Shown here one piece after another: positions 1-64,000 of a DNA stretch of 64,000 bases (its first letter is position 1; every line of letters starts with the position of its first letter). Location of the stretch: the IMG/VR virus record IMGVR_UViG_2866360957_000001, positions 1 through 64,000 of that record; one strand, given 5' to 3'. The notes beneath the pieces were generated by a model. The model was given only the letters and a program-made list of their open reading frames with translations, searched no databases and had not been told where the DNA came from. A program made the translations under genes and the position numbers. The stretch is from a virus (Duplodnaviria > Caudoviricetes).

Positions 1-534
1 TTATGCGGATTCTTCGCTATCCCCCTTCGCCTGGGGCTGGGTTGACCGCCAGGACGTAATGGCATTTATGGCCAGCCATTTTTCGGTGTCGGACAGATCG
101 GGCAGCGCGTCGATCACCTCGTTCCATGGCCGGGAGCGGTCGGCCGCGGCAAGATCCGCGCCTTGGGCGGACTCACGTAGCTCTTCGCGAACGATCTTCC
201 GGAGGACCTCCAGGGGAAGCTGTCGCGCGATCCGCCTGGCTTCGTCCGCGGTGATCGCGGCACGCTGGCCGGCGTCCGGGAGGTTCACAGGATCCTTGCC
301 TTTGGAGACAAGCCCGACGCTGCCCGCCGTCCAGCCGAACACGCGCTCGACTCCGGCGTAGGAGAGTTCGCGGACGGCCTTGCCTTGTTCGACACGGCTC
401 CATGTCACGGGGCTCATCCCGCCGGCCTCGGCGGCCTGGTCGATGGATAGGCCGACCGCGGTCCGCGTGCGGCGCACGGCCTCGCCCAGCCTCTTCCGTG
501 CTTCCTGGTCCATGGTGGCCATCATGCCAGACAC
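1..534 (-). CDS. XRE-family HTH immunity repressor (true start may be 525 or 513)
   Basis: LGEAVRRTRTAVGLSIDQAAEAGGMSPVTWSRVEQG HTH; divergent from the cro-like gene. Confidence 0.85.
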   Translation of the reverse strand: MSGMMATMDQEARKRLGEAVRRTRTAVGLSIDQAAEAGGMSPVTWSRVEQGKAVRELSYAGVERVFGWTAGSVGLVSKGKDPVNLPDAGQRAAITADEARRIARQLPLEVLRKIVREELRESAQGADLAAADRSRPWNEVIDALPDLSDTEKWLAINAITSWRSTQPQAKGDSEESA

Positions 535-690
535 AGTCAGGCACAGTAAGGCACATCTTCACATAACTTCAGGACTACATACTCCCTGCTCCTCGCTATC
601 TACCCACAGTTCTGGGGTATCTCGGACATGATTTCGAAAGTACCTGGCGCTAGCTGTTGAAAGCTGTGCCAAGCTATGCCTAGACTCATG
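527..690. promoter_or_regulatory. Divergent immunity control region with rightward promoter and operator-like repeats
   Basis: TTGAAA-18 nt-TAGACT (-10 at 681-686); AAGCTGTGCC/AAGCTATGCC at 661-680; GACACAG/GGCACAG/GGCACAT at 10-nt spacing around 530-556. Confidence 0.6.
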
Positions 691-693
691 GAC

Positions 694-981
694 ATGTCCA
701 AAGGCACCACGCCGACAACGATCGGGGTCAATGGGTTCGCTCTCCGAGAGCTGCGCGTCCGGAGCGGCTGGGACACCAAGCCGTTCGCCGCCACCATCGG
801 CATCAGTCGCCCCTACCTCGTACGGATCGAACTCGGCGAACGCCAGAGGGTCAGCCCGAGCGTCTTCGCCGCCATGCTGCGAGCCCTCCAGCTCAAAGAC
901 CGGCGCGCGATCCTCGCCGATCCGCACGGCGTCGCCACCGACGGCGATATCGCGACCGACGATGAGGCGCTCTCAGCGTGA
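694..981 (+). CDS. Cro-like XRE HTH protein (possibly leaderless start)
   Basis: ALRELRVRSGWDTKPFAATIGISRPYLVRIELGER; ATG 7 nt after the -10 box. Confidence 0.85.
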   Translation: MSKGTTPTTIGVNGFALRELRVRSGWDTKPFAATIGISRPYLVRIELGERQRVSPSVFAAMLRALQLKDRRAILADPHGVATDGDIATDDEALSA

Positions 982-1223
982 ACGCGAACCCACAGACCTG
1001 CGGGACGGGGTCAACGGACCGCGGGGAAACCGCAAGGCCCGGCCATGACGCCCGCACCGCCGAGCCGGTGCCTGCCCCGTCCCGCATCTGCCGCACTCCA
1101 GCCGAGGCGTACGCCGCCGGATGGGAGGACGGCGCGCACGACCCACCGCTCACCGACGAGCAGCGCACTCGCGTGGCCGCGCTTCTCGCGCCGTACATCC
1201 GACCGGCCGCCAACGCGGCCTGA
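978..1223 (+). CDS. Hypothetical phage protein
   Basis: GTGA overlap with the cro stop. Confidence 0.6.
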   Translation: MNANPQTCGTGSTDRGETARPGHDARTAEPVPAPSRICRTPAEAYAAGWEDGAHDPPLTDEQRTRVAALLAPYIRPAANAA

Positions 1224-1232
1224 CATGCAGAT

Positions 1233-1283
1233 GCCCCGAGCTGAGCCAACAGCTCGGGGCGGGTGTCGGAGACCCCGACACCC
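1233..1283. terminator. Two back-to-back hairpins (terminator or processing site)
   Basis: GCCCCGAGCTG/CAGCTCGGGGC followed by GGGTGTCGG/CCGACACCC in an intergenic gap. Confidence 0.5.
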
Positions 1284-1306
1284 CGACTGTACCGAAGGAG
1301 ACCCCC

Positions 1307-1639
1307 ATGGCCATCCCTCCGACCGCGAGACCACCGGTTCCACAGGCGTCCTGCTCCGTCTGCCTGGCCCCGCACCGGCTGATGTACAGAACCTCCGTCG
1401 CCCCGCACGACGTCGCGGTCGGCGGCGAGATGCTGCCCTGCCCCGGCGGGTGCGCAGCACCGCTGATGGCGTACGAAATCCGCGAGGGCGACGTGCTCGG
1501 CGTGGGCCAGGTCCGCAACGTCCTCGACGTCCCCGGACGGGACCTGCACGAGAACGACGTGCAGATCGGCCACGACTGGATCACCCTCGCGGCCGATCTG
1601 CCCGTCATCATCCGCTCGCGCACGTCGGCGGTGGCCTGA
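1307..1639 (+). CDS. Hypothetical protein with Cys pairs
   Basis: AAGGAG RBS; CSVC and CPGGC. Confidence 0.65.
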   Translation: MAIPPTARPPVPQASCSVCLAPHRLMYRTSVAPHDVAVGGEMLPCPGGCAAPLMAYEIREGDVLGVGQVRNVLDVPGRDLHENDVQIGHDWITLAADLPVIIRSRTSAVA

Positions 1640-2388
1640 TGCGGTACGTCGAAATCGAGAGCCAGGCCGAGTACGCGGTGGCACCGGAAGACGCCGACCT
1701 GCACGCGTTCGAGGGCTACATCAAGATCGCCCCGGGCGATCGGCGTCCGCTGACCGTTTCCGGGTCCGCCCACGTCGCGGCCGGCAACACCCCGGTCATC
1801 GCCCGCGGCCACGCGACCATCGAGACACGTCGCGGTCAGGTCACCGCCTACGACCAGGTCGCCGTCATCGCCTACAGCTCGCGGGTCACCGCGTACGGCG
1901 ACACGGTGGTCCGCGCCTACGGCAGCAGCGAGGTGACCGCCGGGGCGCACGTCACCGTCTACCGGTGCGACCGCGAGACCACGGTGACAGGCGGGAAGGT
2001 CATCGAGGCCCCGCTGGTACGCCACGGCGACATCCGGCGGTGGTGCGAACACTACGGCGTCAAGGTCGCCGACGACGACACGATCGTCCTCTACAAGGGC
2101 GTTCGCGCGAGTTTCTACTCCGGCTGGGGCATGCACTACCCGCTCGGCGGGACCGTCACCGCGCCGGACTGGAGCACCTACCCGGACTGCGGCGGCGGCC
2201 TGCACCTGTCGCCGTCGCCCGCACACGTGCGCGAATACGTCGAGCTGTGGCAGCCCGGAATGCGCATCCTCGCCTGCCGCGTCGAGCTCGCCGACAGCAT
2301 CGTCCACCTCGGCGACAAGGTCAAGGTGCGCCGCTGCACGGTCCTGCATGAGGTCGATTCCCTCGGTCGCACGCGGGTGGTGGCGTGA
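1639..2388 (+). CDS. Phage protein with beta-repeat segment and CGGGLH domain
   Basis: TGATG coupling; repeated VTAY/VRAYG units; LYKGV...CGGGLHLSP. Confidence 0.75.
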   Translation: MRYVEIESQAEYAVAPEDADLHAFEGYIKIAPGDRRPLTVSGSAHVAAGNTPVIARGHATIETRRGQVTAYDQVAVIAYSSRVTAYGDTVVRAYGSSEVTAGAHVTVYRCDRETTVTGGKVIEAPLVRHGDIRRWCEHYGVKVADDDTIVLYKGVRASFYSGWGMHYPLGGTVTAPDWSTYPDCGGGLHLSPSPAHVREYVELWQPGMRILACRVELADSIVHLGDKVKVRRCTVLHEVDSLGRTRVVA

Positions 2389-2642
2389 TGTCTCGCCTCG
2401 ACAACCTCGCCGACGTGTGGCCCGAGCGGACCGCCGTCGTCCACCGCGCCACCGGCGCGACCGGCACCATCACCCCGTGCCCCGCCGGTGACCCAATCGC
2501 CACACAGTACGACTGGGGCCGCCGCACGGCGCACATCCTGCTCAACGGGTCCGACCCCGGCGTGGTCTGGGTGACCTGGCGCGACCGGCCCGGCTGCTGG
2601 ATCCGCCCCGGCGTCCTCCGCAAGGTCAGGAGGGGGGCATGA
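2385..2642 (+). CDS. Hypothetical protein
   Basis: Overlapping start/stop coupling. Confidence 0.6.
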   Translation: MMSRLDNLADVWPERTAVVHRATGATGTITPCPAGDPIATQYDWGRRTAHILLNGSDPGVVWVTWRDRPGCWIRPGVLRKVRRGA

Positions 2643-2938
2643 TCACCCTGCCCGACTGCCGCATGGTCCTCGGCACCTACGAGGCGTACCACATCGAGTA
2701 TGTCGGCCACCGCATCGGCGGCGACCTGGACGTGGTCGTGTCGGCGATCCCGTACGACCATCACGCCCGGCAGAGCTACATCGCCTTCCGCTGTAGCGCG
2801 GGGGAGTGGCGGGCGCTGGCCGGCCGGACGCACGACCTGGAGACCGCCATCCACCGCGCCGAACGCGAGACGCGCTGGGCCGGATGGGGGTCGCCTGAAC
2901 TGGCCGCGCTTCTCGATCTTGTGGAGGTGTCCCAGTGA
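2639..2938 (+). CDS. Hypothetical protein
   Basis: ATGA coupling, RBS. Confidence 0.6.
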   Translation: MITLPDCRMVLGTYEAYHIEYVGHRIGGDLDVVVSAIPYDHHARQSYIAFRCSAGEWRALAGRTHDLETAIHRAERETRWAGWGSPELAALLDLVEVSQ

Positions 2939-3141
2939 CCGGCCCAGAGCACTACCGCCAGGCCGAACAGCTCGCCGACCGCGCTCACCACTGGACCTAC
3001 GGCGACGGCGGCGACCCGGTCGTCGGTGCTGCCCTGGCCGCTGAGGCTCAGGTTCACGCGACGCTCGCCCTGGCCGCCGCGACCGCCCTCAGCGTCTCTG
3101 CGTCAGACGATTGGATCGCCGTCGCGGGGGTGAGGTCGTGA
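2935..3141 (+). CDS. Hypothetical protein
   Basis: GGAGG RBS, GTGA coupling. Confidence 0.65.
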   Translation: MTGPEHYRQAEQLADRAHHWTYGDGGDPVVGAALAAEAQVHATLALAAATALSVSASDDWIAVAGVRS

Positions 3142-3419
3142 GCCTCCCCGCTATCCCCAAGCTCGTCAAGCATCCGGGCCAATACGTCAAGCACACGGGC
3201 CGCCGCGTCCGCGACCCGCACCCCTGGCGTACGCGCGCCGCGCGGTTCCGCCCGACCGCCCATAGCGGCAATTGGGTGCTTCTCGTGGTCGGCCTCACAG
3301 AGGCCGGTGTGGCGATCGGCTGGACGGTCGAGTACGGCCCGACTCTGCCCGGCGCGATCCTCGCGGCCAACGCTTTTCTGCTCCTGTTGCTCCGCTGGAG
3401 GGTCCGATGGACGCCGTGA
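3138..3419 (+). CDS. Hypothetical membrane protein
   Basis: GTGA coupling; two hydrophobic segments. Confidence 0.55.
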   Translation: MSLPAIPKLVKHPGQYVKHTGRRVRDPHPWRTRAARFRPTAHSGNWVLLVVGLTEAGVAIGWTVEYGPTLPGAILAANAFLLLLLRWRVRWTP

Positions 3420-3946
3420 ACGAGCCCATGACGCCGCTGATCATGCTCGCCGTGGACGGCGTGATTGCACCGTTCGGACGGCCGGGCTCGCAGTGGCAGG
3501 AGCACAGGGTCGTGGCCGACGGCTTGACCCTCACTTTGTGGCTCAACCCGGCGACAGGCCCCAAGCTGCTGAAGCTGGCCGAGATCACCGGGGCGGAACT
3601 CGTCTGGGCGACCGCCTGGGATCACGATGCCAACGTCGAGATCGGGCCTCTGATCGGTCTGCCGACGCAGTCCGTCTGCGTGGTGGGCCAGGATGCGCCG
3701 CCGGACCTGGCGGCGAAGATCTGGTGCTTCAAGACCCCCCGAATCGCCCAGTACACCGCGGGGCGGCCGTTCGTGTGGTTCGACGACTCCCTCACCCTGC
3801 GCGACGCCGCGTACTTGCGCGGGGTCGAGGGTGTCGGCGACCACCTCCTGATCCACGTCGAGCCGTACCGCGGGCTGACCGACGACCACATGGAGCGGGC
3901 CCGCGCATGGCTCGCCAAGAACCGACGACCACGAGGTGGGTCATGA
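3407..3946 (+). CDS. HAD-superfamily protein (Swiss-Army-knife RNA-repair-like type); motif I degenerate
   Basis: LAVDGVI, LVWATAW, KTP, RPFVWFDD. Confidence 0.8.
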   Translation: MDAVNEPMTPLIMLAVDGVIAPFGRPGSQWQEHRVVADGLTLTLWLNPATGPKLLKLAEITGAELVWATAWDHDANVEIGPLIGLPTQSVCVVGQDAPPDLAAKIWCFKTPRIAQYTAGRPFVWFDDSLTLRDAAYLRGVEGVGDHLLIHVEPYRGLTDDHMERARAWLAKNRRPRGGS

Positions 3947-4353
3947 AGGTTCTGCGCTTCGGCGTTGGCGTCGCTATCGGCATCACCCTCGGCCTGGCCG
4001 TCCTGTGGCTCGCCCTCCACCTCGGGCCGCGATGGGCGCCGGTCTTCTTGGCCAGCCTGTTCGTCCTGACAGCGCTCGGCTGGCTGGCTCTCTACTTCAT
4101 CGCTCGCGCGTCCAGTCAGGAGGCTGAGATGAACTATGCCGCGATCATGGACGGGTGCCGCAGACGCAGCACCGAGTACCTGATCCGGACCCACGATGAG
4201 GGCGTCCGGTACGCCAACAGCGGCTCGCTGGCAACGCTTGGCGGCACGACGCTGGAGGCCGTCCGCGAAGTGCTCACCGAGCGCGGTGTGGCCCTGTGCC
4301 ACTGTGGGGCACCCCCGGGCGGCGTCCACTCCAGGGCGTGCGGGGAGTCGTGA
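3943..4353 (+). CDS. Hypothetical membrane protein
   Basis: ATGA coupling; two N-terminal hydrophobic helices. Confidence 0.65.
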   Translation: MKVLRFGVGVAIGITLGLAVLWLALHLGPRWAPVFLASLFVLTALGWLALYFIARASSQEAEMNYAAIMDGCRRRSTEYLIRTHDEGVRYANSGSLATLGGTTLEAVREVLTERGVALCHCGAPPGGVHSRACGES

Positions 4354-4712
4354 TGGCCGGGCTCCCGACATACGACTACGGCCGGATCTCGCCCCACGAA
4401 ATCCGGCATGAGCTCGATGACCGGTGGTCGAAGTTCTACTTCGGCGACCGCCACATCGCGATTGCGCGTGACGACCTGGAGCGGATCCGGGACGCGCGCC
4501 GCCTGGCGCAGGTCCTCGCCGCCCAGGCCGGGATGTGGGACGCCGACCTCGCCGCCCTGGAGGAGCGCGCGGCACACGTCGTGAAAGCGGGCCCGCCCGC
4601 GACCGGCGTTCCGGCCGATGAGCCGTACGGCGGCGATGACCCCGCCCTCGACGCGCGGGTGACCGCCGTCATGCAGATCCCAGAGACCCACCGTAGGGAG
4701 GCCAGCGAATGA
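4353..4712 (+). CDS. Hypothetical protein
   Basis: TGATG coupling. Confidence 0.6.
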   Translation: MAGLPTYDYGRISPHEIRHELDDRWSKFYFGDRHIAIARDDLERIRDARRLAQVLAAQAGMWDADLAALEERAAHVVKAGPPATGVPADEPYGGDDPALDARVTAVMQIPETHRREASE

Positions 4713-4978
4713 TCGGCCGACACCGCGCCGACGACGACTCGACCGACCCGTCCGCGCTCGCCGCGACCGCGCCGATCGCCGACCTGGCCGACTGGGAGCG
4801 CATCTGGCGCGAGACCGACCCGGATGCGTGGCTCGCCCCGCTGCTGTCGGGCGGGACCCGGGTCGAGCGGGCGATGACCCGGACCATGCGCGAGCGCGGC
4901 CAGCTCCTCGCCAAGCGCGTCGGCCGCCGCGCCGCGCGGATGCGCGCCGCGATCTGGAGGGGGGAGGGGGAGCAGTGA
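4709..4978 (+). CDS. Hypothetical protein
   Basis: GGAGG RBS, ATGA coupling. Confidence 0.6.
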   Translation: MIGRHRADDDSTDPSALAATAPIADLADWERIWRETDPDAWLAPLLSGGTRVERAMTRTMRERGQLLAKRVGRRAARMRAAIWRGEGEQ

Positions 4979-5439
4979 AACTCCGCACGCAGGACGAGAT
5001 CGCCGTCCGGATCCGCGCGGTGGCTGACGCCGACATCTTCGGCTTCCGCAGCGAGGTCCTGCTTGGTGCTCTCGACCTCGAACACGTCAGGCGTTTCAAC
5101 CCCGAGATCACGGCGGCTGACTGGAGGGACGCACCTGACGCGGCCGGCCTGCTGGCCGAGGCCGAGTCGTATCACACCTTCGCTATCGGCAAGATCCGCG
5201 ACCACCGCGGTATCTCCGCACTGCGCAGTGTGGCGAAGCTCGGCGAGTACGCGTGGCTGCTGTGCCGGGATGACGTGGTGGTCGCGATGGACGCCGCGCC
5301 TTACGAGCAGTACGGCGCGCCGAAGGTCAAGTCGTTCGGCGTGGGCTTTGACCTGGGGTGGCCGGACGAGCCTGAGCTGAACCGGATGGCCGCCGGAGAC
5401 GGGTGCTGCCCGGACTGCGAGGAGGGATGCGGCCGATGA
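4975..5439 (+). CDS. Hypothetical protein with Cys-rich C-terminus
   Basis: GTGA coupling; CCPDCEEGC. Confidence 0.7.
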   Translation: MKLRTQDEIAVRIRAVADADIFGFRSEVLLGALDLEHVRRFNPEITAADWRDAPDAAGLLAEAESYHTFAIGKIRDHRGISALRSVAKLGEYAWLLCRDDVVVAMDAAPYEQYGAPKVKSFGVGFDLGWPDEPELNRMAAGDGCCPDCEEGCGR

Positions 5440-6032
5440 GCCAGCGATACGAGCCCGGCGAGATTATCGACATCACCATCACGGGCGCGCGCGTACTGAC
5501 CCATACGGACGGCTCGCTGGTCTACGAGTACGAGTACGGCGAGGCAGGGGCCACCGACCGGGAAGAGGTCCGGCACGAGGCGAGCGCCGTCACGATCACC
5601 CGCCGTGTTCCCGCCGCTGGGATGCCCAGGCCGAACGAGGTGTGGGTGGACGACTTGGGCATCCGTTACCTGGTTGTTGAGAGCGAGGGGCAGATCCGCC
5701 TGCATGATGGCGCTCCGTCCGGCTCCCGGTCCGTGGAGCACATCCACGGGGTGTACGGCCCCATCACGCCCCTGATCCGCGATGAGCTGGCGCGGGAGGA
5801 CATCACCCCGGACATCGCCCGCCAGGTCTTGTGGTGGTTCGGGCAGGGCTCGGAGGGGGGCGCAGAAGGCTCGACGTTCGAGAACGGGTTGATCGGCACC
5901 ATCGCTCATGCGCCCAAGGAAGAACGGCGGCGCCTGGCCCGCGAGTATCCCGGCTATGTCCAGGCCGTGTACTGGGCCGAGGCCGACGGCGGGATCGACG
6001 ACCTGCGGCAGATCGCGGAGCGTGACGTATGA
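5436..6032 (+). CDS. Hypothetical protein
   Basis: ATGA coupling, coding-like composition. Confidence 0.7.
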   Translation: MSQRYEPGEIIDITITGARVLTHTDGSLVYEYEYGEAGATDREEVRHEASAVTITRRVPAAGMPRPNEVWVDDLGIRYLVVESEGQIRLHDGAPSGSRSVEHIHGVYGPITPLIRDELAREDITPDIARQVLWWFGQGSEGGAEGSTFENGLIGTIAHAPKEERRRLAREYPGYVQAVYWAEADGGIDDLRQIAERDV

Positions 6033-6358
6033 ACCTCGTGCTCGAAACTCGCGACCAGCCCAATAGGACCGTGCACGTTGGCGCGGTTGCCCTGACGCCT
6101 GCGATCGACGAGGACTACTGGGCGTACCGTGTCCGGCTCGGTGAGCGCCAGGCGATCGTGGGGTTCCCGAAGTTCGGGACCATCGGCATCGGCTTCGCCG
6201 TCGAGGAGGACTGGAACGCCAATCTCCCCTACACCTGCGACGCCGAGAGGATCTACAACCACATCGCACACAACAAGGGCGATGACGACATCAGCGGTGA
6301 GGACTGCCTGACAGCGATCCGGATGATCCAGGATGCGGTCAAGGCGGAGCGAGCGTGA
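6029..6358 (+). CDS. Hypothetical protein
   Basis: ATGA coupling. Confidence 0.7.
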   Translation: MNLVLETRDQPNRTVHVGAVALTPAIDEDYWAYRVRLGERQAIVGFPKFGTIGIGFAVEEDWNANLPYTCDAERIYNHIAHNKGDDDISGEDCLTAIRMIQDAVKAERA

Positions 6359-7407
6359 TGAGCGACCTCATCACCCCGACCGCGCGCCTCCTGGCGCCGT
6401 CCGGCCTGCCGCGTGACGAATGGCTCGACGTCCGCCGCCAAGGCATCGGCGGCTCGGACGTCGCCGCGATCCTCGGCATGGACAAGCGGCGTGGGCCGCT
6501 GCACGTCTACCTCGACAAGCGTGGTGAACTGCGCGAAGAGCGCGATGCCAAGCTCGATCGGGCTGCGCGGCGCGGTCACCGCCTCGAAGGGCTCGTGGCC
6601 GAGTTCTTCGCCGAGGAGACCGGCCGGATCGTGCTCAACACTCCCGGAACGCTCCAGCACGCCGAGCACCCGTGGATGCTCGCCAACCCTGACCGGATCA
6701 GCTTCGCCGACAGCAACTTCGCGGATCCGGCCGTACTGGAGTGCAAGAGCCGAACCTGGCGGAGCGCGCGCGCCGAGGACTGGGGTGGTGACGAGCCGCC
6801 CGATGGTCCCGCCCTCCAGGCGTATTGGTACCGCGCCGTCACCGGCTACGGCAAGGCGCACGTCGCGGGCCTGGTCGATGACGACTTCGTGCACTTCGAG
6901 CTCGCCGACGACACCGAGCTCATCGGCCACCTCGTGACGCTGGTCGCCGACTTCTGGCGCGACCATGTGGAGGCCGGCATCCCACCGGAGCCCGGCGATC
7001 TGGAGAGCACTGACGAACTGCTGGGGCGGCTGTGGGACGCCACTGCGGACTCGTTCCGCCTCTTCAATCCAGAGGAGAGCAAGGCGGCCGACGCGCTTCT
7101 CGCCCGGCGCGCCGAGGTCGTCGCTGAGCGGAGGGCGCTGGAGCGCGAACTCGGCGCGATTGAGAACAAGCTCAAGGCCCGGCTCGGTGACGCTGAGATC
7201 GCCCTCGCCCCCGGCCGAGAGCTCTACTCCTGGAAGCGCAACGGCAACTTCGCCTACAAGCGGTTCCGGCAGGCATATCCCGACCTGGCGCGCGAGTACA
7301 CCCGTACGGCCAAGGCGATCGATGGCGAGCGCTTGGCCGCGGAGCAACCAGAAATTCACCGGCGCTTTCGCGCCCGCGTCTTCCGAGTTCCAGGGGGAAC
7401 CGTATGA
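6355..7407 (+). CDS. YqaJ-like viral recombinase exonuclease (lambda-exo/RecE type)
   Basis: WLDVRRQGIGGSDVAAILG, GHRLEG, PWMLANPDR, LECKS, QAYWY. Confidence 0.93.
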   Translation: MMSDLITPTARLLAPSGLPRDEWLDVRRQGIGGSDVAAILGMDKRRGPLHVYLDKRGELREERDAKLDRAARRGHRLEGLVAEFFAEETGRIVLNTPGTLQHAEHPWMLANPDRISFADSNFADPAVLECKSRTWRSARAEDWGGDEPPDGPALQAYWYRAVTGYGKAHVAGLVDDDFVHFELADDTELIGHLVTLVADFWRDHVEAGIPPEPGDLESTDELLGRLWDATADSFRLFNPEESKAADALLARRAEVVAERRALERELGAIENKLKARLGDAEIALAPGRELYSWKRNGNFAYKRFRQAYPDLAREYTRTAKAIDGERLAAEQPEIHRRFRARVFRVPGGTV

Positions 7408-8366
7408 GCAACCTCGGCCAACGAGTGGCCAACCGCGCCCAGGGCGGTCAGCGTCGCACCGGCAACGCCGTCGAGCTCCAGAAGAAGAAGGTCGCCACCG
7501 CGCGGCAGCTCTTCCAGCAGATGCGGCCTCAGTTCGCCGTGGCGCTGCCTCAGCATGTGAGCGTTGATCGATTCCTGCGCATGGCGCTCACGGCCGTCCA
7601 GAAGACGCCGAAGCTCCTCGACTGCACGCAGGAGTCCCTTCTCGCCGCGTTGCTGGAGTCTGCCCGCCTGGGACTGGAGCCCGGAACCAAGCAGGCCGCC
7701 ATCGTGCCGTACGGCAAGACCGCCACGTTCATCGCGCAGTGGCAGGGCCTGGTGGAACTGATGTACCGCTCCGGCCAGGTCATGTCGGTCACCGCAGAGT
7801 TCATCCACGAGAACGACCCGTGGAAATACCGGATCGGCGACGGCGGCACCTTCTGGCACGAGCCCGACGTGCTTTCCGGCGAGCGCGGGCCGATCGTCCT
7901 CGCCTACGCCTACGCCGAGATCAAGGGCGGCGGCCGATCGAAGATCGTGACGCTCAATCGCGGCGAGGCCGAGTTCGTCCGGGACAGGTACAGCAAGGCG
8001 TACGCCCTCGCCGAGCAGCATCGCCGCGAGGAGCCTGACGAGTTCGCCCGCGTCCCTGACAAGGGGTGGTTTAACTCGACCTGGCACACCGAATTCGACG
8101 CGATGTGGCGTAAGAGCGCCGTCCGCCGCCTCGCGGACTGGGTGCCGCAGAGCCCGGAGCTGGTGGAGCTGTTGCAGCGCGAGAACCCGGCCGGAGAGAG
8201 CGAGCCCCCGGAGGTCGATTTCGACTTCGACGGCGAGGTCGTCTCCGAGACCGAGGAACCCTATACACCTGATGGAGACCAGGCTGGTGCGCGGTCCGAC
8301 GTTGACGAGGCCGACTGGCCCCCGGTCGTCAGGCCCGGCTCGGGAGGCGGCACCGATGCCTCGTGA
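7404..8366 (+). CDS. recT: RecT-family single-strand annealing protein
   Basis: ALPQHVSVDRFLRMALTAVQKTPKLLDCTQESLL...LGLEP...IVPY; W.TEFDAMWRKSAVRRL; acidic tail; next to exonuclease. Confidence 0.93.
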   Translation: MSNLGQRVANRAQGGQRRTGNAVELQKKKVATARQLFQQMRPQFAVALPQHVSVDRFLRMALTAVQKTPKLLDCTQESLLAALLESARLGLEPGTKQAAIVPYGKTATFIAQWQGLVELMYRSGQVMSVTAEFIHENDPWKYRIGDGGTFWHEPDVLSGERGPIVLAYAYAEIKGGGRSKIVTLNRGEAEFVRDRYSKAYALAEQHRREEPDEFARVPDKGWFNSTWHTEFDAMWRKSAVRRLADWVPQSPELVELLQRENPAGESEPPEVDFDFDGEVVSETEEPYTPDGDQAGARSDVDEADWPPVVRPGSGGGTDAS

Positions 8367-8510
8367 CCCGCACCCCGGGCCCGGCTGCTCCTGCCGGGCC
8401 TGCATTGCCCGGACCGACCGGCTTGCCCGCGACGCCAAGGGCGCCCGCAGAACCGGCTGCCTGACCGCGCTGGCCATGCTCCCCATAGCGCTGATCAAGA
8501 GGACCACCCG

Positions 8511-8981
8511 ATGATGTACGCCCTGATCGACAATGACGGCGAGCTGAACATCAAGCACGGCGCGTGGCGTACCGAGGTCGGCCCCGAAGGGCCGGGCCGG
8601 GTGCGCCTCCAGCCGGACCCGGACGGCCACGAGTGGGCCGGATGGGTCAACGACGACGGCCACCGGCTCGGGCTGCCGCGCAACATCGTCGGCGGCCTGA
8701 TCCTCAACGCCCTTGGTGCGCCGCCGAGCCCGTACCCCGGGCCGGTCGTCATCACCGGCTGGGGGCCGCTGCCGCACACCGAGGTGCGCGGCCTGTCCGC
8801 CTTCGAGGCCGACGCCGTCCGCGAGATCCACGACCATGCCCGGCGCGCGCTGGCCGGCGAGGCGGCGAGCTGGGCGGATGACGCCCGTGCGATCGCCGAG
8901 TACATGCGCACCACGCCGACTCCCGGCCTCACCGTCCTCGCGGGCGCGGATGCTCTTGCCCGGCTCAGGGGGCGACTGTGA
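8511..8981 (+). CDS. Hypothetical protein (paralogue of 36779-37111)
   Basis: GWVND...N.VGG...GPVVITGW...EVRGL. Confidence 0.7.
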   Translation: MMYALIDNDGELNIKHGAWRTEVGPEGPGRVRLQPDPDGHEWAGWVNDDGHRLGLPRNIVGGLILNALGAPPSPYPGPVVITGWGPLPHTEVRGLSAFEADAVREIHDHARRALAGEAASWADDARAIAEYMRTTPTPGLTVLAGADALARLRGRL

Positions 8982-9179
8982 CCGAGAAGCAGATCGTCAT
9001 CATCGCTGGCCGCCGCCACGCGCTGGCCGCCGCCCGCAGTCTGCGAGGCGAGCCGTGATCCGCCTGCTGATCGCGCTGGACCAGTGGCTGAGCGCCAGCC
9101 GGTGGCGCGTCCCCGCTGTCATGGTCACCGCTGCGGCGGCCACGGTCGTGCTTGCCGTGGCGCTCACCGAGGTCCTGAC

Positions 9180-9512
9180 ATGAGTGGCCTGCGCATGACC
9201 GTGACCTGGGAGTTTTCGGACGGTCCTGCTGAGAAGGCCCTGGCGCTCGCCGAACGCTGGCTCGCCGAGCAGCTCGGCGAGGGCACGCCGCCGCCGCGCC
9301 CGGTCCGCGTCGAGTGCCAGAGCATCACCACGACCCGGCCGAGCGTGCTGACGGCGCGCCGCCAGGCGCTCGGGCTCACCGTCCGCCAGCTCGCCGCCCG
9401 TGCCCGCATCGACCCGCAGGTGATCGCAGCGGCCGAGAACGGTGCGCTCGCGCCCGGCACGGCCGGTTACTCCAGGGTCTCCGCAGTCCTCACCGACCTG
9501 GAAGCCCGATGA
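9180..9512 (+). CDS. XRE HTH protein
   Basis: LTARRQALGLTVRQLAARARIDPQVIAAAENG. Confidence 0.8.
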   Translation: MSGLRMTVTWEFSDGPAEKALALAERWLAEQLGEGTPPPRPVRVECQSITTTRPSVLTARRQALGLTVRQLAARARIDPQVIAAAENGALAPGTAGYSRVSAVLTDLEAR

Positions 9513-9522
9513 CCACTCGACC

Positions 9523-9788
9523 CGCCGCAGCCTCCCTTCCTGCGGCGCGCCCGCCAGGCGACCACCCGACGCCGTCGGCGGGCACCCACCTGGCCCCGGA
9601 CCATATCGGGGGCCGGGACCAGGTGGGACCACCAGACGTGCAGTCCCGCCCGCCGGGGGACGGGCGGGACTGCACACCAGCGGGCGCGGTGGGGGCCGCG
9701 CCCGAACCCCGCGCGACGGACCCCTCGCGCGGGTGCCCCTGGCGCTCCTCCGGCCATGGAGCGGGCCGTGGAGTCGAGCGCCAGGGGC
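9523..9788. other. Chain of seven consecutive stem-loops (candidate structured RNA or ssDNA element)
   Basis: Inverted repeats at 9523-9547, 9549-9583, 9585-9627, 9638-9675, 9681-9704, 9708-9733, 9735-9788. Confidence 0.7.
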
Positions 9789-9810
9789 CTCAGCTCAGCG
9801 GAGGTGTGCG

Positions 9811-10113
9811 ATGAGACTGCGTGACCGGTACGGCGCGTACGGCACGAGCACGGAGACGACGACTTCGTGGCAGCAGCGAGGGATCTGCTGGGGCCACGAG
9901 GACCCGGATTTGTGGTTCCCGTCTGTCGCCGACTTCAAGGGTTACCGGGACGCAGGGCATGCCGCCTATTCCGACGCCCGCGTGATCTGTGCTCGCTGCC
10001 CGGTGTGGCGGCAGTGCCGGGAGTACGCCCTGGAGGCGGGCGAGGAAGACGGCATGTGGGGCGGCCTGACACCTCGGGAGCGCCGTGCCATCAGGCAGAG
10101 CCGAGCGGCCTGA
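9811..10113 (+). CDS. whiB: WhiB-family Fe-S transcription regulator
   Basis: C...DPDLWFP...ICARCPVWRQCREYAL...GMWGGLTPRERR. Confidence 0.93.
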   Translation: MRLRDRYGAYGTSTETTTSWQQRGICWGHEDPDLWFPSVADFKGYRDAGHAAYSDARVICARCPVWRQCREYALEAGEEDGMWGGLTPRERRAIRQSRAA

Positions 10114-10142
10114 AGTGCAGGTCAAGGCGACCGTAAGGGGGA

Positions 10143-11486
10143 GTGCGTGTGGGGCTGATTGCGGTAGATCCGTTCACCTGGCGGCGGCTGATCCGGCGGG
10201 TCCGCCTCGGCTCGCCCGCGACGAAGCTGGTCGCCTCGATCCTGGCCGACTACGCCAGCCCGGACGGAAGGGACGTGCGGCCGGGCATCGAGCGGCTGGC
10301 GCTGGTGACGGAGCTGAGCGAGCGGTCCGTACGGCGAGCGCTCGACACCCTGCGGGCGCTGGGGCTGATCGAGCGGGTGCGCGAAGGCAGCCGCCAGGGG
10401 CGGCGAGCGCTGGCGGACGAGTACCGGCTGACGTTCCCTGACGACCTGGAGCGACGGGTGCTGATGCTCGGCCCCGACGAAAAGCCTCTGGTTCCTGTGG
10501 ATAACCACCGATCTCCGGTCACCATGTCCGCCGATCAGGCCCCATCCAGAGATTCACCGCCCGATGAACACCGGACATCTGATACCCGATCACCGGACAT
10601 GAGCGACCGGATCACCGGACACCATGTCCGCCCACCTAATCAGGACCTAACCACCCACCAACCAGAACTCATCTCTTCGCCGTACAGGGCTGAGGTGGAA
10701 GGGGTCCGGCCACGCGCCGCGCCTGTGGAAAACCCGAATTCGATCACGAGAGGAGGACGCCGTGCAGCCCGCAACCGACCCGATCGCCGAACAAGCCCGG
10801 CGCCTCACTGCGGCCTTCGTGCGCCGACTGACCGAGGAGGGCCACCGCGACCCCGGCCAGCTCGCCGCCGAACTCGTGGTGATGGCCCGGGGCCACGGCT
10901 GGCGTCCCGTCGCGGCGCTCCAGAAGCCTGCCGCGAACGGAGGTGGCAGCGAGCCGGACGAGGACTTCCGCGCCCAGCGTGCTGCGCTCGACCGTCGGCG
11001 GCCCTGCACCTGCGGCGATGGCGTACTGGACCACCGCCTCGACGGCCCGCGCCGTACCGACTGCTCGAAGTGCCCGTGCGTCCAGTACGCCCCGGTCCCG
11101 GAGAGGAGCGCATGATGCCGATCCGGCCCCAGGAGCGCCACCGGTACCCGGCCGACTGGCGGGCGATCAGCGACCGCATCCGGTTCGTCCGGGCGGGCGG
11201 CCGGTGCGAGTGCATGGGGGAGTGCGGCCACGACCACGGCGCCCGATGCACGGCGGTGCACGGCGAGCCGCACCCGGTCACCGGCTCGCGCGTGGTGCTC
11301 ACCACGGCGCACCGCAACCACCGGCCCGAGGACTGCGCCGATGACAACCTCGCGGCCTGGTGCCAGCGGTGCCACCTCGCCTACGACGCCGAGCACCACG
11401 CGGCCACCGCCGCCCGCACGCGCGAGGCCCGCCGTACGGCAGGCATGAGCGCGCTATTCACGATCCCCGAGAGGAGTACACGATGA
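10143..11486 (+). CDS. Winged-HTH replication initiator; frame has no stop and runs into the HNH gene
   Basis: KLVASILADYASPDG..VRPGIERLALVTELSERSVRRALDTLRALGLIER; internal iterons. Confidence 0.7.
   Translation: MRVGLIAVDPFTWRRLIRRVRLGSPATKLVASILADYASPDGRDVRPGIERLALVTELSERSVRRALDTLRALGLIERVREGSRQGRRALADEYRLTFPDDLERRVLMLGPDEKPLVPVDNHRSPVTMSADQAPSRDSPPDEHRTSDTRSPDMSDRITGHHVRPPNQDLTTHQPELISSPYRAEVEGVRPRAAPVENPNSITRGGRRAARNRPDRRTSPAPHCGLRAPTDRGGPPRPRPARRRTRGDGPGPRLASRRGAPEACRERRWQRAGRGLPRPACCARPSAALHLRRWRTGPPPRRPAPYRLLEVPVRPVRPGPGEERMMPIRPQERHRYPADWRAISDRIRFVRAGGRCECMGECGHDHGARCTAVHGEPHPVTGSRVVLTTAHRNHRPEDCADDNLAAWCQRCHLAYDAEHHAATAARTREARRTAGMSALFTIPERSTR
10496..10732. promoter_or_regulatory. 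Putative phage replication origin (iterons plus DnaA boxes)
   Basis: CACCGGACA at 10569, 10591, 10613 (22-nt period); perfect DnaA box TGTGGATAA at 10496-10504 and a 1-mismatch box at 10724-10732. Confidence 0.75.
10762..11115 (+). CDS. Hypothetical protein with C-terminal Cys/His motif
   Basis: GAGGAGG RBS; CTCGD..LDH...CSKCPC. Confidence 0.7.
   Translation: MQPATDPIAEQARRLTAAFVRRLTEEGHRDPGQLAAELVVMARGHGWRPVAALQKPAANGGGSEPDEDFRAQRAALDRRRPCTCGDGVLDHRLDGPRRTDCSKCPCVQYAPVPERSA
11112..11486 (+). CDS. HNH-like endonuclease
   Basis: Own RBS; RAGGRCEC...VVLTTAHRNH.PEDC.DDNL.AWCQRCHLAYD. Confidence 0.85.
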   Translation: MMPIRPQERHRYPADWRAISDRIRFVRAGGRCECMGECGHDHGARCTAVHGEPHPVTGSRVVLTTAHRNHRPEDCADDNLAAWCQRCHLAYDAEHHAATAARTREARRTAGMSALFTIPERSTR

Positions 11487-12088
11487 CCCCGCCGACTCCA
11501 CTGCGGCTCGCGGGCAGGCCCACACAGGGCGGCCTGGTGGTGCCATGGATCTCCGTCCACCACGCCGACGGACGCGCCACGCTCGGCGCGGTCCACGGCT
11601 CTCGGGTGGACACCTGCCTGCGCGGCCGACGCTGCCAGACGTGCGGCGAACACCTCGGCGATCGCCTGGTGGTGCTGGTCCGGCCGCAGGACATGACCGA
11701 CAGGTACACGGCCGAGCCCGCGATGCACCCGGAGTGCGCGGCGTACTCGATCGCCGCCTGCCCGATGACCAACGGCCAGATGGACCATTACCGCCCGACG
11801 CCGCGTCACCTGGCCGGGCGGTCCTGCGACATCCCGGGCTGTGACTGCGCCGGGTGGGTGGCCGCTGAAGATGCGACGGCGCGCCGGAACGCTCCAGCCG
11901 AGCCCTATTACGCCGTGTGGCTGCGGCTGACGGACTACAGGCTCGCGACCGATCGCACGGGGAAGCTGCTCGGCATCGCGCTGGCAATCAGGCCGCTGAA
12001 GATGCGACGAGTCGGTTCCGGCGAGCCAACCCCCGAGCAGGCGGCGCTCGCCCTGCTGCTGGACATGCCCGGGGACGGTGCATCGTGA
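11483..12088 (+). CDS. Hypothetical Zn-binding phage protein
   Basis: CQTCG, EPAMHPECAAYS..ACP. Confidence 0.75.
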   Translation: MTPPTPLRLAGRPTQGGLVVPWISVHHADGRATLGAVHGSRVDTCLRGRRCQTCGEHLGDRLVVLVRPQDMTDRYTAEPAMHPECAAYSIAACPMTNGQMDHYRPTPRHLAGRSCDIPGCDCAGWVAAEDATARRNAPAEPYYAVWLRLTDYRLATDRTGKLLGIALAIRPLKMRRVGSGEPTPEQAALALLLDMPGDGAS

Positions 12089-13173
12089 GCAACCCGGTTG
12101 ACGATGTCGCCTACACCCGGCCGATGATCAAGGCGTTGCGCGGGCACGTGGATGCCTTCGCCGAGTCCATGGCGGGCGCGCGGTCCGCTCATGGCGCGCT
12201 GGAGCGGGTACGGCCGTGTGCAGTCGCCTGGGTGTACTTCTCCACGCTGGTGGCCTGGGCAGAGGATCACGGCCTTGTCGATCCCTGGCTTCGAGCGGAG
12301 GCGAAGGGGCGGCGCGAGCTGTACGCGCCGCCACAGGCCGGCGGCATGCTCGGGTGGCTCGCCCGCGCGTACGCCTCGTTGTGCGTGCATCCGGCGACGT
12401 GGTGCCTGCTCGACCCCCGGTACTCCCAGCTTCGCGAGCACGACCCGAGCGAGCAGGTCTGCCGCGATCTCGTGGACTGGTGGACGGGCGACGCGCCGTC
12501 GCTGGCCTACGAGACCACGACCGGCCCGGCGTCGATTTCCGGGTGGATCGTCGGCGACCTTCTCCAGGCGCTGTCTACCGAGCGAGTCAAGGCGTTCGCG
12601 TTCGCGCAGACGCCGTGGTGGGTCGCCGACGGGATCACCGACTTGACCTTGATCCCGGCCTGTGACGAGTTTCGCGACGAGCCGGTGGTCCGCACGATCG
12701 ACGCGACGTGCGGGACCGGGCACTTCCTGGTACGGAAGATCGACTACCTGTGGGAGTGGTACACCACCGGCGAAGTCCACCCTCGGCAGATGCAGCCTGG
12801 AGGGGAGCCGGACAGCCGGGTTCGCCCGGCGACCGGTGGACCGCGCCTTGAGCCGGCTGAGGCGATCCGGCGCATCATCGCCGGGGTGGACGGCTGCGAG
12901 ATCGATCCGCTCACCGCGGCCGTCGCCCGCCTGCGGGTCGTCGTGGCCATCGGCGAGCTGATGCATCGTTCCGCCTTGATCCCGGCCCTGCGGCTCGACG
13001 GGATCCCGCCGTTCCAGCCGCGCATCGTCGTCGGCGACTCGCTGCTCGCGGGCAGGATTTCGGCGGCGGAGTACGCCAAGGTGCATCCCGAGCTCGCCGA
13101 GATCACCAACCTCGGCATTCCTGATGAGCGCTCCGCTCGGTCGGTTCAGCTCGCCATCGGCGGTGGAACGTGA
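12085..13173 (+). CDS. PglX (BREX-2)-like adenine methyltransferase N-terminal half; SAM motif present, catalytic NPPY motif absent
   Basis: AVAWV...EDHGLV; GDLLQALS..RVK.FA.AQTP; IDATCGTGHFL; GCEIDPLTAAVARLR; VGDSLL, then stop about 40 aa later. Confidence 0.75.
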   Translation: MSNPVDDVAYTRPMIKALRGHVDAFAESMAGARSAHGALERVRPCAVAWVYFSTLVAWAEDHGLVDPWLRAEAKGRRELYAPPQAGGMLGWLARAYASLCVHPATWCLLDPRYSQLREHDPSEQVCRDLVDWWTGDAPSLAYETTTGPASISGWIVGDLLQALSTERVKAFAFAQTPWWVADGITDLTLIPACDEFRDEPVVRTIDATCGTGHFLVRKIDYLWEWYTTGEVHPRQMQPGGEPDSRVRPATGGPRLEPAEAIRRIIAGVDGCEIDPLTAAVARLRVVVAIGELMHRSALIPALRLDGIPPFQPRIVVGDSLLAGRISAAEYAKVHPELAEITNLGIPDERSARSVQLAIGGGT

Positions 13174-13445
13174 TCGACGTCACCGCCCTGCGCGTACACC
13201 TGGACGCGCTGTTGCCGCTCGCCGTCGCCGACCTGCGTCGCCACGGCCACACACGCGATGAGCTCACGGCGATGGCGGCCCGCTGCGGCAAGGAGTTCAG
13301 CCACCTGGGCGATGCCGCGCAGTGGCCTGCCCGAAGCAGCGGGGAAGCGCTAGGCGCACTGCTCACGGGCCTGGCCGCCGCCGAACTCGTCAACCCGGGG
13401 ACCGGCCACCAGATGATCGCACTACTCGACAGGAGAGGGGCATGA
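13170..13445 (+). CDS. Hypothetical protein
   Basis: GTGA coupling. Confidence 0.6.
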   Translation: MIDVTALRVHLDALLPLAVADLRRHGHTRDELTAMAARCGKEFSHLGDAAQWPARSSGEALGALLTGLAAAELVNPGTGHQMIALLDRRGA

Positions 13446-13927
13446 CGGCCCCGCTGATCACTCTCACCGTCCGGGGCGAGCCCGCGGGCCAGGGCAACCT
13501 CAAAGGCACCGCTGGCGGCAAGCTCCGTCACGCCAACGGCCGCGACCTGCACGACTGGCGGGGCCGGGTGCGGGGGGCCGCGCTGGACCTGCTCGGCGCG
13601 CACGAGTACGCGGCGCTCGGCAAGAGCGGCGTGTGCGCGCTGTGCAGCGTCCCTAAGACCCAGCACGCCGAGCTGCTCGGCGCGGTCCGCCTGGAGGCCG
13701 TGGTCACCGTGGCCCGGCCGAAGACGGCGCGCTCCAACTGGCCGATCACCCGTTCATCGAGCGACTGGGATCACTACGGCCGTGCGATCGGCGACGCTCT
13801 GACCGGCGTGACGTACCTCGACGACTCACAGGTGGTCGATGGGCGTTGCATCACCACCTATCCGTACGTCCACGAACTCGCGCTCGGTGAGCCCGGCGCG
13901 GTGATACGGCTCTGGGCAGTGACGTAA
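13442..13927 (+). CDS. rusA: RusA-like Holliday junction resolvase
   Basis: VRGEPAGQG...DWDHYGRAIGDALTGVTYLDDSQVV. Confidence 0.88.
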   Translation: MTAPLITLTVRGEPAGQGNLKGTAGGKLRHANGRDLHDWRGRVRGAALDLLGAHEYAALGKSGVCALCSVPKTQHAELLGAVRLEAVVTVARPKTARSNWPITRSSSDWDHYGRAIGDALTGVTYLDDSQVVDGRCITTYPYVHELALGEPGAVIRLWAVT

Positions 13928-14430
13928 TGGTCGCCATCGAGCGCGCCACCGCCGTGCCGTACCCGAAAGGCGGGCCGCCGGCATGCCGTGAGCACGATCC
14001 CGAGCTGTGGTTCCCGCCGCACGATGACCGCTTCGCGCGGCAAATCTGCGCCGGATGCCCGCTGGCCAGATCCTGCCGAGAGCACGCCCTCGCCTACGAC
14101 TTGTACGGCATCTGGGGCGGCACGTCCCGCCGCGAGCGTGAGACCCACTGGCGGGAGCGCGGAATCCGGCCGCTGCCTGCCTACGTGCACAAGGACGTTG
14201 CTGAGCCGTCGCCTCAGCCCCGGCCCCGGAAGCGGCCCGCGCGCCCCGCGGCCGACGTTGTCCCCGACCCTCCACCCGTCGAGCAGGGGCCCAGCAAACG
14301 TTGCCCGCGCTGCCGGATGGTCCGGGCGCTCACCGACTACTACCCCAACGCGGCCAACCCGGACGGCCTGGCCGCCTGGTGCAAGCCATGTTTCCGAGAA
14401 ATCGCAGGAAGGGACGCCACTCGCCCATGA
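13927..14430 (+). CDS. whiB: Second WhiB-family protein with C-terminal Zn-finger
   Basis: ACREHDPELWFP...ICAGCPLARSCREHAL..GIWGG; CPRC...DGLAAWCKPC. Confidence 0.88.
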   Translation: MVAIERATAVPYPKGGPPACREHDPELWFPPHDDRFARQICAGCPLARSCREHALAYDLYGIWGGTSRRERETHWRERGIRPLPAYVHKDVAEPSPQPRPRKRPARPAADVVPDPPPVEQGPSKRCPRCRMVRALTDYYPNAANPDGLAAWCKPCFREIAGRDATRP

Positions 14431-14933
14431 CCACAGTTCTGAAATTCGAGAGCAAGCTCGCCGTGGCCGCCGCCAACGCGCTGGAGCCGCACATCCGCCC
14501 TCTGTACGACCAGCCCGGAGCTACCCGGCTGGCGGTCATGGAGATTCGGCACATTGAGCGGACGCAGCCCGCCGACGGCTCCGACAAGGACCCGTCGGTG
14601 CGCGTGAGGATCATCGGCTGCGAGGTGCCGAACCGCGAGCAGGAGCCGCACGTCCGCGAGATGATGCGCGCTCTGTACGTGCAGCGCACCGCACAGGGCA
14701 CGCTCGACGACGCGGGCGAACTCCAGCTCTCCGACCGCACCCTGAAGAACGCGGGGCCGGTACTCCACGCCATTGAGGTGTCCCGGCTCCGTGCGGGCCT
14801 CGCACACTGGGTGGACTACGCCGCCCGGGTCAACGCCAACGGCAAACTCACGGTCAGCGAGATGCATCACGAGCTCGACATCGTGGCCCGCGGCTTGAAG
14901 GCGCTGCTCGACGGCACTCCCGAGGAGGCGTGA
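14427..14933 (+). CDS. Hypothetical protein
   Basis: ATGA coupling. Confidence 0.7.
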   Translation: MTTVLKFESKLAVAAANALEPHIRPLYDQPGATRLAVMEIRHIERTQPADGSDKDPSVRVRIIGCEVPNREQEPHVREMMRALYVQRTAQGTLDDAGELQLSDRTLKNAGPVLHAIEVSRLRAGLAHWVDYAARVNANGKLTVSEMHHELDIVARGLKALLDGTPEEA

Positions 14934-15370
14934 TGCTGCGCTACCTCTTCGCCGCTGTCGGTGTCTTCCTGGCCGTATACGTCGGCCTGCTGCTGCTCGG
15001 CGTCGCGACGCTGCCGTTCCGCACCGCGGCCGGGGTCGCCGAGCGCGTGGGCGACCCCGACGCAGTCCTCTACAACTACGAGCACTTCTTCGACCTCTGC
15101 GCGGACGTCCGCACGGCTGACCGGCAGATCGCCGATAAGGAAGTGGAGATTGCGGCGTACGAGCGGCGGAAGCCAGACGGTGAGCCGGGCGACCGCTTCC
15201 AGGCCGCCCCAAAGGGTGAGCGGCTCGCGACCGAGCTGGCCGGACTGCGCGAGCACCGCGCCGACTTGGCGGAGACCTATAACGCCGACAGCGCGAAGGC
15301 CAGCCGCAACGTGTTCAAGCCCGGGACGCTGCCGAAGCGCATCGGCGACACCACCCCCACCTGCAACTAA
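14930..15370 (+). CDS. Membrane-anchored protein
   Basis: N-terminal hydrophobic helix, coiled segment. Confidence 0.7.
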   Translation: MMLRYLFAAVGVFLAVYVGLLLLGVATLPFRTAAGVAERVGDPDAVLYNYEHFFDLCADVRTADRQIADKEVEIAAYERRKPDGEPGDRFQAAPKGERLATELAGLREHRADLAETYNADSAKASRNVFKPGTLPKRIGDTTPTCN

Positions 15371-15385
15371 CCCGAGGAGACCCCG

Positions 15386-15916
15386 ATGAGAACCAGATAC
15401 GTCGCTGCGGCGATGGCAGCGGTCGTTCTCCTGACGGCCGCCGGAGGCTGCGACAGCGCCGAGGACCGGAAGGCGGCGCAGGCCGTCTCCGGCGATCAGC
15501 AGAAGAAGTACGAGGCCGCCGACCCGTTCCCCGCCGCCGCGCTGAACGGCCAGTCGCTGGAGCGTAAGAACATCTCCGAGCGGCTGGTCCGCTACAACAA
15601 CCCGAACAAGATCAGCTATATCTACCTGTTGGCGGAGAACGGCCAGGTCATCAGCTACTTCACCATCAAGGGCAAGGTGTCCAACGCGGGAAGTCAGCTC
15701 CTCCCGGAGGATGACATCCTTGACCCGTGTAGCGCGGACTACTGCCCGATGGCGGTCGATTCGGCCGGCGATGACGGGTCGTACGGCCCCGACGAGAACT
15801 CGATCTTCTTCTTCACGACGGACGGCACTCTCGTGGAGTGGGACGGCCTCTACCTGCTGTCGGATCGCCCGCTGGAGATCAAGACGCCCGTCTCGCTCGT
15901 CGCTGAGGTGAAGTGA
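15386..15916 (+). CDS. Putative lipoprotein
   Basis: GAGGAG RBS; signal peptide ending LLTAAGGC. Confidence 0.75.
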   Translation: MRTRYVAAAMAAVVLLTAAGGCDSAEDRKAAQAVSGDQQKKYEAADPFPAAALNGQSLERKNISERLVRYNNPNKISYIYLLAENGQVISYFTIKGKVSNAGSQLLPEDDILDPCSADYCPMAVDSAGDDGSYGPDENSIFFFTTDGTLVEWDGLYLLSDRPLEIKTPVSLVAEVK

Positions 15917-15998
15917 TGGGCAAGCTCGAAGCAGAAATCGGCTGGGACGCCGTACCCGCGTCGCCGGTTGCCGAGTCGGACCGGATGGAGCACGGGTC

Positions 15999-16307
15999 GT
16001 GAGCCCCGACCCGAAGCCGCCGCTGCCCACAGCGCTCGGCGAGCCGATTCCTCGGATCCCGGTGGACGAGCGCGAGGGCGGCCCGTTCGACCAGATCCGG
16101 CACATCGCCACCATCGCCGTAGATCTCTGGTCGGTGGGGCCGGACGGGCCCTACTACAACCCGGCCCAGACCCGATCTGAGACGACCCGCCTCCAGATGA
16201 GGGAGGCGCTGTTGCACCTGCTGGAGCTCGGATTGCTCGATATCGACACCGAGAGGCTGGCCGCCTCCCGGAGCTGGCCATCGACCCGCGAAGTTCAGGA
16301 GGGGTAA
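15999..16307 (+). CDS. Hypothetical protein
   Basis: Coupled to the downstream gene (TAATG). Confidence 0.6.
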   Translation: MSPDPKPPLPTALGEPIPRIPVDEREGGPFDQIRHIATIAVDLWSVGPDGPYYNPAQTRSETTRLQMREALLHLLELGLLDIDTERLAASRSWPSTREVQEG

Positions 16308-16717
16308 TGGGCTACATCAGCTACCTGTCGGGCGAGATCACGATCGATCCGCCGATTCGCTGGGGTGAGCTTCGCGGTAGTGACTTCGTCCGCACCAAGG
16401 AGCGTGCGGAGCACGAGCGGCTCGTCTGGCTCCGCACTGTCGAGAAGACGGTGGACACCGAAGAAGGTGTGCTGACCACCGTGATGGCGGTCGCCATCAG
16501 GCCGAGCGAGGAAGACGAGCTTCGCGCTGACGCGCTGGCCCGCGAGGTGCAGGAGATCGTCGCAGCGCACGGCGACGGCCGGACCTTCGAGGGGCTGATC
16601 CTCGTTCGTGGGGAGGAGTCGCCGGACATCTGGCGCGTCCGTGTCGTGGACGGTCACGCGGTGGAGGAGCGGCCCATGCTCCGCTGGCCAGATGGCACCG
16701 AGGAGGTGGCCCAGTGA
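16307..16717 (+). CDS. Hypothetical protein (DUF6205-like)
   Basis: MGY...SGEITIDPPI.W...GEESPDIWR. Confidence 0.65.
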   Translation: MGYISYLSGEITIDPPIRWGELRGSDFVRTKERAEHERLVWLRTVEKTVDTEEGVLTTVMAVAIRPSEEDELRADALAREVQEIVAAHGDGRTFEGLILVRGEESPDIWRVRVVDGHAVEERPMLRWPDGTEEVAQ

Positions 16718-16941
16718 TGATTCATGACCACACGACGGGGTTCGCCTCCATCCTGATCGTCAGGCGACAGCCGGACGGGACCACACTTGCCCGCCGCTGG
16801 CACACCCGCGCCTGCTGCGCCGAGACTCTGGCGGCGCAGCTCGGGAAGCCACATGAGGAGATGTTGGCCACCGCTCCGGCGGCCGACGCCGTACGGGATG
16901 TCATGCGTGACACCCCCGGCATCATCTGGGACGCGTCGTGA
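16714..16941 (+). CDS. Hypothetical protein (paralogue of 31648-31878)
   Basis: MIH...PDG...W...LG.P..E..ATA. Confidence 0.65.
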   Translation: MMIHDHTTGFASILIVRRQPDGTTLARRWHTRACCAETLAAQLGKPHEEMLATAPAADAVRDVMRDTPGIIWDAS

Positions 16942-17153
16942 ACGTGTCTGAGGCGCGCGACGTGCAGAGGGTGCTCGCCTGGATCCTCGGCGGTGAGGTG
17001 ACCGACGAGGTCGCGATGTGTGCCGCCGGCCGCCTGGCCGCGCGGGCGCACGACCGGCTCGGCGCGGGCCCAGCCGAGGCCGCCCTTCGAGCCGAGTGGA
17101 CGCGACGGCGCCCGATGGTCGTCCGCGACTGGCCAGGGAGCGACGATGCGTAG
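16938..17153 (+). CDS. Hypothetical protein
   Basis: GTGA coupling. Confidence 0.6.
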   Translation: MNVSEARDVQRVLAWILGGEVTDEVAMCAAGRLAARAHDRLGAGPAEAALRAEWTRRRPMVVRDWPGSDDA

Positions 17154-17358
17154 ACCGCACCCTGTGGTCCAGATCCTCATGGTGCGGCGTCACAAGCTCG
17201 GGCTGCGGCAGCGTGACGTGGCTGACCGCATGGGCGTGAACCGGGTGATCATCGCCGAGTGGGAGATCGGCAAGCGCGACCCCCGCCTCAGCAACTTGGA
17301 GGCGTACGCGCATGCGCTGAACCTGCGGATCTCCTTTGAGGAGGTCGGCGATGCCTGA
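17146..17358 (+). CDS. XRE HTH protein
   Basis: RRHKLGLRQRDVADRMGVNRVIIAEWEIGKRDPRLSNL. Confidence 0.88.
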   Translation: MRRPHPVVQILMVRRHKLGLRQRDVADRMGVNRVIIAEWEIGKRDPRLSNLEAYAHALNLRISFEEVGDA

Positions 17359-17578
17359 TCACGCGATCGCCGCCGTCTACCGCTACGCCGACCGGGACGG
17401 CGACGAGCTGACGGTCGCCAGCGTGGCTTACGACGGTGTGCCACACGCGGCCATAGGAGTACAGACGAGCCGCGGCCCGGCCGCCGTACATGTCCACCCC
17501 GAGGAAGCGTGGGAGTTGTGTGAGGCGATCCTGACAGCCGCGGGCGTGGACGGCGTAGGGGGCGGTAGGGATGGCTAG
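17351..17578 (+). CDS. Hypothetical protein
   Basis: GGAGG RBS. Confidence 0.6.
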   Translation: MPDHAIAAVYRYADRDGDELTVASVAYDGVPHAAIGVQTSRGPAAVHVHPEEAWELCEAILTAAGVDGVGGGRDG

Positions 17579-17771
17579 CTGGACACGCCGCGAGCGCACC
17601 GTCACCTATGTCGAATACGCGCTGGATCTGCCGGCTAATTGGGCCGAGGTCAGCAAGATCTTCGCGGAACTCAACCAGGAGCTCGGGGAGCGCGCCGAGT
17701 GGGACGACGCCGTCGAGGTGACCTCCGACAGCGCGGAGCTGGTGTTCCGCTACGTCAAGGAGGGCCCGTGA
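17571..17771 (+). CDS. Hypothetical protein
   Basis: Overlap coupling. Confidence 0.6.
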   Translation: MASWTRRERTVTYVEYALDLPANWAEVSKIFAELNQELGERAEWDDAVEVTSDSAELVFRYVKEGP

Positions 17772-18370
17772 TCGAGATCGCCATGCCGACTGATGGGCGC
17801 CCAGTCGCTGCCGGTGTCGCGCTGGACCGCGCCCGCAGCGATGGTGGCCTGCGCCTGCGGATCGCCTGCGCGCTGTGGCAACGGGACCCGCAGGACGACC
17901 GAACGCCGTCGGCCGCCGGGCACCTCGGCGGCTACGTCTACGAGATGGCCGACCGGGTGGCCGCCGTGGTCGAGGAGATCCGGCGCGAGGACGCCGAGCG
18001 GATCGCCGCGGCGATCGAGGCACGCCGCTGCCCGTCCCCGGAGCTCTGCAAGAACTGCGTATGTCGCCGAGAGGACGCCGCTCTCGTCCGCACCACGACG
18101 GGGGAGGCGGTCGCCGAACCGGCTGAACCGGAGCTGTCCGCGCGCTTCCTCTGGCACTGGAGACCGATGTCGCCGCAGGAGGTATGCGACATGACCGGCA
18201 TCCCCGAGGACGAAATCCGGCGCCTGTACGGCGACACCGTGCTCGTGAAATGGGACCTGCGCGGCCCGCAGGAGTTCCGCTGGGGCGGCCCCGGCCCGTC
18301 GCCCGAGATCGAGGAGACGCGAGCGATCGACGACCGCGCCATGGAGGGGAACGACGGTGACCAGCCCTGA
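17768..18370 (+). CDS. Hypothetical protein
   Basis: GGAGG RBS, GTGA coupling. Confidence 0.6.
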   Translation: MIEIAMPTDGRPVAAGVALDRARSDGGLRLRIACALWQRDPQDDRTPSAAGHLGGYVYEMADRVAAVVEEIRREDAERIAAAIEARRCPSPELCKNCVCRREDAALVRTTTGEAVAEPAEPELSARFLWHWRPMSPQEVCDMTGIPEDEIRRLYGDTVLVKWDLRGPQEFRWGGPGPSPEIEETRAIDDRAMEGNDGDQP

Positions 18371-18566
18371 CGACTACCTGCGCACCGCGCTGCCGGTGCT
18401 GCTCACCTACACCCGCCAGGTCCTGCTCGATCTCGACCTGGGCCGCATGCGCGCCGCGGCCGAGGAGGCGAGCGATCAGACCGCCGTCGATTTCCTCAGC
18501 GCGGCGATCGTGTTCGCCCAAGCGGCGAGCCTCGCCCGCGACCGCGTCTACCCGGAGGGAGCGTGA
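18357..18566 (+). CDS. Hypothetical protein
   Basis: RBS, coupling. Confidence 0.55.
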   Translation: MTSPDDYLRTALPVLLTYTRQVLLDLDLGRMRAAAEEASDQTAVDFLSAAIVFAQAASLARDRVYPEGA

Positions 18567-18766
18567 TGTTCCGCCACCGCCACCGCTACACGCCGATCGG
18601 CGTGCTCCATGAGCGCGCGCCGTTCGCCAACGCGACCACCCTCGTCCTGCGCCGCTGCTCCCGGTGTGGTGCGCACGACGTCGAGACGCTGCCCGGTCGC
18701 TGGGACGAGGCGCTGTTCGTGCACGGCACGGCCGCGCCCGATCCACAGGGGGCCGATCATGTCTGA
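18563..18766 (+). CDS. Hypothetical Zn-ribbon protein
   Basis: HRH...CSRCG. Confidence 0.55.
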   Translation: MMFRHRHRYTPIGVLHERAPFANATTLVLRRCSRCGAHDVETLPGRWDEALFVHGTAAPDPQGADHV

Positions 18767-19094
18767 GGTCGCAGGCTTCTGCCCGATGGGCTGCGGCCGG
18801 ACCCTGTTCCTTGCCGAGGGCGGGCACGTCACCTGCTCGTCACTCCGATGCCCGAGGCCGACGGTGGTCGATGAGCTGCTCGACGACCGGGAGTCCGAGC
18901 ACCTCGTGCTGTTCGACGCCGCCGGATTCACCATTCGCCACCCCTTGCACGAACGCCTTGGCGACGCCCTGATGATCTGCCCGCTGCACTCCGACATCCA
19001 GGGCAGCAGCGGGCCGCCGGTCGCCCCAGGCCGCTATCGCGCCGTCCGGGTCGCGGACGGCTGGGTTTGGCAGATCAGCCGAGGTGTGTCGTGA
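18759..19094 (+). CDS. Hypothetical Cys/His-rich protein
   Basis: CPMGCG...C...CPRP...HPL.ER...CPLH. Confidence 0.7.
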   Translation: MSEVAGFCPMGCGRTLFLAEGGHVTCSSLRCPRPTVVDELLDDRESEHLVLFDAAGFTIRHPLHERLGDALMICPLHSDIQGSSGPPVAPGRYRAVRVADGWVWQISRGVS

Positions 19095-19266
19095 TCGCGG
19101 CGGCGGTCAACGCGGCGCTCGCAGCCTGGTGGCTGTACGCGGCCTGCTACGTGGGCCGCCAGCTCACCGTGCCGCTCAATGCCGCCGACTTGACCGTGTT
19201 CCTGCTCTGGACCGGCGCGGCCATTGCCAGCGCCGTCCTAGCCGCCCGCGCCATGGAGGACCGACC

Positions 19267-19461
19267 ATGACCATGATCAAACGCTGCGACGGCTGCGGCT
19301 CGGAGATCCGTGACCGTGACGACTGCGTGACCGTCGTGCGCGACAGCCTGTACGGCGGGGGGATGATCCACGATCCGGTCCTTCCGGATCAGGACAAGCC
19401 ACTGCACTGGTGCCACGGGTGCGCGACGAAGGCCATCACCGCCACGAAGGGAAAGCCGTGA
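19267..19461 (+). CDS. Small Zn-finger protein
   Basis: CDGC...CHGC. Confidence 0.6.
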   Translation: MTMIKRCDGCGSEIRDRDDCVTVVRDSLYGGGMIHDPVLPDQDKPLHWCHGCATKAITATKGKP

Positions 19462-19724
19462 ACGAACCACACCTCACACCCGCTGAGCAGGAGGCGCTCG
19501 ACGCCCGTACGGCCCGCTGGGCACGCATCGCGGGGATCGCCGCCCTCGCGGCCCTGGCCATGGCCGGTGCCGCCATCTGGCTCGGCGACACGCGGTGGGC
19601 CTGGACCGGCGGCCTGGTCATGCTCGCCGCTGGCGGCTTCGGTGCAGCCGCCGCCATGGCCGCATCCCCTGAGACTCGGCGGCGCATGGCCGCTCGCCGT
19701 CGCGCGGACGAGGAGATGCCGTGA
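19458..19724 (+). CDS. Small membrane protein
   Basis: Two hydrophobic helices; GTGA coupling. Confidence 0.6.
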   Translation: MNEPHLTPAEQEALDARTARWARIAGIAALAALAMAGAAIWLGDTRWAWTGGLVMLAAGGFGAAAAMAASPETRRRMAARRRADEEMP

Positions 19725-20098
19725 AATCGCAACCGGTCAAGGTCGAGGTCGATTTGTCCACGATTGAAACGGTGTGCGCCGAGCTGCGTGAGCTGGTCCG
19801 CGAGGCCCACGGCGTCACCGGGGATCTGCGCAAGGCCGTGAAGGACGCCAGACGGACCGTGGAGTCGGACATCGCGCAGACGATGGAGGCCGAGGTGAAG
19901 CGGCAGGTCGCCGAGCTGGGCGAGGTCACCGCCGAGGCGATGCGCAACTCCGTGGCCAAGGTCGGCCGCGAGTTCGATCGATTGGAAGCGATCTTCCTTG
20001 GCGCCGACCCGCAGTCGAAACGCAAAGGGCGGCCGCCGCTGGAGGACCTCATCCGCGAGCACCTCAACTCCACCCGATCCCAGAGAGGAGACACCTGA
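19721..20098 (+). CDS. Hypothetical helical protein
   Basis: GAGGAG RBS, GTGA coupling. Confidence 0.7.
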   Translation: MKSQPVKVEVDLSTIETVCAELRELVREAHGVTGDLRKAVKDARRTVESDIAQTMEAEVKRQVAELGEVTAEAMRNSVAKVGREFDRLEAIFLGADPQSKRKGRPPLEDLIREHLNSTRSQRGDT

Positions 20099-20493
20099 TG
20101 AAGCGGAAGCACGCGCACGAGTACTCACCTGAGGAGTTTGACCGTGCCGTCACGATGATCCAGTCGGACGCGGACCTGCGCGCCGACATCGAGGCCATCA
20201 CCGGACAGAGCCTGGAGGGGAAGACCCCGCGCGAGCTGTTCGATACCTTCCGCTCGATCCAGCATGCCGCCGAGGTCCAGGCCGCCGTGGTCAACTACGG
20301 CCGGGCCCGTCAGGCCGTTCGGGACACCCGGGCCATGCTGGAGGCGGACGCGTCGGCCGAGGAGGCGCTGGGGCTCGCCCGCAAGGAGATCGAGCGCCTG
20401 GAGAAGTCCAACGAGGAACTGAAGCGGAAGAATCAGGCCCTGTCCGCCGGTCAGGGTGCGACGCCACTGCGGGTCGCTGGAGGCCGGGCGTGA
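20098..20493 (+). CDS. Hypothetical protein with C-terminal coiled coil, coupled to the Cas7-like gene
   Basis: GAGGAG RBS; LARKEIERLEKSNEELKRKNQAL heptads; GTGA overlap. Confidence 0.75.
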   Translation: MKRKHAHEYSPEEFDRAVTMIQSDADLRADIEAITGQSLEGKTPRELFDTFRSIQHAAEVQAAVVNYGRARQAVRDTRAMLEADASAEEALGLARKEIERLEKSNEELKRKNQALSAGQGATPLRVAGGRA

Positions 20494-21245
20494 GCGCGGC
20501 CGACATCTTCGGGATCGCTGAGCCGGTCGCCACGTACCGCGTGCGGCTCCAGGTGCACAGCAAGATCGTGGGGGGCGTGCCATCGAGCTCGTCCGTCATC
20601 AAGGGCTGGCTGAAGACGCGCCTCGACCTGGGCGACCGCGACCTCCAGGAGCTGGCGGAGCAGACGTTGCGCGAGCGGTTCCCGGACCGCCAGCCGACCG
20701 CCGACGCGCTCGCCGGGGCGCTCATGGAGTCGGAGGCCGCCGAGCTGTCGGTGAACGGCTTCAAGCGCTTTGGGGACGTCCTGACCTACGAGGCGCGGTG
20801 CATGAAGGCCGCGATCAAGGAAGCGATGAACTCGGCGTATCCCGGCACCGACTGGGACGGAAAGAAGGGGGCCGGTGCCCACAAGCCGAAGATCGGCCAG
20901 CCGCTGCCCGCGAGCTTCCGCAAGGGCCTGATGAGCACCGCCGCTGAGCGCGTGTTCGTGGTCGGCGATGTGCACCGCGACTACATCTCGCTCGGTGTAA
21001 GCGCGCCGAGTGGGATCGAGGAGCGGGTGAAGCACGTCAAGACCCCGCAGGGGCCTAGGTCGTCGATCGCGCGCGTGGAGTACGTCGAGTGCCCGACCTT
21101 GAGTTTCACCGTGCGCGTGCACGACGACTTCCTGTCGCGCGAGGCGTGGGGCCGGATCTGGGTTCGCCTTCAGGACATCGGGATCGGTGCCGACCGCAGT
21201 AGGAGTGATGGGCAGTTCGAGCTGATCACCTGGGAGCGGGTGTGA
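20490..21245 (+). CDS. Stand-alone Cas7/RAMP-superfamily-like protein (251 aa)
   Basis: N-terminal strand YRVRLQVHSKIVGG; LTYEARCMKAAIKEA (cf. RAMP P.IPGSS.KGA.R); thumb-like ERVKHVKTPQGPRSSIARVEYV; C-terminal Gly-rich loop GIGADRSRSDGQFEL. Confidence 0.75.
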   Translation: MSAADIFGIAEPVATYRVRLQVHSKIVGGVPSSSSVIKGWLKTRLDLGDRDLQELAEQTLRERFPDRQPTADALAGALMESEAAELSVNGFKRFGDVLTYEARCMKAAIKEAMNSAYPGTDWDGKKGAGAHKPKIGQPLPASFRKGLMSTAAERVFVVGDVHRDYISLGVSAPSGIEERVKHVKTPQGPRSSIARVEYVECPTLSFTVRVHDDFLSREAWGRIWVRLQDIGIGADRSRSDGQFELITWERV

Positions 21246-21915
21246 GGTTCCGTTCCAGCGACGCCGTATCCGACACGGCTAGCCCAACCATGCTGACAGC
21301 CCACCGTTGCTCTTCGCGGGACGACCTGCCCGGCCCTGCCTCCACGGTCCCGGCCTCACCACGCCGACACCCCAGCTCTAGTCACGCGCCCGCCGCATCG
21401 GCCCGCTTCGACTTGCCTTGCTCGCGTCTGCTCATGCCAGGCCGTCGCACGTCAGCCCAGATCGACACGTCGAGCCGCGTCAACGCCAAGCCCTGTCGCG
21501 CCCGTCCTGTCCGCGCCGACCAGCCTTGCCGGGCCAATCCGCTGCTCTCCGCACCGACTTTTCGAACCCAACCCGCCCATGTCCGGAGCCGTCCATGTCC
21601 ACCCCGTTCGACTGGCCTACCGCTACCCGAAGCCGACTGTCTCCGCGCGACTGCTCTCCCCCAGCCAGGTCCGGCCAAGGCGACATCCCCACCCAGGGCA
21701 TGCCTGCCCGACCTCCCACCTCCATCCTGCCCATGCCGAGCCCCAGCGACAGGCCGTACCCAGCCTTTCCTGGCCCGGCGACACGTCATGCCGAGTCCCG
21801 GCGACAGGCCGTACCCAGCCTTTCCTGACCCTGCGACACGTCATGCCGAGCCCTGACGGGCGCGGACCGACCCACCCCGACACGCCGATCCTCACCTCAC
21901 CCATCCGGCCCACCT
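21246..21915. ncRNA. Pentamer-periodic array (NN-RCC/NYC)n punctuated by GAC; candidate guide-RNA array; transcribed strand unknown
   Basis: e.g. GAC ct-gcc cg-gcc ct-gcc tc-cac gg-tcc cg-gcc tc-acc ac-gcc GAC (21323-21368) and GAC ca-gcc tt-gcc gg-gcc aa-tcc gc-tgc tc-tcc gc-acc GAC (21518-21558); fills the gap from the Cas7-like stop to the next RBS. Confidence 0.75.
21748..21857 (+). repeat. 55-bp tandem duplication inside the array
   Basis: GACAGGCCGTACCCAGCCTTTCCTG...GCGACACGTCATGCCGAG at 21748 and 21803. Confidence 0.9.
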
Positions 21916-21925
21916 GGAGGTGCCC

Positions 21926-22243
21926 ATGACCGACTTGCGCCAGCGGTACGCCGCGGCGATGCTCGACAACATCTATCCGCCCGAAGAGATCACCGAGCGG
22001 GCGACCTACTGTGGGCGGGTCTTCCCCGCCATAGAGCGCATTCTTGCCGTACGCGACCAAGAGGCCGAGCGGCACCGCATCGAACTGGCGGCTGTGCGCG
22101 AAGCTCAGGATCGCGCCACACGGGCCGAAGCCGCCCTTGCCCGCGCTCTGGCGGTCTGCGGCCAGGCTCTGGCCACACCCGACGCCCCGGATCGCTGGTT
22201 TGTCGCCGCGCAGGTGAAGGCCGCCATCGAGGGGCGGCCGTGA
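21926..22243 (+). CDS. Hypothetical protein
   Basis: GGAGG RBS. Confidence 0.65.
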   Translation: MTDLRQRYAAAMLDNIYPPEEITERATYCGRVFPAIERILAVRDQEAERHRIELAAVREAQDRATRAEAALARALAVCGQALATPDAPDRWFVAAQVKAAIEGRP

Positions 22244-22560
22244 TCGCGCTGATCGTGCTGGGCGCGCTGGTCGTCTACGCGGCGGGATTCATGGCCACAG
22301 CCCGTGTGATGGCCGCTGTGGACCGCCGCGCGCATATGGAGCCTGACGAGGGTTTGATCACGCTGGTGGCCGCCGGTTGGCCCATCTTTGCTCCCGTCTG
22401 TCTCGTGCTCTTGATCGGAAGGCTGCTGTACCGCCTGGCCACGCGCGATGCCGGGATTCCTCGCGCCGAACGCCGCCGCCGGCAACTTGCCGAGCGACAG
22501 TCGGAGATCGCCGACCTGGAGCGCTGGCACGCCGCGTTCGACCACCGGGAGGATGGATGA
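22240..22560 (+). CDS. Membrane protein
   Basis: Two hydrophobic helices, GTGA coupling. Confidence 0.65.
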   Translation: MIALIVLGALVVYAAGFMATARVMAAVDRRAHMEPDEGLITLVAAGWPIFAPVCLVLLIGRLLYRLATRDAGIPRAERRRRQLAERQSEIADLERWHAAFDHREDG

Positions 22561-23195
22561 CCCCAGCCGAGGAGGTGCCCGCCCTCGTGGCCGAACTCAG
22601 GCCGCTGCTCGACCAGCTCGCCGAGCTGCTGCCCGAGCAGGTCGCCGATGCAGCGCGGGGAAGCGCGCAGCACCACAAGGTCACCGGCAGCCCCGCACCG
22701 TGGCACCCCGAGGCCGGTCCGGTGCTGCTCACCATCCACGCGGGGGTGCGCGAGCTGGAGCAGGATCTGCGGTATCACGTCGCCGGGCACACGGGAGCGG
22801 CCCGGGGCGGGTCCGATGCCAACACCGCGGCGGCGCTCGACTCGATCGAGCGCCTGGTCCACGGCGTGCCGGACGACGTGGCCCGGGACGCGGCGCGCCG
22901 CCTCGGTCGCTGGGTCGAGCGGGCCCGCCAGGTCCGCGACGTGGGGGAGTCCGAGCGGTGGATCCCCATCCACGTACCGAAGGGCCAGATCCCGCCCGCC
23001 TGCCCGTACTGCCGTACGTACAGCCTGCGGGTTGCGCAGGAGTCCGGGCGGGTGCGCTGCGCCAACCCACGCTGCACGGACGAACGAGGCGAGCGGCCGT
23101 CTGGCCGCATCGACAAGAACCAGATCAACGGAGATGCGATGCTCATCTGGCAGGACGGCCGAACGATCTACTACAGCCCCAGGGAGGCATCATGA
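22557..23195 (+). CDS. Phage protein with C-terminal Zn ribbon (possible late regulator)
   Basis: CPYC...CANPRC. Confidence 0.7.
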   Translation: MTPAEEVPALVAELRPLLDQLAELLPEQVADAARGSAQHHKVTGSPAPWHPEAGPVLLTIHAGVRELEQDLRYHVAGHTGAARGGSDANTAAALDSIERLVHGVPDDVARDAARRLGRWVERARQVRDVGESERWIPIHVPKGQIPPACPYCRTYSLRVAQESGRVRCANPRCTDERGERPSGRIDKNQINGDAMLIWQDGRTIYYSPREAS

Positions 23196-23398
23196 GCGAC
23201 GGTAGGCGGAGGCGAGCTGAGCTGCACAGAGCAATGGCCGCTCAGCACTCCCTGATCGCGGCGACCCTCGGTGTCACTGCGGCCTTCCAGGATGTGATCA
23301 GCGCGGCGCGAGACGGAGACGCTCGCGACATCGCCGCTCACCCGGATCTGGCGTACCTGGACGTCCAGATGGACGGCTTTTATGGGGAGGTGTCGTGA
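23192..23398 (+). CDS. Hypothetical protein
   Basis: GGAGG RBS, ATGA coupling. Confidence 0.55.
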   Translation: MSDGRRRRAELHRAMAAQHSLIAATLGVTAAFQDVISAARDGDARDIAAHPDLAYLDVQMDGFYGEVS

Positions 23399-23634
23399 TC
23401 TGCAAGCCGTGTGCCGCCATGGCTGACCTCGGCATGTCCGGCGAGTGGCACACCAACGGACAGTACGCCGGACAGTGCAACGACGAGTGCCCCGGCGGAA
23501 CCTGGTGCGACTGCCAGCACCGGCCACCAAGGCTCGTGCTCGTCGCGCAGGGCGCGCCAGCAGCGCCGACCGCAGAGCAGATCGCCGCCGGGACCGGCAT
23601 CGCCGAGCACCTCGCCTTCATCGAGGCGTCTTGA
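23395..23634 (+). CDS. Cys-rich hypothetical protein
   Basis: MICKPC...CPGGTWCDCQH. Confidence 0.6.
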   Translation: MICKPCAAMADLGMSGEWHTNGQYAGQCNDECPGGTWCDCQHRPPRLVLVAQGAPAAPTAEQIAAGTGIAEHLAFIEAS

Positions 23635-24140
23635 GTCACGACGACATCCGGGCGCGCCTGGCCGCCGTCCAGGGCATCGAATGGAGGATCGAGCGTGAGC
23701 GCGGTGAGGAGTACTACGGCGACTGGTTGAATGTTGGTCCCGTGAAGCTGATGACCACGTTCAGCCCGGGGCCGCGCGATGCTGCGACCACCTCCCAGGC
23801 GGAGGCGGTCGCTGAGTTCATCCGGCCCGCCGCCGCCGACATTCGCCGCCTGCTCGATGCGGAGGAGGGCCTTGTGGAGAATGAGATCTACGGCCCGCCG
23901 CCCGCGCCCGACCGCGGCGAGCCGGCCCGCCTGCTCGCCGACGCCATCGAGGTGCTGCGCCCCGACGGCAGCGCGGTCAGGATAGACCTCGTGGCCTTCG
24001 CCAATATCGCCCTGGCGGCGCAGCGGGAGAATGTTGGGCTGCACGCCGAGATCGACACCCTGAAACGGCGATTGGACAACCAAAAGGATCGTCAGCAGCG
24101 CGCGGGAGAACTCCTGGCGTGGCGGGGAGACGCTTGGTGA
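23631..24140 (+). CDS. Hypothetical protein
   Basis: TTGA coupling. Confidence 0.55.
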   Translation: MSHDDIRARLAAVQGIEWRIERERGEEYYGDWLNVGPVKLMTTFSPGPRDAATTSQAEAVAEFIRPAAADIRRLLDAEEGLVENEIYGPPPAPDRGEPARLLADAIEVLRPDGSAVRIDLVAFANIALAAQRENVGLHAEIDTLKRRLDNQKDRQQRAGELLAWRGDAW

Positions 24141-24411
24141 GCGGCAAGCTCTGGCTCATCGACGGAACGGGAGCTCTCCGGCAGGACCGCGACCCGTACG
24201 ACTGGGATCGGGGGGGAGGACATTCCGAACCCTCCGGTCGTCGCGATCGTCCGGGAGCTCCTCCTGGCCGGACACCGAAGTGAAGCGCGAGATGTACGAG
24301 AGGCACTTCGTGGGGCGGGTGTTCGGCGTGATCGACGACCGCGCCTCGGTGGTGGCCATGTGGCGAAGCCTGGACCTGACCGTCGTCCAAGTTGCAGAAG
24401 GGGCATTTTGA
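24137..24411 (+). pseudogene. Decayed PNK-type 3'-phosphatase (HAD) gene
   Basis: Pieces in three frames: WLIDGT...RDPYDWDR / GEDIPNPPVVAIVR / DTEVKREMY...VIDDRASVVAMWRSLDLTVVQVAEGAF*. Confidence 0.7.
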
Positions 24412-24656
24412 TGAACGACCAGCCTGACCTCGCCAAGATCTTCGCCGAAGCTGGCGCGAAGCTCCAGCAAGGGCTACAGCAAGCGGGCAACACCCTCACT
24501 GTGCAGGGCGCGATGGGCTGGGCCTACCGTGGCGACCTGGAGAAGCTCGCGGCCGCCCTGCGCGGCATGAGCACCGAGCAACTCCGCGAGGTGTCGGCCG
24601 CCGCGGCATTGCTCGCCTCGACCGCTGACGAGGAACTGGCCGGCCGGGATGGATGA
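24411..24656 (+). CDS. Hypothetical protein
   Basis: TGATG coupling. Confidence 0.6.
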   Translation: MNDQPDLAKIFAEAGAKLQQGLQQAGNTLTVQGAMGWAYRGDLEKLAAALRGMSTEQLREVSAAAALLASTADEELAGRDG

Positions 24657-25131
24657 GCTCTCACAGTTCGTCTCCGCCCGCCTGGACGAGGACGCCCAGG
24701 CGGCCGAGACGCTGTTGGGAGCGGACGCGCGCATCGGCCTCAAGCGGGGCGTGCCCGCGCCCCGCTGGGAGTACCAGACGGGCGGCATGATCCGGGGCAC
24801 CGATGGCACTCTGCACGTCCGGTTCACGTGGGTGCGGGAGGCCGAGCACATCGTCCGGCACGACCCGGCCCGGGTGCTCCGTGATGTCGAGGCCAAGCGG
24901 CGGATCCTCGATGAGCACGCCATCGTGTATCGGGATGTCGTCTGGCTGGAAGATGACGGCGAGGGGTTCGAGGAGCGGTCTGCCGAGCTTCCTGTCTGCG
25001 GCCGATGCGTTTCAAAGAACGCAGCGTTCCACAGCCGTGGCGACGTTCCCGAGGGGCCGTGCGTTACTGTGCACCTGCTCGCACTTCCGCACGACGGCCA
25101 TCCCGATTACCAGGAGGAGTGGCGGCCATGA
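24649..25131 (+). CDS. DUF6221-like protein
   Basis: FVSARLDED...HIVRHDPARVLRDVEAKRRIL...LLALP.D.HPDY.EEWRP. Confidence 0.8.
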   Translation: MDELSQFVSARLDEDAQAAETLLGADARIGLKRGVPAPRWEYQTGGMIRGTDGTLHVRFTWVREAEHIVRHDPARVLRDVEAKRRILDEHAIVYRDVVWLEDDGEGFEERSAELPVCGRCVSKNAAFHSRGDVPEGPCVTVHLLALPHDGHPDYQEEWRP

Positions 25132-25276
25132 CGGGGCTACACGGGGGCGGAAACTGGGAGGGCGGGTATATCGACGCGTGGGGGCGTCGATGGGTCCATA
25201 TTCCGTATCAGGGCTGGCGTCGCGACGATCGATGGGTGTACCTCCAGTCGCGAGCCTCCAGGGGGCGGCGTCGTAC

Positions 25277-25546
25277 GTGACTCACACGCCTACCGCCGCC
25301 TGTCGAGAGGTGCACTGCTACTCGCATGGCGTGGACGAGCCCGGCCCGCACTACCTGATCTGCTTGGAGTGCGGGCACGGGTTTCCGACCGCTGACGCGC
25401 TTCTTGCCGATCGCGCGGCGCTGGTGGAACGGCTGAACGCCAGCCTGCCACCACCGCCATGGGATCCGGCCTTCGAGGGGCCCATCGAGCCCGACGGCGA
25501 CCCCGAGAAGATCACCTATTGCCCGCATTGCACGCACGATTTCTAG
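25277..25546 (+). CDS. Zn-finger hypothetical protein
   Basis: CLECGH...CPHCTHDF. Confidence 0.6.
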   Translation: MTHTPTAACREVHCYSHGVDEPGPHYLICLECGHGFPTADALLADRAALVERLNASLPPPPWDPAFEGPIEPDGDPEKITYCPHCTHDF

Positions 25547-25668
25547 ACGGACGACCGAAAATCCGGTTACGACTTGGACGAGTATCGCGGCAGAGACTTG
25601 ACGAGCACATAGAGGTGCAGGAACGTGCCAATGCAACAAAAGGCACATCCGCGTATTGGAGGGCCTCG

Positions 25669-25968
25669 ATGGGCGATTCACCGTCGATGCCGACACCGAC
25701 ATGGCGCAGGGCGATCAAGGTGCGTCCGCTGCCCGACTACCTTCGTGAGCGCTGGGACGAAGAAGAGGCCGAACTCGACCGACTCCTCGGCATGAGACGT
25801 CCGCAGCGCTACATCCGCATCCACGGCGAACGCATGAGGGCCGACATCTTCGCCAAACGGAAGATCCTCGCCGAGTGCGAGAACATGGACAGCAACCTCG
25901 CCCGCCTCGTGCTCACGCTCTTAGCCGAGCCGTACGCCGACCGGCTTGACGGACCGGCGCGCTCATGA
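25669..25968 (+). CDS. Short DUF6221-like paralogue
   Basis: YLRERWDEEE...RADIFAKRKIL...LLAEPYADR. Confidence 0.6.
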   Translation: MGDSPSMPTPTWRRAIKVRPLPDYLRERWDEEEAELDRLLGMRRPQRYIRIHGERMRADIFAKRKILAECENMDSNLARLVLTLLAEPYADRLDGPARS

Positions 25969-26273
25969 GCGAGCGGGACCGGCTGGCCGTGGTCAAGGCC
26001 AGCCTCAAGGAGCAGCGCGACCTCGTGGTCTGCCTGGAACCGCGCGCGGACCATGACGCGTGGTGGCGACAGCATCTGCGCGGACTTCGCGGCGCGATCG
26101 AAGCCAGCGAGGCGCACCTCGCGGTGTATGAGCGGCTCGCCTCGGAGGGCGAGCGGGCGTCCGCGGCGGCGGCCTTGAGCCTGCTCGAACTGGAGCAGGC
26201 CGCGATGAAGGAATGGCACGATATCGTCGTCAGCCGTCCCGGGTGGGCGGCTGGCCCGCCAGTCGGCCGATGA
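25965..26273 (+). CDS. Hypothetical protein
   Basis: ATGA coupling. Confidence 0.55.
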   Translation: MSERDRLAVVKASLKEQRDLVVCLEPRADHDAWWRQHLRGLRGAIEASEAHLAVYERLASEGERASAAAALSLLELEQAAMKEWHDIVVSRPGWAAGPPVGR

Positions 26274-26350
26274 CCGGCCCGCTTCCTCAAGGTGGCCACC
26301 GATGACTAAGCGGGTTCTACAGTGAAACCAGTTGTAGCTGCGAGGAGATC

Positions 26351-26566
26351 ATGACCGAGGTCCGCGTCAACATCACCGTGGGGGACACCGCGGAAGTGAC
26401 GACCCCCAGGCATCCGTACACCGCACCACTGCGCATCCCTGCCGCCCGGATCGCACAGCAGGCCGGCCTGCCCGCATCCGAGTTGCCAGGCCGCCGCTTC
26501 ACCGTGGCGGCCCTGACCGATCAGGACGCGGACGGCTTCACGCTCCTGGACGACCCCCGCGTCTGA
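26351..26566 (+). CDS. Small protein X (paralogue of 28780-29031)
   Basis: GAGGAG RBS; AEVTTPRHP...PLRIPA...LPGRRF. Confidence 0.7.
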   Translation: MTEVRVNITVGDTAEVTTPRHPYTAPLRIPAARIAQQAGLPASELPGRRFTVAALTDQDADGFTLLDDPRV

Positions 26567-27003
26567 GAGGTCCCGCGCGGTCGGCCGCCGCCGACGCCCC
26601 GCCCCGGCCGTGCGGCGATGACGCGGTCCAGAGTGGACCGCTTGATGTGGGCCACACCGTACACGTCCACCCAGCCAGGCAATCGGCCCACTGCGCGGTC
26701 GTGCCGTACGGCCGCGTAGGTGACCCCCAGGGCGTCGGCGGCGTCCTGTTCATCGAGCAGGTCGCCGGGGTGCTCGCGTGTGCCCTGGGGCCAGACCGGC
26801 AGCTCGCGGCCGTCGCGTACGGCCTCGACTTGAGCGCGGTCGTAGAGCAGCGTCCGGCGGCCCTCGTTCAGTGGGCGCAGGCCGAACGCCTTGGCGCCGC
26901 CCTTGTTGCTCCAGGTCTTGTGGCTGATGCCCAGGATCTCGGCGGCGCCCCGCCCGTCCACCACGTCTCTTCCGTTCGGGATCACCTCTAAACGATACCG
27001 CAC
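26521..27003 (-). CDS. Tandem AlpA/MerR-like HTH DNA-binding protein
   Basis: GAAEILGISHKTW and DLLDEQDAADALGVTYAAVR; GRP basic tail. Confidence 0.75.
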   Translation of the reverse strand: MRYRLEVIPNGRDVVDGRGAAEILGISHKTWSNKGGAKAFGLRPLNEGRRTLLYDRAQVEAVRDGRELPVWPQGTREHPGDLLDEQDAADALGVTYAAVRHDRAVGRLPGWVDVYGVAHIKRSTLDRVIAARPGRGVGGGRPRGTSQTRGSSRSVKPSAS

Positions 27004-27099
27004 TCATGCCCCTTTTGGGAAGCCGAGAGAGTCGCCGGATCTGGTCACACGGATGCGTACCGAATCCAAAACTTATAAGCAGTTAGTGCCCGAAACTGC

Positions 27100-27180
27100 T
27101 TCCATTCGGGGTGTGAATGCGGTATAGTTTTTCTTGTCGGAAGGGGGTCGGAACCCCACCCGACAGCAGGTTGAAAACTC
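27100..27180 (+). promoter_or_regulatory. Promoter plus structured 5' leader, copy 1
   Basis: -10 TATAGT (27123-27128), 6 nt, then 46-nt element TGTCGG-AA-GGGGGT-CGGA-ACCCC-AC-CCGACA-GCAGGTTGAAAACTC (27135-27180). Confidence 0.7.
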
Positions 27181-27193
27181 AAGAGAGGAGATC

Positions 27194-27556
27194 GTGGTGG
27201 AAGACCACGACCCGCTGGCCTGGCTGGGTGCTCTGCTCATGAGCGCCTACGCGACACTCGGCAAGTTCATGTGGAGCCTGCCGGTGCCCACCGGGCTCCC
27301 GGTCCCCGAAGGGCCGGACGGCCCCGACGCCGTAGAGGCGATCACCAGGGCGCGAGCTGCCTTGCGTGACCAGCCCATGGACGACATCACCAGGTCCATG
27401 ATCGACCGGATGTGCCTCGAATGGCTCACCGTCCTGGACCTGGGCGCTGTGGTCCGCATGGCGGGTCCTGATCCGTGGCGGCTGGAGGCGATGTCCTACG
27501 GGATCGACCGCTTCTTTGCCTTGGCGGAAGTCGTAGGCCCCCGGCTCGAAGAGTGA
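27194..27556 (+). CDS. Helical protein Y (paralogue of 28250-28627)
   Basis: GAGGAG RBS; LPVPTGLP...RAR.AL..QP.D...WRLEA. Confidence 0.7.
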   Translation: MVEDHDPLAWLGALLMSAYATLGKFMWSLPVPTGLPVPEGPDGPDAVEAITRARAALRDQPMDDITRSMIDRMCLEWLTVLDLGAVVRMAGPDPWRLEAMSYGIDRFFALAEVVGPRLEE

Positions 27557-27565
27557 GCCGTCGCT

Positions 27566-27588
27566 GCCCCGGGCTGACTGCCCGGGGC
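27566..27588 (+). terminator. Hairpin after gene Y
   Basis: GCCCCGGGC-TGACT-GCCCGGGGC. Confidence 0.6.
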
Positions 27589-27736
27589 GGCACTCCTGGT
27601 CTCCGCCCTTGGGTGCGCGGGCATGAAGAGGGCCGGCGCGACGGCACCCCGAGAGGTGCTGTATCGGAAGTCGCGCCGGCCCGCAGGTCGAAACTCCGAG
27701 GAGTTCAACGTCATCGTATCGCTCGCCCGCGCGGTG

Positions 27737-28162
27737 TTACCCCGATCGGTGATACCCGCGCCGCTTGCCGAGGGCCGAATTTACTGTGCTGCGCCTCCAT
27801 CGCTTGACGCCGTGCTCGATCTCGTCGGGCGCTGGCCATCGCCCGCGCGAGATGTCGGCGTCGATGGTGCCTCGGGCCAGACCGGTGTGGTCGGCGATCT
27901 GGGCGATGGTGAGCAGATCGTCCGGGCGGCCCTCGGCCACTGGAGCGGCCCGCAGGAACACACGGCGCACCAGCTTGTCCACGGCGTCCGCGTCGTACTC
28001 GGCCCACCGGCCGCGTCGCCCGCGCGGCTTGGGCCAGTCCGGGTGACGCGTCCACGTCTTCTGGACGGTCGTCAGCGCACGGTCGTACTTCTCGGCGATC
28101 TCCGGGGCGATGATGCCCGGCGCGGGTACCACGTGCGGACTCCTCTCGCGAGTGATCAACAT
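27737..28162 (-). CDS. Tandem AlpA-like HTH protein (paralogue of 26521-27003)
   Basis: PDDLLTIAQIADHTGLARGTI...RGRWPAPD...WRRSTV. Confidence 0.75.
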   Translation of the reverse strand: MLITRERSPHVVPAPGIIAPEIAEKYDRALTTVQKTWTRHPDWPKPRGRRGRWAEYDADAVDKLVRRVFLRAAPVAEGRPDDLLTIAQIADHTGLARGTIDADISRGRWPAPDEIEHGVKRWRRSTVNSALGKRRGYHRSG

Positions 28163-28215
28163 GGCGGACCCGTCCGGTTCTGGGTGGCCCGCCTTCCTTC
28201 TGACTCCACCGCCCG

Positions 28216-28238
28216 GCCCCGGGCTGGCTGCCCGGGGC
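28216..28238 (-). terminator. Hairpin after gene Y'
   Basis: GCCCCGGGC-TGGCT-GCCCGGGGC, one base different from 27566-27588. Confidence 0.55.
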
Positions 28239-28249
28239 CGGTGAGAGGG

Positions 28250-28627
28250 TTACGCCTCCTCTTCGCCCGTCAGGACGAGGTGTGCCAGGCTGATGTGGAT
28301 GATCGCCATGTCGCAGGCGAAGATGACAGCGTCATACCGCCAGTCGCGCATCTGATCGAGCCTGGCGAGGGACATGACGTCGAACGCCATCATGATGTGC
28401 AGCACCGCCAAGTCGAGTTCCCCGAGGGCCGCGTGGTCGGCGGGCTCGGACTCGATCAGGGTCCGCGTCCTCTCCATCCCGTCCATGAACTCCTCGATCG
28501 TGGAGCCGACCGCGAGGTGGGGGAGCTGGATGGGGAGGGGCAGGAACGTGAGTGCCTGCGTGAGGTGGTTGAGCGCGTGGGAGATGGCGGCTGCCATCTC
28601 GCCGTGGCGCTCGGGGTTGTCAGCCAT
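28250..28627 (-). CDS. Helical protein Y'
   Basis: LPLPIQLP...RTR.LI..EP.D...WRYDA. Confidence 0.7.
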   Translation of the reverse strand: MADNPERHGEMAAAISHALNHLTQALTFLPLPIQLPHLAVGSTIEEFMDGMERTRTLIESEPADHAALGELDLAVLHIMMAFDVMSLARLDQMRDWRYDAVIFACDMAIIHISLAHLVLTGEEEA

Positions 28628-28645
28628 TGCTGACCCCTCTCTGTG

Positions 28646-28727
28646 GAGTTTTCAACCTGCCGCCGGTCGGGGTTCCGACCCCCTTCCGACACCCCTTACA
28701 TTACATGGTTGGAGTAGTGATTTGCAA
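28646..28727 (-). promoter_or_regulatory. Promoter plus structured 5' leader, copy 2
   Basis: TTGCAA-18 nt-TAATGT, 6 nt, then the 46-nt element (28691-28646), 42/46 identical to copy 1. Confidence 0.7.
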
Positions 28728-28779
28728 GCTTTCGGGCATGCTGAATCCACCGAAACGGCCCGGCCTCACAACCGCGGGA

Positions 28780-29031
28780 CTAGCTCTGGACCGCGGTGAT
28801 CCGCTCCCCGTCCACCGCGGCCCGGAATCGCCGCCCGGGAAGGGAGGCGACCACCAGGCCGAGCATGGCCGCCAACTCCACCGCGGGCACCCTGAGCGGA
28901 TCGGCCACAGGATGGAAGGGTGTCGCCACCTCTGCGTGCGGCCCGAAGAGCAGCGACACCCGGGCATCCACCCAGCGCGGCGGCGCGAGCCCCTCGCGCG
29001 CCGCGTCCGGCCCCGCCTCCCAGTCGTTCAC
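28780..29031 (-). CDS. Small protein X'
   Basis: AEVATPFHP...PLRVPA...LPGRRF; GTGA coupling. Confidence 0.7.
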   Translation of the reverse strand: MNDWEAGPDAAREGLAPPRWVDARVSLLFGPHAEVATPFHPVADPLRVPAVELAAMLGLVVASLPGRRFRAAVDGERITAVQS

Positions 29032-29549
29032 TCTGACACCGCCTTCACCGCTTTCGGCCGACCACCCTTGCGCTCCCAGGTCGCCGCCCAGCGCCGCACG
29101 GCGGCCCCCGGCCAGATCGCCCCGGCCGCCAGCGTCTGAAGGGGCTGCGGGAAGTCGTCACGCCGACTGAGCTGATCGGCGCGCTGGCGGGTCACGTCGA
29201 GCAGCTCGGCGATCTCGCGCACGCCCATAAGCTCCGGGGGCGTCTGCCGGAGTTCTTCATCGAGCTCGTCCTCCGGGAGAGCCTCGACCCGCACCGCGCG
29301 GGCCGACACGCCGAACTCGCGCAGCGCGGCCGTCACCTCCCGCACGGCCGCGTCGATCGCCTGCCGGACGGTGGATCCGTCGATGCTGAGCTGGATGCTC
29401 ACCCGGTCGGCAACCTGCCTGCCCGCCGCATAGGCCGCGCCGGCGGCGGGGTGGCGCGCCGCGAGGCGCTCGCGCAGGTGCGCGTCAAGCGCCTCGCTGT
29501 AGTCGGCGCCGGTGTCGGCGTCGATCCGCACACTCCACACGGGCCTCAT
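29028..29549 (-). CDS. Putative antitoxin (HicB-like N-terminus plus AlpA-like HTH)
   Basis: ELMGVREIAELLDVTRQRADQL...DFPQP...GAIW; coupled downstream of the HicA-like gene. Confidence 0.7.
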   Translation of the reverse strand: MRPVWSVRIDADTGADYSEALDAHLRERLAARHPAAGAAYAAGRQVADRVSIQLSIDGSTVRQAIDAAVREVTAALREFGVSARAVRVEALPEDELDEELRQTPPELMGVREIAELLDVTRQRADQLSRRDDFPQPLQTLAAGAIWPGAAVRRWAATWERKGGRPKAVKAVSE

Positions 29550-29755
29550 CCCCTCGCTGGCGGCCAGATGAACCCGGCTCGCCGTAGTACGGCTATGGCG
29601 TTTCGGAGACCGCGATCATCACCCGGCGTGGCCGCCAGGGTTCCGATTAGGCGGCTGTCCTTGTAGACCTTCCAGTGGCCCGAGCGGCCCATTGTCACCT
29701 CGAAACCTTGCCGCCGTAGCGCCTTGATGATCTCTGCGATCTCCTTGCGGCTCAT
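29546..29755 (-). CDS. hicA: HicA-like toxin (dsRBD fold)
   Basis: EIIKALRRQGFEV...RSGHWKVY...ATPGDDRGLRNAIAVLRRAG. Confidence 0.75.
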   Translation of the reverse strand: MSRKEIAEIIKALRRQGFEVTMGRSGHWKVYKDSRLIGTLAATPGDDRGLRNAIAVLRRAGFIWPPARG

Positions 29756-29769
29756 GATGCCCTTTCCCT

Positions 29770-29835
29770 TGCTCACTGTCAATGCAATCACAGTACCGAA
29801 ACTATTGACAAAGCGCAAGAGTAAGCGCATCATGG
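29770..29835. promoter_or_regulatory. Divergent promoters with TGTCAAT/ATTGACA inverted repeat
   Basis: + strand TTGACA-17-CATCAT; - strand TTGCGC-17-TACTGT; AT-rich gap. Confidence 0.55.
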
Positions 29836-29860
29836 AATCAGGAAGGCAGGAGGTCGGGGC

Positions 29861-30403
29861 ATGTACGAAGTCGGCGCAGAGGTCACCTACCAGGGCTCTA
29901 TCGAGCATCTTCACGGCCAGATCTTTACCGTCGTGGCGCACTGCTGCGGGGGAGAGCGCTACCGGCTCCAGGGCCGCAGCGAGGCTCTGCGCCACGCCCG
30001 CCCCGCCAGCGTCGCCCGCTACGCGGAGCCCATCGAGGCCCTTGCCGTCCTGGAGCGGGCCATCGCCGCAGAGCGCCCGGTGGTGATCACCTACATCGCG
30101 GCGGACGGCGAGTGGACGACCCGCACGATCGAGCCGTACGAGCTGGACGTCACCGCGCGCGGGCACCTGATCGTGCGCGCGATGGACCGGCTCAGGCGCG
30201 CGGAGCGCACCTTCCGCCTCGACCGGATCGACAGCCTTACGCAGTACCCCGGCGTGTTCCTGCTGACCGCCGCCCGCATGGAGCGTGACGCGCTGGCCCG
30301 TATCCGCGCCGAGATCGCCGAAGTCGCGTCGGCGGGCTTCGGCGGCTACGACGGCTACGGCGCGATGCGCTGGACCCCCGAGTGTCCTGTTCCCGCTCTT
30401 TGA
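29861..30403 (+). CDS. WYL-domain protein
   Basis: LERAIAAERPVVITY..ADGEWTTRTIEPY...RAMDRLRRAERTFRLDRI. Confidence 0.88.
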   Translation: MYEVGAEVTYQGSIEHLHGQIFTVVAHCCGGERYRLQGRSEALRHARPASVARYAEPIEALAVLERAIAAERPVVITYIAADGEWTTRTIEPYELDVTARGHLIVRAMDRLRRAERTFRLDRIDSLTQYPGVFLLTAARMERDALARIRAEIAEVASAGFGGYDGYGAMRWTPECPVPAL

Positions 30404-30458
30404 TCCCCACGCCGGGCGGCATCCGGCCGCCCGGCTCAACCCTCGAAGGGAATCCGCG

Positions 30459-31586
30459 ATGACCATCACCGACGTCAACGAACAGCTCTATCAGCAGCGG
30501 CGGACCGCGATCGAGTCCGGCCGGTGGACCCGCCGCGATGACGGCTCCTATGTCGCCTGGGACCGGGCCGAGGTCCTCGGGCGTGAGGGGCTGGACATGA
30601 CCACCGGGCAGGCCGCGCTCTACACCTCCACCCCCGCGTGGCACGGTCTCGGCAACGTCATCCCCGGCGGCATCTCCGACATCGACGAAGTGCTCCGCCT
30701 GGGCGGGATCGACTTCGACGTCGAAAAGCGCGACGTCCGGTACTCGTTCATGGGCGATGCCGACGCCGTGCCCGCGCTGCGCACCATGCCCGGCCAGTAC
30801 GTCACCGTCCGCTCCGACACGGGCGCGGCCCTCGGTGTCGTCGGCTCGCGTTACGAGGTCATCCAGAACCGCGAGCTGTTCACCTTCCTGGAAGACCTGG
30901 TGGATCAGCACGGCGTGATCTGGGAGTCGGCGGGCGCGCTGCGCGACGGACGGCGGGTATTCGTGTGCATGCGCCTGCCGGAGAACGTGATCATCGACCG
31001 GGGCGGCCTGGCCGACGAGATCGTCCTGATCCTCTCGGTGATCAACTCTCATGACGGGCGCGGCACGGCCGAGGCCGTCCCGTCCGGGTGGCGGATCGTC
31101 TGCGCCAACACCGAGCGGTTCGCCCTGCGCGACGCGGTGTCCCGTTGGAGCATCCGCCACACCTCCGGCGCGCTGGGGCGGATCGAAGAGGCACGCCGCG
31201 CCCTCGGCCTCACCGTTGAGTACGCCCACGCGTTCGAGGAGGAGGAGACCGCACTCGCGCGCACGGACATCGCCCTGGACGAGTTCCACCGCGTGATCGC
31301 CGACCTGTGGCCGGTGGACCGGGACGCGTCCGCGCGCACCACGGGCATGGCCGACCGCCGCCGCGAGACCCTGACCGCGATGTTCGAGGGCGAGTCGGTC
31401 CGCGTCGGCCGTACCGCTTATGCGGGGGAGCGGGCGATCACGGACTACCTCGACCACGTCGCGCCGCGCCGCCCCGGCAAGACCATGACGGAGGAGATCG
31501 CCCGGGCGACCGCGCTCATGGAAGGCGCGGACGACGCCATCAAGACCACGGCCCACAAGAGGCTCATGACCCTGGTCCGCCGCTGA
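30459..31586 (+). CDS. DUF932 family protein
   Basis: PAWHGLG, VRSDTG..LGVVGSRYEVIQN.E.F.F, ESAGALRDGRRVF, NSHDG, RIVCANT, IRHT. Confidence 0.9.
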   Translation: MTITDVNEQLYQQRRTAIESGRWTRRDDGSYVAWDRAEVLGREGLDMTTGQAALYTSTPAWHGLGNVIPGGISDIDEVLRLGGIDFDVEKRDVRYSFMGDADAVPALRTMPGQYVTVRSDTGAALGVVGSRYEVIQNRELFTFLEDLVDQHGVIWESAGALRDGRRVFVCMRLPENVIIDRGGLADEIVLILSVINSHDGRGTAEAVPSGWRIVCANTERFALRDAVSRWSIRHTSGALGRIEEARRALGLTVEYAHAFEEEETALARTDIALDEFHRVIADLWPVDRDASARTTGMADRRRETLTAMFEGESVRVGRTAYAGERAITDYLDHVAPRRPGKTMTEEIARATALMEGADDAIKTTAHKRLMTLVRR

Positions 31587-31596
31587 CCACCCACCC

Positions 31597-31628
31597 GGGG
31601 CGGCCCGATCGGAGGCCGGGCCGCCCCT
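31597..31628 (+). terminator. GC hairpin after the DUF932 gene
   Basis: GGGGCGGCCCG...CGGGCCGCCCC. Confidence 0.5.
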
Positions 31629-31647
31629 TCACCCGGAAAGGGAGATC

Positions 31648-31878
31648 ATGATTCACCACTGCGAACGCGGCAGCGCCACGCTGGCCGCCGTCCAGATGAC
31701 GCCGGACGGCGGCGCGATCTACCAGTCATGGCAGATCTGCGGCTGCGTCCTGGCCGGGCTCCTCGAGGCGCTCGGCGCACCCCAGCGCGAGGCCGTGGCC
31801 ACCGCCGAGCAGGTTGATGCCACCGGCAATGCCGTCATGGCTGCGGGCGGCGGCATCCACCTGGTGGGGCCGGAATGA
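31648..31878 (+). CDS. Hypothetical protein (paralogue of 16714-16941)
   Basis: RBS; shared motifs. Confidence 0.65.
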   Translation: MIHHCERGSATLAAVQMTPDGGAIYQSWQICGCVLAGLLEALGAPQREAVATAEQVDATGNAVMAAGGGIHLVGPE

Positions 31879-32062
31879 GCGGCGAGCCCGAGATCCAGGA
31901 CGAGCTGGCCCGCCTCGCCGACATCGTGGACGGCCAGGGCGAGGTGACCTGGTGCGGCTGCGGTGAGCCGATCACCGAGTACTACGGCGAGTGGTTGCAC
32001 GTCTACAACCCCGCGCTGACCGGCGCGAACGACCACGACGCGGAGCCCTGAGAGGAGGGGAG

Positions 32063-32275
32063 ATGGTCATCGCCGATGACGTGGCCGCTGACTTCGCTGA
32101 CGCCTTCGGGATGTACTGCTCGGGGGACGTCGCAACGAAGCTTGCCTGCTCAGAAGTGGACGCCCTCGCCGCCATGTTGACCGCGATCGGCCGCGAGGAT
32201 CTTGCCGCCGTGTGGATCGAGGACCACGCCGAGGACGACGAGGAGGGCGACGCGCACTATCGCCCGCCCTTGTGA
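32063..32275 (+). CDS. Small acidic protein
   Basis: GAGGAGG RBS. Confidence 0.6.
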   Translation: MVIADDVAADFADAFGMYCSGDVATKLACSEVDALAAMLTAIGREDLAAVWIEDHAEDDEEGDAHYRPPL

Positions 32276-32350
32276 TCTGAGACCCCCTGCGGGCCGGATA
32301 TGCGACCCGGGGCCCAGCCGCCCCATCGACTCGCTTCCGGCCCGCAGGGC

Positions 32351-32923
32351 TCAGGACTCCTCGGCGGGGTCCAGGGCGTCGGACAAGCGCAGGTAGTCGA
32401 GCACCGTCCGCAGCCGCACGCCTGCGGCCTGGGCCTCGCGCACGGCCGCCGCGATCGGGGCGAGCACCTCTCGGTGCTCGGCGATCGCTGCCTCCAGGCG
32501 GTGCAGGTCGGAGGTTACGTGCGGCCGGTTCTCGGCCATGAACCTGATCACGTCCGCGGCCGGCGTCGGGGCGTCGAGTGGGAACAGGCAGTACTCGCCC
32601 GTCGCCCACCGCCACGCGGCGTCCTCTGTAGGGCTGGAGACCTCCGGCGTCAGTTCCACGCCTGCCGCGGTGCCGGCGGTCCCGGGTAGAAGAAGCCGGT
32701 TCGGGGACACGTCGAGCGCGAGGGCCAGGGCGACGAGCTCATCGGAGTCCACCCGGCGCTGGCCTTGCTCGATCTTGTGGATGCCGGATGCCAGGATGGG
32801 GCGCCCAAGCTCGGTCACGCGCGCGGACAGGGCGCGCACGCTGATCCCGCGCGCGTCGCGCAGAGCCTTGATGTTGGCCGCCACGCGCAGGCCGGTCGGT
32901 CCTGGCTCCTGGATTGTCCCCAT
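32351..32923 (-). CDS. XRE-family repressor-like regulator
   Basis: VAANIKALRDARGISVRALS...IHKIEQGQRRVDSDELVALALALDVSPNRLL. Confidence 0.88.
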   Translation of the reverse strand: MGTIQEPGPTGLRVAANIKALRDARGISVRALSARVTELGRPILASGIHKIEQGQRRVDSDELVALALALDVSPNRLLLPGTAGTAAGVELTPEVSSPTEDAAWRWATGEYCLFPLDAPTPAADVIRFMAENRPHVTSDLHRLEAAIAEHREVLAPIAAAVREAQAAGVRLRTVLDYLRLSDALDPAEES

Positions 32924-33040
32924 GGCGGGCACAGTAGTAGCCGGTTGACGAACGTGCAATACGGCACCAGACTGTCCCCATCACGGGTACAAACATCAGT
33001 GCGAGGGGGACGCGAGCGGTGTCGGAGCACTGGCGGGCCC

Positions 33041-33394
33041 ATGGGCGCCGGTAACGCCAAGCTGGCCTTCGGGCACTACGCCGGTCGCGTCCCGCCGAAC
33101 TCCATGCTGGCCCTCGTCTTCATGGCCTTGACCGCGATGGACAAGGACGATCCGCCGCTCTTCTGGGGCGGCCACCAGTCCATCGCGGTCAACGTCCTCG
33201 GGCGGCGCGGCGAATATACCGACGCCGACGCGCGCGCCGTGCGGCGGCTGATCACCCCTCTGTTCCAGGTGGGGGCGATCGAGGTGTACCAGCACGCGTC
33301 GGTGCGGCGTCAAGGGTCCAGCACCGTTTGTTATCGGCTCAATCTGCATCCCGACGTAGGACGGTTTCCGTCCTATGAGCAGTCGGTCACATAG
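33041..33394 (+). CDS. Short winged-helix replication-initiator-like protein
   Basis: LVFMALTA.D...FWGG...RAVRRLITPL..VGAIE...YRL; ends inside a repeat cluster. Confidence 0.55.
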   Translation: MGAGNAKLAFGHYAGRVPPNSMLALVFMALTAMDKDDPPLFWGGHQSIAVNVLGRRGEYTDADARAVRRLITPLFQVGAIEVYQHASVRRQGSSTVCYRLNLHPDVGRFPSYEQSVT

Positions 33395-33518
33395 GACGGA
33401 AACCGTCCTATGAGGAGCCATTCACGTAGGACGGTTTCCGTCCTTCACGTAGGACGGAATGTGGTCGTCACGTAGGACGGAAAGTGTCCGTACACAGGAC
33501 GGAAACCGTCCTACAGAG
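33354..33518. repeat. Six iteron-like repeats, core AGGACGG, four fully palindromic (AGGACGG-WWW-CCGTCCT)
   Basis: Cores at 33358, 33393, 33428, 33451, 33474, 33496. Confidence 0.9.
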
Positions 33519-33669
33519 GAGTACGGCGGAGGATGAGGACCCTATTGAAGAAGGAAGGGGCGAACTTGGGAACCGACGTGCAGGTATCGCGCGCGCGAAG
33601 CTCTCCCGACGAGGAATCCCATCTACGGACTCTCGGGTGTCCGCAGAACGCCGGGCATCGCCCAGCCGG

Positions 33670-33800
33670 GAGTCATCATGAAGTCGTGGACGCCTGGACG
33701 ATCGACGACGCTGTGGCCCTCCTCCATCCCGTCATGACGGCCGCCGAGGTCCGCGCCATGCTCGACCTGATCGGCATCACCGCCGTCGGCACACGCCGGA
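33670..33800 (+). pseudogene. Truncated copy of the HTH gene at 35567
   Basis: WTIDDAVALLHPVMT vs WTVEDAARELHPVMT; shared upstream GAGTCATCATG; similarity stops near 33800. Confidence 0.6.
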
Positions 33801-34038
33801 CGGCATGCGTGTGCGCCGCTCGTGCTCAAGTCGAGGTGGAGCAGTCGGCATTGTCAGGACACAGCCGGGTTGCAGCAGCGCCACAACGCTGCATGTCGCC
33901 CGCTCGTGTCGCCACGTTTCTGGACGCGGATTGAGGAAATATGGCCTTAGCCCCTTTCTTTGGTGCCAGGGACGCGGCATTGCCACATCGTACCTATGGG
34001 CCGATTTGAGAAGCGACTTCACATCGCTGAGCCCAGCG

Positions 34039-34608
34039 CTATAATTGAGAATTATCGATAGCGATATCCGGCCAGATAGCCTGCAATGGGGTAGGCGCCC
34101 GAGTAACCACCGGGATATTAGCTTGGCGAGCCGCATGGACTACCGATGCTGCGACTAGAGAATAAGGGCCGGCAGGTCGTAGTACATCTGCTATCTCGCG
34201 GGCTGTGGTACGTGTCAGGTCGATGCATTGAGTGGTCGGTAGCGACAGGATCAGGTCGATGACAGGCGTCATAACCTCCGGAGCTTGGGCCAGTGCGGCA
34301 GAAAGTGCAGGTGAGGGGATTATTAGCCGCCCGCCGCTGGCCAAGCTCCGCCATATGATCGCCTCTACATATTTGGCGCGCCCTGAAGTAAGGTCGATAA
34401 GCGAGGTGTAGTCGAGCACGCGGGATGTCACAGGATCGCCATGTGAGTCCGCTAATTCGGCATCTCTACCTCTAGCGACAGCAAGTATCTCGGGCGTGGG
34501 AATGCCGAATAGGGCCTCTATTCGCTCGCGCCTTTCCTTGCGAACCTCTGATGGAGAGATGGTCATTGGGCCTATTCTGGCAAATAGATCGTCGTCGCCA
34601 GTGTGCAT
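34039..34608 (-). CDS. Degenerate PIN-like domain with N-terminal extension (low-GC moron)
   Basis: RVLDYTSL...IIPSPAL...ASVVHAA...PVVT; AT-richer codons. Confidence 0.6.
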   Translation of the reverse strand: MHTGDDDLFARIGPMTISPSEVRKERRERIEALFGIPTPEILAVARGRDAELADSHGDPVTSRVLDYTSLIDLTSGRAKYVEAIIWRSLASGGRLIIPSPALSAALAQAPEVMTPVIDLILSLPTTQCIDLTRTTAREIADVLRPAGPYSLVAASVVHAARQANIPVVTRAPTPLQAIWPDIAIDNSQL

Positions 34609-34995
34609 AGCGACATCATAGTGTGGCTCGCCTCTGAATGCTGGCCGATGCTGAGATGCTGTCAGGAGCGTTGAGACAGTCGGAATGACATTGAGGCAGG
34701 CAGGGTCGTTTAAGGTGCAGGAGCGGCTGTCGGGCGCGGGGTGTAGTGCCCGCTCCCCTGGCCAGCTACCAAGCCTGCCACGCGAGAGGCAGGTCGCGGC
34801 GGCGCCGCCGGAAATAGGGAGGGGCTTGCTACCCCAGCTAAACGACAGTCCGAAAGCCTGCTATTGGGGTGACCGATATTTGCCAGTGCAAGGCTATTGC
34901 AAAGCCCTTGCGATGCCGCTATCGTCATCCACGATTTGTCCTTACATGCTGCTTGGTGAACCACTATCCAAGTAAATGTCTAAAGGAGAAGCCCA

Positions 34996-35286
34996 TTGAG
35001 GTTACAGGCAAAGATTGCTGCTGCAATGCTGGTCGCAGCTCTTGCGATCCCAGGCTTTGCGGCCACACCGGCTTCCGCAGCAGCTCATGATGTTCCTCCG
35101 CAGCCCAATGCGACTTACCAAGAATACTGCATGAGTATCCTCGCTCAAGAGGGCTATATCGTGGGCCCCAAGGTGACGGAGGCATGCTCCCATGCGAATA
35201 CGTCTACAAGGCTCAGCCAGTGCTACGACCCCCTGCGGGCGCTGGGAGTCACGTCAGCCCATGCGAGTAGGGCCTGCTTCCTCTAA
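34996..35286 (+). CDS. Small secreted four-Cys protein (moron)
   Basis: AAGGAG RBS, TTG start, signal peptide ending PASA. Confidence 0.75.
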   Translation: MRLQAKIAAAMLVAALAIPGFAATPASAAAHDVPPQPNATYQEYCMSILAQEGYIVGPKVTEACSHANTSTRLSQCYDPLRALGVTSAHASRACFL

Positions 35287-35313
35287 ACGGCGCTGCCGTC
35301 GGGCCATCTAATG

Positions 35314-35355
35314 GGCGATGCCTCGGCTGTGTCGGAACCAGGCGAGGCATCGCCT
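35314..35355 (+). terminator. Hairpin terminator
   Basis: GGCGATGCCTCG...CGAGGCATCGCC. Confidence 0.6.
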
Positions 35356-35566
35356 CCTTAAATTGTGGAGTACGAATTAATTTAGCAAACGCGTGTGCCT
35401 ACGAAATGCCTGTACGTCCACTCGCCTCCAGATGTTGAGAGGCAGTCATCCATGAGACCGAACGCGAAGCAATCTGCTACCCATGGTGGTACCACAGGCG
35501 ACGGTGGGGAGTGAGGGGCACCGGCCACCGCAGCCAACGGGAATTGTCCTGAGTCATCATGGAGAT

Positions 35567-35794
35567 ATGGCTGTCGATCTCTGCCCTGAGCTATGGACCG
35601 TCGAAGACGCTGCGCGCGAGCTCCACCCCGTGATGACCGTCCAGCAGATCCGGGCGCTCATCACCCTGGCCGGCCTCTGCCCGATTGGGAAGAAGCCGCC
35701 TGGCCCCTACGGCGGCCGGCCGGCCGCCGTCTACGACGGCGAGCAACTCCGGCACGCCCATGCCGTCATCGCGCCACTGTTGATCGCCGCGTGA
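35567..35794 (+). CDS. Small MerR/Xis-like HTH protein
   Basis: WTVEDAAREL...GGRPAAVYD. Confidence 0.65.
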   Translation: MAVDLCPELWTVEDAARELHPVMTVQQIRALITLAGLCPIGKKPPGPYGGRPAAVYDGEQLRHAHAVIAPLLIAA

Positions 35795-35951
35795 GGTTTG
35801 TGACAAACTGCCTGACAGGAGAGGTGTCTCCAGACCTGACTGATGGGCCGGATTCCGTGCCATCCGGATCTCCCAGAACTGTCAGACCCCTACGGCAGAC
35901 TGGCGTGATGACCCCGCCGCGGTTGGCCGACCCAAGGGGAGAGCGACAGGC

Positions 35952-36470
35952 GTGACCCTGCATTTTCGCGACCCCAGCCCCTTCGAGCAGGACGAGACGT
36001 TTGACCTTGCCGCACGCGATCTGGAGCCGCCGCAGGCCCGGACGCCCTGCGTGCTCGACGATGCAGATCCCGAGCGGTGTGGGGGCTGGGCGGAGCCGAC
36101 CGCGCCGGTCCCGCTGTGCCGGGATCACCTCGTCTTCGTTCGGATGTGGGTCAATGACCGGTTCAATGACCTGCTGAACAAGCCGTTCGCCCCACGCTCC
36201 CGGCCGATGAAGCAGTACGTGTACTTCATCCGCCGAGGCGACCTGATCAAGATCGGGTGGACCTCCGACATGGCAACGCGGATGCGGTTCCACAAGCCGG
36301 ACGCGATCCTGCATTTCGAGCAGGGCGACCAGAAGGACGAATCCGAGCTCCACCGCAAGTTCGCCCACCTGCGGGTTCCGGCAGTCGATGGATGCCCCGT
36401 GCGCGAATGGTTCCGCCCCGGCGACGACTTGATCGCCTACATCGAAGAGCGCAGGCGCCTCACCGCCTGA
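35952..36470 (+). CDS. GIY-YIG (T5orf172/MUG113-like) domain protein
   Basis: YVYFIRRGDLIKIGWT...ESELHRKFAHLR...REWF. Confidence 0.85.
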   Translation: MTLHFRDPSPFEQDETFDLAARDLEPPQARTPCVLDDADPERCGGWAEPTAPVPLCRDHLVFVRMWVNDRFNDLLNKPFAPRSRPMKQYVYFIRRGDLIKIGWTSDMATRMRFHKPDAILHFEQGDQKDESELHRKFAHLRVPAVDGCPVREWFRPGDDLIAYIEERRRLTA

Positions 36471-36526
36471 CGGGGCGAGGCAGGCAACTGCGGGACCTGT
36501 GTTCGATCGGACTTTCGGGAGGGTTC

Positions 36527-36739
36527 GTGAGTCCAGTAGAACTGGCGAACCGGTTCGCCTACCACCCGCCGCTCACTGACCAAAGACGTGCTGCGCACGA
36601 GACGGTCCGGGATCTGTGCTGGAAGCTCGCCGTAGAACTTAACGGCATGCTGCCCGAAGGGCGAGAGAAGGGTCTCGCCATCAAGTCCCTGGAAGAGGCC
36701 ATGTTCTGGTCGAACGCGGGCCTGGCCCGGCAGGACTGA
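36527..36739 (+). CDS. Acb2/Tad1-like helical-hairpin protein (putative immune-signal sponge)
   Basis: GGAGG RBS; NRFAYHPP...HETVR...PEGREKGLAIKSLEEAMFWSNAGLAR. Confidence 0.72.
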   Translation: MSPVELANRFAYHPPLTDQRRAAHETVRDLCWKLAVELNGMLPEGREKGLAIKSLEEAMFWSNAGLARQD

Positions 36740-36778
36740 TGCACGCCCCGCCACGGACAGACCAAAGGAGAGCTGGCC

Positions 36779-37111
36779 ATGCGCTACGTCCTGATCGGCA
36801 CCGTCGGCACGTACACCGTCCCCGGCGGCGCGGAACGCTGGAAGATCGACCTCGGCACCCAGTCGCCGACTCGCGTCCCCCTCGCGGCGCTCCCGAACGG
36901 TCTCGGGACGATCACCGGCTGGATCAACTCAGCCGAGACGATCATCAACAGCATCGGGGGCGAAGTCCTGGTGGACCTCGGCGCGGCGTTGGCCGACTAC
37001 CACGGCCCCATCGTCATCACGGGGTGGGACGCGGTGGCCGAAGAGGTCCGCGGCCTCAACTCCGACCAGGCCGCCGCCATCCGCCAGGCGTACGACGACG
37101 CCAACGCGTAG
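36779..37111 (+). CDS. Hypothetical protein (paralogue of 8511-8981)
   Basis: AAGGAG RBS; GPIVITGW...EVRGL. Confidence 0.7.
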   Translation: MRYVLIGTVGTYTVPGGAERWKIDLGTQSPTRVPLAALPNGLGTITGWINSAETIINSIGGEVLVDLGAALADYHGPIVITGWDAVAEEVRGLNSDQAAAIRQAYDDANA

Positions 37112-37212
37112 GGCGCGCGCCGATAACCACCGGCCATGAGGTGCCTGCCGTTCCGCCACCGCTGGATCCAGCGGTGTGCGCGATGCGGAGCCACCCGCAC
37201 ACGGGTCCGCTG

Positions 37213-37485
37213 ATGTCCCGCAGCAAGGGACGCCAAGGCCGCCCCTACCGCCGGGCCCGCGCTCAGCTCCTCGCCGAGTCCACGATCTGCTGGATCTGCG
37301 GACACGACGGGGCCGACACCGCCGACCACGTCATCCCGCTCAGCCTCGGCGGAGACCCGCTCGCCCCTGAGAATCTGCGCCCGGCCCACGGCGTCCGGGG
37401 CTGTGCGGTATGCGGGCGCAAGTGCAACAGCTCTCGGGGGGCGAAAATGACCCTCCCGGCCCCGCGCGCATCCCGGGCCTGGTGA
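37213..37485 (+). CDS. Packaging-associated HNH endonuclease
   Basis: CWICG...DHVIPLSLGG...ENLRPAH...CNSSRG. Confidence 0.9.
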   Translation: MSRSKGRQGRPYRRARAQLLAESTICWICGHDGADTADHVIPLSLGGDPLAPENLRPAHGVRGCAVCGRKCNSSRGAKMTLPAPRASRAW

Positions 37486-37612
37486 CTACTGGGGCGTCGG
37501 TATCGGGGCGGACCGGGGCCCTGCACTAGGGGCTCGGTGACGGGGCCCGGAGTGAAGCGGGGAACGGCTGCATCCAGGGCTACGGGGCCGAGATCAGGGG
37601 GCTGGATCGGGG

Positions 37613-38065
37613 ATGGCGCTCTGGGTAGTGACCGGGCCGCCGGCCTCCGGCAAATCCACCTGGGTGCGCAGCAGAGCCAGGCCAGGTGACATCGTCATCG
37701 ACTACGACCTACTGGCCACAGCCCTCACAGCGCCTGGCGCTGCACCACACGACTATCCCAAGGCACTGCGACAAGTCACCTCACGAGCCAGAGCCGCAGC
37801 GATCACCGAAGCGCTCAAGCACGCTGCTGGCGTCGATGTGTATGTGATCCATTCACAGCCCTCGACAGAAGCAGTCAGACGCTACACAGAGCAGACTGAC
37901 GACCAGACAGAACTCCATCTCATCGTCGTTGACCCAGGTCGCGACGTGGTGATGAGGCGGATCGCCGAGCAGCGTCCACCCCAGATGCGTGCCGTCGCAG
38001 AGCGTTGGTACAGCAATGCTCACCACACAGAGCAAGCAGCGTCGAGATCGTCCCGAAGCTGGTGA
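37613..38065 (+). CDS. Small P-loop AAA/kinase-like protein
   Basis: GPPASGKST, DIVIDYD, VVDPG. Confidence 0.85.
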   Translation: MALWVVTGPPASGKSTWVRSRARPGDIVIDYDLLATALTAPGAAPHDYPKALRQVTSRARAAAITEALKHAAGVDVYVIHSQPSTEAVRRYTEQTDDQTELHLIVVDPGRDVVMRRIAEQRPPQMRAVAERWYSNAHHTEQAASRSSRSW

Positions 38066-38169
38066 CGCATCGTCACAGCCAACGAGATGTCACACGTTGT
38101 GATTACTGTGATGGCGAACACGAAGAGTTATTGCAGGTGAAGCCGGTAGCCCTACGTTTCCGCAGTTCA

Positions 38170-38265
38170 GAATGGGTAGGGGGGCGGCTTCGCATCGTGA
38201 TCATGGACCCGCGGATCACCCGCCCGCCCAGCCTCCCTCGCCCCTCCCCGCTCAAAAAAACTTTC
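38170..38265. other. Candidate cos/packaging region
   Basis: Non-coding gap upstream of terminase with G-run, C-rich tract and A7 run; positional inference only. Confidence 0.35.
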
Positions 38266-38427
38266 GCCGTCACGTTCCGTGATGCGAGCCGGAGCGCCAC
38301 TCGCTTCCGCTCATCCTCGTCACCGTCCGCTACATCACATCCTGTAGTCGCCCGCCGCTGATCCCGGTGGGAAGGAAGCCCCGGCCGCCCCCAGGCGCCG
38401 GGGCTTCCGCATGCCTGGGGAGTTCTC

Positions 38428-39054
38428 ATGCCACGTAGGCCGGACACGCCGTGCTCGTCTTGCGGCAAGCTGCTCTGGTCGGGGACAACATCGCTACCGG
38501 CGGGAAGTCGCAAATGCCGACCGTGTCGGCGGGCTGCGAGCAAGGCACCGTGCAGTACATGCGGGCTGGAGTTCGACGCCTGGACGGGCGGTCATCGAAG
38601 GCGGACGTGCTCATCAGCTTGCGAACGTGAGGCTCGCCTGCGTGCTATCACCGAGGCGCGCCAGGCACCGCGCCCGCTCCGCGAGTGCGAGGACTGCCTA
38701 GTTGCAGTGGCCACGTGTGGTGTCGTTGCGCTGTGCGATCGCTGCCGGGTCGTCCGGAAGGCGCTGCGGGACCGTGAGCACTGGCGGCGGAAGAACCGGC
38801 GGCGGCGGGTCGATCTCGCCCGTGTGACGTCGGAGCCGTACACGCTTGTGGAGATCGCCGAGCGGGATGGTTTCTGCTGTCAGATCTGCCGCGATCCGGT
38901 GGACATGAAGCTCGTCTGGCCGAAGCTGTGGGCCCCGACGATCGATCACGTCGTACCGGTGGTGGCGGGCGGCGATGACACGTTGGCGAACGTGCAGCTC
39001 GCGCATTTCGTGTGCAACAGCCGCAAGGGCGCGCGGCTGGAGCTGGCCTCGTGA
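38428..39054 (+). CDS. HNH endonuclease with multiple CxxC motifs
   Basis: ERDGFCCQIC...TIDHVVPV..GGDD..ANVQLAHFVCNSRKG. Confidence 0.88.
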   Translation: MPRRPDTPCSSCGKLLWSGTTSLPAGSRKCRPCRRAASKAPCSTCGLEFDAWTGGHRRRTCSSACEREARLRAITEARQAPRPLRECEDCLVAVATCGVVALCDRCRVVRKALRDREHWRRKNRRRRVDLARVTSEPYTLVEIAERDGFCCQICRDPVDMKLVWPKLWAPTIDHVVPVVAGGDDTLANVQLAHFVCNSRKGARLELAS

Positions 39055-39314
39055 CGCGCAGCGTGCGCGTGGACCTGGTGGCATCGGTCCGTGGGGACCT
39101 GCGGCGGCTGGGCGTCGATGCGAAGAGCACGCTAGCGATGGCCGCGCTGGACATCGCGGTACGGCTCGGCGTGGACGGCGTGCGCCCGACAGCGGCGGCG
39201 ATGCTGCACAAGGAGCTGCGCGCGACGCTGGAGGCGCTGGAGCGGGTCGCCGCTGGGCAGCCGGCCGAGGACGCGATCGACGAGCTGCGGACCCGTCGGG
39301 CGAACCGTGCCTGA
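39051..39314 (+). CDS. Terminase small subunit
   Basis: KELRATL...DAIDELRTRR; directly upstream of TerL. Confidence 0.75.
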   Translation: MTRSVRVDLVASVRGDLRRLGVDAKSTLAMAALDIAVRLGVDGVRPTAAAMLHKELRATLEALERVAAGQPAEDAIDELRTRRANRA

Positions 39315-40833
39315 GCTGCTCGGCGATCAGACACCGCGGATCCGGTGGGTGCCGGAGTCGTACCGGTCATCGGGGGCTGACGCGACGGAGCTCGCCGAGA
39401 CGGCCGGGCTGCTGCTGGATCCGTGGCAACGCCTGGTGCTCGATGACGCCCTGGGGGAGCGGCGTGACGGCCGGTGGACTTCGTTCGAGACCGGCCTGGT
39501 CGTGGCGCGTCAGAACGGCAAGGGCGCGATCTTCGAGGCCCGGGTGCTCGCTGGCCTGTTCCTGTTCGACGAGCGGCTGATCATGTACTCGTGCCACGAG
39601 TTCAAGAGTGCGCAGGAGTTCTTCCGGCGGATCCGGCTCCTGATCGACGGCAAGGACGAGTTCCGGCGGCGGGTCCGGAAGATCGTGACGGCGCACGGCG
39701 ATGAGGGCATCGAGCTCACGACGGGCCAGCGTCTCCGGGTCATCGCCCGCTCGACCGGCAGCGGCCGGGGCTTCAGTGGCGACCTCAACATCTGGGATGA
39801 GGCGTTCAACCTCCCTTCGACCGCCGTTGACGCGCAGATGCCTACCATGTCCGCGCGGCCCAACCCGCAGGCGTGGTACGGATCATCGGCCGCAGACAAG
39901 ACCATTGCGCCGTGCGAGCAACTCGCTGCTGTGCGACGCCGGGGCATCGCGGGCGACGATCCCGCGCTGACGTATCTGGAATGGAGCATCGACCCGCACA
40001 CCGAGCAGTGCGCGCGCGACGCCGAGGGCACTATCACCTGCATCGACCACGACGACCGCGACGACCCGGCAAGCTGGGCGAAGGCGAATCCCAGCCTCGG
40101 CATCCGGATCTCGGTCGAGCACGTTCAGCGCGAGTACAACTCGATGTCGCCGACGGGCTTCGACCGCGAGCGCCTATCGGTGGGGAACTGGCCGACCGAC
40201 AAGGCGAGTCAGTGGACGGTCATCCCCGAGGCGAAGTGGCGGGCGGTCGCCGACGAGCAGTCGGAGGCCGAGGGCCGGGTGGCGTTCGCGATCCACGTCA
40301 GCCCGGACCGGAGCTGGGCGGCGATCGCCACGGCGGGCCGCCGCGCTGACGGGCTGCTGCACCTGGAGGTCGTGGACTACCGGCCGGGCACTCGGTGGGT
40401 ACCGGACCGCGCCGCGCAGCTTCAAAAGCGGTGGGATCCGGTCGCCTGGGTGGTGGACGCGGGCGGCCCCGCGGGGTCGCTGATCGCCGATCTTGAGGCG
40501 GTGCGGATCGAGGATCCGCAGACCCGCAAGGTCACCACCCTGGAGATCACCAAGCCGACGGCGCGCGAGGTGGCGCACGCGTTCGGGCAGCTCCTGGACG
40601 CTGTGATGCCCGAAGAGGGCGACCCGGGCGCACGTGTCCGGCCACACCCAGCTCTCGACGCCGCGGTGGCCGGGGCTGCGACGCGGAAGCTCGGCACCGC
40701 GCACGCGTGGGACGCCCTGACCACGGCGGTGGACATCTCGTCGCTGGTCGCGGTGACCAGCGCCGCGTGGGGGTTTGCGACAAAAGGCCATGTCGAGGAC
40801 GAGGCACCTGAGCCGTGGGTGCAGTTCGGGTGA
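39307..40833 (+). CDS. terL: Terminase large subunit
   Basis: LDPWQ, VARQNGKG (Walker A), RGFSGDLNIWDEA (Walker B), WAKANPSLG. Confidence 0.95.
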   Translation: MPELLGDQTPRIRWVPESYRSSGADATELAETAGLLLDPWQRLVLDDALGERRDGRWTSFETGLVVARQNGKGAIFEARVLAGLFLFDERLIMYSCHEFKSAQEFFRRIRLLIDGKDEFRRRVRKIVTAHGDEGIELTTGQRLRVIARSTGSGRGFSGDLNIWDEAFNLPSTAVDAQMPTMSARPNPQAWYGSSAADKTIAPCEQLAAVRRRGIAGDDPALTYLEWSIDPHTEQCARDAEGTITCIDHDDRDDPASWAKANPSLGIRISVEHVQREYNSMSPTGFDRERLSVGNWPTDKASQWTVIPEAKWRAVADEQSEAEGRVAFAIHVSPDRSWAAIATAGRRADGLLHLEVVDYRPGTRWVPDRAAQLQKRWDPVAWVVDAGGPAGSLIADLEAVRIEDPQTRKVTTLEITKPTAREVAHAFGQLLDAVMPEEGDPGARVRPHPALDAAVAGAATRKLGTAHAWDALTTAVDISSLVAVTSAAWGFATKGHVEDEAPEPWVQFG

Positions 40834-40843
40834 GGGGGCGGCG

Positions 40844-41080
40844 GTGACCTTGACGATCCCCGTGGAGCGGATCTCGCATGAGGCCCGGCGGCGCGACGTG
40901 CGCGCCGGTCTGCGCAGGCTGGTACGGGCTCTGGCGACGCTTCTGGTGGGCGTCCCGTACGTGCTCGGCTGGGCGGCCGGTCGGCTGTGGCTCGGTCTGA
41001 CGATTGCGTGGGTCGCGGCCGGGGAGGGCTGGCGCGAGGGCCGGCGTTCGCATCCGGGCGCGGGAGGCCGATCCCGATGA
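40844..41080 (+). CDS. Small membrane protein
   Basis: Hydrophobic segments; between terL and portal. Confidence 0.6.
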   Translation: MTLTIPVERISHEARRRDVRAGLRRLVRALATLLVGVPYVLGWAAGRLWLGLTIAWVAAGEGWREGRRSHPGAGGRSR

Positions 41081-41304
41081 GCGAGCGACAGGCCCTGGAG
41101 GGCATCGTCGAGGGCCTGGTCGTGCGGTCTGGGGACACGCTGATTTTGCACCTGCCTGCCGACATGACGGCGGCGGACATGCAGCGGATCGCGGAGAACG
41201 TGAAGGATGGCCTGTGCCAGAAACTGCCTGACGTCGAGATCCTGATGGTGGCGGGCATCGAGCGGATCGCGGTGTACCGGCCGGGCGAGGACGCGCCGGC
41301 CTGA
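41077..41304 (+). CDS. Hypothetical protein
   Basis: GGAGG RBS, coupled at both ends. Confidence 0.6.
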   Translation: MSERQALEGIVEGLVVRSGDTLILHLPADMTAADMQRIAENVKDGLCQKLPDVEILMVAGIERIAVYRPGEDAPA

Positions 41305-42734
41305 TGGGCCTCCTGGAGCGGGTCTCGGCGCGGCACGCCGAGCGGTTTCGGCGACCCGCCGCTGAGAATCGGTTCGGCTGGGACGACTACCTCAATCTGT
41401 TCGAGCGCAACCCGTTCGGGCTGGGCTGGTTCCAGACGATCACCGGCTCCCAGGAGCGGATCGAGGGCCACTTCGAGGGCATCGTCAACCTCGGCTACAA
41501 GCGAAGCGGCGTGGTGTTCGCGTGCATCCTCGCGCGCCTCCTGGTCTTCAGCGAGGCGCGGTTCCAGTGGCGCGGCTTCAACCGCGGTCGGCCGGGGGCG
41601 CTGTTCGGCGCCCCGGAGTTGGCGTTGCTGGAGCGGCCGTGGCCGGGGGCGACGACCGGTGACCTGCTGGCCCGGATGGAGCAGGACTCGACGCTCGCGG
41701 GCGGCTTTTTCGCGACCCGGCGGGGCGGCCGGGGCGGGCAGGACCGGATCGTCCGGATGCGCCCGGACTGGGTGACCATCGTTCTCGGCTCGTACGAGGA
41801 CCCGGACTTGCAGGCGTTCGACCTGGACGCCGAGCTGATCGGCTACATCTACCAGCCGCCGGGCGGGCAGGCGGAGATCCTGCTGCCCGAGGAAGTCTGC
41901 CACTACGCGCCGGTGCCGGACCCGATCGCCTCCTACCGCGGCATGTCGCTGCTTCAGTCGGTGATCCGCGACATCGAGGGCGACCAGGCGGCCACCACCC
42001 ACAAGCTGCGCTTTTTCGAGCAGGGGGCGACCCCCAACATGGTGGTCACGATGGACTCGGCGGTGACGCCTGAGGCGTTCGCTCGCTTTAAGGCCGTCAT
42101 GGAGGCCGGTCACGCCGGGGCGCTCAACGCCTACAAGACCTTGTACCTGGGCGGCGGCGCCGACGTGAAGACCGTCGGCAACAGCTTCGAGCAGATGAGT
42201 TACAAGGCCATCCAGGCGCTGGGGGAGACGCGCGTGGCCGCGGCCATGGGCGTCCCGCCGGTCATCGTCGGCCTGTCCGAGGGGCTCTCATCTGCCACGT
42301 ACTCCAACTATTCGCAGGCCAGACGGCGTTTCGGCGACGGTACGTTGCGCCCGCTGTGGCGTAACGCGGCCGGGTCGCTGGCCAACCTGCTGCCGCCCCG
42401 GCCGGGCGCGGAGCTCTGGTACGACGACCGCGATGTGTCCTTCTTGCGGGAGGACCAGAAGGACGCGGCGCAGATCTTCTCCATCCAGGCGTCTACGATC
42501 GCGACGCTCGTCCGCGAAGGTTTTACACCCGAGTCGGCGACGGCGGCCTGCGCCGCCCAGGATTCCAGCCTGCTGGTGCACACCGGCCTGCTCAGCGTGC
42601 AGCTTCAGCCGCCCGGTACGAAATTCAACCAGCCGAACGGCTCCGGCCAGTCCGACGAGACCGAAGACGACCCCGAGGACGATGCCGCAGACGACGAAGG
42701 CACCGGCCCCGACGAGGAGGAAGAGCAGCCGTGA
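41304..42734 (+). CDS. HK97-family portal protein
   Basis: VFACI, RGMSLL, FFEQGATP, AAAMGVPPVIVG, TYSNY. Confidence 0.95.
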   Translation: MGLLERVSARHAERFRRPAAENRFGWDDYLNLFERNPFGLGWFQTITGSQERIEGHFEGIVNLGYKRSGVVFACILARLLVFSEARFQWRGFNRGRPGALFGAPELALLERPWPGATTGDLLARMEQDSTLAGGFFATRRGGRGGQDRIVRMRPDWVTIVLGSYEDPDLQAFDLDAELIGYIYQPPGGQAEILLPEEVCHYAPVPDPIASYRGMSLLQSVIRDIEGDQAATTHKLRFFEQGATPNMVVTMDSAVTPEAFARFKAVMEAGHAGALNAYKTLYLGGGADVKTVGNSFEQMSYKAIQALGETRVAAAMGVPPVIVGLSEGLSSATYSNYSQARRRFGDGTLRPLWRNAAGSLANLLPPRPGAELWYDDRDVSFLREDQKDAAQIFSIQASTIATLVREGFTPESATAACAAQDSSLLVHTGLLSVQLQPPGTKFNQPNGSGQSDETEDDPEDDAADDEGTGPDEEEEQP

Positions 42735-43642
42735 AGCATCTGATCACCGTGCGGGCGAACGCCGCGCCCGTCAGCCTCCATCCGCGGGCCGCCGCAGAAC
42801 CCGAAGGACTGGACTCCACTCCCGCCGCCGAGGCCCGCGCTGAGAGCACGGGGGAGCAGGTCATGGTGTTGCGCTTCTCGGCGTTCGGCGTGTGGTACGA
42901 GATCAACTCCTGGTACGAGGGCCGCTATCTGGAGCGCGTCCTGCCCGGCGCGTTCGCCAAGACCATTCAGGAGCGCGGCGACCGGGTGAAGATCTTCTTC
43001 AACCACGGCTACGACTACCAGATCGACCAGAAGATCCTCGGCGTGCCCGAGCTGCTGGAGGAGCGCACCGACGGCGTGTGGGCCGAGGTCCCGCTGCTCG
43101 ACACCTCCTACAACCGCGACCTGATCCCGGGCCTGCGCGCCGGCGGGTATGGCAGCAGCTTCATGTTCAACGTGCTGGACGAGCTGTGGAATCACGAGCC
43201 CGGCGAGTCCGAGCACAACCCGGAGGGCCTGCCCGAGCGCAGCATCCTTCAGGTCCGTCTCTTCGAGGCCGGGCCGGTCACCTGGCCGGCGTCGCACGCG
43301 GCGACCGCCGGGATGAGGTCCGTCGCCGGGCTCACCGACTGGTACGGCGAGCAGCTCCGCACCCGCGACTCGGGCCGCCACGACGCGCTCGTGCGCGGCT
43401 TCACCGACTTCCGTGCCCAGCACGGACTCCGCACCTCCGAAAGCGAGGCCGTCCCGCCCGCCGCCGACCCGCAGCAGGTCGCCGACGAACGGCAGGACAC
43501 CGCGCCGGACGAGGCCGCGACCACCCCGACCGACGCGCCGGACACCCTGGTAGTGCACCACGCGGCAGGTCTCACCCATTCGCAGCGCGCCGCCCGACTG
43601 CGGGCGCAGCGCTATTCGTTCCTGACCAGGGAGGCGTCCTGA
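42731..43642 (+). CDS. HK97-family prohead protease
   Basis: ERVLPGAFAKTI, FFNHG, GSSFMF, LFEAGPVTWPA. Confidence 0.93.
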   Translation: MKHLITVRANAAPVSLHPRAAAEPEGLDSTPAAEARAESTGEQVMVLRFSAFGVWYEINSWYEGRYLERVLPGAFAKTIQERGDRVKIFFNHGYDYQIDQKILGVPELLEERTDGVWAEVPLLDTSYNRDLIPGLRAGGYGSSFMFNVLDELWNHEPGESEHNPEGLPERSILQVRLFEAGPVTWPASHAATAGMRSVAGLTDWYGEQLRTRDSGRHDALVRGFTDFRAQHGLRTSESEAVPPAADPQQVADERQDTAPDEAATTPTDAPDTLVVHHAAGLTHSQRAARLRAQRYSFLTREAS

Positions 43643-45105
43643 TGGACGAGATCCTGCGCAGGCTCGGTGAGATCGAGACCGAGATGCGTGAAATGCACGA
43701 GGCCGCTGGCGATGCGGCGTTCACCGAAGAGCAGCAGGCCCGCTGGGCCGAGCTGGAGGAGCAGCGTGCCGAGCAGCTCCGGCTCCAGGAGGAGGAGCGC
43801 GCCCGCCAGGCCGACCTGGACCGGCGGCGCAGCGCGGTCGCCGGGTTCGCCGCGCGCGGCACCACCGAGGCCGGGGACGGCAACCTCGACGTGCGTGGCG
43901 TGCAGGTGATGCAGCGCGTTGACCCGTGGGACGGCGCCGACGTGCGGGCCCTGCCGGACCTGAAGGCGCGCGACAAGGCGCTGAAGGCGCTGGAGGACCG
44001 TGACCTGACGGCGCACACCAGCGACGAGCAGCTCGCGCGGGCCATCAAGGTCCTGCGCACCCGCACCCGGGACTGCAACGGCGCGTACGTCGCCCGCCGC
44101 ATGCTGCTGACCGAGAACGAGCACTACCGGTCGGCGTTCATGAAGTTGATCATGCGCGCCCACCCCGTGCTCACTCCCGAAGAGCAGCACGCCGTCGAGG
44201 CGTACGAGGAGTACCGGGCCATGTCGATCGGCAGCGACCCGGGCGGCGGCTTCGGCGTCCCGGTGCTGATCGACCCGACGATCATCCTGACGGCGCAGGG
44301 CAGCCCGAACGACATCCTCAACCTTGCGCGCGTCGAGACGATCACCAACGACGAATGGAAGGGCGTCACCAGCGCGGGCGTGTCCTGGTCGTTCGACCCG
44401 GAGTCGGCCGAAGTGTCGGACGACAGCCCGACGCTGGCACAGCCCACAGTGCCAACGCACAAGGCGCAGGGCTACCTCCCGTACACCATCGAGGTCGGGA
44501 TGGACTACCCCGGTTTCGCGACGGAGATGAACGCACTCCTCGATGAGGGCTACCGGGAGCTGCTAGCGCAGACCCTCACCACCGGGTCGGGCGTCAACGC
44601 GCCGACCGGCATCGTGACCGCGCTCGACGCGAACACCAACGTCGAGGTCGCCGTCACCACGGATGGCGCGTTCGGCGGTGCGGACATCTACAAGCTGTGG
44701 GACGCGCTGCCGATCAAGTACCGCAACCGGATGCCGAATTGGATGTCGTCCACGGATGTCATGAACGAGGTCAGGCAGTTCGGCTCCGGCGGGTCCGGCG
44801 GCTCGAACTTCTCGGTCAACCTGACGCAGGAGTCGATCCCGCGGCTGTTCGGGAAGCCGTACTACGAGAACGACTTCATGGACGACTTCACCGCTACGAC
44901 CGGCGCCGCGAACCTGCTGATCGTGGGCGACTTCCAGAACTACCTGGTCGCCCAGCGCGCGGGGATGAGCGTCGAGCTCGTGCCGCATGTGTTCGGCACC
45001 ACGAACAACCGGCCGATCGGCCAGCGCGCCTGGTACGCCTGGGCCCGCGTCGGTGCCGACTCGATCAACGACGCCGGGTTCCGCATCCTCCAGAACATCG
45101 CGTAA
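43642..45105 (+). CDS. HK97-family major capsid protein
   Basis: N-terminal coiled delta domain, GGFGVP, GSGVNAPTGI, LFGKP, IVGDF..Y. Confidence 0.95.
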   Translation: MDEILRRLGEIETEMREMHEAAGDAAFTEEQQARWAELEEQRAEQLRLQEEERARQADLDRRRSAVAGFAARGTTEAGDGNLDVRGVQVMQRVDPWDGADVRALPDLKARDKALKALEDRDLTAHTSDEQLARAIKVLRTRTRDCNGAYVARRMLLTENEHYRSAFMKLIMRAHPVLTPEEQHAVEAYEEYRAMSIGSDPGGGFGVPVLIDPTIILTAQGSPNDILNLARVETITNDEWKGVTSAGVSWSFDPESAEVSDDSPTLAQPTVPTHKAQGYLPYTIEVGMDYPGFATEMNALLDEGYRELLAQTLTTGSGVNAPTGIVTALDANTNVEVAVTTDGAFGGADIYKLWDALPIKYRNRMPNWMSSTDVMNEVRQFGSGGSGGSNFSVNLTQESIPRLFGKPYYENDFMDDFTATTGAANLLIVGDFQNYLVAQRAGMSVELVPHVFGTTNNRPIGQRAWYAWARVGADSINDAGFRILQNIA

Positions 45106-45216
45106 GCGCAGGCGCTGAGCCTGCTCTTCACCCACCTCCCGTCGGCCGCCTGGGTGGTCGGCCGGCGGGAGTCACCACCACCCACCGCCACCGCCCGGAA
45201 GAGAAGAGAGGTTCCG

Positions 45217-45459
45217 ATGAGGTACGTCTTCCCGACCTGTGTCGCGGTCGTCCATTGGGAGGGGGGCCGCGTCCACCTGCTCCGTGACCAGCCATGGGAT
45301 GCCGACGACCCGTTCGTCAAGGCCAGGCCGGATCTCTTCGCCGAGCATCCGCAGGATCCGCAGCGGACCGCCCCTCCGGTGGAGCGGGCCACCCAGGCGC
45401 CAGGTGAGCGGCGGCAGACCCGCAGGCAGACCCGGAAGGACGGCCCGGCGGGTGAGTAA
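45217..45459 (+). CDS. Small post-capsid protein
   Basis: DDPFVKARPDLF...VERATQAPGERR. Confidence 0.7.
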   Translation: MRYVFPTCVAVVHWEGGRVHLLRDQPWDADDPFVKARPDLFAEHPQDPQRTAPPVERATQAPGERRQTRRQTRKDGPAGE

Positions 45460-46204
45460 CGGCACCGTCCTGGCCGCCTACCTACACCCCAACGCCGTTT
45501 CACACTCCTTCTCCGACTCGCTGATGAAGCTGATCTCCCACGACATGGTCAACCAGGCCCGGGTGGTCCGCGCCGGGGTGCTGCAATTCCGCTGTGGCGC
45601 GGGCGGCCTGGTGCAGGCCCGCAACGAGATCGTTCAGCAGTTTCTCGACCGGTCGGACGCCGAGTGGCTCTGGTGCGTGGACTCCGACATGGGATTCCTG
45701 CCGGACACCGTTGACCGCCTGGTCGAGGCGGCCGACCCGGCGGAGCGGCCGGTCGTGGGGGCGTTGTGCTTCGGGCTGCGGGAGGTGGCCCCGGACGGCA
45801 TGTGCGGCTGGAAGGTGCGGCCCTTTCCCACGATCTATGACTGGGGGCGCGACCCCAAGGGCACCTTTGGCTTTCATGTGCGGCGCGACTACGCGCGCAA
45901 CGCGCTCACCCAGGCCGCGGGCACGGGCGCCGCATGCCTGCTGATTCACCGGTCGGCGGCCGAGAAGGTGCGCGCCGACGCGGGCGACTCCTGGTTCGAC
46001 CCCGTGAACTTCGCGGACGGCCGGCCGGTCAGCGAGGACCTCTCCTTCTGCTACCGCCTGAACAAGGTCGGACTGCCCGTCTACGTGCACACCGGCATCC
46101 CGACCTCGCACCACAAGCAGATCTGGCTGGGCGAGGAGGAGTACCGGGTGTTCGAGGCGGCCTATCGAGCCACGGCCGACAGCATGGCGGCGGTGAGCGC
46201 ATGA
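45452..46204 (+). CDS. GT-A fold glycosyltransferase
   Basis: ARNEIVQQFL, WLWCVDSD, GAACLLIHR, SEDLSFC. Confidence 0.88.
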   Translation: MSNGTVLAAYLHPNAVSHSFSDSLMKLISHDMVNQARVVRAGVLQFRCGAGGLVQARNEIVQQFLDRSDAEWLWCVDSDMGFLPDTVDRLVEAADPAERPVVGALCFGLREVAPDGMCGWKVRPFPTIYDWGRDPKGTFGFHVRRDYARNALTQAAGTGAACLLIHRSAAEKVRADAGDSWFDPVNFADGRPVSEDLSFCYRLNKVGLPVYVHTGIPTSHHKQIWLGEEEYRVFEAAYRATADSMAAVSA

Positions 46205-46893
46205 GCGACGGCGAGGGCCTGGTCGTCATCGTGCCGTCACGCGGACGCCCGGCCGCGGCGCACGACCTGGCCAAGACGTTCAAGCAGACCTGCGGCCTGC
46301 GCACCGAGCTCGTGTTCGCCATCGATGACGACGACCCCGAACGGCCCGGCTATGAGGGCCTCGACACGCTGGCCGGTCCCAACACCACGATGGTGGAAGC
46401 GCTGAACCGCGCCGCCGCCGAAGTACTCGCCCGGCCGCGACCGCCGATGGCGATCGCCTTCATGGGAGACGACCACCGGCCGCGCACCGCTGGCTGGGAC
46501 CTCGATTACCTGACCGCGCTACGCAGTCTGCCCGGCTTCGTGTACGGCGACGACCTCGTGCAGGGAGTACGCCTACCGACGCAGGTCGCGATCAGCACGA
46601 CGGTCGTTCGGGCGCTCGGGCACATGGCCCCGCCGACCCTGCGGCACATGTACGTGGACAACTACTGGCTACGGCTCGGCCAGGCGGCCGGATGCATCAC
46701 CTACCTGCGCAACGTGGTCGTCGAGCACCTGCACCCGGTGGCCGGGACCGCGGCCTGGGATGCGGGCTACCGACGCGTCAACGCGCGCGAGGTCTACGAC
46801 CAGGACAGGAAGGCGTTCGAGGCGTACATGGCCGCCAACGGCCACCGTGAGACCCTCGCCGTGCTCCAGGCCGCCGCCGCGGTACCGAAGTGA
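46201..46893 (+). CDS. GT2-like glycosyltransferase
   Basis: VIVPSRGRP, IDDDD, FMGDDH, HMYVDN, EHLHP. Confidence 0.85.
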   Translation: MSDGEGLVVIVPSRGRPAAAHDLAKTFKQTCGLRTELVFAIDDDDPERPGYEGLDTLAGPNTTMVEALNRAAAEVLARPRPPMAIAFMGDDHRPRTAGWDLDYLTALRSLPGFVYGDDLVQGVRLPTQVAISTTVVRALGHMAPPTLRHMYVDNYWLRLGQAAGCITYLRNVVVEHLHPVAGTAAWDAGYRRVNAREVYDQDRKAFEAYMAANGHRETLAVLQAAAAVPK

Positions 46894-47447
46894 CCAGGAA
46901 GCGCCTGCGTCCGGCCTACTCGGACGCCGAGCTCAAAGCCCTCTACTGCACGCCGCACGACCATCGCCGGTGGCGAGATCACCACCTGCGCGTCGATGTG
47001 ACCATCGCGATGGCCCGGTGGATGGCCGGGGACGGCGTCGCTGCGGCGGCGGACCTGTCGTGCGGGAACGGCGCGATTCTGTCCGCGGTCCCCGCGGGGG
47101 CGAAGTACTTCGGCGACTTCGCGCCCGGCTACCGGTTCCAGGGCCCGATCGAGGACACCATCATGCAGATCCCGCAGGTGGACCTGTTCGTGTGCTCGGA
47201 GACGCTTGAGCACGTGGACGCGCCCATGCTGGTGCTGGGCCGGATCCGCGACCATGCCCGCATGCTGGTGCTCTCGACGCCCGTGGACGCCTGGGACGAC
47301 GACAACCCCGAGCACTACTGGGCCTGGTCGCGCGAGGACATCGAGGAGATGCTCGCCGCCGCCGGGTGGCGGCAGCACGTGTACGCGACCGCTGACTTCC
47401 GGCCGATGGGCCTTCCGTACGCATTCGGGATCTGGGGGGTGCGGTGA
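46890..47447 (+). CDS. Class I SAM-dependent methyltransferase
   Basis: ADLSCGNG, DLFVCSETLEHVDAP, LVLSTP. Confidence 0.88.
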   Translation: MTRKRLRPAYSDAELKALYCTPHDHRRWRDHHLRVDVTIAMARWMAGDGVAAAADLSCGNGAILSAVPAGAKYFGDFAPGYRFQGPIEDTIMQIPQVDLFVCSETLEHVDAPMLVLGRIRDHARMLVLSTPVDAWDDDNPEHYWAWSREDIEEMLAAAGWRQHVYATADFRPMGLPYAFGIWGVR

Positions 47448-48361
47448 AGCGGGCTCTGGTCACTGGGAGCGCGGGGTTCGTCGGCCGCCACATGGCCGCA
47501 GAGCTGTTTGACCGCGGGTGGGAAGTGCACGCCGCCGACATCGTCAACGGGCACGACGCACACGAGATCTTCCGCGGCGGTGGCGACGCGCCCGGGTTGT
47601 TCGGCGGGGAAGTCGGCCGCTACGACCTGGTGGCGCACGCGGCGGCCACCGCCCCACACCGGGCGGCGATCGACGGCCAGCCGATGAACCTGGCGCTGGA
47701 CCTGGCGCTCGATGCCGCGATGTTCGAGTGGGCGGTGCGCACCGGCCAACGGCGGGTGCTCTACCTGTCCAGCAGCGCGGCCTACCCGATCGACCTGCAA
47801 GATGACCTTGCCGCGGCGAAGGACCTGCGCGAGGAGATGATCCGGTTCGACCGATACAACATCGGTGCTCCGGATGCCTCATACGGCTGGATGAAGCTCA
47901 CCGGCGAGCGCATCGCCGCCGCCGCGGCGCAGGCCGGGCTCGCCGTTCACGTCGTGCGGCCGTTCTCCGGCTACGGCACAGACCAGGGCGAGCAGTGGCC
48001 GTTCGGCGCCTTCATCGCGCGGGCCCTGCGGCGCGAGGACCCGTTCACGATCTGGGGCAGCGGCGAGCAGGTCCGCGACTGGCTGCACATCGACGACCTG
48101 GTGGCCGGCGCGCTGGCCGTGGTGGACGCCGACGTGCGCGAACCGGTCAACCTGTGCACCGGACGCGGCACGAGCATGCGCGAGCTCGCCGCGATGGTGT
48201 GCGCCGAGGTGGGATACCGGCCGCGGTTCGAGCTGCGCGAGGGCGCCCCGGCCGGGGTGGCGTACCGGGTCGGTGACCCGGCCCGGATGCACCGCATCTT
48301 TCAGCCGGCGGTGTCGATCGAGGACGGTGTCCGGCGCGCGTTGGCGTCGGCCTATCGGTGA
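47444..48361 (+). CDS. NAD-dependent epimerase/dehydratase (extended SDR)
   Basis: TGSAGFVG, LSSSAAY, YGWMK, RPFSGYG, VRDWLHIDD. Confidence 0.93.
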   Translation: MKRALVTGSAGFVGRHMAAELFDRGWEVHAADIVNGHDAHEIFRGGGDAPGLFGGEVGRYDLVAHAAATAPHRAAIDGQPMNLALDLALDAAMFEWAVRTGQRRVLYLSSSAAYPIDLQDDLAAAKDLREEMIRFDRYNIGAPDASYGWMKLTGERIAAAAAQAGLAVHVVRPFSGYGTDQGEQWPFGAFIARALRREDPFTIWGSGEQVRDWLHIDDLVAGALAVVDADVREPVNLCTGRGTSMRELAAMVCAEVGYRPRFELREGAPAGVAYRVGDPARMHRIFQPAVSIEDGVRRALASAYR

Positions 48362-48379
48362 TCAGAGCAAGGAGGACGC

Positions 48380-49003
48380 GTGATTATTGACGCGGGTTCG
48401 GCCGCTGAGGGGATGGGCGTGGGCGTAGCCACCGCGCCGACCGACTGCGGCCGAGGAACGACACTGTGGCGGGTGGAGCGGTGGGACGCCGACGCGGTCG
48501 GCTGGGTGCGGCGCCGGTCGGGCCTGGCGGCACCGGAGGGCCACGTGTTCCACGAGCTTAAGGTGCCGTCCTACCGGACGACGGAGCACCTGGGAAACGC
48601 GATCCTCAGCGCAGGGTGGACACGCATCCTGAACTTGCTGATCGGTACCGGCTCGACCCAGGCCATGGACGCGACCCACACCCGTGTCGGTGTGGGCGAC
48701 GGGACCACGGCGGTCACCACGGCGGACACCACGCTGACCGGGAGCACCAACAAGTACTTCAAGACCGCCGCGGGTGTGGGGACGATCGGGGCGGGCGCCG
48801 GGCCGCCTACGACGACGTTGACGATCGCGGCCACCTTCGGCATATCGCAGGCGAACTTCGATTGGAGGAAGTTCGGCGTCGATTTCGGGACTGCGGACGG
48901 CACGACAGAGGTCGCGCCGCTGCTCAACGCCGCCGTATCCAACCAGGGAACCAAAGCGTCCGGCCAGATCTGGACGGCCACCGCGACCCTCTCATGGACC
49001 TGA
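48380..49003 (+). CDS. Putative virion structural protein
   Basis: Thr/Gly-rich beta composition, VGVGDGTTA, ANFDW. Confidence 0.7.
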   Translation: MIIDAGSAAEGMGVGVATAPTDCGRGTTLWRVERWDADAVGWVRRRSGLAAPEGHVFHELKVPSYRTTEHLGNAILSAGWTRILNLLIGTGSTQAMDATHTRVGVGDGTTAVTTADTTLTGSTNKYFKTAAGVGTIGAGAGPPTTTLTIAATFGISQANFDWRKFGVDFGTADGTTEVAPLLNAAVSNQGTKASGQIWTATATLSWT

Positions 49004-49031
49004 TCACTTAGCGCTCGATCGGTAGACGTTC

Positions 49032-50237
49032 ATGGCGATCCGGTTCAGTGGCTCTGGTCAGCGGTACACGGCATCCCTCGGGCTCGGCGTCCGGACCAGC
49101 CTGACGGTCGCCTGCTGGATCAAGATCTCCGTTGACCGGAACACTCGTGTAGTGCCGTGGGTGATCCACAACGGCGCAAGCAACTACCTGTCGCTGGAAC
49201 TCACCAGCGCTGGCGAACTCGGGGTCTACACCGAGAACACCACACCCCCCGTGGCCCTCACCCCCGACGTGGGGGACTGGCTCTACGTCGCGGTGACCGT
49301 GGACGCCTCGAACGTGCGCATGACCTACGAAACGACGCCGTTCTCCGGTTCCTTCTCCAGCTCGTTCTGGGGCATCTCCCATTCGACGAACGCGGCGAGT
49401 CTGAGCATCGGCGAGTGGGTGTCCGGAACGAGCGCGTGGCTCAACGGCTGCGTGTGCGGGCTGAAGATCTGGACGGCCACGCTCACTGCGGACGAGCTTG
49501 AAACGGAGGCCACCCAGTACGCTCCGGTCCGAACCTCGGGTCTGGCGGCGTACTACCGGTTCGACGGCCCATCGACGACCGACGACAGTGGTAACGGGCG
49601 CACCCTCTCCGGCGGAGCGGGTGTCACCCAGGAGCCGGATCCGGATGACGTCACCGTGGTCACGCCGGCCGACTCCGCCGCCGCCGCCGACGCGCTGACC
49701 GCCGCCGCCACGGTGACGCTCGCGGAAGCCGCCGCGGCAAGCACAGGTGTGGCCGTGGCCGCGGGCCTGGGAGTGGCCGACTCCGGCACGGCTGCCGAGA
49801 GCCTTACGATCACCGCGACCGTACCTCTCTTGGACACCGGCACGGTCACCGAGGTGATGAGCAGCGGCATGCCGGTCCCCGTTGCCGACGCGGGCACGGG
49901 TGCAGATGCGTTCGCGACCGGCGCCACCGTGGTGCTCACTGAGACCGCCACTGGCGCCGATGCGCTGTCCATCACCGCGGCCGTACCGCTCGCCGACTCG
50001 GCGGTCGCGGCCGATGCGGTCGAGCGCGCGCAGCTCGTTGGGAAGGCGCTCGCCGACGCCGCGGCCGGGCTCGACGCGCTGGCCGTGCAGAGCTACATCG
50101 TGCGGGAGATCGGCGACCCTGGCCCGCCGCGAACGGCGTGGCCGGTGCGCACCCCGCGCCGCGCCTGGTCGGCGGCCGGGCCGCGCCGCCGCTGGTCCGT
50201 CCGCCCGCCCCGTACCGATGTGCCGCTGGAGGTGTGA
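49032..50237 (+). CDS. LamG/ConA-like domain plus Ala/Thr/Asp repeat stalk
   Basis: LTVACW, GDWLYVAVT, LNG...LKIWTATLT..EL, LAAYYRFD, DDSGNGRTL; about 18-aa D.A.A.D repeats. Confidence 0.8.
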   Translation: MAIRFSGSGQRYTASLGLGVRTSLTVACWIKISVDRNTRVVPWVIHNGASNYLSLELTSAGELGVYTENTTPPVALTPDVGDWLYVAVTVDASNVRMTYETTPFSGSFSSSFWGISHSTNAASLSIGEWVSGTSAWLNGCVCGLKIWTATLTADELETEATQYAPVRTSGLAAYYRFDGPSTTDDSGNGRTLSGGAGVTQEPDPDDVTVVTPADSAAAADALTAAATVTLAEAAAASTGVAVAAGLGVADSGTAAESLTITATVPLLDTGTVTEVMSSGMPVPVADAGTGADAFATGATVVLTETATGADALSITAAVPLADSAVAADAVERAQLVGKALADAAAGLDALAVQSYIVREIGDPGPPRTAWPVRTPRRAWSAAGPRRRWSVRPPRTDVPLEV

Positions 50238-50533
50238 TGCACGCCGCGCTGTCGATCTCCAGCTTGAGCCGCGAGTACGTGTACGCGTGGGTGGGCGGTG
50301 TGCTCGGGACCGAGACCGTCGAGATCGCGCTGATCCAGGGCGACGAACCCACCTCGGGGGACTGGGAGACCGCGGACTGGGCCAACCAGACGCCCTCGGG
50401 TGCGGACGCGCGGATTCTGGTCGGGCCCGGCGGCACGGTCACCCCGACCGACGGGGTGTGGCACATGTGGGTGCGGGTCACCGCGGTCACCGAGACGCCC
50501 GTGCTGTACTCGGGGCCGATCCTCATCACATAG
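50237..50533 (+). CDS. Small Ig-like structural protein
   Basis: ARILVGPGG...WVRVT...ETPV. Confidence 0.7.
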   Translation: MHAALSISSLSREYVYAWVGGVLGTETVEIALIQGDEPTSGDWETADWANQTPSGADARILVGPGGTVTPTDGVWHMWVRVTAVTETPVLYSGPILIT

Positions 50534-50537
50534 CCGC

Positions 50538-51839
50538 ATGACGACGGTCAGTACCAACTTCGACGGGGGCACGAACGGCCAGGTGATCACCCTGGCCAAC
50601 TCCGGTACCTCTGGCAACGCGCTCCAGTTCATCAGCGGCAGCCCCGTCTACTCCAACGCACAGGCCCACTCCGGCACCCTCTCGTGTCGATATCCCGCCT
50701 CGGCCTTCACCTCGATCGGCTACGAGCTGGCGGGCACGTCGATCTGGATCCGGTTCTACGTGCGGTTGCCGCAAAACCGTGACGAGAGCCTGGTGCGGCT
50801 GTGGGACGCGGTCGATGCCCAGGGCACGTACATGGGCGGCATCGACGCCACGGCCAGCGGTGCCATGGATCTGAACGTGGGGTTCGGCAACACCGGCACC
50901 GTGTCCGGGGCAGTGGTCCTCGGGCAGTGGATCCGCGTCGAGGCGATGTGGAGCACGACCCTCGGGGGCGAGCTTCGCGTCTACCACGACCAGGACTCGG
51001 CGACCCCCTCGGTCACGGGCACCCTCGCCACCAATCTGAGCGGCACGGTGCGCACCGAGGAACTCATCCGATTCAGCAGTACGACCGCAGTTACGTATTT
51101 CGATGACTTCGCTGTCTCCACCGATGGGTGGATCGGCCCCACGGTCACGCCGATCGCGGTCACCGACGTCGGCCAGGGCGCGGACGCCATCGGGCTCGCC
51201 GCGGCCGTCCCGGCTGGAGATGCCGCAACCGCTGCCGACGCCGTGGCGGTGTCCGCAACGGCCGGGCCGGCGGACAGTGCCGGAGCGGCCGACACGGTGA
51301 CCGTGGCGGCGTCCACCGCGCTCGCTGACGCCGCGACCGCAGCGGACGCCATCACCGTGACGGTCGCCGCAGGACTGCCGGACTCGGCGGCCGGCGCCGA
51401 ACTGCTCGGCGCGAACGCGGGCCTGGCGATCACTGACTCGGCGGCCGGCGCGGACACGCTGACACCCACCGCCGCAGTGGGCCTCGGCGACGCCGCCACG
51501 GCGGCCGAGTCCATGGTGAGCGGTCAGCTCCGGCCGGGCGTGGACGCCGGGTCCGGCACCGACGCCATGGCCGTGAGCGTGGACGCTGTGCCGGGCGACG
51601 CGGGCAGCGCGGCCGACCTGCTCGGCGTGAACACCGCGCTCACCCTGATGGACACGGCCGTCGCCGCAGACCACTTCGCGGCCATCGAGGTCACGCCGAT
51701 CAGCCTGGCCGACGCCGCGACCGCCTCAGACGCACTGTCCGTGATCCGGGATCGCGACGTCGGGCCGGTCGGGCGCCCGCGCCGGAACTGGAGCGTCCGG
51801 GGCCCGCGCCGTGGGGTGGCCGCGGCCCGACCGCTGTAG
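50538..51839 (+). CDS. Jelly-roll-like domain plus repeat stalk (paralogue 2)
   Basis: AHSGTLS, GQWIRVE, YFDDFAVS; same repeat and basic tail. Confidence 0.8.
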   Translation: MTTVSTNFDGGTNGQVITLANSGTSGNALQFISGSPVYSNAQAHSGTLSCRYPASAFTSIGYELAGTSIWIRFYVRLPQNRDESLVRLWDAVDAQGTYMGGIDATASGAMDLNVGFGNTGTVSGAVVLGQWIRVEAMWSTTLGGELRVYHDQDSATPSVTGTLATNLSGTVRTEELIRFSSTTAVTYFDDFAVSTDGWIGPTVTPIAVTDVGQGADAIGLAAAVPAGDAATAADAVAVSATAGPADSAGAADTVTVAASTALADAATAADAITVTVAAGLPDSAAGAELLGANAGLAITDSAAGADTLTPTAAVGLGDAATAAESMVSGQLRPGVDAGSGTDAMAVSVDAVPGDAGSAADLLGVNTALTLMDTAVAADHFAAIEVTPISLADAATASDALSVIRDRDVGPVGRPRRNWSVRGPRRGVAAARPL

Positions 51840-51847
51840 GGGGTGCC

Positions 51848-53185
51848 GTGGCCGAGCCGTCGTACGTCGCCATCGGCGGATACGTCGCAGAAACGGGCGT
51901 TCAGGCGGCGGTGCCGGTCCCGCCCGGCGCGGCGGCCGGGATGGCGATCGTCGTCGGAATGTTCATGGACGGGCCCCCTCTGGCGGTCCCCCCGACGATG
52001 CCGCCAGGGTTCGAGGTTCCTGAGAACGCGCCGGTGCAGATCCCGTCCGGGGCCGGGACGCACAGCCTGTACGTGTGGATCAAGCGCCTCACCGGCAGCG
52101 ACGGCGGCACCTATACCTTCACCTGGGGCGAGGAGCGCTACCAGGAGTCGCAGGCGATCCTGTACCGGGACGTGGCCACCACGGGCCCGCTGTTCGACTC
52201 ACCAACCGACTCCGCAGCCGACACCGCCGCCATCACCACCAGCCCGCCTGTCGAGGTGACCAGCGCGGGCCCGGACCGGCGGCTGGTCTGGCTATCGACG
52301 AACTGGTCGGGCGGCACATGGACGGCACCAACAGGCTTCACTCGGCGCGTGCAGGGCGGCGCGCAGATCTGGAGCGCGGCCGACCGCTCGTGGCCCACGG
52401 CCGGAGCGACCGGCTCGGTGGTCGGTTCGTGTACCGGTAGCGACCGGCGCACGGCCTGGCTCGGCGCCCTGCGCGGCACCACGTCCGACAGCACACCCGT
52501 CGCCGTGGCCGATGCGGCGTCGGCCGGTGACGCGCTTGCCGTCGGCGCCACCATCGCGCGGGGCGACACCGCGACCGCAGCCGACACCGTGGCGGTCACC
52601 GCGACCGCAGCCGCCAGCGACTCCGCCACCGCGGCCGCCGCGCTGACCGCCGCGGCCACGGTGGCGACCACCGAGAGCGGCACGGGGGCGGACACCCTGG
52701 CGGTCGGGGGCCTCGCGCCGCTGGCCGACGCCGCAGTGTGCGGTGATGGGCTGATGGTCGCGGTCACCGTTCCGCTCGCGGATTCCGTGGTCGGCGGTGA
52801 GGCCCTGCTGCCCGCCGTGACCGCGCCGCTCGGCGATGTCGCGGCCGGGGCGGACCTGCTGACCGCCGCCGTACAGGCGGCCATGGCCGACACTGCGGCC
52901 GGCGCGGACCAGCTCGCTCGCGGCGAGCAACTCGCGCTCGGCGACGCCGCCACGGCGGCCGATGCGCTGGCGGTGCTCGTCGCCGCCGGGCTGGACGAGC
53001 AAGCGGCGGCCGTCGAGGTGCTCGCCGCGGCAGTGGACGTGACGCTCACCGACGCCGCGGCCGAGCTCGACGTGCTGGCCGTGGCCGGTCCGGCGGCGAC
53101 CGGCGGGTTCATGACGGCCACCGACCGCCGTGGAACAGCGATGGCAGGCGCAGCGCGCGCCGGCGCGAGGATGGAGGCGCGGTGA
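51848..53185 (+). CDS. Beta-rich domain plus repeat stalk (paralogue 3)
   Basis: WIKRLTGSD.GTYTF, TAPTGFT; same repeat. Confidence 0.8.
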   Translation: MAEPSYVAIGGYVAETGVQAAVPVPPGAAAGMAIVVGMFMDGPPLAVPPTMPPGFEVPENAPVQIPSGAGTHSLYVWIKRLTGSDGGTYTFTWGEERYQESQAILYRDVATTGPLFDSPTDSAADTAAITTSPPVEVTSAGPDRRLVWLSTNWSGGTWTAPTGFTRRVQGGAQIWSAADRSWPTAGATGSVVGSCTGSDRRTAWLGALRGTTSDSTPVAVADAASAGDALAVGATIARGDTATAADTVAVTATAAASDSATAAAALTAAATVATTESGTGADTLAVGGLAPLADAAVCGDGLMVAVTVPLADSVVGGEALLPAVTAPLGDVAAGADLLTAAVQAAMADTAAGADQLARGEQLALGDAATAADALAVLVAAGLDEQAAAVEVLAAAVDVTLTDAAAELDVLAVAGPAATGGFMTATDRRGTAMAGAARAGARMEAR

Positions 53186-54003
53186 GCTACGACCTCGGGG
53201 ACGTCGTCCCACTGACCGTCACGATCACGGATGCGGACGGCCACCCGGCGAACGCCAGCACGGTGACACTGACGATCACCCTGCCGGACGGCACCGTGAC
53301 CACGGTGGGCCCGGTCGCGCCGACCGAGACCGGCGTATACGGCCACGACTATCCGACCGTCCAGACCGGGCTGCACGTCGTGCGCTGGGTCGCCACCGGC
53401 GCCAACGCGAGCGCGTATGACGACGTCATCGACGTCCAGCCGGCGGCCGTGACCTTCGTCAGCTTGAGCGACGCGCGGGAGCACCTGAAGAAGACCGGAC
53501 TCGCGGGCGACGACGAGAAGCTCCGGCGGTTCGTCGGGGCCGCCTGCCGCATGATCAGCGACCGGATGGGCCACGTCGCGCCGACCACGCGCAGCATGGA
53601 CGGCTCCGGCTGCACGGTGATCCTGGAGCGCCCGGTCATCGCGGTGACCTCAGTGACGAAGCTTCCCGGCGGCGACGTCGTACCGGCCGCCGACCCGATC
53701 GCGGGGACCGCCGGATGGACCCTCGACGGCGCGGCCGCGGTGCTCACGCTGACGCGGTCGTACGGCCGGGTGCGCGTCACCTACCGTGCCGGACGCAGTC
53801 CGATTCCGGCGAACTTCCGCCTTGCCGCGCTGGAACTCACCGGGCACCTGTGGCGGACGTCGCAGCTCAACGGCGGCGGCGGGCGCCCGTCGCTCGCTGG
53901 CGACGAGCAGGTGGTGCCCGGCGTCAGCTACGCGCTCCCGTACTCGGTGCGGCAGCTCCTGGGGCTCGACAAGAGGCCCCAGGAAGAGCTCCTGGTCGGC
54001 TGA
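53182..54003 (+). CDS. Head-tail adaptor with N-terminal Ig-like domain
   Basis: VSLSDAREHL...DDEKL...VTYRAG...AALEL..HLW...LPYSVRQLL. Confidence 0.8.
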   Translation: MSYDLGDVVPLTVTITDADGHPANASTVTLTITLPDGTVTTVGPVAPTETGVYGHDYPTVQTGLHVVRWVATGANASAYDDVIDVQPAAVTFVSLSDAREHLKKTGLAGDDEKLRRFVGAACRMISDRMGHVAPTTRSMDGSGCTVILERPVIAVTSVTKLPGGDVVPAADPIAGTAGWTLDGAAAVLTLTRSYGRVRVTYRAGRSPIPANFRLAALELTGHLWRTSQLNGGGGRPSLAGDEQVVPGVSYALPYSVRQLLGLDKRPQEELLVG

Positions 54004-54032
54004 TACCGACCGCGCCCTGTTCGCCGATCGAG

Positions 54033-54079
54033 GGTCAAGCCCAGCTTGACCTCTGCCAGGTCAAGCCCAACTTGACCTC
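54033..54079. repeat. Two tandem palindromes GGTCAAG-N5-CTTGACC
   Basis: 21-nt copies at 54033 and 54059, one mismatch. Confidence 0.85.
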
Positions 54080-54103
54080 AGAACTCCCAGGAGGACACGG
54101 CCG

Positions 54104-54598
54104 ATGGAGCCGACCATAAGCACCGTCCCGGCCTGCCTGCGGGCGCTCGTGGCCGCCGCCGAGCGCGCCGTGCCACCGCGGATCGTCCGGGGCCGCGAGG
54201 TGCCGGTGACGGTCGTGCTCGGGCAGCCGAACGTCGGCCAGATGGACTCGGACGAGATGGTCCTGATCGCGTTCACGGGCGAGCCCGGCGACCCCGGCGT
54301 GACCTCCAACAGGACGCAGCCTCAGGGGGTCACCGCGCCGGACCGGGAAAGCTACGACGTGATCTGCCTCGCGACGAGCTGGCACGGGCACGATGATCAG
54401 CCGCTCCCAGTGCTGGATCGCACCTACGAGATGGTCAACGCACTGGCCGCCGAGCTTGCTGCCGACGGCACGCTCGGCGGGGTTGTCGGCCGAACGCGCA
54501 TCTCGACGGACCAGCTCGTTCAGGTCCAGACCGAGCAGGGCGCGGTCGCGCTCCTCAGATTTACAGTCCACGTCGAGGCGTTCACGAGGGCGTACTGA
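54104..54598 (+). CDS. Putative tail terminator
   Basis: Position; DGTLGGVV. Confidence 0.65.
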   Translation: MEPTISTVPACLRALVAAAERAVPPRIVRGREVPVTVVLGQPNVGQMDSDEMVLIAFTGEPGDPGVTSNRTQPQGVTAPDRESYDVICLATSWHGHDDQPLPVLDRTYEMVNALAAELAADGTLGGVVGRTRISTDQLVQVQTEQGAVALLRFTVHVEAFTRAY

Positions 54599-55050
54599 TG
54601 ATGGCCAGGAAGACCCGGACGTACACCCGCGGCGCGGAGGAGATCCGGGCGTTCGCCCGAGAGCTCGGCAAGATGCCGAAGGAGGTCCGCCGGGAGCTGC
54701 GGCCCCGACTCAAGTCAGTCGGTGCCAAAGCGTTGATCAGCGCGCGGCTCCGGGCGGCCTGGTCCACCCGGATCCCGCGGGCGACCCGCCTCAAGATCGG
54801 CCTGAGCCAGCGGAATCCCGGCCTGGCCATCGAGGTGGACCGGAAACGCGCCCCGCATGCCCGCCCGTACGAGAACAACGACGAAGACGGGATTTTCCTG
54901 GCGCCGTTCTTCGGCAACAAGAACGGCCGCTGGTACGGGCACCGGGCGCGGCCGTTCCTGGTCCGAGGCGCCCGGCCCTGGTTTGAGACGACCGATCGCG
55001 ATGTTGCCGAGGTCGTGGACGACGTCGCCCGCCGGACGGGCTTCCGATGA
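54598..55050 (+). CDS. HK97 gp10-like tail completion protein
   Basis: Basic; APHARPYE...ARPFL. Confidence 0.7.
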   Translation: MMARKTRTYTRGAEEIRAFARELGKMPKEVRRELRPRLKSVGAKALISARLRAAWSTRIPRATRLKIGLSQRNPGLAIEVDRKRAPHARPYENNDEDGIFLAPFFGNKNGRWYGHRARPFLVRGARPWFETTDRDVAEVVDDVARRTGFR

Positions 55051-55062
55051 GAGAGGACACTC

Positions 55063-55569
55063 ATGGCTCTTAGCGTGCGCGCGCTCGTGCAGCTCGCGGC
55101 CGACCTGACCAGCGCGCAGGACCTGACGACCGCGAGCGCACCGCTCAGTTTGGCCCGGCAGGTCACCCTGACCGACGGCGCCGGCCTCAACCAGGCCAAC
55201 CGGATCTGGAGCGACCAGAGAACGCTCGCCGCGTCGGCCAGCGAGGACATCGACCTCGCCGGGACTCTGACCGACCCGTTCGGCGCGACGATCACCCTGG
55301 CCCGCGTCAAGGCGCTGATCGTGTCCGCCGCGGTCGGCAACGTGAACAACGTCGTCCTGGGCAATGCCGCGGCCAACGGCTGGGTCGGACCATTCGGGGC
55401 GGCCGAACACACCCTGGCCGTGCGTCCTGGTGGTGTCCTCGCGCTGCTCGCGCCGGACGCCACCGGCTACGCGGTCACCGCGGGCACCGCCGACCTGCTG
55501 CACGTCGCCAACAGCGGCGCCGGGTCCGGGGTGACCTATCAGATCGTCGTCGTCGGCGCAGCCAGCTAG
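55063..55569 (+). CDS. Putative structural protein
   Basis: RBS; beta-rich. Confidence 0.7.
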   Translation: MALSVRALVQLAADLTSAQDLTTASAPLSLARQVTLTDGAGLNQANRIWSDQRTLAASASEDIDLAGTLTDPFGATITLARVKALIVSAAVGNVNNVVLGNAAANGWVGPFGAAEHTLAVRPGGVLALLAPDATGYAVTAGTADLLHVANSGAGSGVTYQIVVVGAAS

Positions 55570-55577
55570 GGGGAGCC

Positions 55578-55811
55578 GTGGAGCTGGAAACCGTGGAGAT
55601 GATCCACCCGAACCTGCCGGGCCAGTCCGCGAACGTGCCACGGCAGGCCGTATCCCACCATCAGCGCGCGGGCTGGCGACTCGCCGAGGAGCCGCCGCCG
55701 GATCCACCCGCACCCGAGAAGACCGATCAAGCCCCGTCCGCCGCCGGGGCTTCTTCTTTGCCCGAAAACGAGAAGTCGCCGCGGGGTCGGCGCACCAGGG
55801 GGGATGAGTAA
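55578..55811 (+). CDS. Small protein preceding the major tail gene
   Basis: HP.LP...AGW; TAATG coupling. Confidence 0.6.
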   Translation: MELETVEMIHPNLPGQSANVPRQAVSHHQRAGWRLAEEPPPDPPAPEKTDQAPSAAGASSLPENEKSPRGRRTRGDE

Positions 55812-56299
55812 TGCCCGCTACGCCGATCGCCACGGTCAACAGGTATTGGCCGACCGGCACGTCCAAGTGGTTGTTCTGCCCGAGCGTCGCCAACATCCAG
55901 GCGATCACCCGGGCGGAGATCAACGCCGGGACGGACCTGACCCGCGAGGTCGCGGCGACCGAGGGATGGTCCACGACCGGTGAGCTGATCGAGACGCCGG
56001 ACGGCGACAGCCGGTTCGTCGCGAGAATCCCCGGCAAGATCACCGCCGACGACTCCAGCATCACCTTCTACCTCGACCCGTCCGGCGTGGACGCGAGGGC
56101 CCTGTTCCCGCGCGACACCTCGGGCTTCATCATTCGCATGCCCGGCGGCGACATCGCCGGGCGTCTCTGCGACGTGTTCCCCGCGAGGGTCACCACCGCG
56201 ACCAAGCTCGTGAACGTCGGCGAGGAAGAAGCCGGGCGCCTCCAGGTCGCCTTCGCGATCGTGCGCGAGCCCGCCGAAGACATCGTCATCCCAGCGTAA
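55811..56299 (+). CDS. Major tail (tube) protein
   Basis: TRAEINAGTDL...PD.DSRF...IPG...DDSSITFY; upstream of the chaperone. Confidence 0.85.
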   Translation: MPATPIATVNRYWPTGTSKWLFCPSVANIQAITRAEINAGTDLTREVAATEGWSTTGELIETPDGDSRFVARIPGKITADDSSITFYLDPSGVDARALFPRDTSGFIIRMPGGDIAGRLCDVFPARVTTATKLVNVGEEEAGRLQVAFAIVREPAEDIVIPA

Positions 56300-56316
56300 G
56301 GAGAGGTCAGGCCCCC

Positions 56317-56775
56317 ATGGCTCTACTGAGCAAGGACCAGATCTGGCAGGCCCACGACATCACCTATGAGGACGTGCCGGTGCCCGAGTGGGGCGGAGAA
56401 GTCCGCATTCGCGGCCTCGCTGGTGAAGAGCGCGACGCCTTCGAGGAGGCGTCGCTCAAGCGCGGCCGGGGCGGTTCTCGCGAGCTCAATCTGAAGAACG
56501 CGCGAGCCCGCTTGATCGCGGCGTGTGCGATCAACGAGGACGGGTCGCCGATGTTCGTCACGGCCGACGTGCTCAAGCTCGGCTCGAAATCCGCCGCCGC
56601 GCTGGAGCGGCTGTTCAAAGTCGCCCAGCGCCTGTCCGGCATGACGGCTGAGGACATGGACGAGCTGACGGGAAACTCCGAGCCCGGCCAGAGCGGGCCT
56701 TCGCCTTCCGCCTCGCCGGGCACCTCGGATACACCGTCGCCGAGCTTCTCGCTCGGATCTCATCACGCGAGCTGA
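56317..56775 (+). CDS. Tail assembly chaperone (G)
   Basis: DVPVPEWGGEVRIRGL..EERDAFE. Confidence 0.88.
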   Translation: MALLSKDQIWQAHDITYEDVPVPEWGGEVRIRGLAGEERDAFEEASLKRGRGGSRELNLKNARARLIAACAINEDGSPMFVTADVLKLGSKSAAALERLFKVAQRLSGMTAEDMDELTGNSEPGQSGPSPSASPGTSDTPSPSFSLGSHHAS

Positions 56776-56993
56776 CCGAGTGGATGGCCTATGAGCGCCT
56801 TACCGGGGCGCTCGGCCAGCAGCGTGACGACATCCTCGCCGCACGCACCGCGTTCTACGTCGTCTCGGCGCTGAGCAGTAGCAAGACCAACAAGCCGAAG
56901 CTCTCCGACTTCCTCCCCAACTGGGGCCTGATCAGGGAGGAAGCCGGTGGCGACGATCAAGAATCTGCTGATCAGGCTGGGGGTGGTCGCTGA
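56670..56993 (+). CDS. Tail assembly chaperone GT extension by programmed -1 frameshift
   Basis: Slippery G GGA AAC at 56670-56676; -1 frame reads KLRARPERAFAFRLAGHLGYTVAELLARISSRELTEWMAY... Confidence 0.85.
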   Translation, partial: GKLRARPERAFAFRLAGHLGYTVAELLARISSRELTEWMAYERLTGALGQQRDDILAARTAFYVVSALSSSKTNKPKLSDFLPNWGLIREEAGGDDQESADQAGGGR

Positions 56994-59900
56994 CGTCGAT
57001 CGCGGCGTCAACGAGACGACCCGCGGTCTGGAGCGTGTCGCCCGCCAGGCCGACGCCACCGACCGGAAACTCCGCGGCTTGGGCGGCGGCTTCGACTTCC
57101 TGAGCGGCGCGGCGGGCCGCGCTGGCACTGGCCTCCGTTCGGCGGCGACGGCGTTCGCCGGCCTCGGGTCCGCGGCCGGGGGCGCGGCGGGAGGACTTGG
57201 CTCACTCGCGTCACAGGTCGGGCGGATCGGGGGTCTGCTGGGTGGCCTCGGTTCCATCGCGGGCCGCGCCGCGGGCGCGCTCGCCGGATTAGGTTCGGCG
57301 GCGGCCCGCATCGGTGCCGCCGCCGCGAGCGCCGGGGTGGCGATCGGCGCGCTGGCGGCTGCGGCATCGGCGGCGACGACGGGGGTTGCGGGCCTGGTCG
57401 CGGCGCTGGCTCCGGCGGCCGGCGCGCTGGCGGCGCTGCCTGGGGCCGCGCTGCTGTGGAGCGCGGCTCTGGGCACGTTGAAGCTGGGCCTCAGCGGGAT
57501 CGCGGATGGCTTCGCCGCGGCGATCAGTGGCGACTACCTGAAATTCATGGAGGGCACCAAAGACCTCAGTCAGGCGGCCTCTGAGGTGGCCTACGAGCTC
57601 TTCCAGATGGCGCCGGCGTTCCAGCGGTTGAGGGACACGGCTCAGGACGGGATCTTCGGTCCGCTGGTCGGCCAGATGTGGTCGCTGTTGCCGTTGTTGA
57701 ACGTCTTGAACGCTGGCATTGGCGAGGTGGCCGCCCAGTTCGGCCAGGCGGCGCTGGCCATCTTGGAGTTCATCAGGGCCGCCGAGACCGTCCGCGCGGT
57801 CGAGATCGTTTTTCGCGCGACCCGCGATGCCATCGCGGCTCTGATACCGGCGATCCGGCCGGTGCTGGACGGGCTGCGTGATCTCGGCGTGGTCGGCGCG
57901 GTCTGGCTGTCGGGGCTGGCGCCCGGGATCGCGGACGTCGCCAGCCGCTTTGGTCAGTGGATGTCCGCGATCGCGGCATCAGGACAGGCCCTGGCCTGGA
58001 TGGACGGTGCGCTGGTCGTGCTGCGCCAGCTCGGCGCGCTCCTGGCCGATCTCGGCGGGATCGTCGTCGGCGTCCTCCGCGCGGTCCAGGCGTCGGGGAA
58101 CGGGGTGCTCGGCGTCCTGGGCCAGCTCGTTGATGCGGCGCACGCGTGGGTGGACTCGACAGCCGGCCAAGAGGCGCTGGTCGCCGTGTTCAAGGCATTG
58201 GCGCAGATCGGAGCCACGCTCGTCCCGGTCGTCACCCTGATCGCAGCCGGAATCGCGCAGCTTGCGCCGTTGGTTGCTGAGCTGGCGGTCGCGGTCGGCC
58301 CGCTGCTCACCGCGGCGATCTCCGGGCTCATCCCCGCGCTGGCCGCCGTCGCACCGGGGGTCCTCGCGCTGGTCGGCGCCTTGACGGCCGCGGTGCAGAT
58401 GATCGGCCCTGCCTTGGCCCCGCTGGGAGCCGCGCTCGCCAGCGGCCTCGCCTCAGCTGCACCCCTGCTGGTCACGCTCGGAGCCGCGGTCACCGCACTG
58501 CTGCCCCACCTCCAGGCGTTCATCGTCGCCGTCGGCAGCGTGTTGAGCCAGCTCAGACCCGCTGTATCCGCTCTGCTGCCCGCCGTGGCCACTGCATTGG
58601 ACGCGATCGGGGAGGCGCTGGCCATCGCGGCGCGGGCGGCGCTGCCGCTCGCGCAGGCCGTGGCGGGGATCGTGTCGGCCGCCGCGCCGCTGGTCTCCCT
58701 GCTCGCGCAGGTCGCGGTGGCCGCCGTGTCGGCTTTCGGGCCGGTGGTCGTCGCCGCAGCGAACGGGCTGGCCGGAGCGATCTCCGCTCTGGCGCCCGGG
58801 GTCCTGGCGGTGATCGACGGGATCGCGGCCGGAGCGCGGGCGATCGTGCCGGCGCTGGCTCCGCTCGGGCAGGTACTGGGCGGCATCCTGTCGGCCGCCG
58901 GGCCCCTGCTCGCCCAGATCGGCGGGGCGATCGCCGCCCTGCTGCCCGGCATCCAGGCCCTGGGGAGCGCCCTGGCGGCCGGGATCGGCGCGATCGGCCC
59001 GGCCCTGGCTCCGATCGCGGGCGCCTTGACCAGCGTGGCCACAGCAGCCGCCCCGCTCGTCCCGCTGCTGGCGGAGGTGGCCGTTCTCCTGATCGGCAGT
59101 CTGGCCTCCGGCATCCAGACGATCATGCCTGCGGTCGTCGCGCTCGGCCAGGGGATCGCCGCCCTGCTGCCCGGAGCGCAGGCCCTCCTGTCGGGGCTGG
59201 CGACCGGGATCGCTGCTCTCAGCCCTGCCCTCCAGCCACTCGGGGAGGCGATCAGCGGCGTCCTCGTCGCGCTCGCGCCGCTTCTGCCGATCGCCGGGGA
59301 GCTCGCAGCGGTGATCACCACGGCGCTCACCGGCGCGATCCAGACCCTGACGCCCGCCTTGGTGCCCGTGGTGGACGGGATCGGCCTGCTCGCAGCCGCG
59401 ATCGGGCCGCTAATCGGGCAGGTGCTGCAACTCGCCGCCCAATTCCTGAGCGCGCTGCTACCCGCCTTGGCGCCACTTCTGCCGACACTGGGCCAGCTCG
59501 CCCAGGCCGCCCTTCCCGTCCTAGTGGCGATCGTCCAGGCCGGCACCCCGCTGCTCGGCCAGCTCAGCGACATCCTGCGTGCGGTCCTCCAGGCGATGTC
59601 GCCACTGCTGCCGGTGATCGGCCAAGTAGCCCGCATCCTGGGCGAAGCACTGATCGGCGCGATCAGCACACTCCTGGAGGCCGTGCGCCCGCTCATCCCG
59701 CTGATCTCGGATCTCGCGAACACGGTCGGAGCACAGCTACTGTCTGTCGCGGTCGCGGCGGCGCCGGTGCTCACTCAGCTTGCCGAGGTGGTCGCCGGGC
59801 TCGTCACCGCGGCCATGCCGCTGCTGCCGATCTTGGTCAAGATTGCAGCGGTGATCGGGACCACCGTGCTCACGGTCCTGTCCACCCTGCTCAAGGCGAT

Positions 59901-61539
59901 CGTTCCGCTGCTGCCGTCGATCGGCCGGCTCGCCGAAGTGGTCGGCAACTTGCTCCTCATGGCCGTCCAGACCGTCGCGCCGTTCATCATCAGGATCGCG
60001 GAGGCGATCGCCCAGCTCCTCCCGATCTTGACCCCGGTGATCGACCTGGTGGCCAAGGTCGCAGGGCAGATCGGCGAGATCCTGGTGACAGCGGTCGGCC
60101 AGCTCCTCAACGCTCTGACGCCACTACTGCCTGTGATCGTCGATGTCGTCACCACGCTCGGGACGAGCCTGACCGACGCCCTGACCGCCCTTGCACCCCT
60201 GATCATCAAGGTCGTCGAGGCATTCGTCGGATTGCTGCCCATCGTGACGCCTTTGATTCAAATTGTGGCCGATTTGGTGCAGGCTTTCATGCCGCTCATC
60301 CAGGCGATTCTGCCCGTGATCGTCGATCTCGCAAAGGCGCTATCGCCATTGATCGAGACGGTCGCCAAACTTTTCGGCGACCTGCTGAACGCCGTGATGC
60401 CGCTTGTCAAATCGCTTGCGGACCTGATCGTCGCGATCCTGCCTATCCTTGACCCGCTGATCCAGCTAATCAATACAATTCTCCCGTTCCTTATCGACCT
60501 CGTCGTGAAGCTCGCGGACTTCCTGGTCAAGATCCTGGTTCCGGCTTTCGAGCTTATCGTGAACATCGTGAAATGGGTCGTTGATGTCGTCGCCGGTGCA
60601 TTCAGATGGCTCTATGATGTTCTGGTCGGAAATTCGATCATTCCCGATATGATCACGGCGATAAAGAGCTGGTTCGACAAGGCCCTCCAGTGGATCACCT
60701 CGATCGTCACCGGTATCCGGGACGTCATCGTCCGGGTGGTCACGGCGATCTCGGACTGGTGGGGCCGCACTTGGGAATCCATCGTCGCATTCGTAACGCG
60801 GACCTGGGATCGCATTAAAACAGCGGTCAGCAACGCGATCGAAAACGTGCGGACGATCATCTCGACCATCATGGGCAATGTCCGGGATCGATGGTCTGAG
60901 GCGTGGGAGCGTGTGACCGGCGCGCTCGGCCAGGCGTGGGAGGCGATCCGGCGCTCCGTGTCGGACGGCATAAATACCGTGCTGAACTTCTTTCGTAATC
61001 TTCCGGGCCAGATCGCCGGGGCTCTGGGCAATCTCGGTGGAACTCTATTCAATGCGGGCCGTGACCTCATTAATGGGCTCTGGAATGGGCTTGTCTCGAT
61101 GTGGGAATGGTTCAAGAACGCCATTTACAACTTCTTTTCCTCGATCATGCCGCAATGGGTCAAGGACGCGCTGGGAATCAAGTCGCCCTCGAAGCTGTTC
61201 GCGGAGATCGGGAAGATGCTGCCCGCCGGGCTCGTCGCCGGTATGGACGGCGCGCTCGGCATGGTCACCGCGGCGGCCGACCGCATGGCCGCCGCGGCGA
61301 CGGTCGGCATCACCGGGACCATGGCCATGGCCGCCGCGACACCCGCCACGATGTTCGCCGGCGCCGTCCCAGCGCCCGTGGCGGTCGGCGGCGGCCGGGC
61401 AGGGGGGAACGTCATCGAGAACCTCAATCTGACCGTGAACGGCGCTGACCTCGATTTCCGGAACGTCAGCGGCACGGCCCGGAAGCTCCTCATCGAGGTC
61501 CGCGAGGGCCTGCGGCAGCTCGACAAGGAGCAGGAGTGA
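56947..61539 (+). CDS. Tape measure protein (1530 aa)
   Basis: Long Ala/Leu helical repeats, Trp-periodic C-terminal region, LGIKSPSKLF. Confidence 0.95.
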   Translation: MATIKNLLIRLGVVADVDRGVNETTRGLERVARQADATDRKLRGLGGGFDFLSGAAGRAGTGLRSAATAFAGLGSAAGGAAGGLGSLASQVGRIGGLLGGLGSIAGRAAGALAGLGSAAARIGAAAASAGVAIGALAAAASAATTGVAGLVAALAPAAGALAALPGAALLWSAALGTLKLGLSGIADGFAAAISGDYLKFMEGTKDLSQAASEVAYELFQMAPAFQRLRDTAQDGIFGPLVGQMWSLLPLLNVLNAGIGEVAAQFGQAALAILEFIRAAETVRAVEIVFRATRDAIAALIPAIRPVLDGLRDLGVVGAVWLSGLAPGIADVASRFGQWMSAIAASGQALAWMDGALVVLRQLGALLADLGGIVVGVLRAVQASGNGVLGVLGQLVDAAHAWVDSTAGQEALVAVFKALAQIGATLVPVVTLIAAGIAQLAPLVAELAVAVGPLLTAAISGLIPALAAVAPGVLALVGALTAAVQMIGPALAPLGAALASGLASAAPLLVTLGAAVTALLPHLQAFIVAVGSVLSQLRPAVSALLPAVATALDAIGEALAIAARAALPLAQAVAGIVSAAAPLVSLLAQVAVAAVSAFGPVVVAAANGLAGAISALAPGVLAVIDGIAAGARAIVPALAPLGQVLGGILSAAGPLLAQIGGAIAALLPGIQALGSALAAGIGAIGPALAPIAGALTSVATAAAPLVPLLAEVAVLLIGSLASGIQTIMPAVVALGQGIAALLPGAQALLSGLATGIAALSPALQPLGEAISGVLVALAPLLPIAGELAAVITTALTGAIQTLTPALVPVVDGIGLLAAAIGPLIGQVLQLAAQFLSALLPALAPLLPTLGQLAQAALPVLVAIVQAGTPLLGQLSDILRAVLQAMSPLLPVIGQVARILGEALIGAISTLLEAVRPLIPLISDLANTVGAQLLSVAVAAAPVLTQLAEVVAGLVTAAMPLLPILVKIAAVIGTTVLTVLSTLLKAIVPLLPSIGRLAEVVGNLLLMAVQTVAPFIIRIAEAIAQLLPILTPVIDLVAKVAGQIGEILVTAVGQLLNALTPLLPVIVDVVTTLGTSLTDALTALAPLIIKVVEAFVGLLPIVTPLIQIVADLVQAFMPLIQAILPVIVDLAKALSPLIETVAKLFGDLLNAVMPLVKSLADLIVAILPILDPLIQLINTILPFLIDLVVKLADFLVKILVPAFELIVNIVKWVVDVVAGAFRWLYDVLVGNSIIPDMITAIKSWFDKALQWITSIVTGIRDVIVRVVTAISDWWGRTWESIVAFVTRTWDRIKTAVSNAIENVRTIISTIMGNVRDRWSEAWERVTGALGQAWEAIRRSVSDGINTVLNFFRNLPGQIAGALGNLGGTLFNAGRDLINGLWNGLVSMWEWFKNAIYNFFSSIMPQWVKDALGIKSPSKLFAEIGKMLPAGLVAGMDGALGMVTAAADRMAAAATVGITGTMAMAAATPATMFAGAVPAPVAVGGGRAGGNVIENLNLTVNGADLDFRNVSGTARKLLIEVREGLRQLDKEQE

Positions 61540-62702
61540 TCGTCGGCCGTACGGTGCTGACCGAGCCGCACGCCGTGGACGAGACCGGCGAGGCGGCGAT
61601 GACCCTGTCGGGCCGTGAGGCGTGGCCGATCATCACGCGCGGGGCGGTGCTGGCCCGGCACGAGGCGGTGCTGGGCCTGCGCGGCGCGCTGGTCGCCGTG
61701 CGGTTCGGCCAGAAGTGCGAGCGCGACGGCTACTACATGGTGGTGAGCAGCTCGTCGAACCTGACCGACCTCGCCGGGTACTCCGGCTGGGCGGACTGGT
61801 CGCTGTCGCTCCTGCGGCACGGCCCCGACAACGTGGTGGACCTGGAATCCCGGCTGACCGGCGCGGTGCGGGCGAACGACTTCTCGCTGAGCGGCGAGCG
61901 CTGGCACGCGCCGGCCATCGGCGCGTACGGCTACTACACCGGATCGACGACGCCGAGCACGGTGACCCGCACCGGGGAGGACGGCCCGATCATCGTCTAC
62001 CGGCAGGTGCCCGCCGGGGTGTCGCCGCGGTGGGGGTGCGCGGTCGCGGACTACCTGCGCGGCCGGGTCCGGATCCGGACCGGCTACCCGCCACGCGAGC
62101 TGACCGGGCTGACCGCCGCGGTGGACGCCGACCAGTGGGAGCTGTCCAACGGGCTCGTGCGGGCCAGGCGCTCCTACACCGCCGGGTCGATCGAGGTCGG
62201 CAGCTACACCGGCGGCTGGAAGCCGAAGGTCTGGCACATCGACATCGGATCGGGGCCGATCACCTCATGGGAGTCGGCGACGATCCTCCGAAACGACCCG
62301 GAGGCGGCGACGCTGCGGCTCACCGAGTCGCGCGCGCCGGGCCGGGTCGCCGTAGACCTCACGGTGCGCAGGGGGTCTCGCACCGTCGAGGTCTACGTGC
62401 AGCGTGGAGACAGCGGGACGATCAGCGTCTACTTGGCCAGCGCCGAAACGATGATCGACAACGCGTCGTACGTGGTCCGCTCGACGAACGACGGCGACGG
62501 GAACCGGGCGATCGCCGGGTCGGCGAGGAACTTCGACCCGCACGTCAACGGCGGGATCACCCGCACAAGCACGACGGTGCTGGACTGCTGGCTCGGGGTG
62601 GTGGCGGGAGGGGGGAGCGCGGTGTCCGGCGACCAGGCCGCCCACCTGCGCGACCAGTACATCGGCGCGCTGCCGGAGGTTGTCGCCGCGGTGCGGCGGT
62701 GA
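61536..62702 (+). CDS. Minor tail protein (distal tail-like)
   Basis: Follows tape measure, GTGA coupling. Confidence 0.8.
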   Translation: MIVGRTVLTEPHAVDETGEAAMTLSGREAWPIITRGAVLARHEAVLGLRGALVAVRFGQKCERDGYYMVVSSSSNLTDLAGYSGWADWSLSLLRHGPDNVVDLESRLTGAVRANDFSLSGERWHAPAIGAYGYYTGSTTPSTVTRTGEDGPIIVYRQVPAGVSPRWGCAVADYLRGRVRIRTGYPPRELTGLTAAVDADQWELSNGLVRARRSYTAGSIEVGSYTGGWKPKVWHIDIGSGPITSWESATILRNDPEAATLRLTESRAPGRVAVDLTVRRGSRTVEVYVQRGDSGTISVYLASAETMIDNASYVVRSTNDGDGNRAIAGSARNFDPHVNGGITRTSTTVLDCWLGVVAGGGSAVSGDQAAHLRDQYIGALPEVVAAVRR

Positions 62703-62718
62703 CCCGCGGCGCAGCGGG

Positions 62719-62922
62719 TCACTCGTCCTCGCCTGGAGTGGGCTCGCCCGTGGTGAGTTCGAGGGACTTGCGCCCGCGCATGATCGTGGCGATCGCCCGC
62801 CGGTCGATCTCCTCGCTGGGCATGTTCTTGTTCTCTTCCGCGATGCGGACCCATACGCCCATCACGGTCTCCTGATCGACGCCGTACTCTTTTGCGACCG
62901 CGAAGAGCCCGACGCGGCTCAT
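62719..62922 (-). CDS. Small antisense ORF within the tail module (start uncertain)
   Basis: Fills a 300-nt gap; coding-like sequence VAKEYGVDQETV... Confidence 0.45.
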   Translation of the reverse strand: MSRVGLFAVAKEYGVDQETVMGVWVRIAEENKNMPSEEIDRRAIATIMRGRKSLELTTGEPTPGEDE

Positions 62923-63004
62923 GTGATGGGCGGCGATGCCGCCGCCGCGCCCGAGTTGCTTCGAAACCTTGTCCAGGGTTCGCGACAAAGATTGAGGTGA
63001 TCGT

Positions 63005-64000
63005 GTGGCGGTGACGGAGGTCGTCCAAGGGCTCGGCTCCTGGGCCCTCACCCTCGACGGATCCCCGCGAGAGATCACCGACACCCTGCTCTACTTCGGC
63101 CACGTGGCGATCGTCCCCGGCCGCGTCGCGCCCGCGCAGTACGGCGACCAGCTCCTCACCATGGCCCGCTACGTCGGCGTCCTCACCAAGCGCGACAGCG
63201 ACGACGACCGCATGGCCATCGCCGGCCAGGGCATGGAGGTCTGGCTCGGCGATGGCGACGACAAGGGCGAGATCTTCGAGTCGCCGCTGAATATCACGGG
63301 CCAGTCCTTCGCGAACAGCATCAGGGCGATCCTCGGCTCAGGTACGGCGGTCGTCGAGGGCACCCTGCACTCGGTCCCTGGCGCGTACACCGGCCGGCAC
63401 CAATGGGAGTCACGCCGGTCGGCGATCCGCTACGTGTGCTCGACCTTCGGGGCCGAATACCGCGTCAACGGCAACGGCACACTCGACGCGGGCACCCAGG
63501 CGCAGCTCTACGCCGCGACACCGACGTGCGTGATCGTACGGCGGGGAGCCGAGGGCCGGGATCTGGCGCTGACGGCTCTGCCGGGGGAGATGCAGCTCTC
63601 TCGCGACGTCGAGGACTTCACCACGCGGGTCGTGCTGCTCGCCGAGGGCGAGGGGGCCGCCACCGCCACCGGCGCGGCGAACATCGCCTCGAACCCGTAT
63701 CTCGACCTGCGCGGCCAGGCCGTCAAGCGTACGCGACTCGTCTCCGAGTCCGGCACGGTGACCGGCAACGCCCAAAGCCGCGCGCAGCTCCAGCTCAACC
63801 GCTTCACGGGCACGCGCAACGCGCTGAGGCTGGGCGCCGAGGACTTCGAGGTCCGCGGCAGCTTCCGGCCGGGCGACATGGTGTACGTCTACGACCCGGA
63901 CGCTGGCCTGTACGACCCTGCGAACGAGGTGACCTTCCGCGGCCAGCGGATCAACCCGATCGCCCTGCGCAGCGTCGAGGCGAGTTGGCCGATCGTCGAG
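63005..64000 (+). CDS. Minor tail (hub-like) protein, truncated by the window end
   Basis: GAGGTG RBS; VAVTEVVQGLGSWALTL... appears open to the window edge. Confidence 0.8.
   Translation, partial: MAVTEVVQGLGSWALTLDGSPREITDTLLYFGHVAIVPGRVAPAQYGDQLLTMARYVGVLTKRDSDDDRMAIAGQGMEVWLGDGDDKGEIFESPLNITGQSFANSIRAILGSGTAVVEGTLHSVPGAYTGRHQWESRRSAIRYVCSTFGAEYRVNGNGTLDAGTQAQLYAATPTCVIVRRGAEGRDLALTALPGEMQLSRDVEDFTTRVVLLAEGEGAATATGAANIASNPYLDLRGQAVKRTRLVSESGTVTGNAQSRAQLQLNRFTGTRNALRLGAEDFEVRGSFRPGDMVYVYDPDAGLYDPANEVTFRGQRINPIALRSVEASWPIVE

Follow-up and report, generated by a model that had tools for sequence, protein, structure and literature searches.

Prophages of many actinomycete genomes carry a short gene related to pglX – which encodes PglX, the methyltransferase of type 2 BREX and the Streptomyces Pgl system – and, to judge from sequence conservation and a predicted structure, its product is a folded, selected and non-catalytic protein belonging to a conserved phage family with a shared end point. 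We refer to it here as mini-PglX. The window analysed is a stretch of 64,000 nucleotides (positions 1 to 64,000 of IMG/VR record IMGVR_UViG_2866360957_000001), in which the mini-PglX gene occupies 12085..13173 (+), with a GTG start, a TGA stop and 362 codons for amino acids. The reading that we favour, held at somewhat less than even confidence, is that mini-PglX is a non-catalytic PglX mimic that would act against BREX-2/Pgl on replicating phage DNA; a BREX-independent role in replication is nearly as likely.

Genomic setting of mini-PglX

The window is a prophage, with phage portal and capsid genes at 41304..45105 (+), and a tRNA scan of it found none. mini-PglX lies in the replication and recombination module, together with a YqaJ exonuclease and a RecT recombinase (6355..8366, +; the early recombination genes), an HTH_36 gene, and a RusA resolvase and WhiB-like factor (13442..14430, +). 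It has the same orientation as the early lytic genes and is translationally coupled: the GTG start (12085-12087) overlaps the TGA stop (12086-12088) of a Cys-rich 201-aa gene (11483..12088, +), and the TGA stop (13171-13173) overlaps the GTG start (13170-13172) of a 91-aa gene (13170..13445, +). Each junction is thus a GTGA overlap, and the clean coupling to both neighbours originally noted is correct. Neither neighbour matches a Pfam family; homologues of the upstream gene are present in two of 27 related loci (L008, where it is directly upstream, and L031), and the downstream gene has no match among the 27.

Conserved synteny was considered and rejected, as mini-PglX alone is common to all 27 loci and its neighbours are mosaic. 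An HNH-like part of the neighbourhood recurs in one of these loci. A phage-borne dnaN lies upstream of the short gene in three loci, at a distance of one to two genes in L003 and L012 and of three called ORFs (~3.5 kb) in L009, and dnaB is nearby in L009, L012 and L014. The partner genes pglZ, pglY and pglW are absent from beside mini-PglX in the prophage early region. In four loci the short gene adjoins one encoding a protein of 214-337 aa that has no Pfam match and whose C-terminal stretch resembles sigma-factor region 4 by eye.

This setting bears on whether mini-PglX is a protective or regulatory factor expressed in the lysogen, either as a decoy trapping the anti-BREX inhibitors of other phages or as a component of superinfection exclusion. 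Its presence in prophages of many genomes is consistent with such a role, and a decoy function against phage inhibitors has been proposed for inactive domains in BREX-related systems (PMC12839542, accessible text). However, co-orientation and coupling with early lytic genes is not a typical lysogeny or moron position, and the PADLOC matches of mini-PglX are restricted to PglX or methyltransferase models; we consider this reading improbable.

Relationship to BREX-2 PglX

The mini-PglX translation (window 12085-13173, +) carries CAVAWVYFSTL, GDLLQALSTERVKAFAFAQTPWW, IDATCGTGHFL, GCEIDPLTAAVARLR and VGDSLL, and ends 41 residues past VGDSLL; the original prediction, which listed such motifs followed by the end of a 362-aa ORF, described it accurately. 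The profile comparison with PglX that it proposed gave strong matches to the NCBIfam model BREX_2_MTaseX (NF033451; E 1.1e-35, with aa 26-328 on positions 40-323 of 1185) and to the PADLOC PglX model (E 1.8e-37), and E values of only 0.04-0.12 with the BREX-6 and BREX-1 models. On these profile scores the homology to BREX-2 PglX is specific and far above chance. The 122.7 bits obtained are below the 400-bit curated cut-off of the NF033451 equivalog, and mini-PglX is not a full BREX-2 PglX, as the target-recognition and C-terminal domains within the ~1185 positions of the profile are absent. The proposed likeness to PglX therefore stands, although it covers the front quarter to third of that protein and not its N-terminal half.

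General searches were silent. Pfam and PHROGs profiles gave no family at E <= 1 (the Pfam N6_Mtase and Eco57I models included), a PDB sequence profile search gave nothing at E <= 0.01, and INPHARED gave no match by DNA or tblastn comparison, such that no isolated phage recorded there bears mini-PglX. Its closest named relative is PglX (BrxX) of BREX-2/Streptomyces Pgl (NF033451), with the same N-terminal helices and SAM motifs X, I, II and III. mini-PglX differs in length (362 aa versus ~1200 aa), in having no NPPY motif, strands b4-b7, target-recognition domain or C-terminal domain, in being phage-borne with no adjoining pgl partner genes, and in the clamp-like tail found in most of its relatives.

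Predicted structure and absence of a working catalytic loop

The AF2 model of mini-PglX is confident (pLDDT 93.9, pTM 0.91). An N-terminal helical domain (aa 1-150; 12085..12534, +; modelled helices within 8-135), homologous to the PglX/BrxX N-terminal domain by VIA-align, precedes the SAM-binding half of a methyltransferase fold (aa 151-347; 12535..13125, +), which comprises motif X, strands b1-b3 and two closing helices. The three SAM motifs that follow motif X are motif I, IDATCGTGHFL (aa 205-215; 12697..12729, +), in which D206, G210, G212 and H213 are invariant among 100 family members; motif II, GCEIDP (aa 270-275; 12892..12909, +), with G270 invariant, D274 in at least 90% and E or D at 272; and motif III, VGDSLL (aa 316-321; 13030..13047, +), with D318 invariant. 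mini-PglX thus has a counterpart of the helical N-terminal domain of PglX and of each of its SAM-binding motifs (X, I, II and III), the predicted SAM-contacting acidic and glycine residues (D206, G210, G212, D274, D318) are invariant or nearly so, and we infer that the protein binds SAM. A short C-terminal tail (aa 348-362; 13126..13170, +) is modelled with low confidence (pLDDT 51-48 in the last blocks).

The model has three strands only (204-206, 268-272 and 313-316) and lacks the complete seven-stranded Rossmann-like fold with its catalytic loop. mini-PglX is without a working catalytic loop, strands b4-b7, target-recognition domain and C-terminal domain, and so cannot methylate DNA. The earlier observation that it has neither an (N/D/S)PP(Y/F/W) motif nor a target-recognition domain is borne out by a motif scan and by the extent of the NF033451 match (40-323). 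The loop may nevertheless have been kept in degenerate form: when mini-PglX is aligned by MAFFT with 48 full-length PglX proteins, YAKVHPEL (aa 330-337; 13072..13095, +) falls on Y..VVGNPPY, which suggests from this one alignment that a vestige (HPxL) of strand b4 and motif IV may persist instead of having been cut off. This assignment is tentative, and the segment is modelled as a helix.

Foldseek comparison of the model with the PDB and BFVD returned only weak methyltransferase rows, and the structural likeness emerged with VIA-align. Residues 3-344 align with chain positions 1-495 of the solved type 1 PglX/BrxX relatives 8Q56, 8C45 and 9EWZ (Z 12.8-12.9, 278-284 residues). Similar values (Z 10.6-13.6) were obtained with PacII M (7VS4), MmeI (5HR4) and LlaBIII (4XQK). 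HsdM and the type IIG/ISP gamma-class N6-adenine methyltransferases share the N-terminal helical bundle and the start of the Rossmann fold with mini-PglX but, unlike it, are complete.

The exposed edge of the three-stranded half sheet in the model would fit a split methyltransferase, of which mini-PglX would be one part and a separately encoded subunit for catalysis and recognition the other. Motif scans of the window and related loci led us to reject such a partner, and we regard the split-enzyme reading as highly improbable: [NDS]PP[YFW] occurs in none of the 91 called genes of the window, and [NDS]PP[YFWH] in 8 of 406 ORFs from 26 related loci and part of the window, three of these being members of an NPPY-keeping subclade of the family and the other five not amounting to a conserved partner. 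The mosaic neighbours also speak against it.

The conserved SAM-binding motifs raise a different explanation, namely that mini-PglX is a sponge that depletes free SAM and starves SAM-dependent defences, as the original prediction had suggested in proposing a SAM-sequestering anti-defence protein. SAM is reported to be required for BREX defence, and the SAM-directed counter-defence of phage T3 is enzymatic cleavage (bioRxiv 10.1101/2023.02.27.530186, accessible portion). A protein binding SAM one to one would presumably be needed in very large amounts, and a conserved N-terminal domain and a clamp tail would be superfluous to a sponge; we therefore think this very unlikely.

A conserved family of short PglX-like proteins

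A homologue search gave 223 matches, for which lengths and identities were taken from the 120 closest listed. One of these, P0002, is the record of the window itself (100% identity); the others are 50-77% identical to mini-PglX, and all are 272-422 aa long. A unique truncation among full-length homologues – the finding named at the outset as one that would count against the proposal – is thus not what is seen. [NDS]PP[YFW] is present in none of 100 aligned family members, the window copy (P0001) included, versus 46 of 49 full-length relatives with NPPY ~50 aa past GDSLL. Invariant positions across the 100 members are D206, G210, G212, H213 and D318, with D274 nearly so. We found no description of a half-PglX phage family in the literature.

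In a tree with 48 full-length PglX proteins, all short forms fall on one side of a branch with 100% SH-aLRT support; this branch is very long, and identity between the two groups is ~33-36%. A sister subclade of the short family retains NPPY yet is still truncated. The same residue is conserved in both short and full-length forms at 48 alignment columns, which include N-terminal domain positions and the SAM motifs. Several near-invariant PglX residues are replaced in the short family (R57 by A, T153/R154 by G/W, Y160 by L, and N274 by D), which argues against faithful mimicry of a partner-binding surface.

The two gene pairs that are closest to each other (dS ~0.2) have dN/dS values of 0.26 and 0.25. 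Across the full set of 300 pairs the median is 0.60 with many values near 1, which we attribute to saturated synonymous sites at ~85-90% GC3; the distant pairs are unusable, and the 300-pair distribution is not a clean sign of strong constraint. The suggested check for a common end point under purifying selection thus succeeded for the end point and for close pairs only.

These data bear on whether the gene is what is left of a decaying pglX, once full-length, of phage or host origin, which the truncation itself and the decayed tail motif of the window copy (see below) might suggest. That reading is contradicted by the family lengths, shared end point and invariant residues, by the confident fold prediction, by dN/dS ~0.25 in close pairs, and by an intact frame coupled on both sides; we hold it to be extremely unlikely, in agreement with the initial impression that this is not random decay.

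A clamp-binding-like motif at the C-terminus

Most relatives of mini-PglX end in a flexible Pro/Ala-rich linker followed by a QLDLF-type terminal peptide. Searching the last 25 aa with a strict clamp motif, Q[LM]x[LM][FL], gave QL[D/S]LF-like matches in 43 of 100 relatives versus 1 of 380 neighbouring ORFs, and none in the 34,245 residues of the family bodies. A relaxed motif is present in 67 of 100 versus 2 of 380, and absent from 33 members, among them the window copy; none of 49 full-length PglX proteins has such a tail. This enrichment in the short-PglX family, as read from the C-terminal sequences, is new here. A disordered linker and terminal Q-L-D/S-L-F are also features of beta-clamp clients such as polymerases, MutS and actinobacterial NucS/EndoMS, and the family tails presumably dock on the clamp (DnaN).

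The window copy differs from these clients in ending with QLAIG (aa 355-359; 13147..13161, +), a decayed counterpart of QLDLF (compare relative P0110, ...RSVQLDLFGGAA). In the clamp motif consensus, QL[S/D]LF, positions 1, 4 and 5 are important and the position-5 aromatic is essential (bioRxiv 10.64898/2026.05.27.728225, accessible portion); QLAIG has no such aromatic and does not fit the client pattern (position 1 Q, position 4 L, position 5 F). With its motif lost, any action of the window copy would be untethered. DNA alignment of the 3′ end of the gene with L020, L021 and L003 revealed no route of loss.

Clamp docking would also suit a BREX-independent accessory of the replication fork, in which an exapted PglX front end, perhaps SAM-sensing or protein-docking and tethered to the clamp, aids or times replication, recombination or clamp-coupled transcription. 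We regard this as nearly as likely as the anti-BREX reading. It is consistent with the clamp motif enrichment, with a position among YqaJ, RecT, HTH_36, RusA and WhiB genes, with dnaN and dnaB neighbours in several related loci and the sigma region 4-like protein noted by eye in four, with the long branch and family-specific swaps of PglX-invariant residues, and with a lysogen in which no BREX was found (see below); phage Mu, moreover, is reported to use the clamp in late transcription (PMC12867686, accessible text). Against it, a pure adaptor role does not explain the conserved SAM-contacting residues, no fixed partner gene is evident among the mosaic neighbours, and a third of the members have no clamp motif. 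We also know of no replication factor with this architecture. Should this role be correct, mini-PglX would represent a defence-gene fragment exapted by phages.

mini-PglX as a candidate anti-BREX-2 protein

According to the favoured anti-BREX reading, mini-PglX would be made from the early replication and recombination operon of a temperate actinomycete phage, and the QLDLF-type peptide of its relatives would dock the protein on the host or phage-borne beta sliding clamp and so place it on replicating phage DNA. As a copy of the SAM-holding part of PglX, which is also the proposed contact for other BREX proteins, it would compete with host PglX for BREX partners at the fork, and this competition would prevent phage DNA from being modified or restricted by BREX-2/Pgl. 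We infer this effect on BREX-2/Pgl.

Several reports are relevant to such competition, each cited from its accessible portion. It has been proposed that other BREX proteins contact PglX at its N-terminal domain (PMC12839542), DNA binding by BrxX is strengthened by SAM (PMC11842806), and a Y381A substitution in the NPPY motif of PglX abolishes Pgl resistance, and PglX interacts genetically with PglZ (PMC4365076). The accessible literature, PMC12839542 and PMC11842806 included, does not establish through which region PglX binds its BREX partners, and this weakens the anti-BREX reading.

A search of the BREX literature found no inhibitor of BREX type 2. ICP1 OrbA is an anti-BREX factor that binds BrxC, and neither it nor T7 Ocr or T3 SAM lyase is known to derive from a BREX component. 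All three are, like mini-PglX, phage-encoded and early-expressed, and may share its target system; the accessible accounts describe Ocr as a DNA mimic and the lyase as an enzyme, whereas mini-PglX is PglX-derived. It is tempting, if speculative, to view mini-PglX as an inhibitor of BREX type 2/Pgl, which would be the first, and as an anti-defence protein that, also for the first time, derives from the methyltransferase of the defence itself in shortened form, with a clamp tail that delivers most members to the fork as a dominant-negative subunit, halting the marking or blocking of new phage DNA. A phage-selected fragment keeping exactly the N-terminal domain and SAM pocket would mark the part of PglX relevant to protein-protein contacts and serve as a simple probe of BREX complex assembly, and the clamp-docking tail suggests the replication fork as the site where phage and BREX contend.

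Other features weaken the anti-BREX reading: the ~33-36% identity to full-length PglX and very long branch, placement among replication and recombination genes with mosaic neighbours and no obvious anti-defence cluster, the 33 of 100 members without the relaxed clamp motif, and the median dN/dS of 0.60 over 300 pairs. Neither BREX-2 PglX nor a PglZ domain was found in the lysogen genome (100% completeness), and among 15 other genomes bearing the short gene nine are without full-length PglX and six have it; the resulting excess among carriers (6/16 versus ~20%) is small, and these are related genomes. The reading is supported by the presence of BREX-2 PglX in those six carriers and by its prevalence in the host groups, where it is above the cut-off in 29/151 and 27/121 genomes.

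A truncated PglX relative in the early region of a prophage

The gene at window positions 12085-13173(+) translates to a 362-residue protein – referred to here as mini-PglX – that ends 41 residues past VGDSLL and contains every string quoted in the original prediction. The gene shares a GTGA with the neighbour at each end: its GTG start overlaps with the upstream gene's stop codon, and its TGA with the start codon (GTG) of the downstream gene, bearing out the proposed coupling to both. The predicted likeness to the BREX-2 (Pgl) methyltransferase PglX is supported by matches to the equivalog model NF033451 (E 1.1e-35) and the PADLOC PglX model (E 1.8e-37), but it takes in the first quarter to third of PglX rather than the N-terminal half: at 122.7 bits, the NF033451 match falls below the cut-off of 400 bits, and it is confined to positions 40-323 of the 1185-position profile. 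Pfam and PHROGs yielded no match for the protein.

The window sits in contig C1 of a 9.8 Mb genome in 77 contigs and is a prophage, with portal and capsid genes at 41304-45105. The mini-PglX gene is in the early region, preceded by genes for a YqaJ exonuclease and RecT (6355-8366), an HTH protein (9084-9512), WhiB (9790-10113), an HTH_36 protein (from 10143), and a Cys-rich 201-aa product with no assigned identity (11483-12088). A 91-aa gene separates it from RusA (13442-13927), which is followed by a second WhiB-like gene (13927-14430); the two WhiB-like transcription-factor genes bracket the replication/recombination block. The long ORF at 10143-11486 begins with the HTH_36 domain and closes with a Cys/His-rich, HNH-like part, a homologue of which lies directly upstream of the mini-PglX relative in locus L022; because the codon-position GC pattern in its middle favours another frame (10762-11115), it may represent two genes or a frameshift. 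Elsewhere in the prophage, G+C falls to 0.59 at 34001-36000 (0.66-0.74 in the rest of the window), a segment with short ORFs only and no tRNA, and a 433-aa DUF932 protein is encoded at 30285-31586.

The short family and full-length PglX

A search limited to lengths of 199-634 aa gave 223 homologues, 120 of which are listed; these are 272-422 aa long and 50-77% identical to mini-PglX, except for P0002, the window's own record (100%), and their named sources are Streptosporangium, Sphaerisporangium, Actinomadura, Glycomyces, Micromonospora, and Streptomyces. With all 120 in this size range, mini-PglX is not a unique truncation, the finding that would have told against the original prediction. 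A HMMER search without a length limit shows a sharp drop in score, with short representatives at 226-366 bits, sub-250-aa fragments (54-66% identity) at 93-159 bits, and then, at about 88 bits and 36% identity, mid-length entries followed by PglX proteins of 1150-1320 aa. Of the 49 relatives 1100 aa or longer, 46 have the catalytic motif NPPY about 50 residues past GDSLL, and [NDS]PP[YFW] is absent from all 100 aligned short members, as had been noted for mini-PglX itself.

A tree was built from 82 sequences: 30 short members hand-picked from the 100 for their spread, four from a second short subclade, and 48 full-length proteins (the 49th, of 2165 aa, was excluded). Every short form lies to one side of a branch that is about two changes per site long and has an SH-aLRT support of 100%. 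Forty-eight columns, including positions in the N-terminal helical domain (NTD), are at least 80% conserved with the same residue in short and full-length proteins, and conservation is restricted to the short family in a further 46 and to PglX in 27; replacements from PglX to the short family include R57 to A, R154 to W, Y160 to L, and N274 to D. By this column comparison, the two groups have a core in common and have clearly diverged in function.

The second subclade (L013, L014, L033, and P0126; about 390-400 aa) retains GNPPY and part of motif V, has GNALL at the position of GDSLL, and likewise finishes in a linker, ending in QLDLF or QLSLF in L013, L033, and P0126 and in a weaker QDALF-like form in L014. 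The tree places it as the sister group of the clade without NPPY (supports 98 and 97), a topology that would fit a single ancient truncation of PglX, after which the main clade lost NPPY. When 100 short and 48 full-length proteins are aligned with MAFFT, YAKVHPEL (residues 330-337) falls onto Y..VVGNPPY, and on this single alignment the segment, modelled as a helix by AF2, may be what is left, in degenerate form, of the catalytic loop.

Two other arrangements were encountered. An open frame of 1400-1650 aa at G000:C12:82529-82891 (L002), with counterparts at similar places in many related genomes of the family, shows similarity to the PglX profile over the SAM-motif part alone (E about 1e-13 to 1e-16) and probably encodes some other large protein that contains a methyltransferase. 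In a genome of the same genus, BREX-2 pglX is in two adjacent frames (G143:C77:10584-14143; profile positions 2-547 and 561-1185).

Fold and selection

The AF2 model of mini-PglX, built from the 100-sequence alignment, has a mean pLDDT of 93.9 and a pTM of 0.91, with a helical NTD, three strands (204-206, 268-272, and 313-316), a pair of closing helices, and a tail modelled with low confidence. VIA-align matches it to Salmonella and E. coli PglX/BrxX (Z 12.8-12.9, 278-284 residues, rmsd 3.9-4.1) and to the PacII M subunit (Z 13.6); plain Foldseek gave weak rows. Invariant columns include D206, G210, G212, and H213 of SAM-binding motif I and D318 of motif III, and D274 of motif II is nearly invariant in the short family. 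A SAM sponge is among the less likely roles.

Plain decay of a former pglX is likewise less likely: dN/dS is 0.26 and 0.25 in the two closest gene pairs (dS about 0.2) and below 0.36 for each half of the gene. The median over all 300 pairs is 0.60, with many near 1, which we ascribe to synonymous-site saturation given the very high GC3, leaving the two close pairs as the only ones to be relied on.

A C-terminal beta-clamp-binding-like motif

Many family members end in a variable Pro/Ala/Glu-rich linker and a terminal ...QLDLFGEVA, a pattern matching the beta-clamp-binding consensus QL[S/D]LF, in which positions 1, 4, and 5 are described as essential (bioRxiv 10.64898/2026.05.27.728225); actinobacterial NucS also has a C-terminal clamp motif (PMC6159521). 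Within the last 25 residues, the strict form, Q[LM][DSGENPT][LM][FL], is present in 43/100 members and in 1/380 of the other ORFs predicted at these loci, and it is absent from the members' remaining 34,245 residues; the relaxed Qxx[LM][FL] is found in 67/100 and 2/380, respectively. Full-length PglX has no C-terminal motif (0/49; chance internal matches in two). Since both sister clades carry it, the motif is probably ancestral. The window's copy ends in ...RSVQLAIGGGT (...RSVQLDLFGGAA in relative P0110), and with Gly at position 5 it has very probably lost the predicted docking.

Gene context offers independent support for the predicted clamp link. L003, L009, and L012 each carry a complete phage-borne dnaN with three Pfam clamp domains, located upstream of the family gene by one to two genes in L003 and L012 and by three called ORFs (about 3.5 kb) in L009; a dnaB gene is found close by in L009, L012, and L014. 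The clamp genes (L003:4272-5543, L009:1217-2509, and L012:3943-5082) encode proteins with 47-67% mutual identity, that of L012 being about 55-58% identical to host DnaN.

Candidate function and distribution

SAM is reported to strengthen DNA binding by PglX/BrxX (PMC11842806) and, in abstracts, to be required for BREX defence; other BREX proteins have been proposed to contact PglX through its NTD (PMC12839542). In Streptomyces coelicolor, the PglX NPPY mutant Y381A abolishes resistance and activity, and PglX and PglZ interact genetically (PMC4365076). Mini-PglX retains the features stressed in these sources, the SAM pocket and NTD, and is without the parts needed for methylation, making a dominant-negative PglX mimic the best-supported model. 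In most family members, the clamp tail would deliver the mimic onto replicating phage DNA. We hold this reading only tentatively. Our literature search found no description of a clamp-tethered half-methylase, nor of any truncated PglX carried by a phage; examples of the latter might be listed in the PMC12839542 supplementary tables, outside the search.

A clamp-linked replication or transcription accessory protein, for which PglX descent is only historical, is a close rival of slightly lower probability, favoured by the location in a replication/recombination module, the long branch separating the short family from PglX, the replacement of PglX-invariant residues, and a BREX-free lysogen: neither full-length BREX-2 PglX nor a PglZ domain was found in the lysogen genome (estimated completeness 100%). 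A decoy protecting this lysogen is also less likely. PglX over the cut-off is present in 29/151 genomes of the window's family – a sample including one unpublished genome, G125, without such a match – and in 27/121 of the family of genome G158. Six of the 15 other genomes with the short gene have full-length PglX (6/16 counting the window's genome), a mild excess among carriers that are related to one another, taken here as descriptive and not as a statistical result.

Close relatives occur in 12 IMG/VR contigs and 15 genome loci, with mosaic neighbours, the family gene alone being common to all 27. A split enzyme, completed by a partner supplying the catalytic motif, is less likely, no such gene being conserved near the family gene or in the window. 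A family of 214-337 aa with no Pfam match adjoins the mini-PglX gene in four loci (L009:7029-7787, L012:7113-7757, L033:7168-8181, and L020:1678-2511), and, on inspection of the sequence, the C-terminal part of its members resembles the helix-turn-helix of sigma-factor region 4.

What the first reader, a model, noticed from the sequence alone, without database searches (positions are those of the whole stretch)
20490..21915. Candidate phage-encoded RNA-guided system: lone Cas7/RAMP-like gene plus a pentamer-coded array, with no CRISPR repeats and no other cas genes
Seen: a 251-aa ORF with RAMP-like motifs in the expected order (first strand, ..KAAIKEA helix, beta-hairpin thumb, C-terminal GIGADRSRSDGQF loop). 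From the first base after its stop up to the next RBS lies about 670 nt with 5-nt periodicity, in a region where nearly all other genes overlap. Established: Cas7/Csm3-type RAMPs polymerise along a guide RNA with a fixed nucleotide step per subunit. Inference: each pentamer binds one subunit, the constant triplet is the protein handle, and the variable dinucleotides spell a gapped target, probably in competing phages or elements. With no nuclease nearby, repression by binding is more likely than cleavage. I recall recent reports of viral Cas7-like systems with alternating GGY/NN guide RNAs (called VIPR) but cannot verify this here. In this locus GGY-NN is on the strand opposite the gene, so it is either an antisense-transcribed array or a CC-type variant.
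Basis: partly seen in the sequence, partly recalled or inferred. Interest (0 to 1): 0.96.

Follow-up and report, generated by a model that had tools for sequence, protein, structure and literature searches.

The report
Prophage VIPR system with antisense guide array
A prophage in an actinobacterial genome carries a VIPR system, the CRISPR-like RNA-guided DNA-silencing kind first described in 2026: a small Cas7-like protein gene followed by an array of five-letter-repeat guides, one of which spells a conserved motif of a bacterial anti-phage helicase.

Summary

- **Protein:** the 251-aa ORF (20490-21245, +) folds as a Cas7/Csm3-type RAMP. Its family matches the phage SUSP1 Vipr family by profile (hhalign 94.8%, E 5e-8).
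- **Array:** the 675 nt behind it are non-coding. On the strand opposite the gene they parse into about 115 GGY-NN pentamers in about 15 blocks separated by a 3-nt GTC (score 155.5 against 63.4±7.4 for shuffles).
- **Conservation:** the gene-plus-antisense-array layout recurs in 14 of 14 genome loci, in one Microcystis phage and in 14 of 16 viral contigs.
- **Candidate target:** one 10-pentamer guide (21609-21559) is conserved in four arrays. Read by the published 1-nt-skip rule it spells helicase motif VI, (L/I)EQRxGRIHR, of SNF2 helicases such as HmaA of the Hma defence system.

Not shown: expression, which strand is transcribed, how the array is processed, and the targets of the other guides. 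I rate it a new member of a known kind, of moderate interest.

The parts
20098..20493 (+). 131-aa gene overlapping the start of vipr by 4 nt; candidate accessory (vap-like) gene
   Evidence: A homologue lies directly upstream of the vipr homologue in 11 of 15 loci (tblastn E<=1e-4); no other neighbour is conserved in more than 2. The AF2 model (pLDDT 81.8) has two short helices and one 75-residue helix. No Pfam hit reaches its cut-off. PHROGs and PADLOC give nothing. Foldseek finds no PDB match at E<=1e-3.
20490..21245 (+). vipr: 251-aa Cas7-like RAMP protein
   Evidence: AF2 pLDDT 84.3, pTM 0.74. All Foldseek top rows are Cas7, Csm3, Cmr4 or Cas7-11; best E 1.7e-6. The 23 best VIA rows are all CRISPR RAMPs, Z 7.3-10.5. 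hhalign to the SUSP1 Vipr family: 94.8%, E 5.2e-8.
20799..20825 (+). Helix 1 of the RRM core (CMKAAIKEA)
   Evidence: Lies in helix 102-116 of the model. Aligned by hhalign to the SUSP1 helix that holds E71/M72.
21012..21089 (+). Beta-hairpin 'thumb' (residues 175-200)
   Evidence: Strands 175-185 and 188-200 in the model. Aligned by hhalign to the SUSP1 stretch around R138.
21180..21218 (+). Glycine-rich loop GIGADRSRSDGQF
   Evidence: G231, G233, R236, R238, D240 and G241 are invariant in 36 sequences. Aligned to the SUSP1 G-loop GVGDWRPRFGRF.
21258..21283 (-). Conserved hairpin element at the vipr-proximal end of the array, which is its 3' end if the minus strand is transcribed
   Evidence: The motif GCTAGCCGY-loop-RCGGCGTCGC is in the window and in 13 of 14 genome loci, and in 13 of 16 viral loci. 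In window plus genome loci the fifth stem pair is T-A in 11, C-G in 2 and G-C in 1, and is broken in none.
21284..21911 (-). vrRNA array: about 115 GGY-NN pentamers in about 15 blocks separated by GTC
   Evidence: GTC is the best of 64 possible 3-nt spacers (155.5 against 128.5 for the next).
21556..21609 (-). 10-pentamer guide with GTC on both sides; under the 1-nt-skip rule it spells SNF2 helicase motif VI
   Evidence: Conserved in L001, L005 and L187. It matches hmaA at 18 of 20 positions with skip 1, against 15, 14 and 15 with skip 0, 2 and 3. The window copy carries one extra base after the sixth pentamer.
21732..21853 (.). 55-nt tandem duplication (2.2 copies, 92% matches) inside the array: two near-identical guides
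   Evidence: The two guides differ at one NN position.

Best explanation
This is a prophage-borne VIPR system (Viral Interference Programmable Repeat) made of three conserved parts: a small helical accessory-like gene (20098-20493), the Vipr RAMP gene (20490-21245), and a guide array (about 21284-21911) that ends in one conserved hairpin (21258-21283).

Shown here:
- The protein has the Cas7/Csm3 RAMP fold, and its family is related by profile to the experimentally studied SUSP1 Vipr.
- The array has the published GGY-NN grammar with near-random NN.
- Gene and array travel together across divergent (pro)phages.

Inferred from the published mechanism: one Vipr protomer binds each pentamer, hides the GGY and presents the NN. 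The filament then pairs with double-stranded DNA, skipping every third base, and represses transcription without cutting.

Inferred from this locus:
- The RNA is made from the strand opposite vipr, that is, convergent transcription. The same 5'-GGY-NN-3' motif and the repeats-then-hairpin order appear only on that strand.
- Each GTC-bounded block of 5 to 14 pentamers is one guide.
- One guide family is aimed at helicase motif VI of SNF2 helicases such as HmaA of the Hma defence system, carried by other strains or mobile elements. This would make part of the array an anti-defence or anti-element weapon.
For: Fold: AF2 pLDDT 84.3. The listed Foldseek rows are all Cas7-family chains, best E 1.7e-6. 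The 23 best VIA rows are all CRISPR RAMPs, with Csm3 9g9a_D at Z 10.5, rmsd 5.0, 155 aligned.

Kinship with Vipr: hhalign of 56 family members against 32 SUSP1-family members gives 94.8%, E 5.2e-8 over 137 columns that include helix 1, thumb and G-loop. The SUSP1 protein I used carries H17, E71, M72, R138, D177, W178 and R179 as named in paper 2.

Array grammar: the score is 155.5 against shuffles at 63.4 +/- 7.4, and GTC is the best spacer of 64. As a positive control, the same parser picks exactly the two VIPR intergenic regions in 50 kb of SUSP1.

Pooled arrays: in 16 arrays (1931 pentamers) G1 is 86%, G2 71% and Y3 72%, while N4 and N5 are near uniform.

Conserved layout: 14 of 14 genome loci, a Microcystis phage and 14 of 16 IMG/VR loci. 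Some IMG/VR loci may be the same prophages as genome loci.

Phage context: RecE, RecT, large terminase and portal in the window.

Guide and target:
- The unit 21609-21559 keeps 17-19 of 20 NN positions but only 17-25 of 30 triplet positions among four arrays. The two dinucleotides that differ sit at the two codons that vary in the target motif.
- In family genomes it hits 15 of 151, against 2 of 151 for the control. 9 of the 12 fetched loci are HmaA-type.
- The gene is HmaA at 1425 bits, next to HmaC at 893 bits.
- Skip 1 gives 18 of 20; skip 0, 2 and 3 give 15, 14 and 15; 100 NN-order shuffles reach at most 17.
- The L187 copy spells LEQRFGRIHR in all 10 dinucleotides. Its best hit in the six Hma loci searched was 19 of 20.

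No self-target: the own genome has no exact core hit and no true HmaA.
Against: - No expression data: no RNA run could be listed, so the strand, the ends and the processing of the RNA are all inferred.
- No sigma-70-like promoter was found on either strand of 20900-22400. The next plus-strand gene starts right at the array's distal end, so a minus-strand promoter would have to lie inside that gene.
- The window's array is degenerate. Only 47 of 115 pentamers are exact GGY and 20 stray bases break the register.
- The window's own copy of the SNF2 guide has an extra base and 2 mismatches to hmaA, so it may be decayed.
- The hhalign match covers only the C-terminal 137 columns. A narrower profile against the single SUSP1 sequence gave nothing.
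- In the hhalign alignment the SUSP1 G-contacting D177 and W178 fall on A234 and D235, so GG recognition is not confirmed residue by residue.
- Only one guide family has a candidate target. The other window guides showed nothing in the own genome, the fetched loci or the Hma loci, and the two that were scanned showed nothing in the viral collection.
- Earlier notes of this scan say that part of a similar target claim on other DNA fell when it was checked.
Confidence: 0.85

Rival explanations
1. CC-type variant: the array is transcribed with vipr on the plus strand as part of the long rightward operon, and this Vipr clade binds NN-RCC units instead of GGY-NN.
For: All genes from 676 to about 25131 are on the plus strand and tightly packed, so plus-strand read-through is likely. 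The next gene's ribosome-binding site abuts the array. No minus-strand promoter was found. Non-canonical fixed triplets exist in other VIPR clades (passages of 10.64898/2026.10.21.760802). The SUSP1 G-contacting residues are not conserved in the hhalign alignment.
Against: Read 5' to 3', the exact published motif (GG, then a pyrimidine, then NN) appears only on the minus strand, in all 16 pooled arrays. A CC binder would have to have evolved the precise complement, including purine for pyrimidine and the reversed order. The conserved hairpin lies 3' of the repeats only on the minus strand, as the tail does in SUSP1. GC-rich hairpins between the vipr stop and the array in several loci could end both convergent transcripts (read by eye).
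Confidence: 0.1
2. Decayed or idle system: a VIPR locus by descent, but the window's array is eroding and no longer yields working guides.
For: Only 47 of 115 pentamers are exact GGY and there are 20 register-breaking bases. The score per length is lower than in relatives: 155.5 over 675 nt here, against 325.5 over 1133 nt in L007. The SNF2 guide has an extra base that is absent from the three other copies.
Against: The vipr ORF is intact, with GC3 0.92 and all family-invariant residues. The preprint itself notes frequent internal degeneracy of vrRNAs (Methods). NN positions of the shared guide are kept better than the triplets. GTC punctuation is intact at 14 sites.
Confidence: 0.15
3. A DNA-level element rather than a guide RNA: the G-rich period-5 strand acts as protein-binding iterons, a G-quadruplex-prone tract or a recombination substrate.
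For: No RNA evidence is available. GG every 5 nt on one strand could form G-quadruplexes (my inference, not tested).
Against: It always sits next to a RAMP protein related to an RNA-binding Vipr. The NN positions are near random, as in guides. One unit spells a protein motif only under the published RNA-DNA pairing rule.
Confidence: 0.03

Closest known systems
Type II VIPR of Escherichia phage SUSP1 and a Pseudomonas fulva prophage (bioRxiv 10.64898/2026.04.26.720920 and 10.64898/2026.04.26.720927)
   Same: A lone RAMP protein with thumb and G-loop, a small accessory gene, and non-coding GGY-NN pentamer guides with variable NN. It is carried by a phage, has no CRISPR array and no nuclease, and a 1-nt-skip, codon-like target fits one guide.
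   Different: Vipr here is 251 aa against 195 aa. The similarity shows only at profile level. In SUSP1 the guides are co-directional with vipr, have 15 uninterrupted pentamers, and each ends in its own tail of about 40 nt. Here the GGY strand is opposite to vipr, the blocks are 5-14 pentamers separated only by GTC, and there is a single hairpin element at one end. The accessory gene lies upstream and shows no recognised DNA-binding fold.
'Staggered vrRNA arrays' of the same preprint (legend of fig. S18)
   Same: Guides abut one another without long spacers; the end of one marks the start of the next.
   Different: I saw only the legend. The figure, the VIPR type it belongs to and the supplementary tables were not available. 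I therefore cannot say whether GTC punctuation, the 3-nt register shift or the antisense orientation are what is drawn there. The text says this architecture was not among those confirmed by sRNA-seq.
CRISPR class 1 backbone RAMPs (Csm3, Cmr4, type VII Cas7, Cas7-11 domains)
   Same: The same fold: Z 9-10.5, with the RRM core, thumb hairpin and C-terminal glycine loop.
   Different: Sequence identity is 6-17%. There is no cas operon, no CRISPR repeats, the step is 5 nt rather than 6 nt, and the guides are not acquired spacers.
Phage-encoded CRISPR-Cas of Vibrio phage ICP1 aimed at the host's PLE element (recalled; no call)
   Same: A phage carries an RNA-guided system directed at a host-resident anti-phage element.
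   Different: That is a full type I-F CRISPR-Cas that cuts DNA. Here the mode is presumed silencing, and the target (hmaA) is only predicted.

Membership tests
VIPR system (Vipr + vrRNA) | Vipr protein with the RAMP fold: RRM core, thumb, glycine-rich loop | tested here: met
   AF2 model pLDDT 84.3. Best Foldseek hit is type VII Cas7 8z4l_F, E 1.7e-6. Best VIA hit is Csm3 9g9a_D, Z 10.5, rmsd 5.0, 155 aligned, and the 23 best rows are all CRISPR RAMPs.
VIPR system (Vipr + vrRNA) | Homology to an experimentally studied Vipr (SUSP1) | tested here: met
   hhalign of A3 against A2: 94.8%, E 5.2e-8, 137 columns. The narrower A1 against the single SUSP1 sequence gave no match. Whether the preprint's 2,664 PSI-BLAST proteins include this clade could not be checked, because the supplements are closed.
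VIPR system (Vipr + vrRNA) | Adjacent non-coding tandem YNNGG / GGY-NN pentamers, at least 4 units | tested here: met
   115 pentamers, with runs of up to 8 uninterrupted. Score 155.5 against shuffles at 63.4 +/- 7.4.
VIPR system (Vipr + vrRNA) | Conserved triplet, hypervariable NN | tested here: met
   Pooled over 1931 pentamers: G1 86%, G2 71%, Y3 72%. N4 and N5 each have all four bases at 21-31% in a 69% G+C genome.
VIPR system (Vipr + vrRNA) | Invariable structured 3' tail after each repeat tract | tested here: inconclusive
   There is no tail per guide. One conserved hairpin element sits at the array's 3' end on the minus strand, in the window and in 13 of 14 genome loci, with 3 compensatory changes in one stem pair. 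No Rfam family or ribozyme was found.
VIPR system (Vipr + vrRNA) | Minimal locus with an accessory vap gene, and no cas genes or CRISPR array | tested here: met
   A conserved 131-aa upstream gene in 11 of 15 loci. No cas among 10 neighbours. No CRISPR-like repeat. Identity with vap1-6 is not testable here, because the sequences are in closed supplements.
VIPR system (Vipr + vrRNA) | Viral or proviral context | tested here: met
   RecE, RecT, large terminase and portal in the window. Relatives lie in IMG/VR contigs and in a Microcystis phage.
VIPR system (Vipr + vrRNA) | Targets follow the 1-nt-skip rule | tested here: met
   Met for one guide family only: 18 of 20 with skip 1 against 15, 14 and 15 with skip 0, 2 and 3, with a shuffle maximum of 17. 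The other 11 window guides tested gave z <= 1.4.
VIPR system (Vipr + vrRNA) | vrRNAs are expressed and co-purify with Vipr | not testable with these tools
   No RNA run could be listed.
CRISPR-Cas effector (Cas7 as part of a cas operon) | Neighbouring cas genes and a CRISPR repeat-spacer array | tested here: not met
   Pfam, PHROGs and PADLOC give no hit for the protein itself.

The most novel reading that the evidence does not exclude
This Streptosporangiaceae prophage clade uses a distinct VIPR architecture: an antisense, tail-less array in which a 3-nt GTC resets the register between short guides. It also deploys at least one guide family as an RNA-guided anti-defence weapon. That guide spells the first two bases of each codon of helicase motif VI, (L/I)EQRxGRIHR, of SNF2 helicases such as HmaA of the Hma defence system. 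Sister arrays carry versions tuned to different variants of the two variable residues.
Probability: 0.35. Interest if true: 0.75.

Novelty: new member of a known kind. Interest (0 to 1): 0.5.

Why it matters
VIPR was described only in 2026, and experiments so far cover enterobacterial and Pseudomonas systems.

This locus adds a well-conserved actinobacterial prophage clade: about 285 close homologues and 918 clusters at profile level. Its guide array is laid out differently from the studied type II.

If the motif VI guide works, phages would be using programmable silencing against a host or mobile-element defence helicase, at a site that cannot easily mutate away. That would extend the published 'phage against satellite or prophage' picture to anti-defence, and it is directly testable with a reporter.

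The GTC-bounded blocks also offer a simple rule for calling guide boundaries in such arrays.

Tried and rejected
- **RNA evidence:** no RNA holder was listed for 20490-22243.
- **Promoter and terminator scan of 20900-22400:** 0 promoter-like sites and 1 terminator-like site outside the array.
- **Rfam on 20400-22400 at E<=1:** 0 matches, so no hammerhead or other known RNA.
- **Sequence searches with the protein:** Pfam, PHROGs and PADLOC gave nothing. The PDB sequence search gave only chance rows at E>0.7.
- **A1 profile against the single SUSP1 Vipr:** no match. The broader profiles then matched.
- **Self-targets:** under skip 0-3, no guide of at least 7 pentamers has an exact match in the own genome apart from the array itself. 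Skip 1 was not enriched in the own genome plus fetched loci for 45 guides of at least 8 pentamers: 0 exact and 6 one-mismatch hits, against 3, 0 and 9 for the other skips.
- **A wasted search:** the 17-pentamer pattern from L001 found 0 of 401 family genomes at up to 3 mismatches. I later saw that this 'guide' is an artefact, two blocks fused by a 3-nt deletion, so that blank means nothing.
- **Two other window guides** (21463-21424 and 21365-21326) scanned in the viral collection gave 17 and 6 exact hits with no shared protein context.
- **Sixty distinct clean guides from 29 arrays against six Hma loci:** only the motif VI guide copies stand out (z 6.9 and 4.9). A pair of related guides from L194 and L198 hit one site in a TrwC relaxase gene at 17 and 16 of 20 (z 3.4 and 1.6). 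This is a weak lead that I did not follow.
- **Accessory gene:** the protein atlas gave no hit at 0.9 or above, and Foldseek gave no PDB match at E<=1e-3.
- **Other period-5 blips** near 54000 and 9000 do not parse as arrays.
- **Rejected outright:** chance or coding origin of the periodicity.
- **Not seen:** supplementary tables and figures of the preprints were closed. The VIPR type of this clade, whether it is in the published set, and what fig. S18 draws remain unknown. My searches of the third preprint for antisense, opposite strand, convergent, staggered, processing and Actino found 0 places. In the first preprint 'antisense' occurs only for target strands and 'Actino' not at all.
Full report
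**1. The observation**

The window is 69% G+C DNA in which a long run of small plus-strand genes overlap or abut. The ORF at 20490-21245 (251 aa, GC3 0.92) is followed by 675 nt without a credible gene. The period-3 G+C signal there is 0.198 against a window mean of 0.829.

This stretch has the strongest period-5 signal of the whole window:
- Lag-5 autocorrelation is 0.413.
- Local period-5 power of C is 0.553 against a window mean of 0.227 (sd 0.059), and 0 of 1000 shuffles reach it.

Read on the minus strand, it consists of GGY-NN pentamers. I scored it with a small grammar: pentamers, a 3-nt spacer, and a penalty for stray bases.
- The minus strand scores 155.5 and the plus strand -1.5.
- 300 dinucleotide shuffles give 63.4 +/- 7.4, with a maximum of 88.5.
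- No other place in the 64 kb comes close.

As a positive control, the same parser run on 50 kb of phage SUSP1 picks exactly the two intergenic regions that flank its vipr-vap pair.

**2. The protein**

Sequence libraries give nothing for it.
- **Model:** an AlphaFold2 model from 36 homologues has pLDDT 84.3 and pTM 0.74.
- **Foldseek against the PDB:** every listed row is a Cas7-family chain (type VII Cas7, Csm3, Cmr4 or Cas7-11), best E 1.7e-6.
- **Independent all-against-all aligner:** the 23 best rows are all CRISPR RAMPs, Z 7.3 to 10.5.
they map onto strand 1, helix 1, a beta-hairpin thumb and the C-terminal glycine loop.

**3. What is known**

VIPR systems were reported in 2026. I read the Results and Methods of 10.64898/2026.04.26.720920. 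Of 10.64898/2026.04.26.720927 I read the abstract and one section. Of 10.64898/2026.10.15.759431 I read the abstract and outline. Of 10.64898/2026.10.21.760802 I read passages only.

The published system is a lone RAMP protein (Vipr), usually with one accessory gene, and vrRNAs of 9-16 YNNGG repeats followed by a tail. One protomer binds each repeat. The NN bases pair with double-stranded DNA while every third base is skipped. The outcome is transcriptional silencing of rival elements.

I located the SUSP1 locus in KT454805.2. Its 195-aa protein carries the residues named in the structural preprint. A profile of 56 diverse members of the window's family matches a profile of 32 SUSP1-family members at 94.8%, E 5.2e-8, over helix 1, thumb and G-loop. 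The protein therefore belongs to the Vipr superfamily, which is large: 918 clusters at E<=1e-3.

**4. Conservation of the module**

Close homologues are all unnamed proteins of Streptosporangiaceae and metagenomes.
- **Genome loci:** in 14 of 14 loci (49-90% identity) there is a single high-scoring array. It is always directly downstream of the gene and always GGY on the opposite strand.
- **Phage and viral contigs:** the same holds for Microcystis phage Mae-JY09 at 35% identity. It also holds for 14 of 16 IMG/VR contigs, with 2 unclear; some of these may duplicate genome loci.
- **Neighbours:** the 131-aa upstream gene is kept in 11 of 15 loci, while other neighbours are not. It is all-helical and has no recognisable fold match.
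- **Context:** the window is a prophage, with RecE, RecT, large terminase and portal.

**5. Anatomy of the array**

- **Composition:** pooled over 16 arrays (1931 pentamers), G1 is 86%, G2 71% and Y3 72%, while N4 and N5 are near uniform.
- **GTC punctuation:** the register shifts by 3 nt at a recurring GTC. GTC is by far the best of the 64 possible spacers. The logo over 185 sites is GG-C-WW-GTC-GG, with 99% G at positions -5 and +3. GTC-to-GTC lengths cluster at 28, 33, 38 and 43 nt, that is 5n+3.
- **No per-guide tail:** there is no 40-nt tail per guide as in SUSP1.
- **Conserved hairpin:** one conserved element, GCTAGCCGY-loop-RCGGCGTCGC, lies between the vipr stop and the array in the window and in 13 of 14 genome loci. 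One stem pair changes T-A to C-G or G-C without ever breaking.
- **Relation to print:** this layout differs from the studied type II. It may correspond to the 'staggered arrays' mentioned in the preprint, of which I could read only the legend.
- **State of the window's copy:** it is rather degenerate, with 47 of 115 pentamers exact GGY and 20 stray bases. It contains a recent 55-nt duplication.

**6. Which strand**

This is not shown. I favour minus-strand RNA at about 0.8 to 0.85, for three reasons:
- The published motif, in its 5'-to-3' order, appears only on that strand in every locus.
- The hairpin then follows the repeats, as the tail does in SUSP1.
- GC-rich hairpins between the vipr stop and the array in several loci could end two convergent transcripts (read by eye).

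Against this, no promoter was found, and the next gene begins where the array ends.

**7. A candidate target**

One block (21609-21559, GTC on both sides, 10 pentamers) recurs in L001, L005 and L187.
- **Conservation:** among the four copies, NN positions are 17-19 of 20 identical while triplet positions are only 17-25 of 30 identical.
- **What it spells:** removing the triplets and inserting one free base per unit gives, on the complementary strand, the codon series (L/F/I/M)-E-Q-R-x-G-R-I-H-R.
- **Viral collection:** 54 of them sit in the context WNP...EQRxGRIHRxGQ, which is helicase motif VI of SNF2-type helicases. The backward control has 8 hits.
- **Family genomes:** in 151 genomes of the family it hits 15, against 2 for the tool's control. 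9 of the 12 fetched places read HLMVNYDLPWNPNR(I/L)EQR(F/M)GRIHRIGQ.
- **The gene:** it is HmaA (PADLOC, 1425 bits) beside HmaC (893 bits), with a 937-aa ORF between them. In two loci a relaxase or a serine recombinase lies nearby. Other viral hits are HmaA-like, PLD-helicase or generic SNF2 helicases.
- **Match of the window's guide:** it matches hmaA at 18 of 20 positions with skip 1, against 15, 14 and 15 with other skips. 100 shuffles of NN order reach at most 17.
- **Match of the sister copies:** the L187 copy spells LEQRFGRIHR in all 10 dinucleotides. Its best hit in the six Hma loci searched was 19 of 20. The L005 copy spells (I/M)EQR(I/M)GRIHR and has 5 exact 20-of-20 viral hits.
- **Where the copies differ:** the two dinucleotides that differ between copies fall on the two residues that vary in the motif.
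- **No self-target:** the host genome has no exact core match and no true HmaA.

I read this as a real guide-target relation for the clade (about 0.55). I am less sure that the window's own copy, with its extra base, still works (about 0.35). Earlier notes of this scan report similar leads and warn that part of one such claim fell when checked, so I hold it as a lead. No target was found for the other guides.

**8. Verdict**

This is a new member of a published kind, found many times by this scan on other DNA. Three features are worth a note:
- the antisense, GTC-punctuated array;
- the single conserved end hairpin;
- the guide that spells an SNF2 defence-helicase motif.

Interest 0.5.

Noticed in passing
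window 33354-33520: A cluster of short direct repeats of 22-35 nt (2.4-3.2 copies) built around a palindrome-like core. It lies in a gene-poor stretch between a minus-strand and a plus-strand gene, and could be an operator or other regulatory region of the prophage.
   Followed up: no
window 6355-8366: A RecE-like exonuclease and RecT-like annealing protein pair (PHROGs E 8e-76 and 5e-66). Large terminase is at 39307-40833, portal at 41304-42734, and a 1530-aa ORF at 56947-61539 is probably the tape measure. The window is largely one prophage; no tRNA gene was found in it.
   Followed up: partly
window 21732-21853: A 55-nt tandem duplication inside the guide array gives two guides that differ at one NN position. 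Arrays may grow by unit duplication followed by divergence.
   Followed up: partly
L194 4388-4339 and L198 4813-4764 against L158 about 3192: Two related 10-pentamer guides from sister arrays match the same site in a TrwC relaxase gene next to an Hma system at 17 and 16 of 20 positions (z 3.4 and 1.6). This is a weak hint that conjugative elements are also targets.
   Followed up: no
L001 5757-6036: In the closest relative (Vipr 90% identical), about 280 nt lie between the vipr stop and the conserved hairpin and array. This stretch is absent from the window.
   Followed up: no
window 17020-17358: A 112-aa protein with a helix-turn-helix match (PADLOC HTH_VI, E 3e-8), about 3 kb upstream of vipr. 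It is possibly a phage regulator.
   Followed up: no

What the first reader, a model, noticed from the sequence alone, without database searches (positions are those of the whole stretch)
21246..21915. Array grammar: GAC-delimited segments whose lengths are multiples of 5 (plus or minus 1)
Seen: GAC (usually CGAC) at 21272, 21295, 21323, 21366, 21410, 21464, 21518, 21556, 21610, 21649, 21682, 21710, 21748, 21780, 21803 and 21835. The segments between them are 20, 25, 40, 41, 51, 51, 35, 51, 36, 30, 25, 35, 29, 20 and 29 nt by hand count (in-register GACs at 21320 and 21635 ignored). Pentamers read NN-(g/a/t/c)(c/t)c, mostly NN-GCC, e.g. ag-gcc gt-acc ca-gcc tt-tcc tg-gcc and, at the end, ac-gcc ga-tcc tc-acc tc-acc ca-tcc gg-ccc. 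Inference: GAC (GTC on the minus strand) marks processing or unit boundaries giving 15 or more guides of 4-10 dinucleotides each. Example codes are CT,CG,CT,TC,GG,CG,TC,AC (21326-21365) and CA,TT,GG,AA,GC,TC,GC (21521-21555).
Basis: partly seen in the sequence, partly recalled or inferred. Interest (0 to 1): 0.88.

Follow-up and report, generated by a model that had tools for sequence, protein, structure and literature searches.

The report
Prophage VIPR guide array, C-rich type
The 670-base stretch is the guide-RNA array of a VIPR system, a CRISPR-like, phage-borne RNA-guided DNA binder first described in 2026, here in a form with short GAC-punctuated units that read C-rich on the gene's own strand.

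Summary
All 16 listed GACs and all 15 segment lengths are correct. CGAC and a 5-base spacing of GCC both exceed every one of 300 dinucleotide shuffles.

The gene just upstream (20490-21245) folds as a Cas7-type RAMP. That gene, a small helical partner gene and a C-rich CGAC/NN-GCC array recur in all 13 related loci examined, and in a cultured cyanophage.

This matches the VIPR systems published as 2026 preprints: a lone RAMP plus guide RNAs made of pentamers with a fixed triplet and a variable NN.

This scan has already met VIPR on other DNA (457 earlier notes).

What differs here:
- The fixed triplet reads xCC on the gene's sense strand, which is GGC only on the antisense strand.
- Units are short (4-10 NN) and have no individual tails.
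- Units are separated only by an invariant GAC.

Operon layout in two subgroups points to sense-strand RNA, but no RNA data were available.

No natural target was found, and the 1-base-skip rule showed no enrichment in the DNA I could search.

The parts
20098..20493 (+). Small helical partner gene (131 aa), a candidate vipr-accessory (vap) gene. Its stop overlaps the start of the RAMP gene.
   Evidence: Homologues lie directly upstream of the RAMP gene in 11 of 14 rows of the synteny table (10 of the 13 related loci; none called in L018, L019, L021) (alignment A2). The AF2 model is three helices with one long helix 44-121, pLDDT 80. No Pfam or PHROG hit. No PDB fold match at E <= 0.001. No Atlas lead.
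20490..21245 (+). Vipr-like lone RAMP (Cas7-type) protein, 251 aa
   Evidence: AF2 pLDDT 81, pTM 0.76. Foldseek against PDB gave 111 matches at E <= 0.001; all listed are Cas7-type chains or Cas7-11 (type VII Cas7 8z4l_F at 3e-7, Cmr4 6s6b_I, Csm3 6xn3_F, Cas7-11 7x7a_A; TM 0.26-0.47). Against BFVD, 3 viral RAMP-like proteins match, best E 5.7e-12 with TM 0.58. The C-terminal glycine-rich loop has invariant G231, G233, R236, R238, D240 and G241. No Pfam or PHROG hit.
21259..21284 (+). Conserved entry element of the array: CGAC, a 5-bp hairpin (21263-21267 pairs with 21275-21279), then TA-GCC
   Evidence: Present in 12 of the 13 related loci; L021 lacks it. Loop length varies from 7 to 16 bases. 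In L012 and L016 the closing pair changes on both sides (GCCGC...GCGGC), which preserves pairing.
21259..21911 (+). Pentamer array: about 15-19 units of the form GAC + k x (NN + xCC), with k mostly 4-10. Read on the minus strand it is (GGC NN)k + GTC.
   Evidence: No frame has coding-type GC3, so the 204-aa ORF at 21242-21856 is spurious. No Rfam family and no tRNA.
21732..21853 (+). Recent 55-base tandem duplication inside the array (2.2 copies, 92% match), covering two units each time
   Evidence: Tandem Repeats Finder; parse.
21916..22243 (+). Next gene of the operon (about 105 aa, unknown function). Its GGAGG ribosome-binding site (21916-21920) starts 5 bases after the array as delimited above (21259-21911), with no room for a promoter or terminator.
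   Evidence: Sequence; ORF list; no family hit; no promoter-like or terminator-like site in 20900-22300 except one at 22368.

Best explanation
This is a VIPR-type RNA-guided system carried in the early region of a prophage of a Streptosporangiaceae actinomycete. It has three parts: a small helical accessory gene, a lone Cas7-like RAMP gene (vipr-like), and the 650-base array, which encodes the guide RNA(s).

**Mechanism, by analogy with the solved SUSP1 system.** One protein copy binds each pentamer. The fixed triplet is flipped into protein pockets, and the two variable bases (NN) are left exposed. A run of NNs pairs with double-stranded DNA that carries the same dinucleotides separated by one skipped base. 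This blocks transcription of a rival mobile element.

**Particular to this clade (inferred).**
- The array is transcribed on the gene's own strand as part of the operon, so the scaffold triplet is xCC (mostly GCC) rather than GGY.
- Each unit opens with GAC placed directly after the previous unit's last triplet. Two triplets with no NN between them break the 5-base register, so GAC ends one protein filament and starts the next. It may also be an RNase site.
- The result is many short, tail-less guides.

**What is shown and what is not.**
- Shown: the grammar, its conservation, the fold, the gene-array linkage and the viral context.
- Inferred: RNA strand, protein-RNA binding, processing, DNA targeting and silencing.
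For: **Fold.** The model is a Cas7-type RAMP with a G-loop, a low-confidence thumb-like stretch (128-133) and a helical insert (residues 34-88).

**Linkage of gene and array.**
- All 13 related genomic loci have a C-rich array (C 42-50%, G 21-26%, 7-28 CGAC) right after the gene.
- 13 of 14 further IMG/VR loci do too.
- So does the cultured Microcystis phage Mae-JY09, whose protein is 35% identical.

**Grammar.** Period 5 with a fixed triplet and variable NN, as defined for vrRNAs. I read the Results, Discussion and three Methods sections of 10.64898/2026.04.26.720920 and part 1 of the Results of 10.64898/2026.04.26.720927.

**Context.** No cas gene or family hit among the 9 neighbouring ORFs tested. 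The window is a prophage with terminase, portal, tape measure and RecT genes.

**Selection (window against L010).** Substitutions by class:
- N1 8/77, N2 7/75.
- Triplet positions 12/73, 10/73 and 4/76.
- GAC 0/27.
- Synonymous-type third codon positions of the neighbouring gene: 77/252.
So the whole array is constrained. The NN are at least as constrained as the first two triplet bases.

**Sense strand.**
- In a second subgroup the same grammar lies upstream of the RAMP gene, again C-rich on its sense strand, in 11 of 16 loci. In 9 of those 11 the last CGAC unit runs straight into the ribosome-binding site.
- In the window and in L012, L018 and L019 the next gene's ribosome-binding site follows the end of the array within a few to about 35 bases.
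- In SUSP1 itself the arrays are on the same strand as vipr.
- The last triplet base is C or T in 89-96% of pentamers on the sense reading. This fits the purine-excluding third pocket described. On the antisense reading that position is only about 70% pyrimidine.
- The sense RNA is weakly structured: MFE -210 against -317 for the antisense strand.
Against: - No RNA evidence at all; no sequencing run was listed.
- No sequence similarity to the reference Vipr of SUSP1 by profile comparison. Protein membership therefore rests on fold class and context only. No solved Vipr structure appeared among the PDB hits.
- The published scaffold is GGY. All variants named in the text I read end in G (NNNGG, YNNNG, NNNNG), which fits the antisense strand here.
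- No per-unit 3' tail like the one described for type II.
- No natural target was found, and the 1-base skip showed no excess over 0, 2 or 3 skips or over permuted guides.
- Joined neighbouring units gave 0 hits.
- The best 8-NN guide matched 0 of 301 family genomes, while its reversed control matched 8.
- Two 8-NN guides gave 6 and 17 IMG/VR hits, all on contigs of at most 64% GC and so chance-like.
- Units of 5-6 NN are not unique in a 10-Mb genome. This argues against each short unit working alone.
Confidence: 0.8

Rival explanations
1. Same VIPR system, but the guide RNAs come from the antisense strand. They would be canonical (GGC NN)k units ending in GTC, transcribed convergently with the RAMP gene. 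The conserved hairpin next to the gene's stop codon would serve as the 3' end or tail of the array.
For: - GGC-NN is the published GGY/NN motif, and 'NNNGG' arrays are listed as a variant.
- The published architecture is repeats followed by a structured 3' tail. On the antisense strand the only conserved hairpin is at the 3' end.
- The G-loop carries a near-invariant Asp-Arg pair (D235, R236). By position this resembles the Asp-Trp pair that reads the guanines in SUSP1; this is my inference, not an alignment.
Against: - No promoter-like site on either strand at the far end of the array.
- The next gene's ribosome-binding site abuts the array in the window and in L012, L018 and L019, so a promoter would have to lie inside unrelated downstream genes.
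- In the upstream-array subgroup the promoter would have to lie inside the RAMP coding sequence.
- SUSP1 arrays are co-directional with vipr.
- The third triplet position would be about 30% purine.
Confidence: 0.22
2. The RAMP-like protein coats the C-rich operon RNA for a purpose other than DNA targeting. For example, it might shield a long untranslated C-rich stretch from Rho termination or RNases and so set expression of the downstream early genes. Or it might act as an RNA scaffold or decoy. On this view the NN would be spacers, not a code.
For: - The array lies inside an operon.
- C-rich, G-poor, weakly structured RNA is the classical Rho loading substrate (established knowledge, not tested here).
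- No target was found under any skip rule.
- Units are short.
Against: - The NN positions are as conserved as the scaffold positions between the window and L010: 9-10% against 14-16% changed, and against 31% at third codon positions. Free spacers should drift.
- Some units keep their NN string across loci whose proteins are only 65-70% identical, e.g. CA-TT-GG/GC-AA-GC in the window, L010 and L014.
- The homologous published system uses NN as the guide.
Confidence: 0.1
3. A DNA-level element such as iterons of a replication origin, a partition site or a recombination hot spot, or merely compositional low complexity with no function.
For: One-strand motif bias and tandem duplication are also seen in origins and centromere-like sites.
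Against: - Strict association with a RAMP-fold RNA-binding protein across 908 family representatives' worth of diversity sampled at 40-odd loci.
- All motifs point one way, with CGAC far commoner than GTCG in the arrays, e.g. 16:0 and 18:0 in 500-base arrays and 21:3 in the window's wider C-rich stretch.
- A 5-base period does not fit helical phasing.
- The signal exceeds all shuffles.
Confidence: 0.03

Closest known systems
VIPR systems; reference type II of Escherichia phage SUSP1 (bioRxiv 10.64898/2026.04.26.720920 and .720927)
   Same: - A lone small RAMP with G-loop, thumb and helical bundle.
- A two-gene operon with an accessory gene.
- No CRISPR repeats or other cas genes.
- Phage or prophage location.
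- An adjacent array of pentamers with a fixed triplet and variable NN.
- The array on the same strand side as the gene (SUSP1 locus read).
   Different: - The protein is larger (251 against 195 aa), and no sequence similarity is detectable.
- The triplet is xCC on the sense strand, or GGC on the antisense strand, instead of GGT/GGY on the sense strand.
- Units hold 4-10 NN instead of 9-16.
- Units have no own promoter, 5' leader hairpin or about 40-base 3' tail. They are separated only by GAC, with one small hairpin for the whole array.
- The accessory protein has no recognisable DNA-binding fold.
Non-canonical and 'staggered' VIPR arrays: 'NNNGG, YNNNG, NNNNG' and fig. S18 of 10.64898/2026.04.26.720920; 21 period-5 clusters with motifs such as GAC/NN and CAC/NN in 10.64898/2026.10.21.760802 (passages only)
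   Same: - Period-5 arrays beside Vipr-like folds, with other fixed triplets.
- Arrays in which one guide ends where the next begins.
- GAC occurs as a scaffold triplet.
   Different: - GCC/NN or CCC/NN is not among the motifs named in the passages I read.
- Here GAC is used once per unit as punctuation, not as the repeating triplet.
- The figures and tables that might show this clade are supplements or images I could not see.
Class 1 CRISPR backbone proteins: Cas7 of type III (Csm3, Cmr4), type VII, and Cas7-11
   Same: Best structural matches of the 251-aa protein. These are RAMPs that polymerise along a guide RNA and flip out bases at a fixed period.
   Different: - Period 5 with three bases sequestered, against period 6 with one flipped.
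- No CRISPR repeats, no Cas5/Cas6/Cas10/Cas11, no adaptation genes.
- The guide is not a contiguous spacer.

Membership tests
VIPR | Vipr protein: a minimal RAMP with an RRM core, glycine-rich loop and thumb | tested here: met
   AF2 model. All listed PDB Foldseek hits are Cas7-type RAMP chains or Cas7-11. Three viral RAMP-like hits in BFVD. G-loop motif is invariant.
VIPR | Vipr protein belongs to the Vipr clade (phylogeny or sequence relation to reference Viprs) | tested here: inconclusive
   hhalign of the family profile against the SUSP1 Vipr translation: probability 0.1, E 0.46. RAMPs are known to share little sequence. No solved Vipr chain appeared among the PDB hits. The list of 2,664 Vipr sequences is in supplements I could not open.
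VIPR | Tandem pentanucleotide repeats, conserved triplet alternating with hypervariable NN, next to vipr | tested here: met
   in the window. Also 13 of 13 related loci, 13 of 14 plus 11 of 16 IMG/VR loci, and Mae-JY09.
VIPR | The triplet is GGY (or a listed variant ending in G) in the RNA | tested here: inconclusive
   True only if the antisense strand is the RNA. On the sense strand the triplet is G/C-C-C. Layout favours the sense strand. There are no RNA data.
VIPR | Each vrRNA has an invariant structured 3' tail | tested here: not met
   Units abut with only GAC between them. There is one small conserved hairpin per array, at the gene-proximal end. SUSP1, by contrast, has a leader and a tail around every repeat tract. 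The paper says architectures vary, so this is a type II feature rather than a family-wide one.
VIPR | Minimal locus with an accessory (vap) gene, outside any CRISPR-Cas context | tested here: met
   The partner gene is conserved in 11 of 14 rows of the synteny table. No cas or other family hit in the 9 neighbouring ORFs tested. TRF finds no CRISPR-like repeat.
VIPR | Viral or proviral location | tested here: met
   Terminase, portal, tape measure and RecT genes in the window. Relatives lie on IMG/VR contigs. Nearest Atlas clusters are 94-100% viral.
VIPR | vrRNA is expressed and bound by Vipr | not testable with these tools
   No sequencing run was listed for this DNA.
VIPR | NN strings match natural DNA targets by the 1-base-skip rule | tested here: inconclusive
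   No excess over other skips or permuted guides, and no convincing target, in the own genome, 14 loci, 301 family genomes (one guide) or IMG/VR (two guides). The published searches used pangenomes and an 80% match threshold, which I could not reproduce.
CRISPR-Cas (class 1) | CRISPR repeat-spacer array plus Cas5/Cas6/large-subunit and adaptation genes | tested here: not met
   No repeats of CRISPR size. Neighbouring ORFs have no Cas family hits.

The most novel reading that the evidence does not exclude
A large clade of phage RAMP proteins (908 representative clusters, mostly on actinobacterial proviruses, plus a cultured cyanophage) may read a different scaffold letter code from the published GGY. 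On this reading the guides are sense-strand, C-rich RNAs of the form GAC-NN-(xCC-NN)n. They are embedded in the operon's own messenger. A single invariant GAC, two adjacent triplets without NN, punctuates one long transcript into many short, tail-less guides. If true, the triplet pockets of Vipr proteins have been re-specified from G-G-Y to x-C-C. It would also mean that guide boundaries can be set by a register break instead of by promoters, tails or ribozymes.
Probability: 0.5. Interest if true: 0.72.

Novelty: new variant of a known kind. Interest (0 to 1): 0.55.

Why it matters
VIPR is a months-old class of programmable RNA-guided DNA binders, proposed as the ancestor of the CRISPR backbone proteins. 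According to the text I read, only types II, III and V have RNA data.

This locus belongs to a large, mainly actinobacterial clade with a different array architecture: short units, GAC punctuation, no tails, and a position inside an operon. Its scaffold is either a new letter code (xCC) or an array transcribed against the operon. Either answer widens what is known about how these proteins read their RNA and how guides are delimited. One strand-specific small-RNA experiment would settle it.

It also shows that the grammar can be read from raw sequence alone.

Tried and rejected
- **Coding region.** No frame has coding-type GC3, so the 204-aa ORF at 21242-21856 is an artefact of composition.
- **Known RNA families and tRNAs.** None found.
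- **DNA similarity to cultured phages.** None found.
- **Other copies in the genome.** The array is single-copy in the own genome. A genome-wide scan found no other comparable cluster of in-phase NNxCC runs; the array's own bin ranks first with only 3 runs, and 535 runs are scattered. CGAC density alone is not distinctive in this GC-rich genome.
- **Early ideas.** A TRAP-like ring binder, a Rho loading region, primase sites and an origin were considered before the literature search. They were kept only as minor rivals.
- **RNA evidence.** No RNA holder was listed.
- **Target searches.** All were negative or at chance:
  - Window guides against the own genome, with skips 0-3 and permutations.
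  - 95 guides of 14 loci against the window plus the loci.
  - 45 guides of at least 7 NN from 12 loci against the own genome: 945 hits at skip 1, against 1083, 1029 and 1193 at skips 0, 2 and 3, and 862-1099 for permuted guides.
  - Two near-matches 1.2 kb apart fell in the housekeeping rpsF-ssb-rplI region and were judged chance.
  - Adjacent units joined with gaps of 0-9: 0 hits.
  - Two 8-NN guides in IMG/VR: 6 and 17 hits on contigs of at most 64% GC.
  - One 8-NN guide in 301 family genomes: 0 hits, reversed control 8.
  - Reading the guides as codon strings gave no motif I could recognise.
- **Accessory protein.** No family, no fold match and no Atlas lead.
- **Sequence link to SUSP1 Vipr.** None.
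- **Supplements.** Supplementary tables and figures of the VIPR papers (types, taxa, logos, staggered arrays) were closed or are images. They may already show this clade.
- **Not used.** Complex prediction, read laying and the metagenome scan.
Full report
**What is there.** Window 21246-21915 is a 670-base gap between two plus-strand genes.
- It is 46% C and 24% G, with GC skew about -0.3, while the flanks are near 0.
- No reading frame has the third-position GC of real genes in this genome.
- No tRNA or Rfam family matches.
- Tandem Repeats Finder sees only a 55-base unit repeated 2.2 times at 21732-21853.

**The observation.**
There are 24 GACs in all, and 19 are CGAC.
- Against 300 dinucleotide-preserving shuffles, CGAC is 19 against 8.0 +/- 2.2 (maximum 14). 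GCC followed by GCC exactly 5 bases later is 8 against 1.4 +/- 1.1 (maximum 7). There are 8 more at +10 and almost none at +4 or +6.
- The 'multiple of 5 plus or minus 1' rule is too permissive. Over all CGAC-to-CGAC segments, the excess of (length-3) mod 5 is at 0, +1 and +2: 72, 43 and 38 against 15 and 13 of 181 in relatives, and 6, 6, 2, 1, 3 of 18 in the window.
- So units are runs of pentamers with an occasional 6-base unit.

**The neighbour gene.** The 251-aa product of 20490-21245 has no Pfam or PHROG hit.
- Its relatives are all named 'hypothetical': 285 at E <= 0.001 in the word-indexed search, where named from Nonomuraea, Microbispora, Streptosporangium, Sphaerisporangium, Actinomadura and others.
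- The model built on 26 sequences has pLDDT 81.
- All listed PDB matches are Cas7-type backbone proteins of type VII, III-A, III-B and III-E CRISPR systems: 111 matches at E <= 0.001, best 3e-7, TM 0.26-0.47.
- In the viral structure library the only three hits are phage RAMP-like proteins (best 5.7e-12, TM 0.58).
- The C-terminal loop with invariant G231, G233, R236, R238, D240 and G241 is the RAMP glycine-rich loop.

**Gene and array travel together.**
All carry a C-rich stretch of 250-1000 bases with 7-28 CGAC directly after the gene.
- Their pentamer signal is far stronger than in the window, e.g. 35 against 3.3 +/- 1.8 in L016.
- Phased on 193 CGAC sites from the other loci, the profile is NN then G59/C68/C85, G44/C67/C85, G37/C60/C75, and so on for six or more pentamers. 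The same pattern appears on the 5' side, with the C of CGAC being the last C of the preceding triplet.
- So the grammar is ...NN-GCC NN-GCC | GAC NN-GCC NN-GCC... GAC is a triplet that follows another triplet with no NN between them.
- The most common unit lengths are 33, 28, 38/39 and 35 bases.
- A 131-aa helical protein gene (20098-20493) overlaps the start of the RAMP gene in 11 of 14 rows of the synteny table. Its fold matches nothing.
- Twelve of the 13 loci also share a small hairpin right after the RAMP stop codon (window 21263-21267 pairing with 21275-21279). The closing pair changes on both sides in L012 and L016.
- The window is a prophage, with terminase, portal, tape measure and RecT genes.

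**What it is.** A full-text search led to four 2026 preprints on VIPR (Viral Interference Programmable Repeat) systems.
- I read the Results, Discussion and three Methods sections of 10.64898/2026.04.26.720920.
- I read part 1 of the Results of 10.64898/2026.04.26.720927.
- I read the outline and abstract of 10.64898/2026.10.15.759431.
- I read passages of 10.64898/2026.10.21.760802.

VIPR as those papers describe it:
- A lone minimal RAMP (Vipr), usually one accessory gene (vap), no CRISPR array, and mostly on phages and prophages.
- Guide RNAs of 9-16 pentamers, in which a conserved GGY alternates with hypervariable NN, followed by a structured tail.
- One protomer binds per repeat, the triplet is flipped into pockets, and the NN pair with DNA that has one skipped base between dinucleotides.
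- Natural targets are rival phages and satellites, and the outcome is transcriptional silencing.
- Seven types and variant motifs and architectures are mentioned, including 'staggered' arrays where one guide ends where the next starts.

The locus here has every element that sequence alone can show. This scan has already noted such systems many times on other DNA (457 notes).

**How this one differs.** I read the reference locus in phage SUSP1 (KT454805.2).
- There, each GGT-NN tract has its own leader hairpin and a tail of about 40 bases.
- The upstream tract (29172-29226) is preceded by a sigma-70-type promoter-like sequence.
- The tracts lie on the same strand as vipr.
- In the window's clade there is no leader or tail per unit. 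Units are 4-10 NN, and only GAC separates them.
- Here the strand that carries the gene reads NN-xCC. GGC-NN appears only on the opposite strand.
- The protein family shows no profile similarity to SUSP1 Vipr, so its membership rests on fold class, context and array grammar.
- The family is large: 908 cluster representatives at E <= 0.001 and 570 at <= 1e-10.
- It reaches a cultured cyanophage, Mae-JY09, which carries the same C-rich CGAC array after the gene.

**Which strand is the RNA?** There is no RNA evidence, so this is inference.

For the sense strand:
- In a second subgroup (19 IMG/VR loci found with P0170) the same CGAC/NN-xCC grammar lies upstream of the RAMP gene. It is again C-rich on the gene's strand, in 11 of the 16 loci with enough upstream DNA.
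- In 9 of those 11 the last CGAC unit is followed at once by the ribosome-binding site and start codon.
- In the window and in L012, L018 and L019 the next gene's ribosome-binding site follows the end of the array within a few to about 35 bases.
- So the array sits inside a co-directional operon in both layouts. An antisense promoter would have to sit in unrelated coding sequences.
- No promoter-like site is seen.
- SUSP1 is co-directional.
- The last triplet base is 89-96% pyrimidine on the sense reading. This matches the purine-excluding third pocket, and the first base is the least conserved, as in my count of 62 SUSP1 pentamers (G 79, G 92, Y 93%).
- The sense RNA is weakly folded: -210 kcal/mol, z +0.45, against -317 for the antisense strand.

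For the antisense strand:
- GGC-NN is the canonical motif, and NNNGG is a listed variant.
- The conserved hairpin would then be a 3' tail.
- A conserved Asp-Arg pair sits in the G-loop.

I put the sense strand at roughly 70-75% within the VIPR reading.

**Constraint.** Between the window and L010 (RAMP genes 85% identical), the array differs as follows:
- NN positions: 8/77 and 7/75.
- The three triplet positions: 12/73, 10/73 and 4/76.
- GAC bases: 0/27.
- Third codon positions of the RAMP gene: 77/252.
The array is therefore under purifying selection. GAC and the last C are the most protected, and the NN are not free spacers.

Some units keep their NN string across loci whose proteins are only 65-70% identical.

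The 55-base duplication shows that arrays grow by tandem duplication.

**Targets.** I could not find any.
- No skip rule outperformed the others or permuted guides, either in the own genome or in the loci at hand.
- Joined units gave nothing.
- Exact scans of two 8-NN guides in IMG/VR, and of one in 301 family genomes, were at or below chance.
- Absence of self-targets agrees with the paper.
- The lack of any hit is inconclusive, because I could not search pangenomes with mismatches as the authors did.
- Units of 5-6 NN match the host genome by chance. Short units may need to act together, or the GAC-to-GAC segment may not be the functional guide. This is the weakest point of the 'many independent guides' reading.

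**Verdict.**
- A real feature, correctly described.
- It is a member of the recently published VIPR class, in a large clade with a distinct array architecture and probably a distinct scaffold code.
- Function as an RNA-guided silencer of rival mobile elements is inferred from the family, not shown here.

Noticed in passing
L050-L066 (IMG/VR), about 500 bases upstream of the RAMP gene: A second subgroup of the protein family carries the same CGAC/NN-xCC array upstream of the gene instead of downstream. The last unit runs into the ribosome-binding site. Many units there begin CGAC-TA-CCC.
   Followed up: partly
L022 (Microcystis phage Mae-JY09, PP395641.1 38459-38976): A cultured cyanophage has a 35%-identical RAMP gene followed by the same C-rich CGAC array and then a 12-bp perfect hairpin, at the end of the linear record. 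It would be a convenient experimental model.
   Followed up: partly
L003/L010 2255-2537 (Spongiactinospora gelatinilytica contig): In the closest relative, a small ORF of about 90 codons, rich in hydrophobic residues by eye (no transmembrane prediction was run), is inserted between the RAMP gene and the array. The contig ends inside the array.
   Followed up: no
L004/L013 about 2390-2445 (L004 coordinates): One array contains CAAGC(C) repeated about 10 times head to tail. This is a 6-base slippage tract inside a 5-base grammar.
   Followed up: no
window 21409-21445, and L010, L012, L017: One unit (starting CGAC-TT-GCC-TT) is conserved across four loci but does not keep the pentamer register after its second repeat. 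It may be something other than a guide.
   Followed up: no
window 22557-23195: This ORF matches phrog_1467 (7e-9). It also matches, weakly, a phage DNA-binding protein family and DUF7341. It lies two genes downstream of the array.
   Followed up: no
window 7404-8366: RecT-like single-strand annealing protein (phrog_148, 5e-66) in the same early region of the prophage.
   Followed up: no
several loci, distal end of the array (L013, L015, L020, L014, L022): Strong GC-rich hairpins without a T-run lie between the array and the next gene. In L020 the hairpin is preceded by AAAAC, which gives a T-run on the opposite strand. They may be terminators or 3' caps; their direction is unclear.
   Followed up: no
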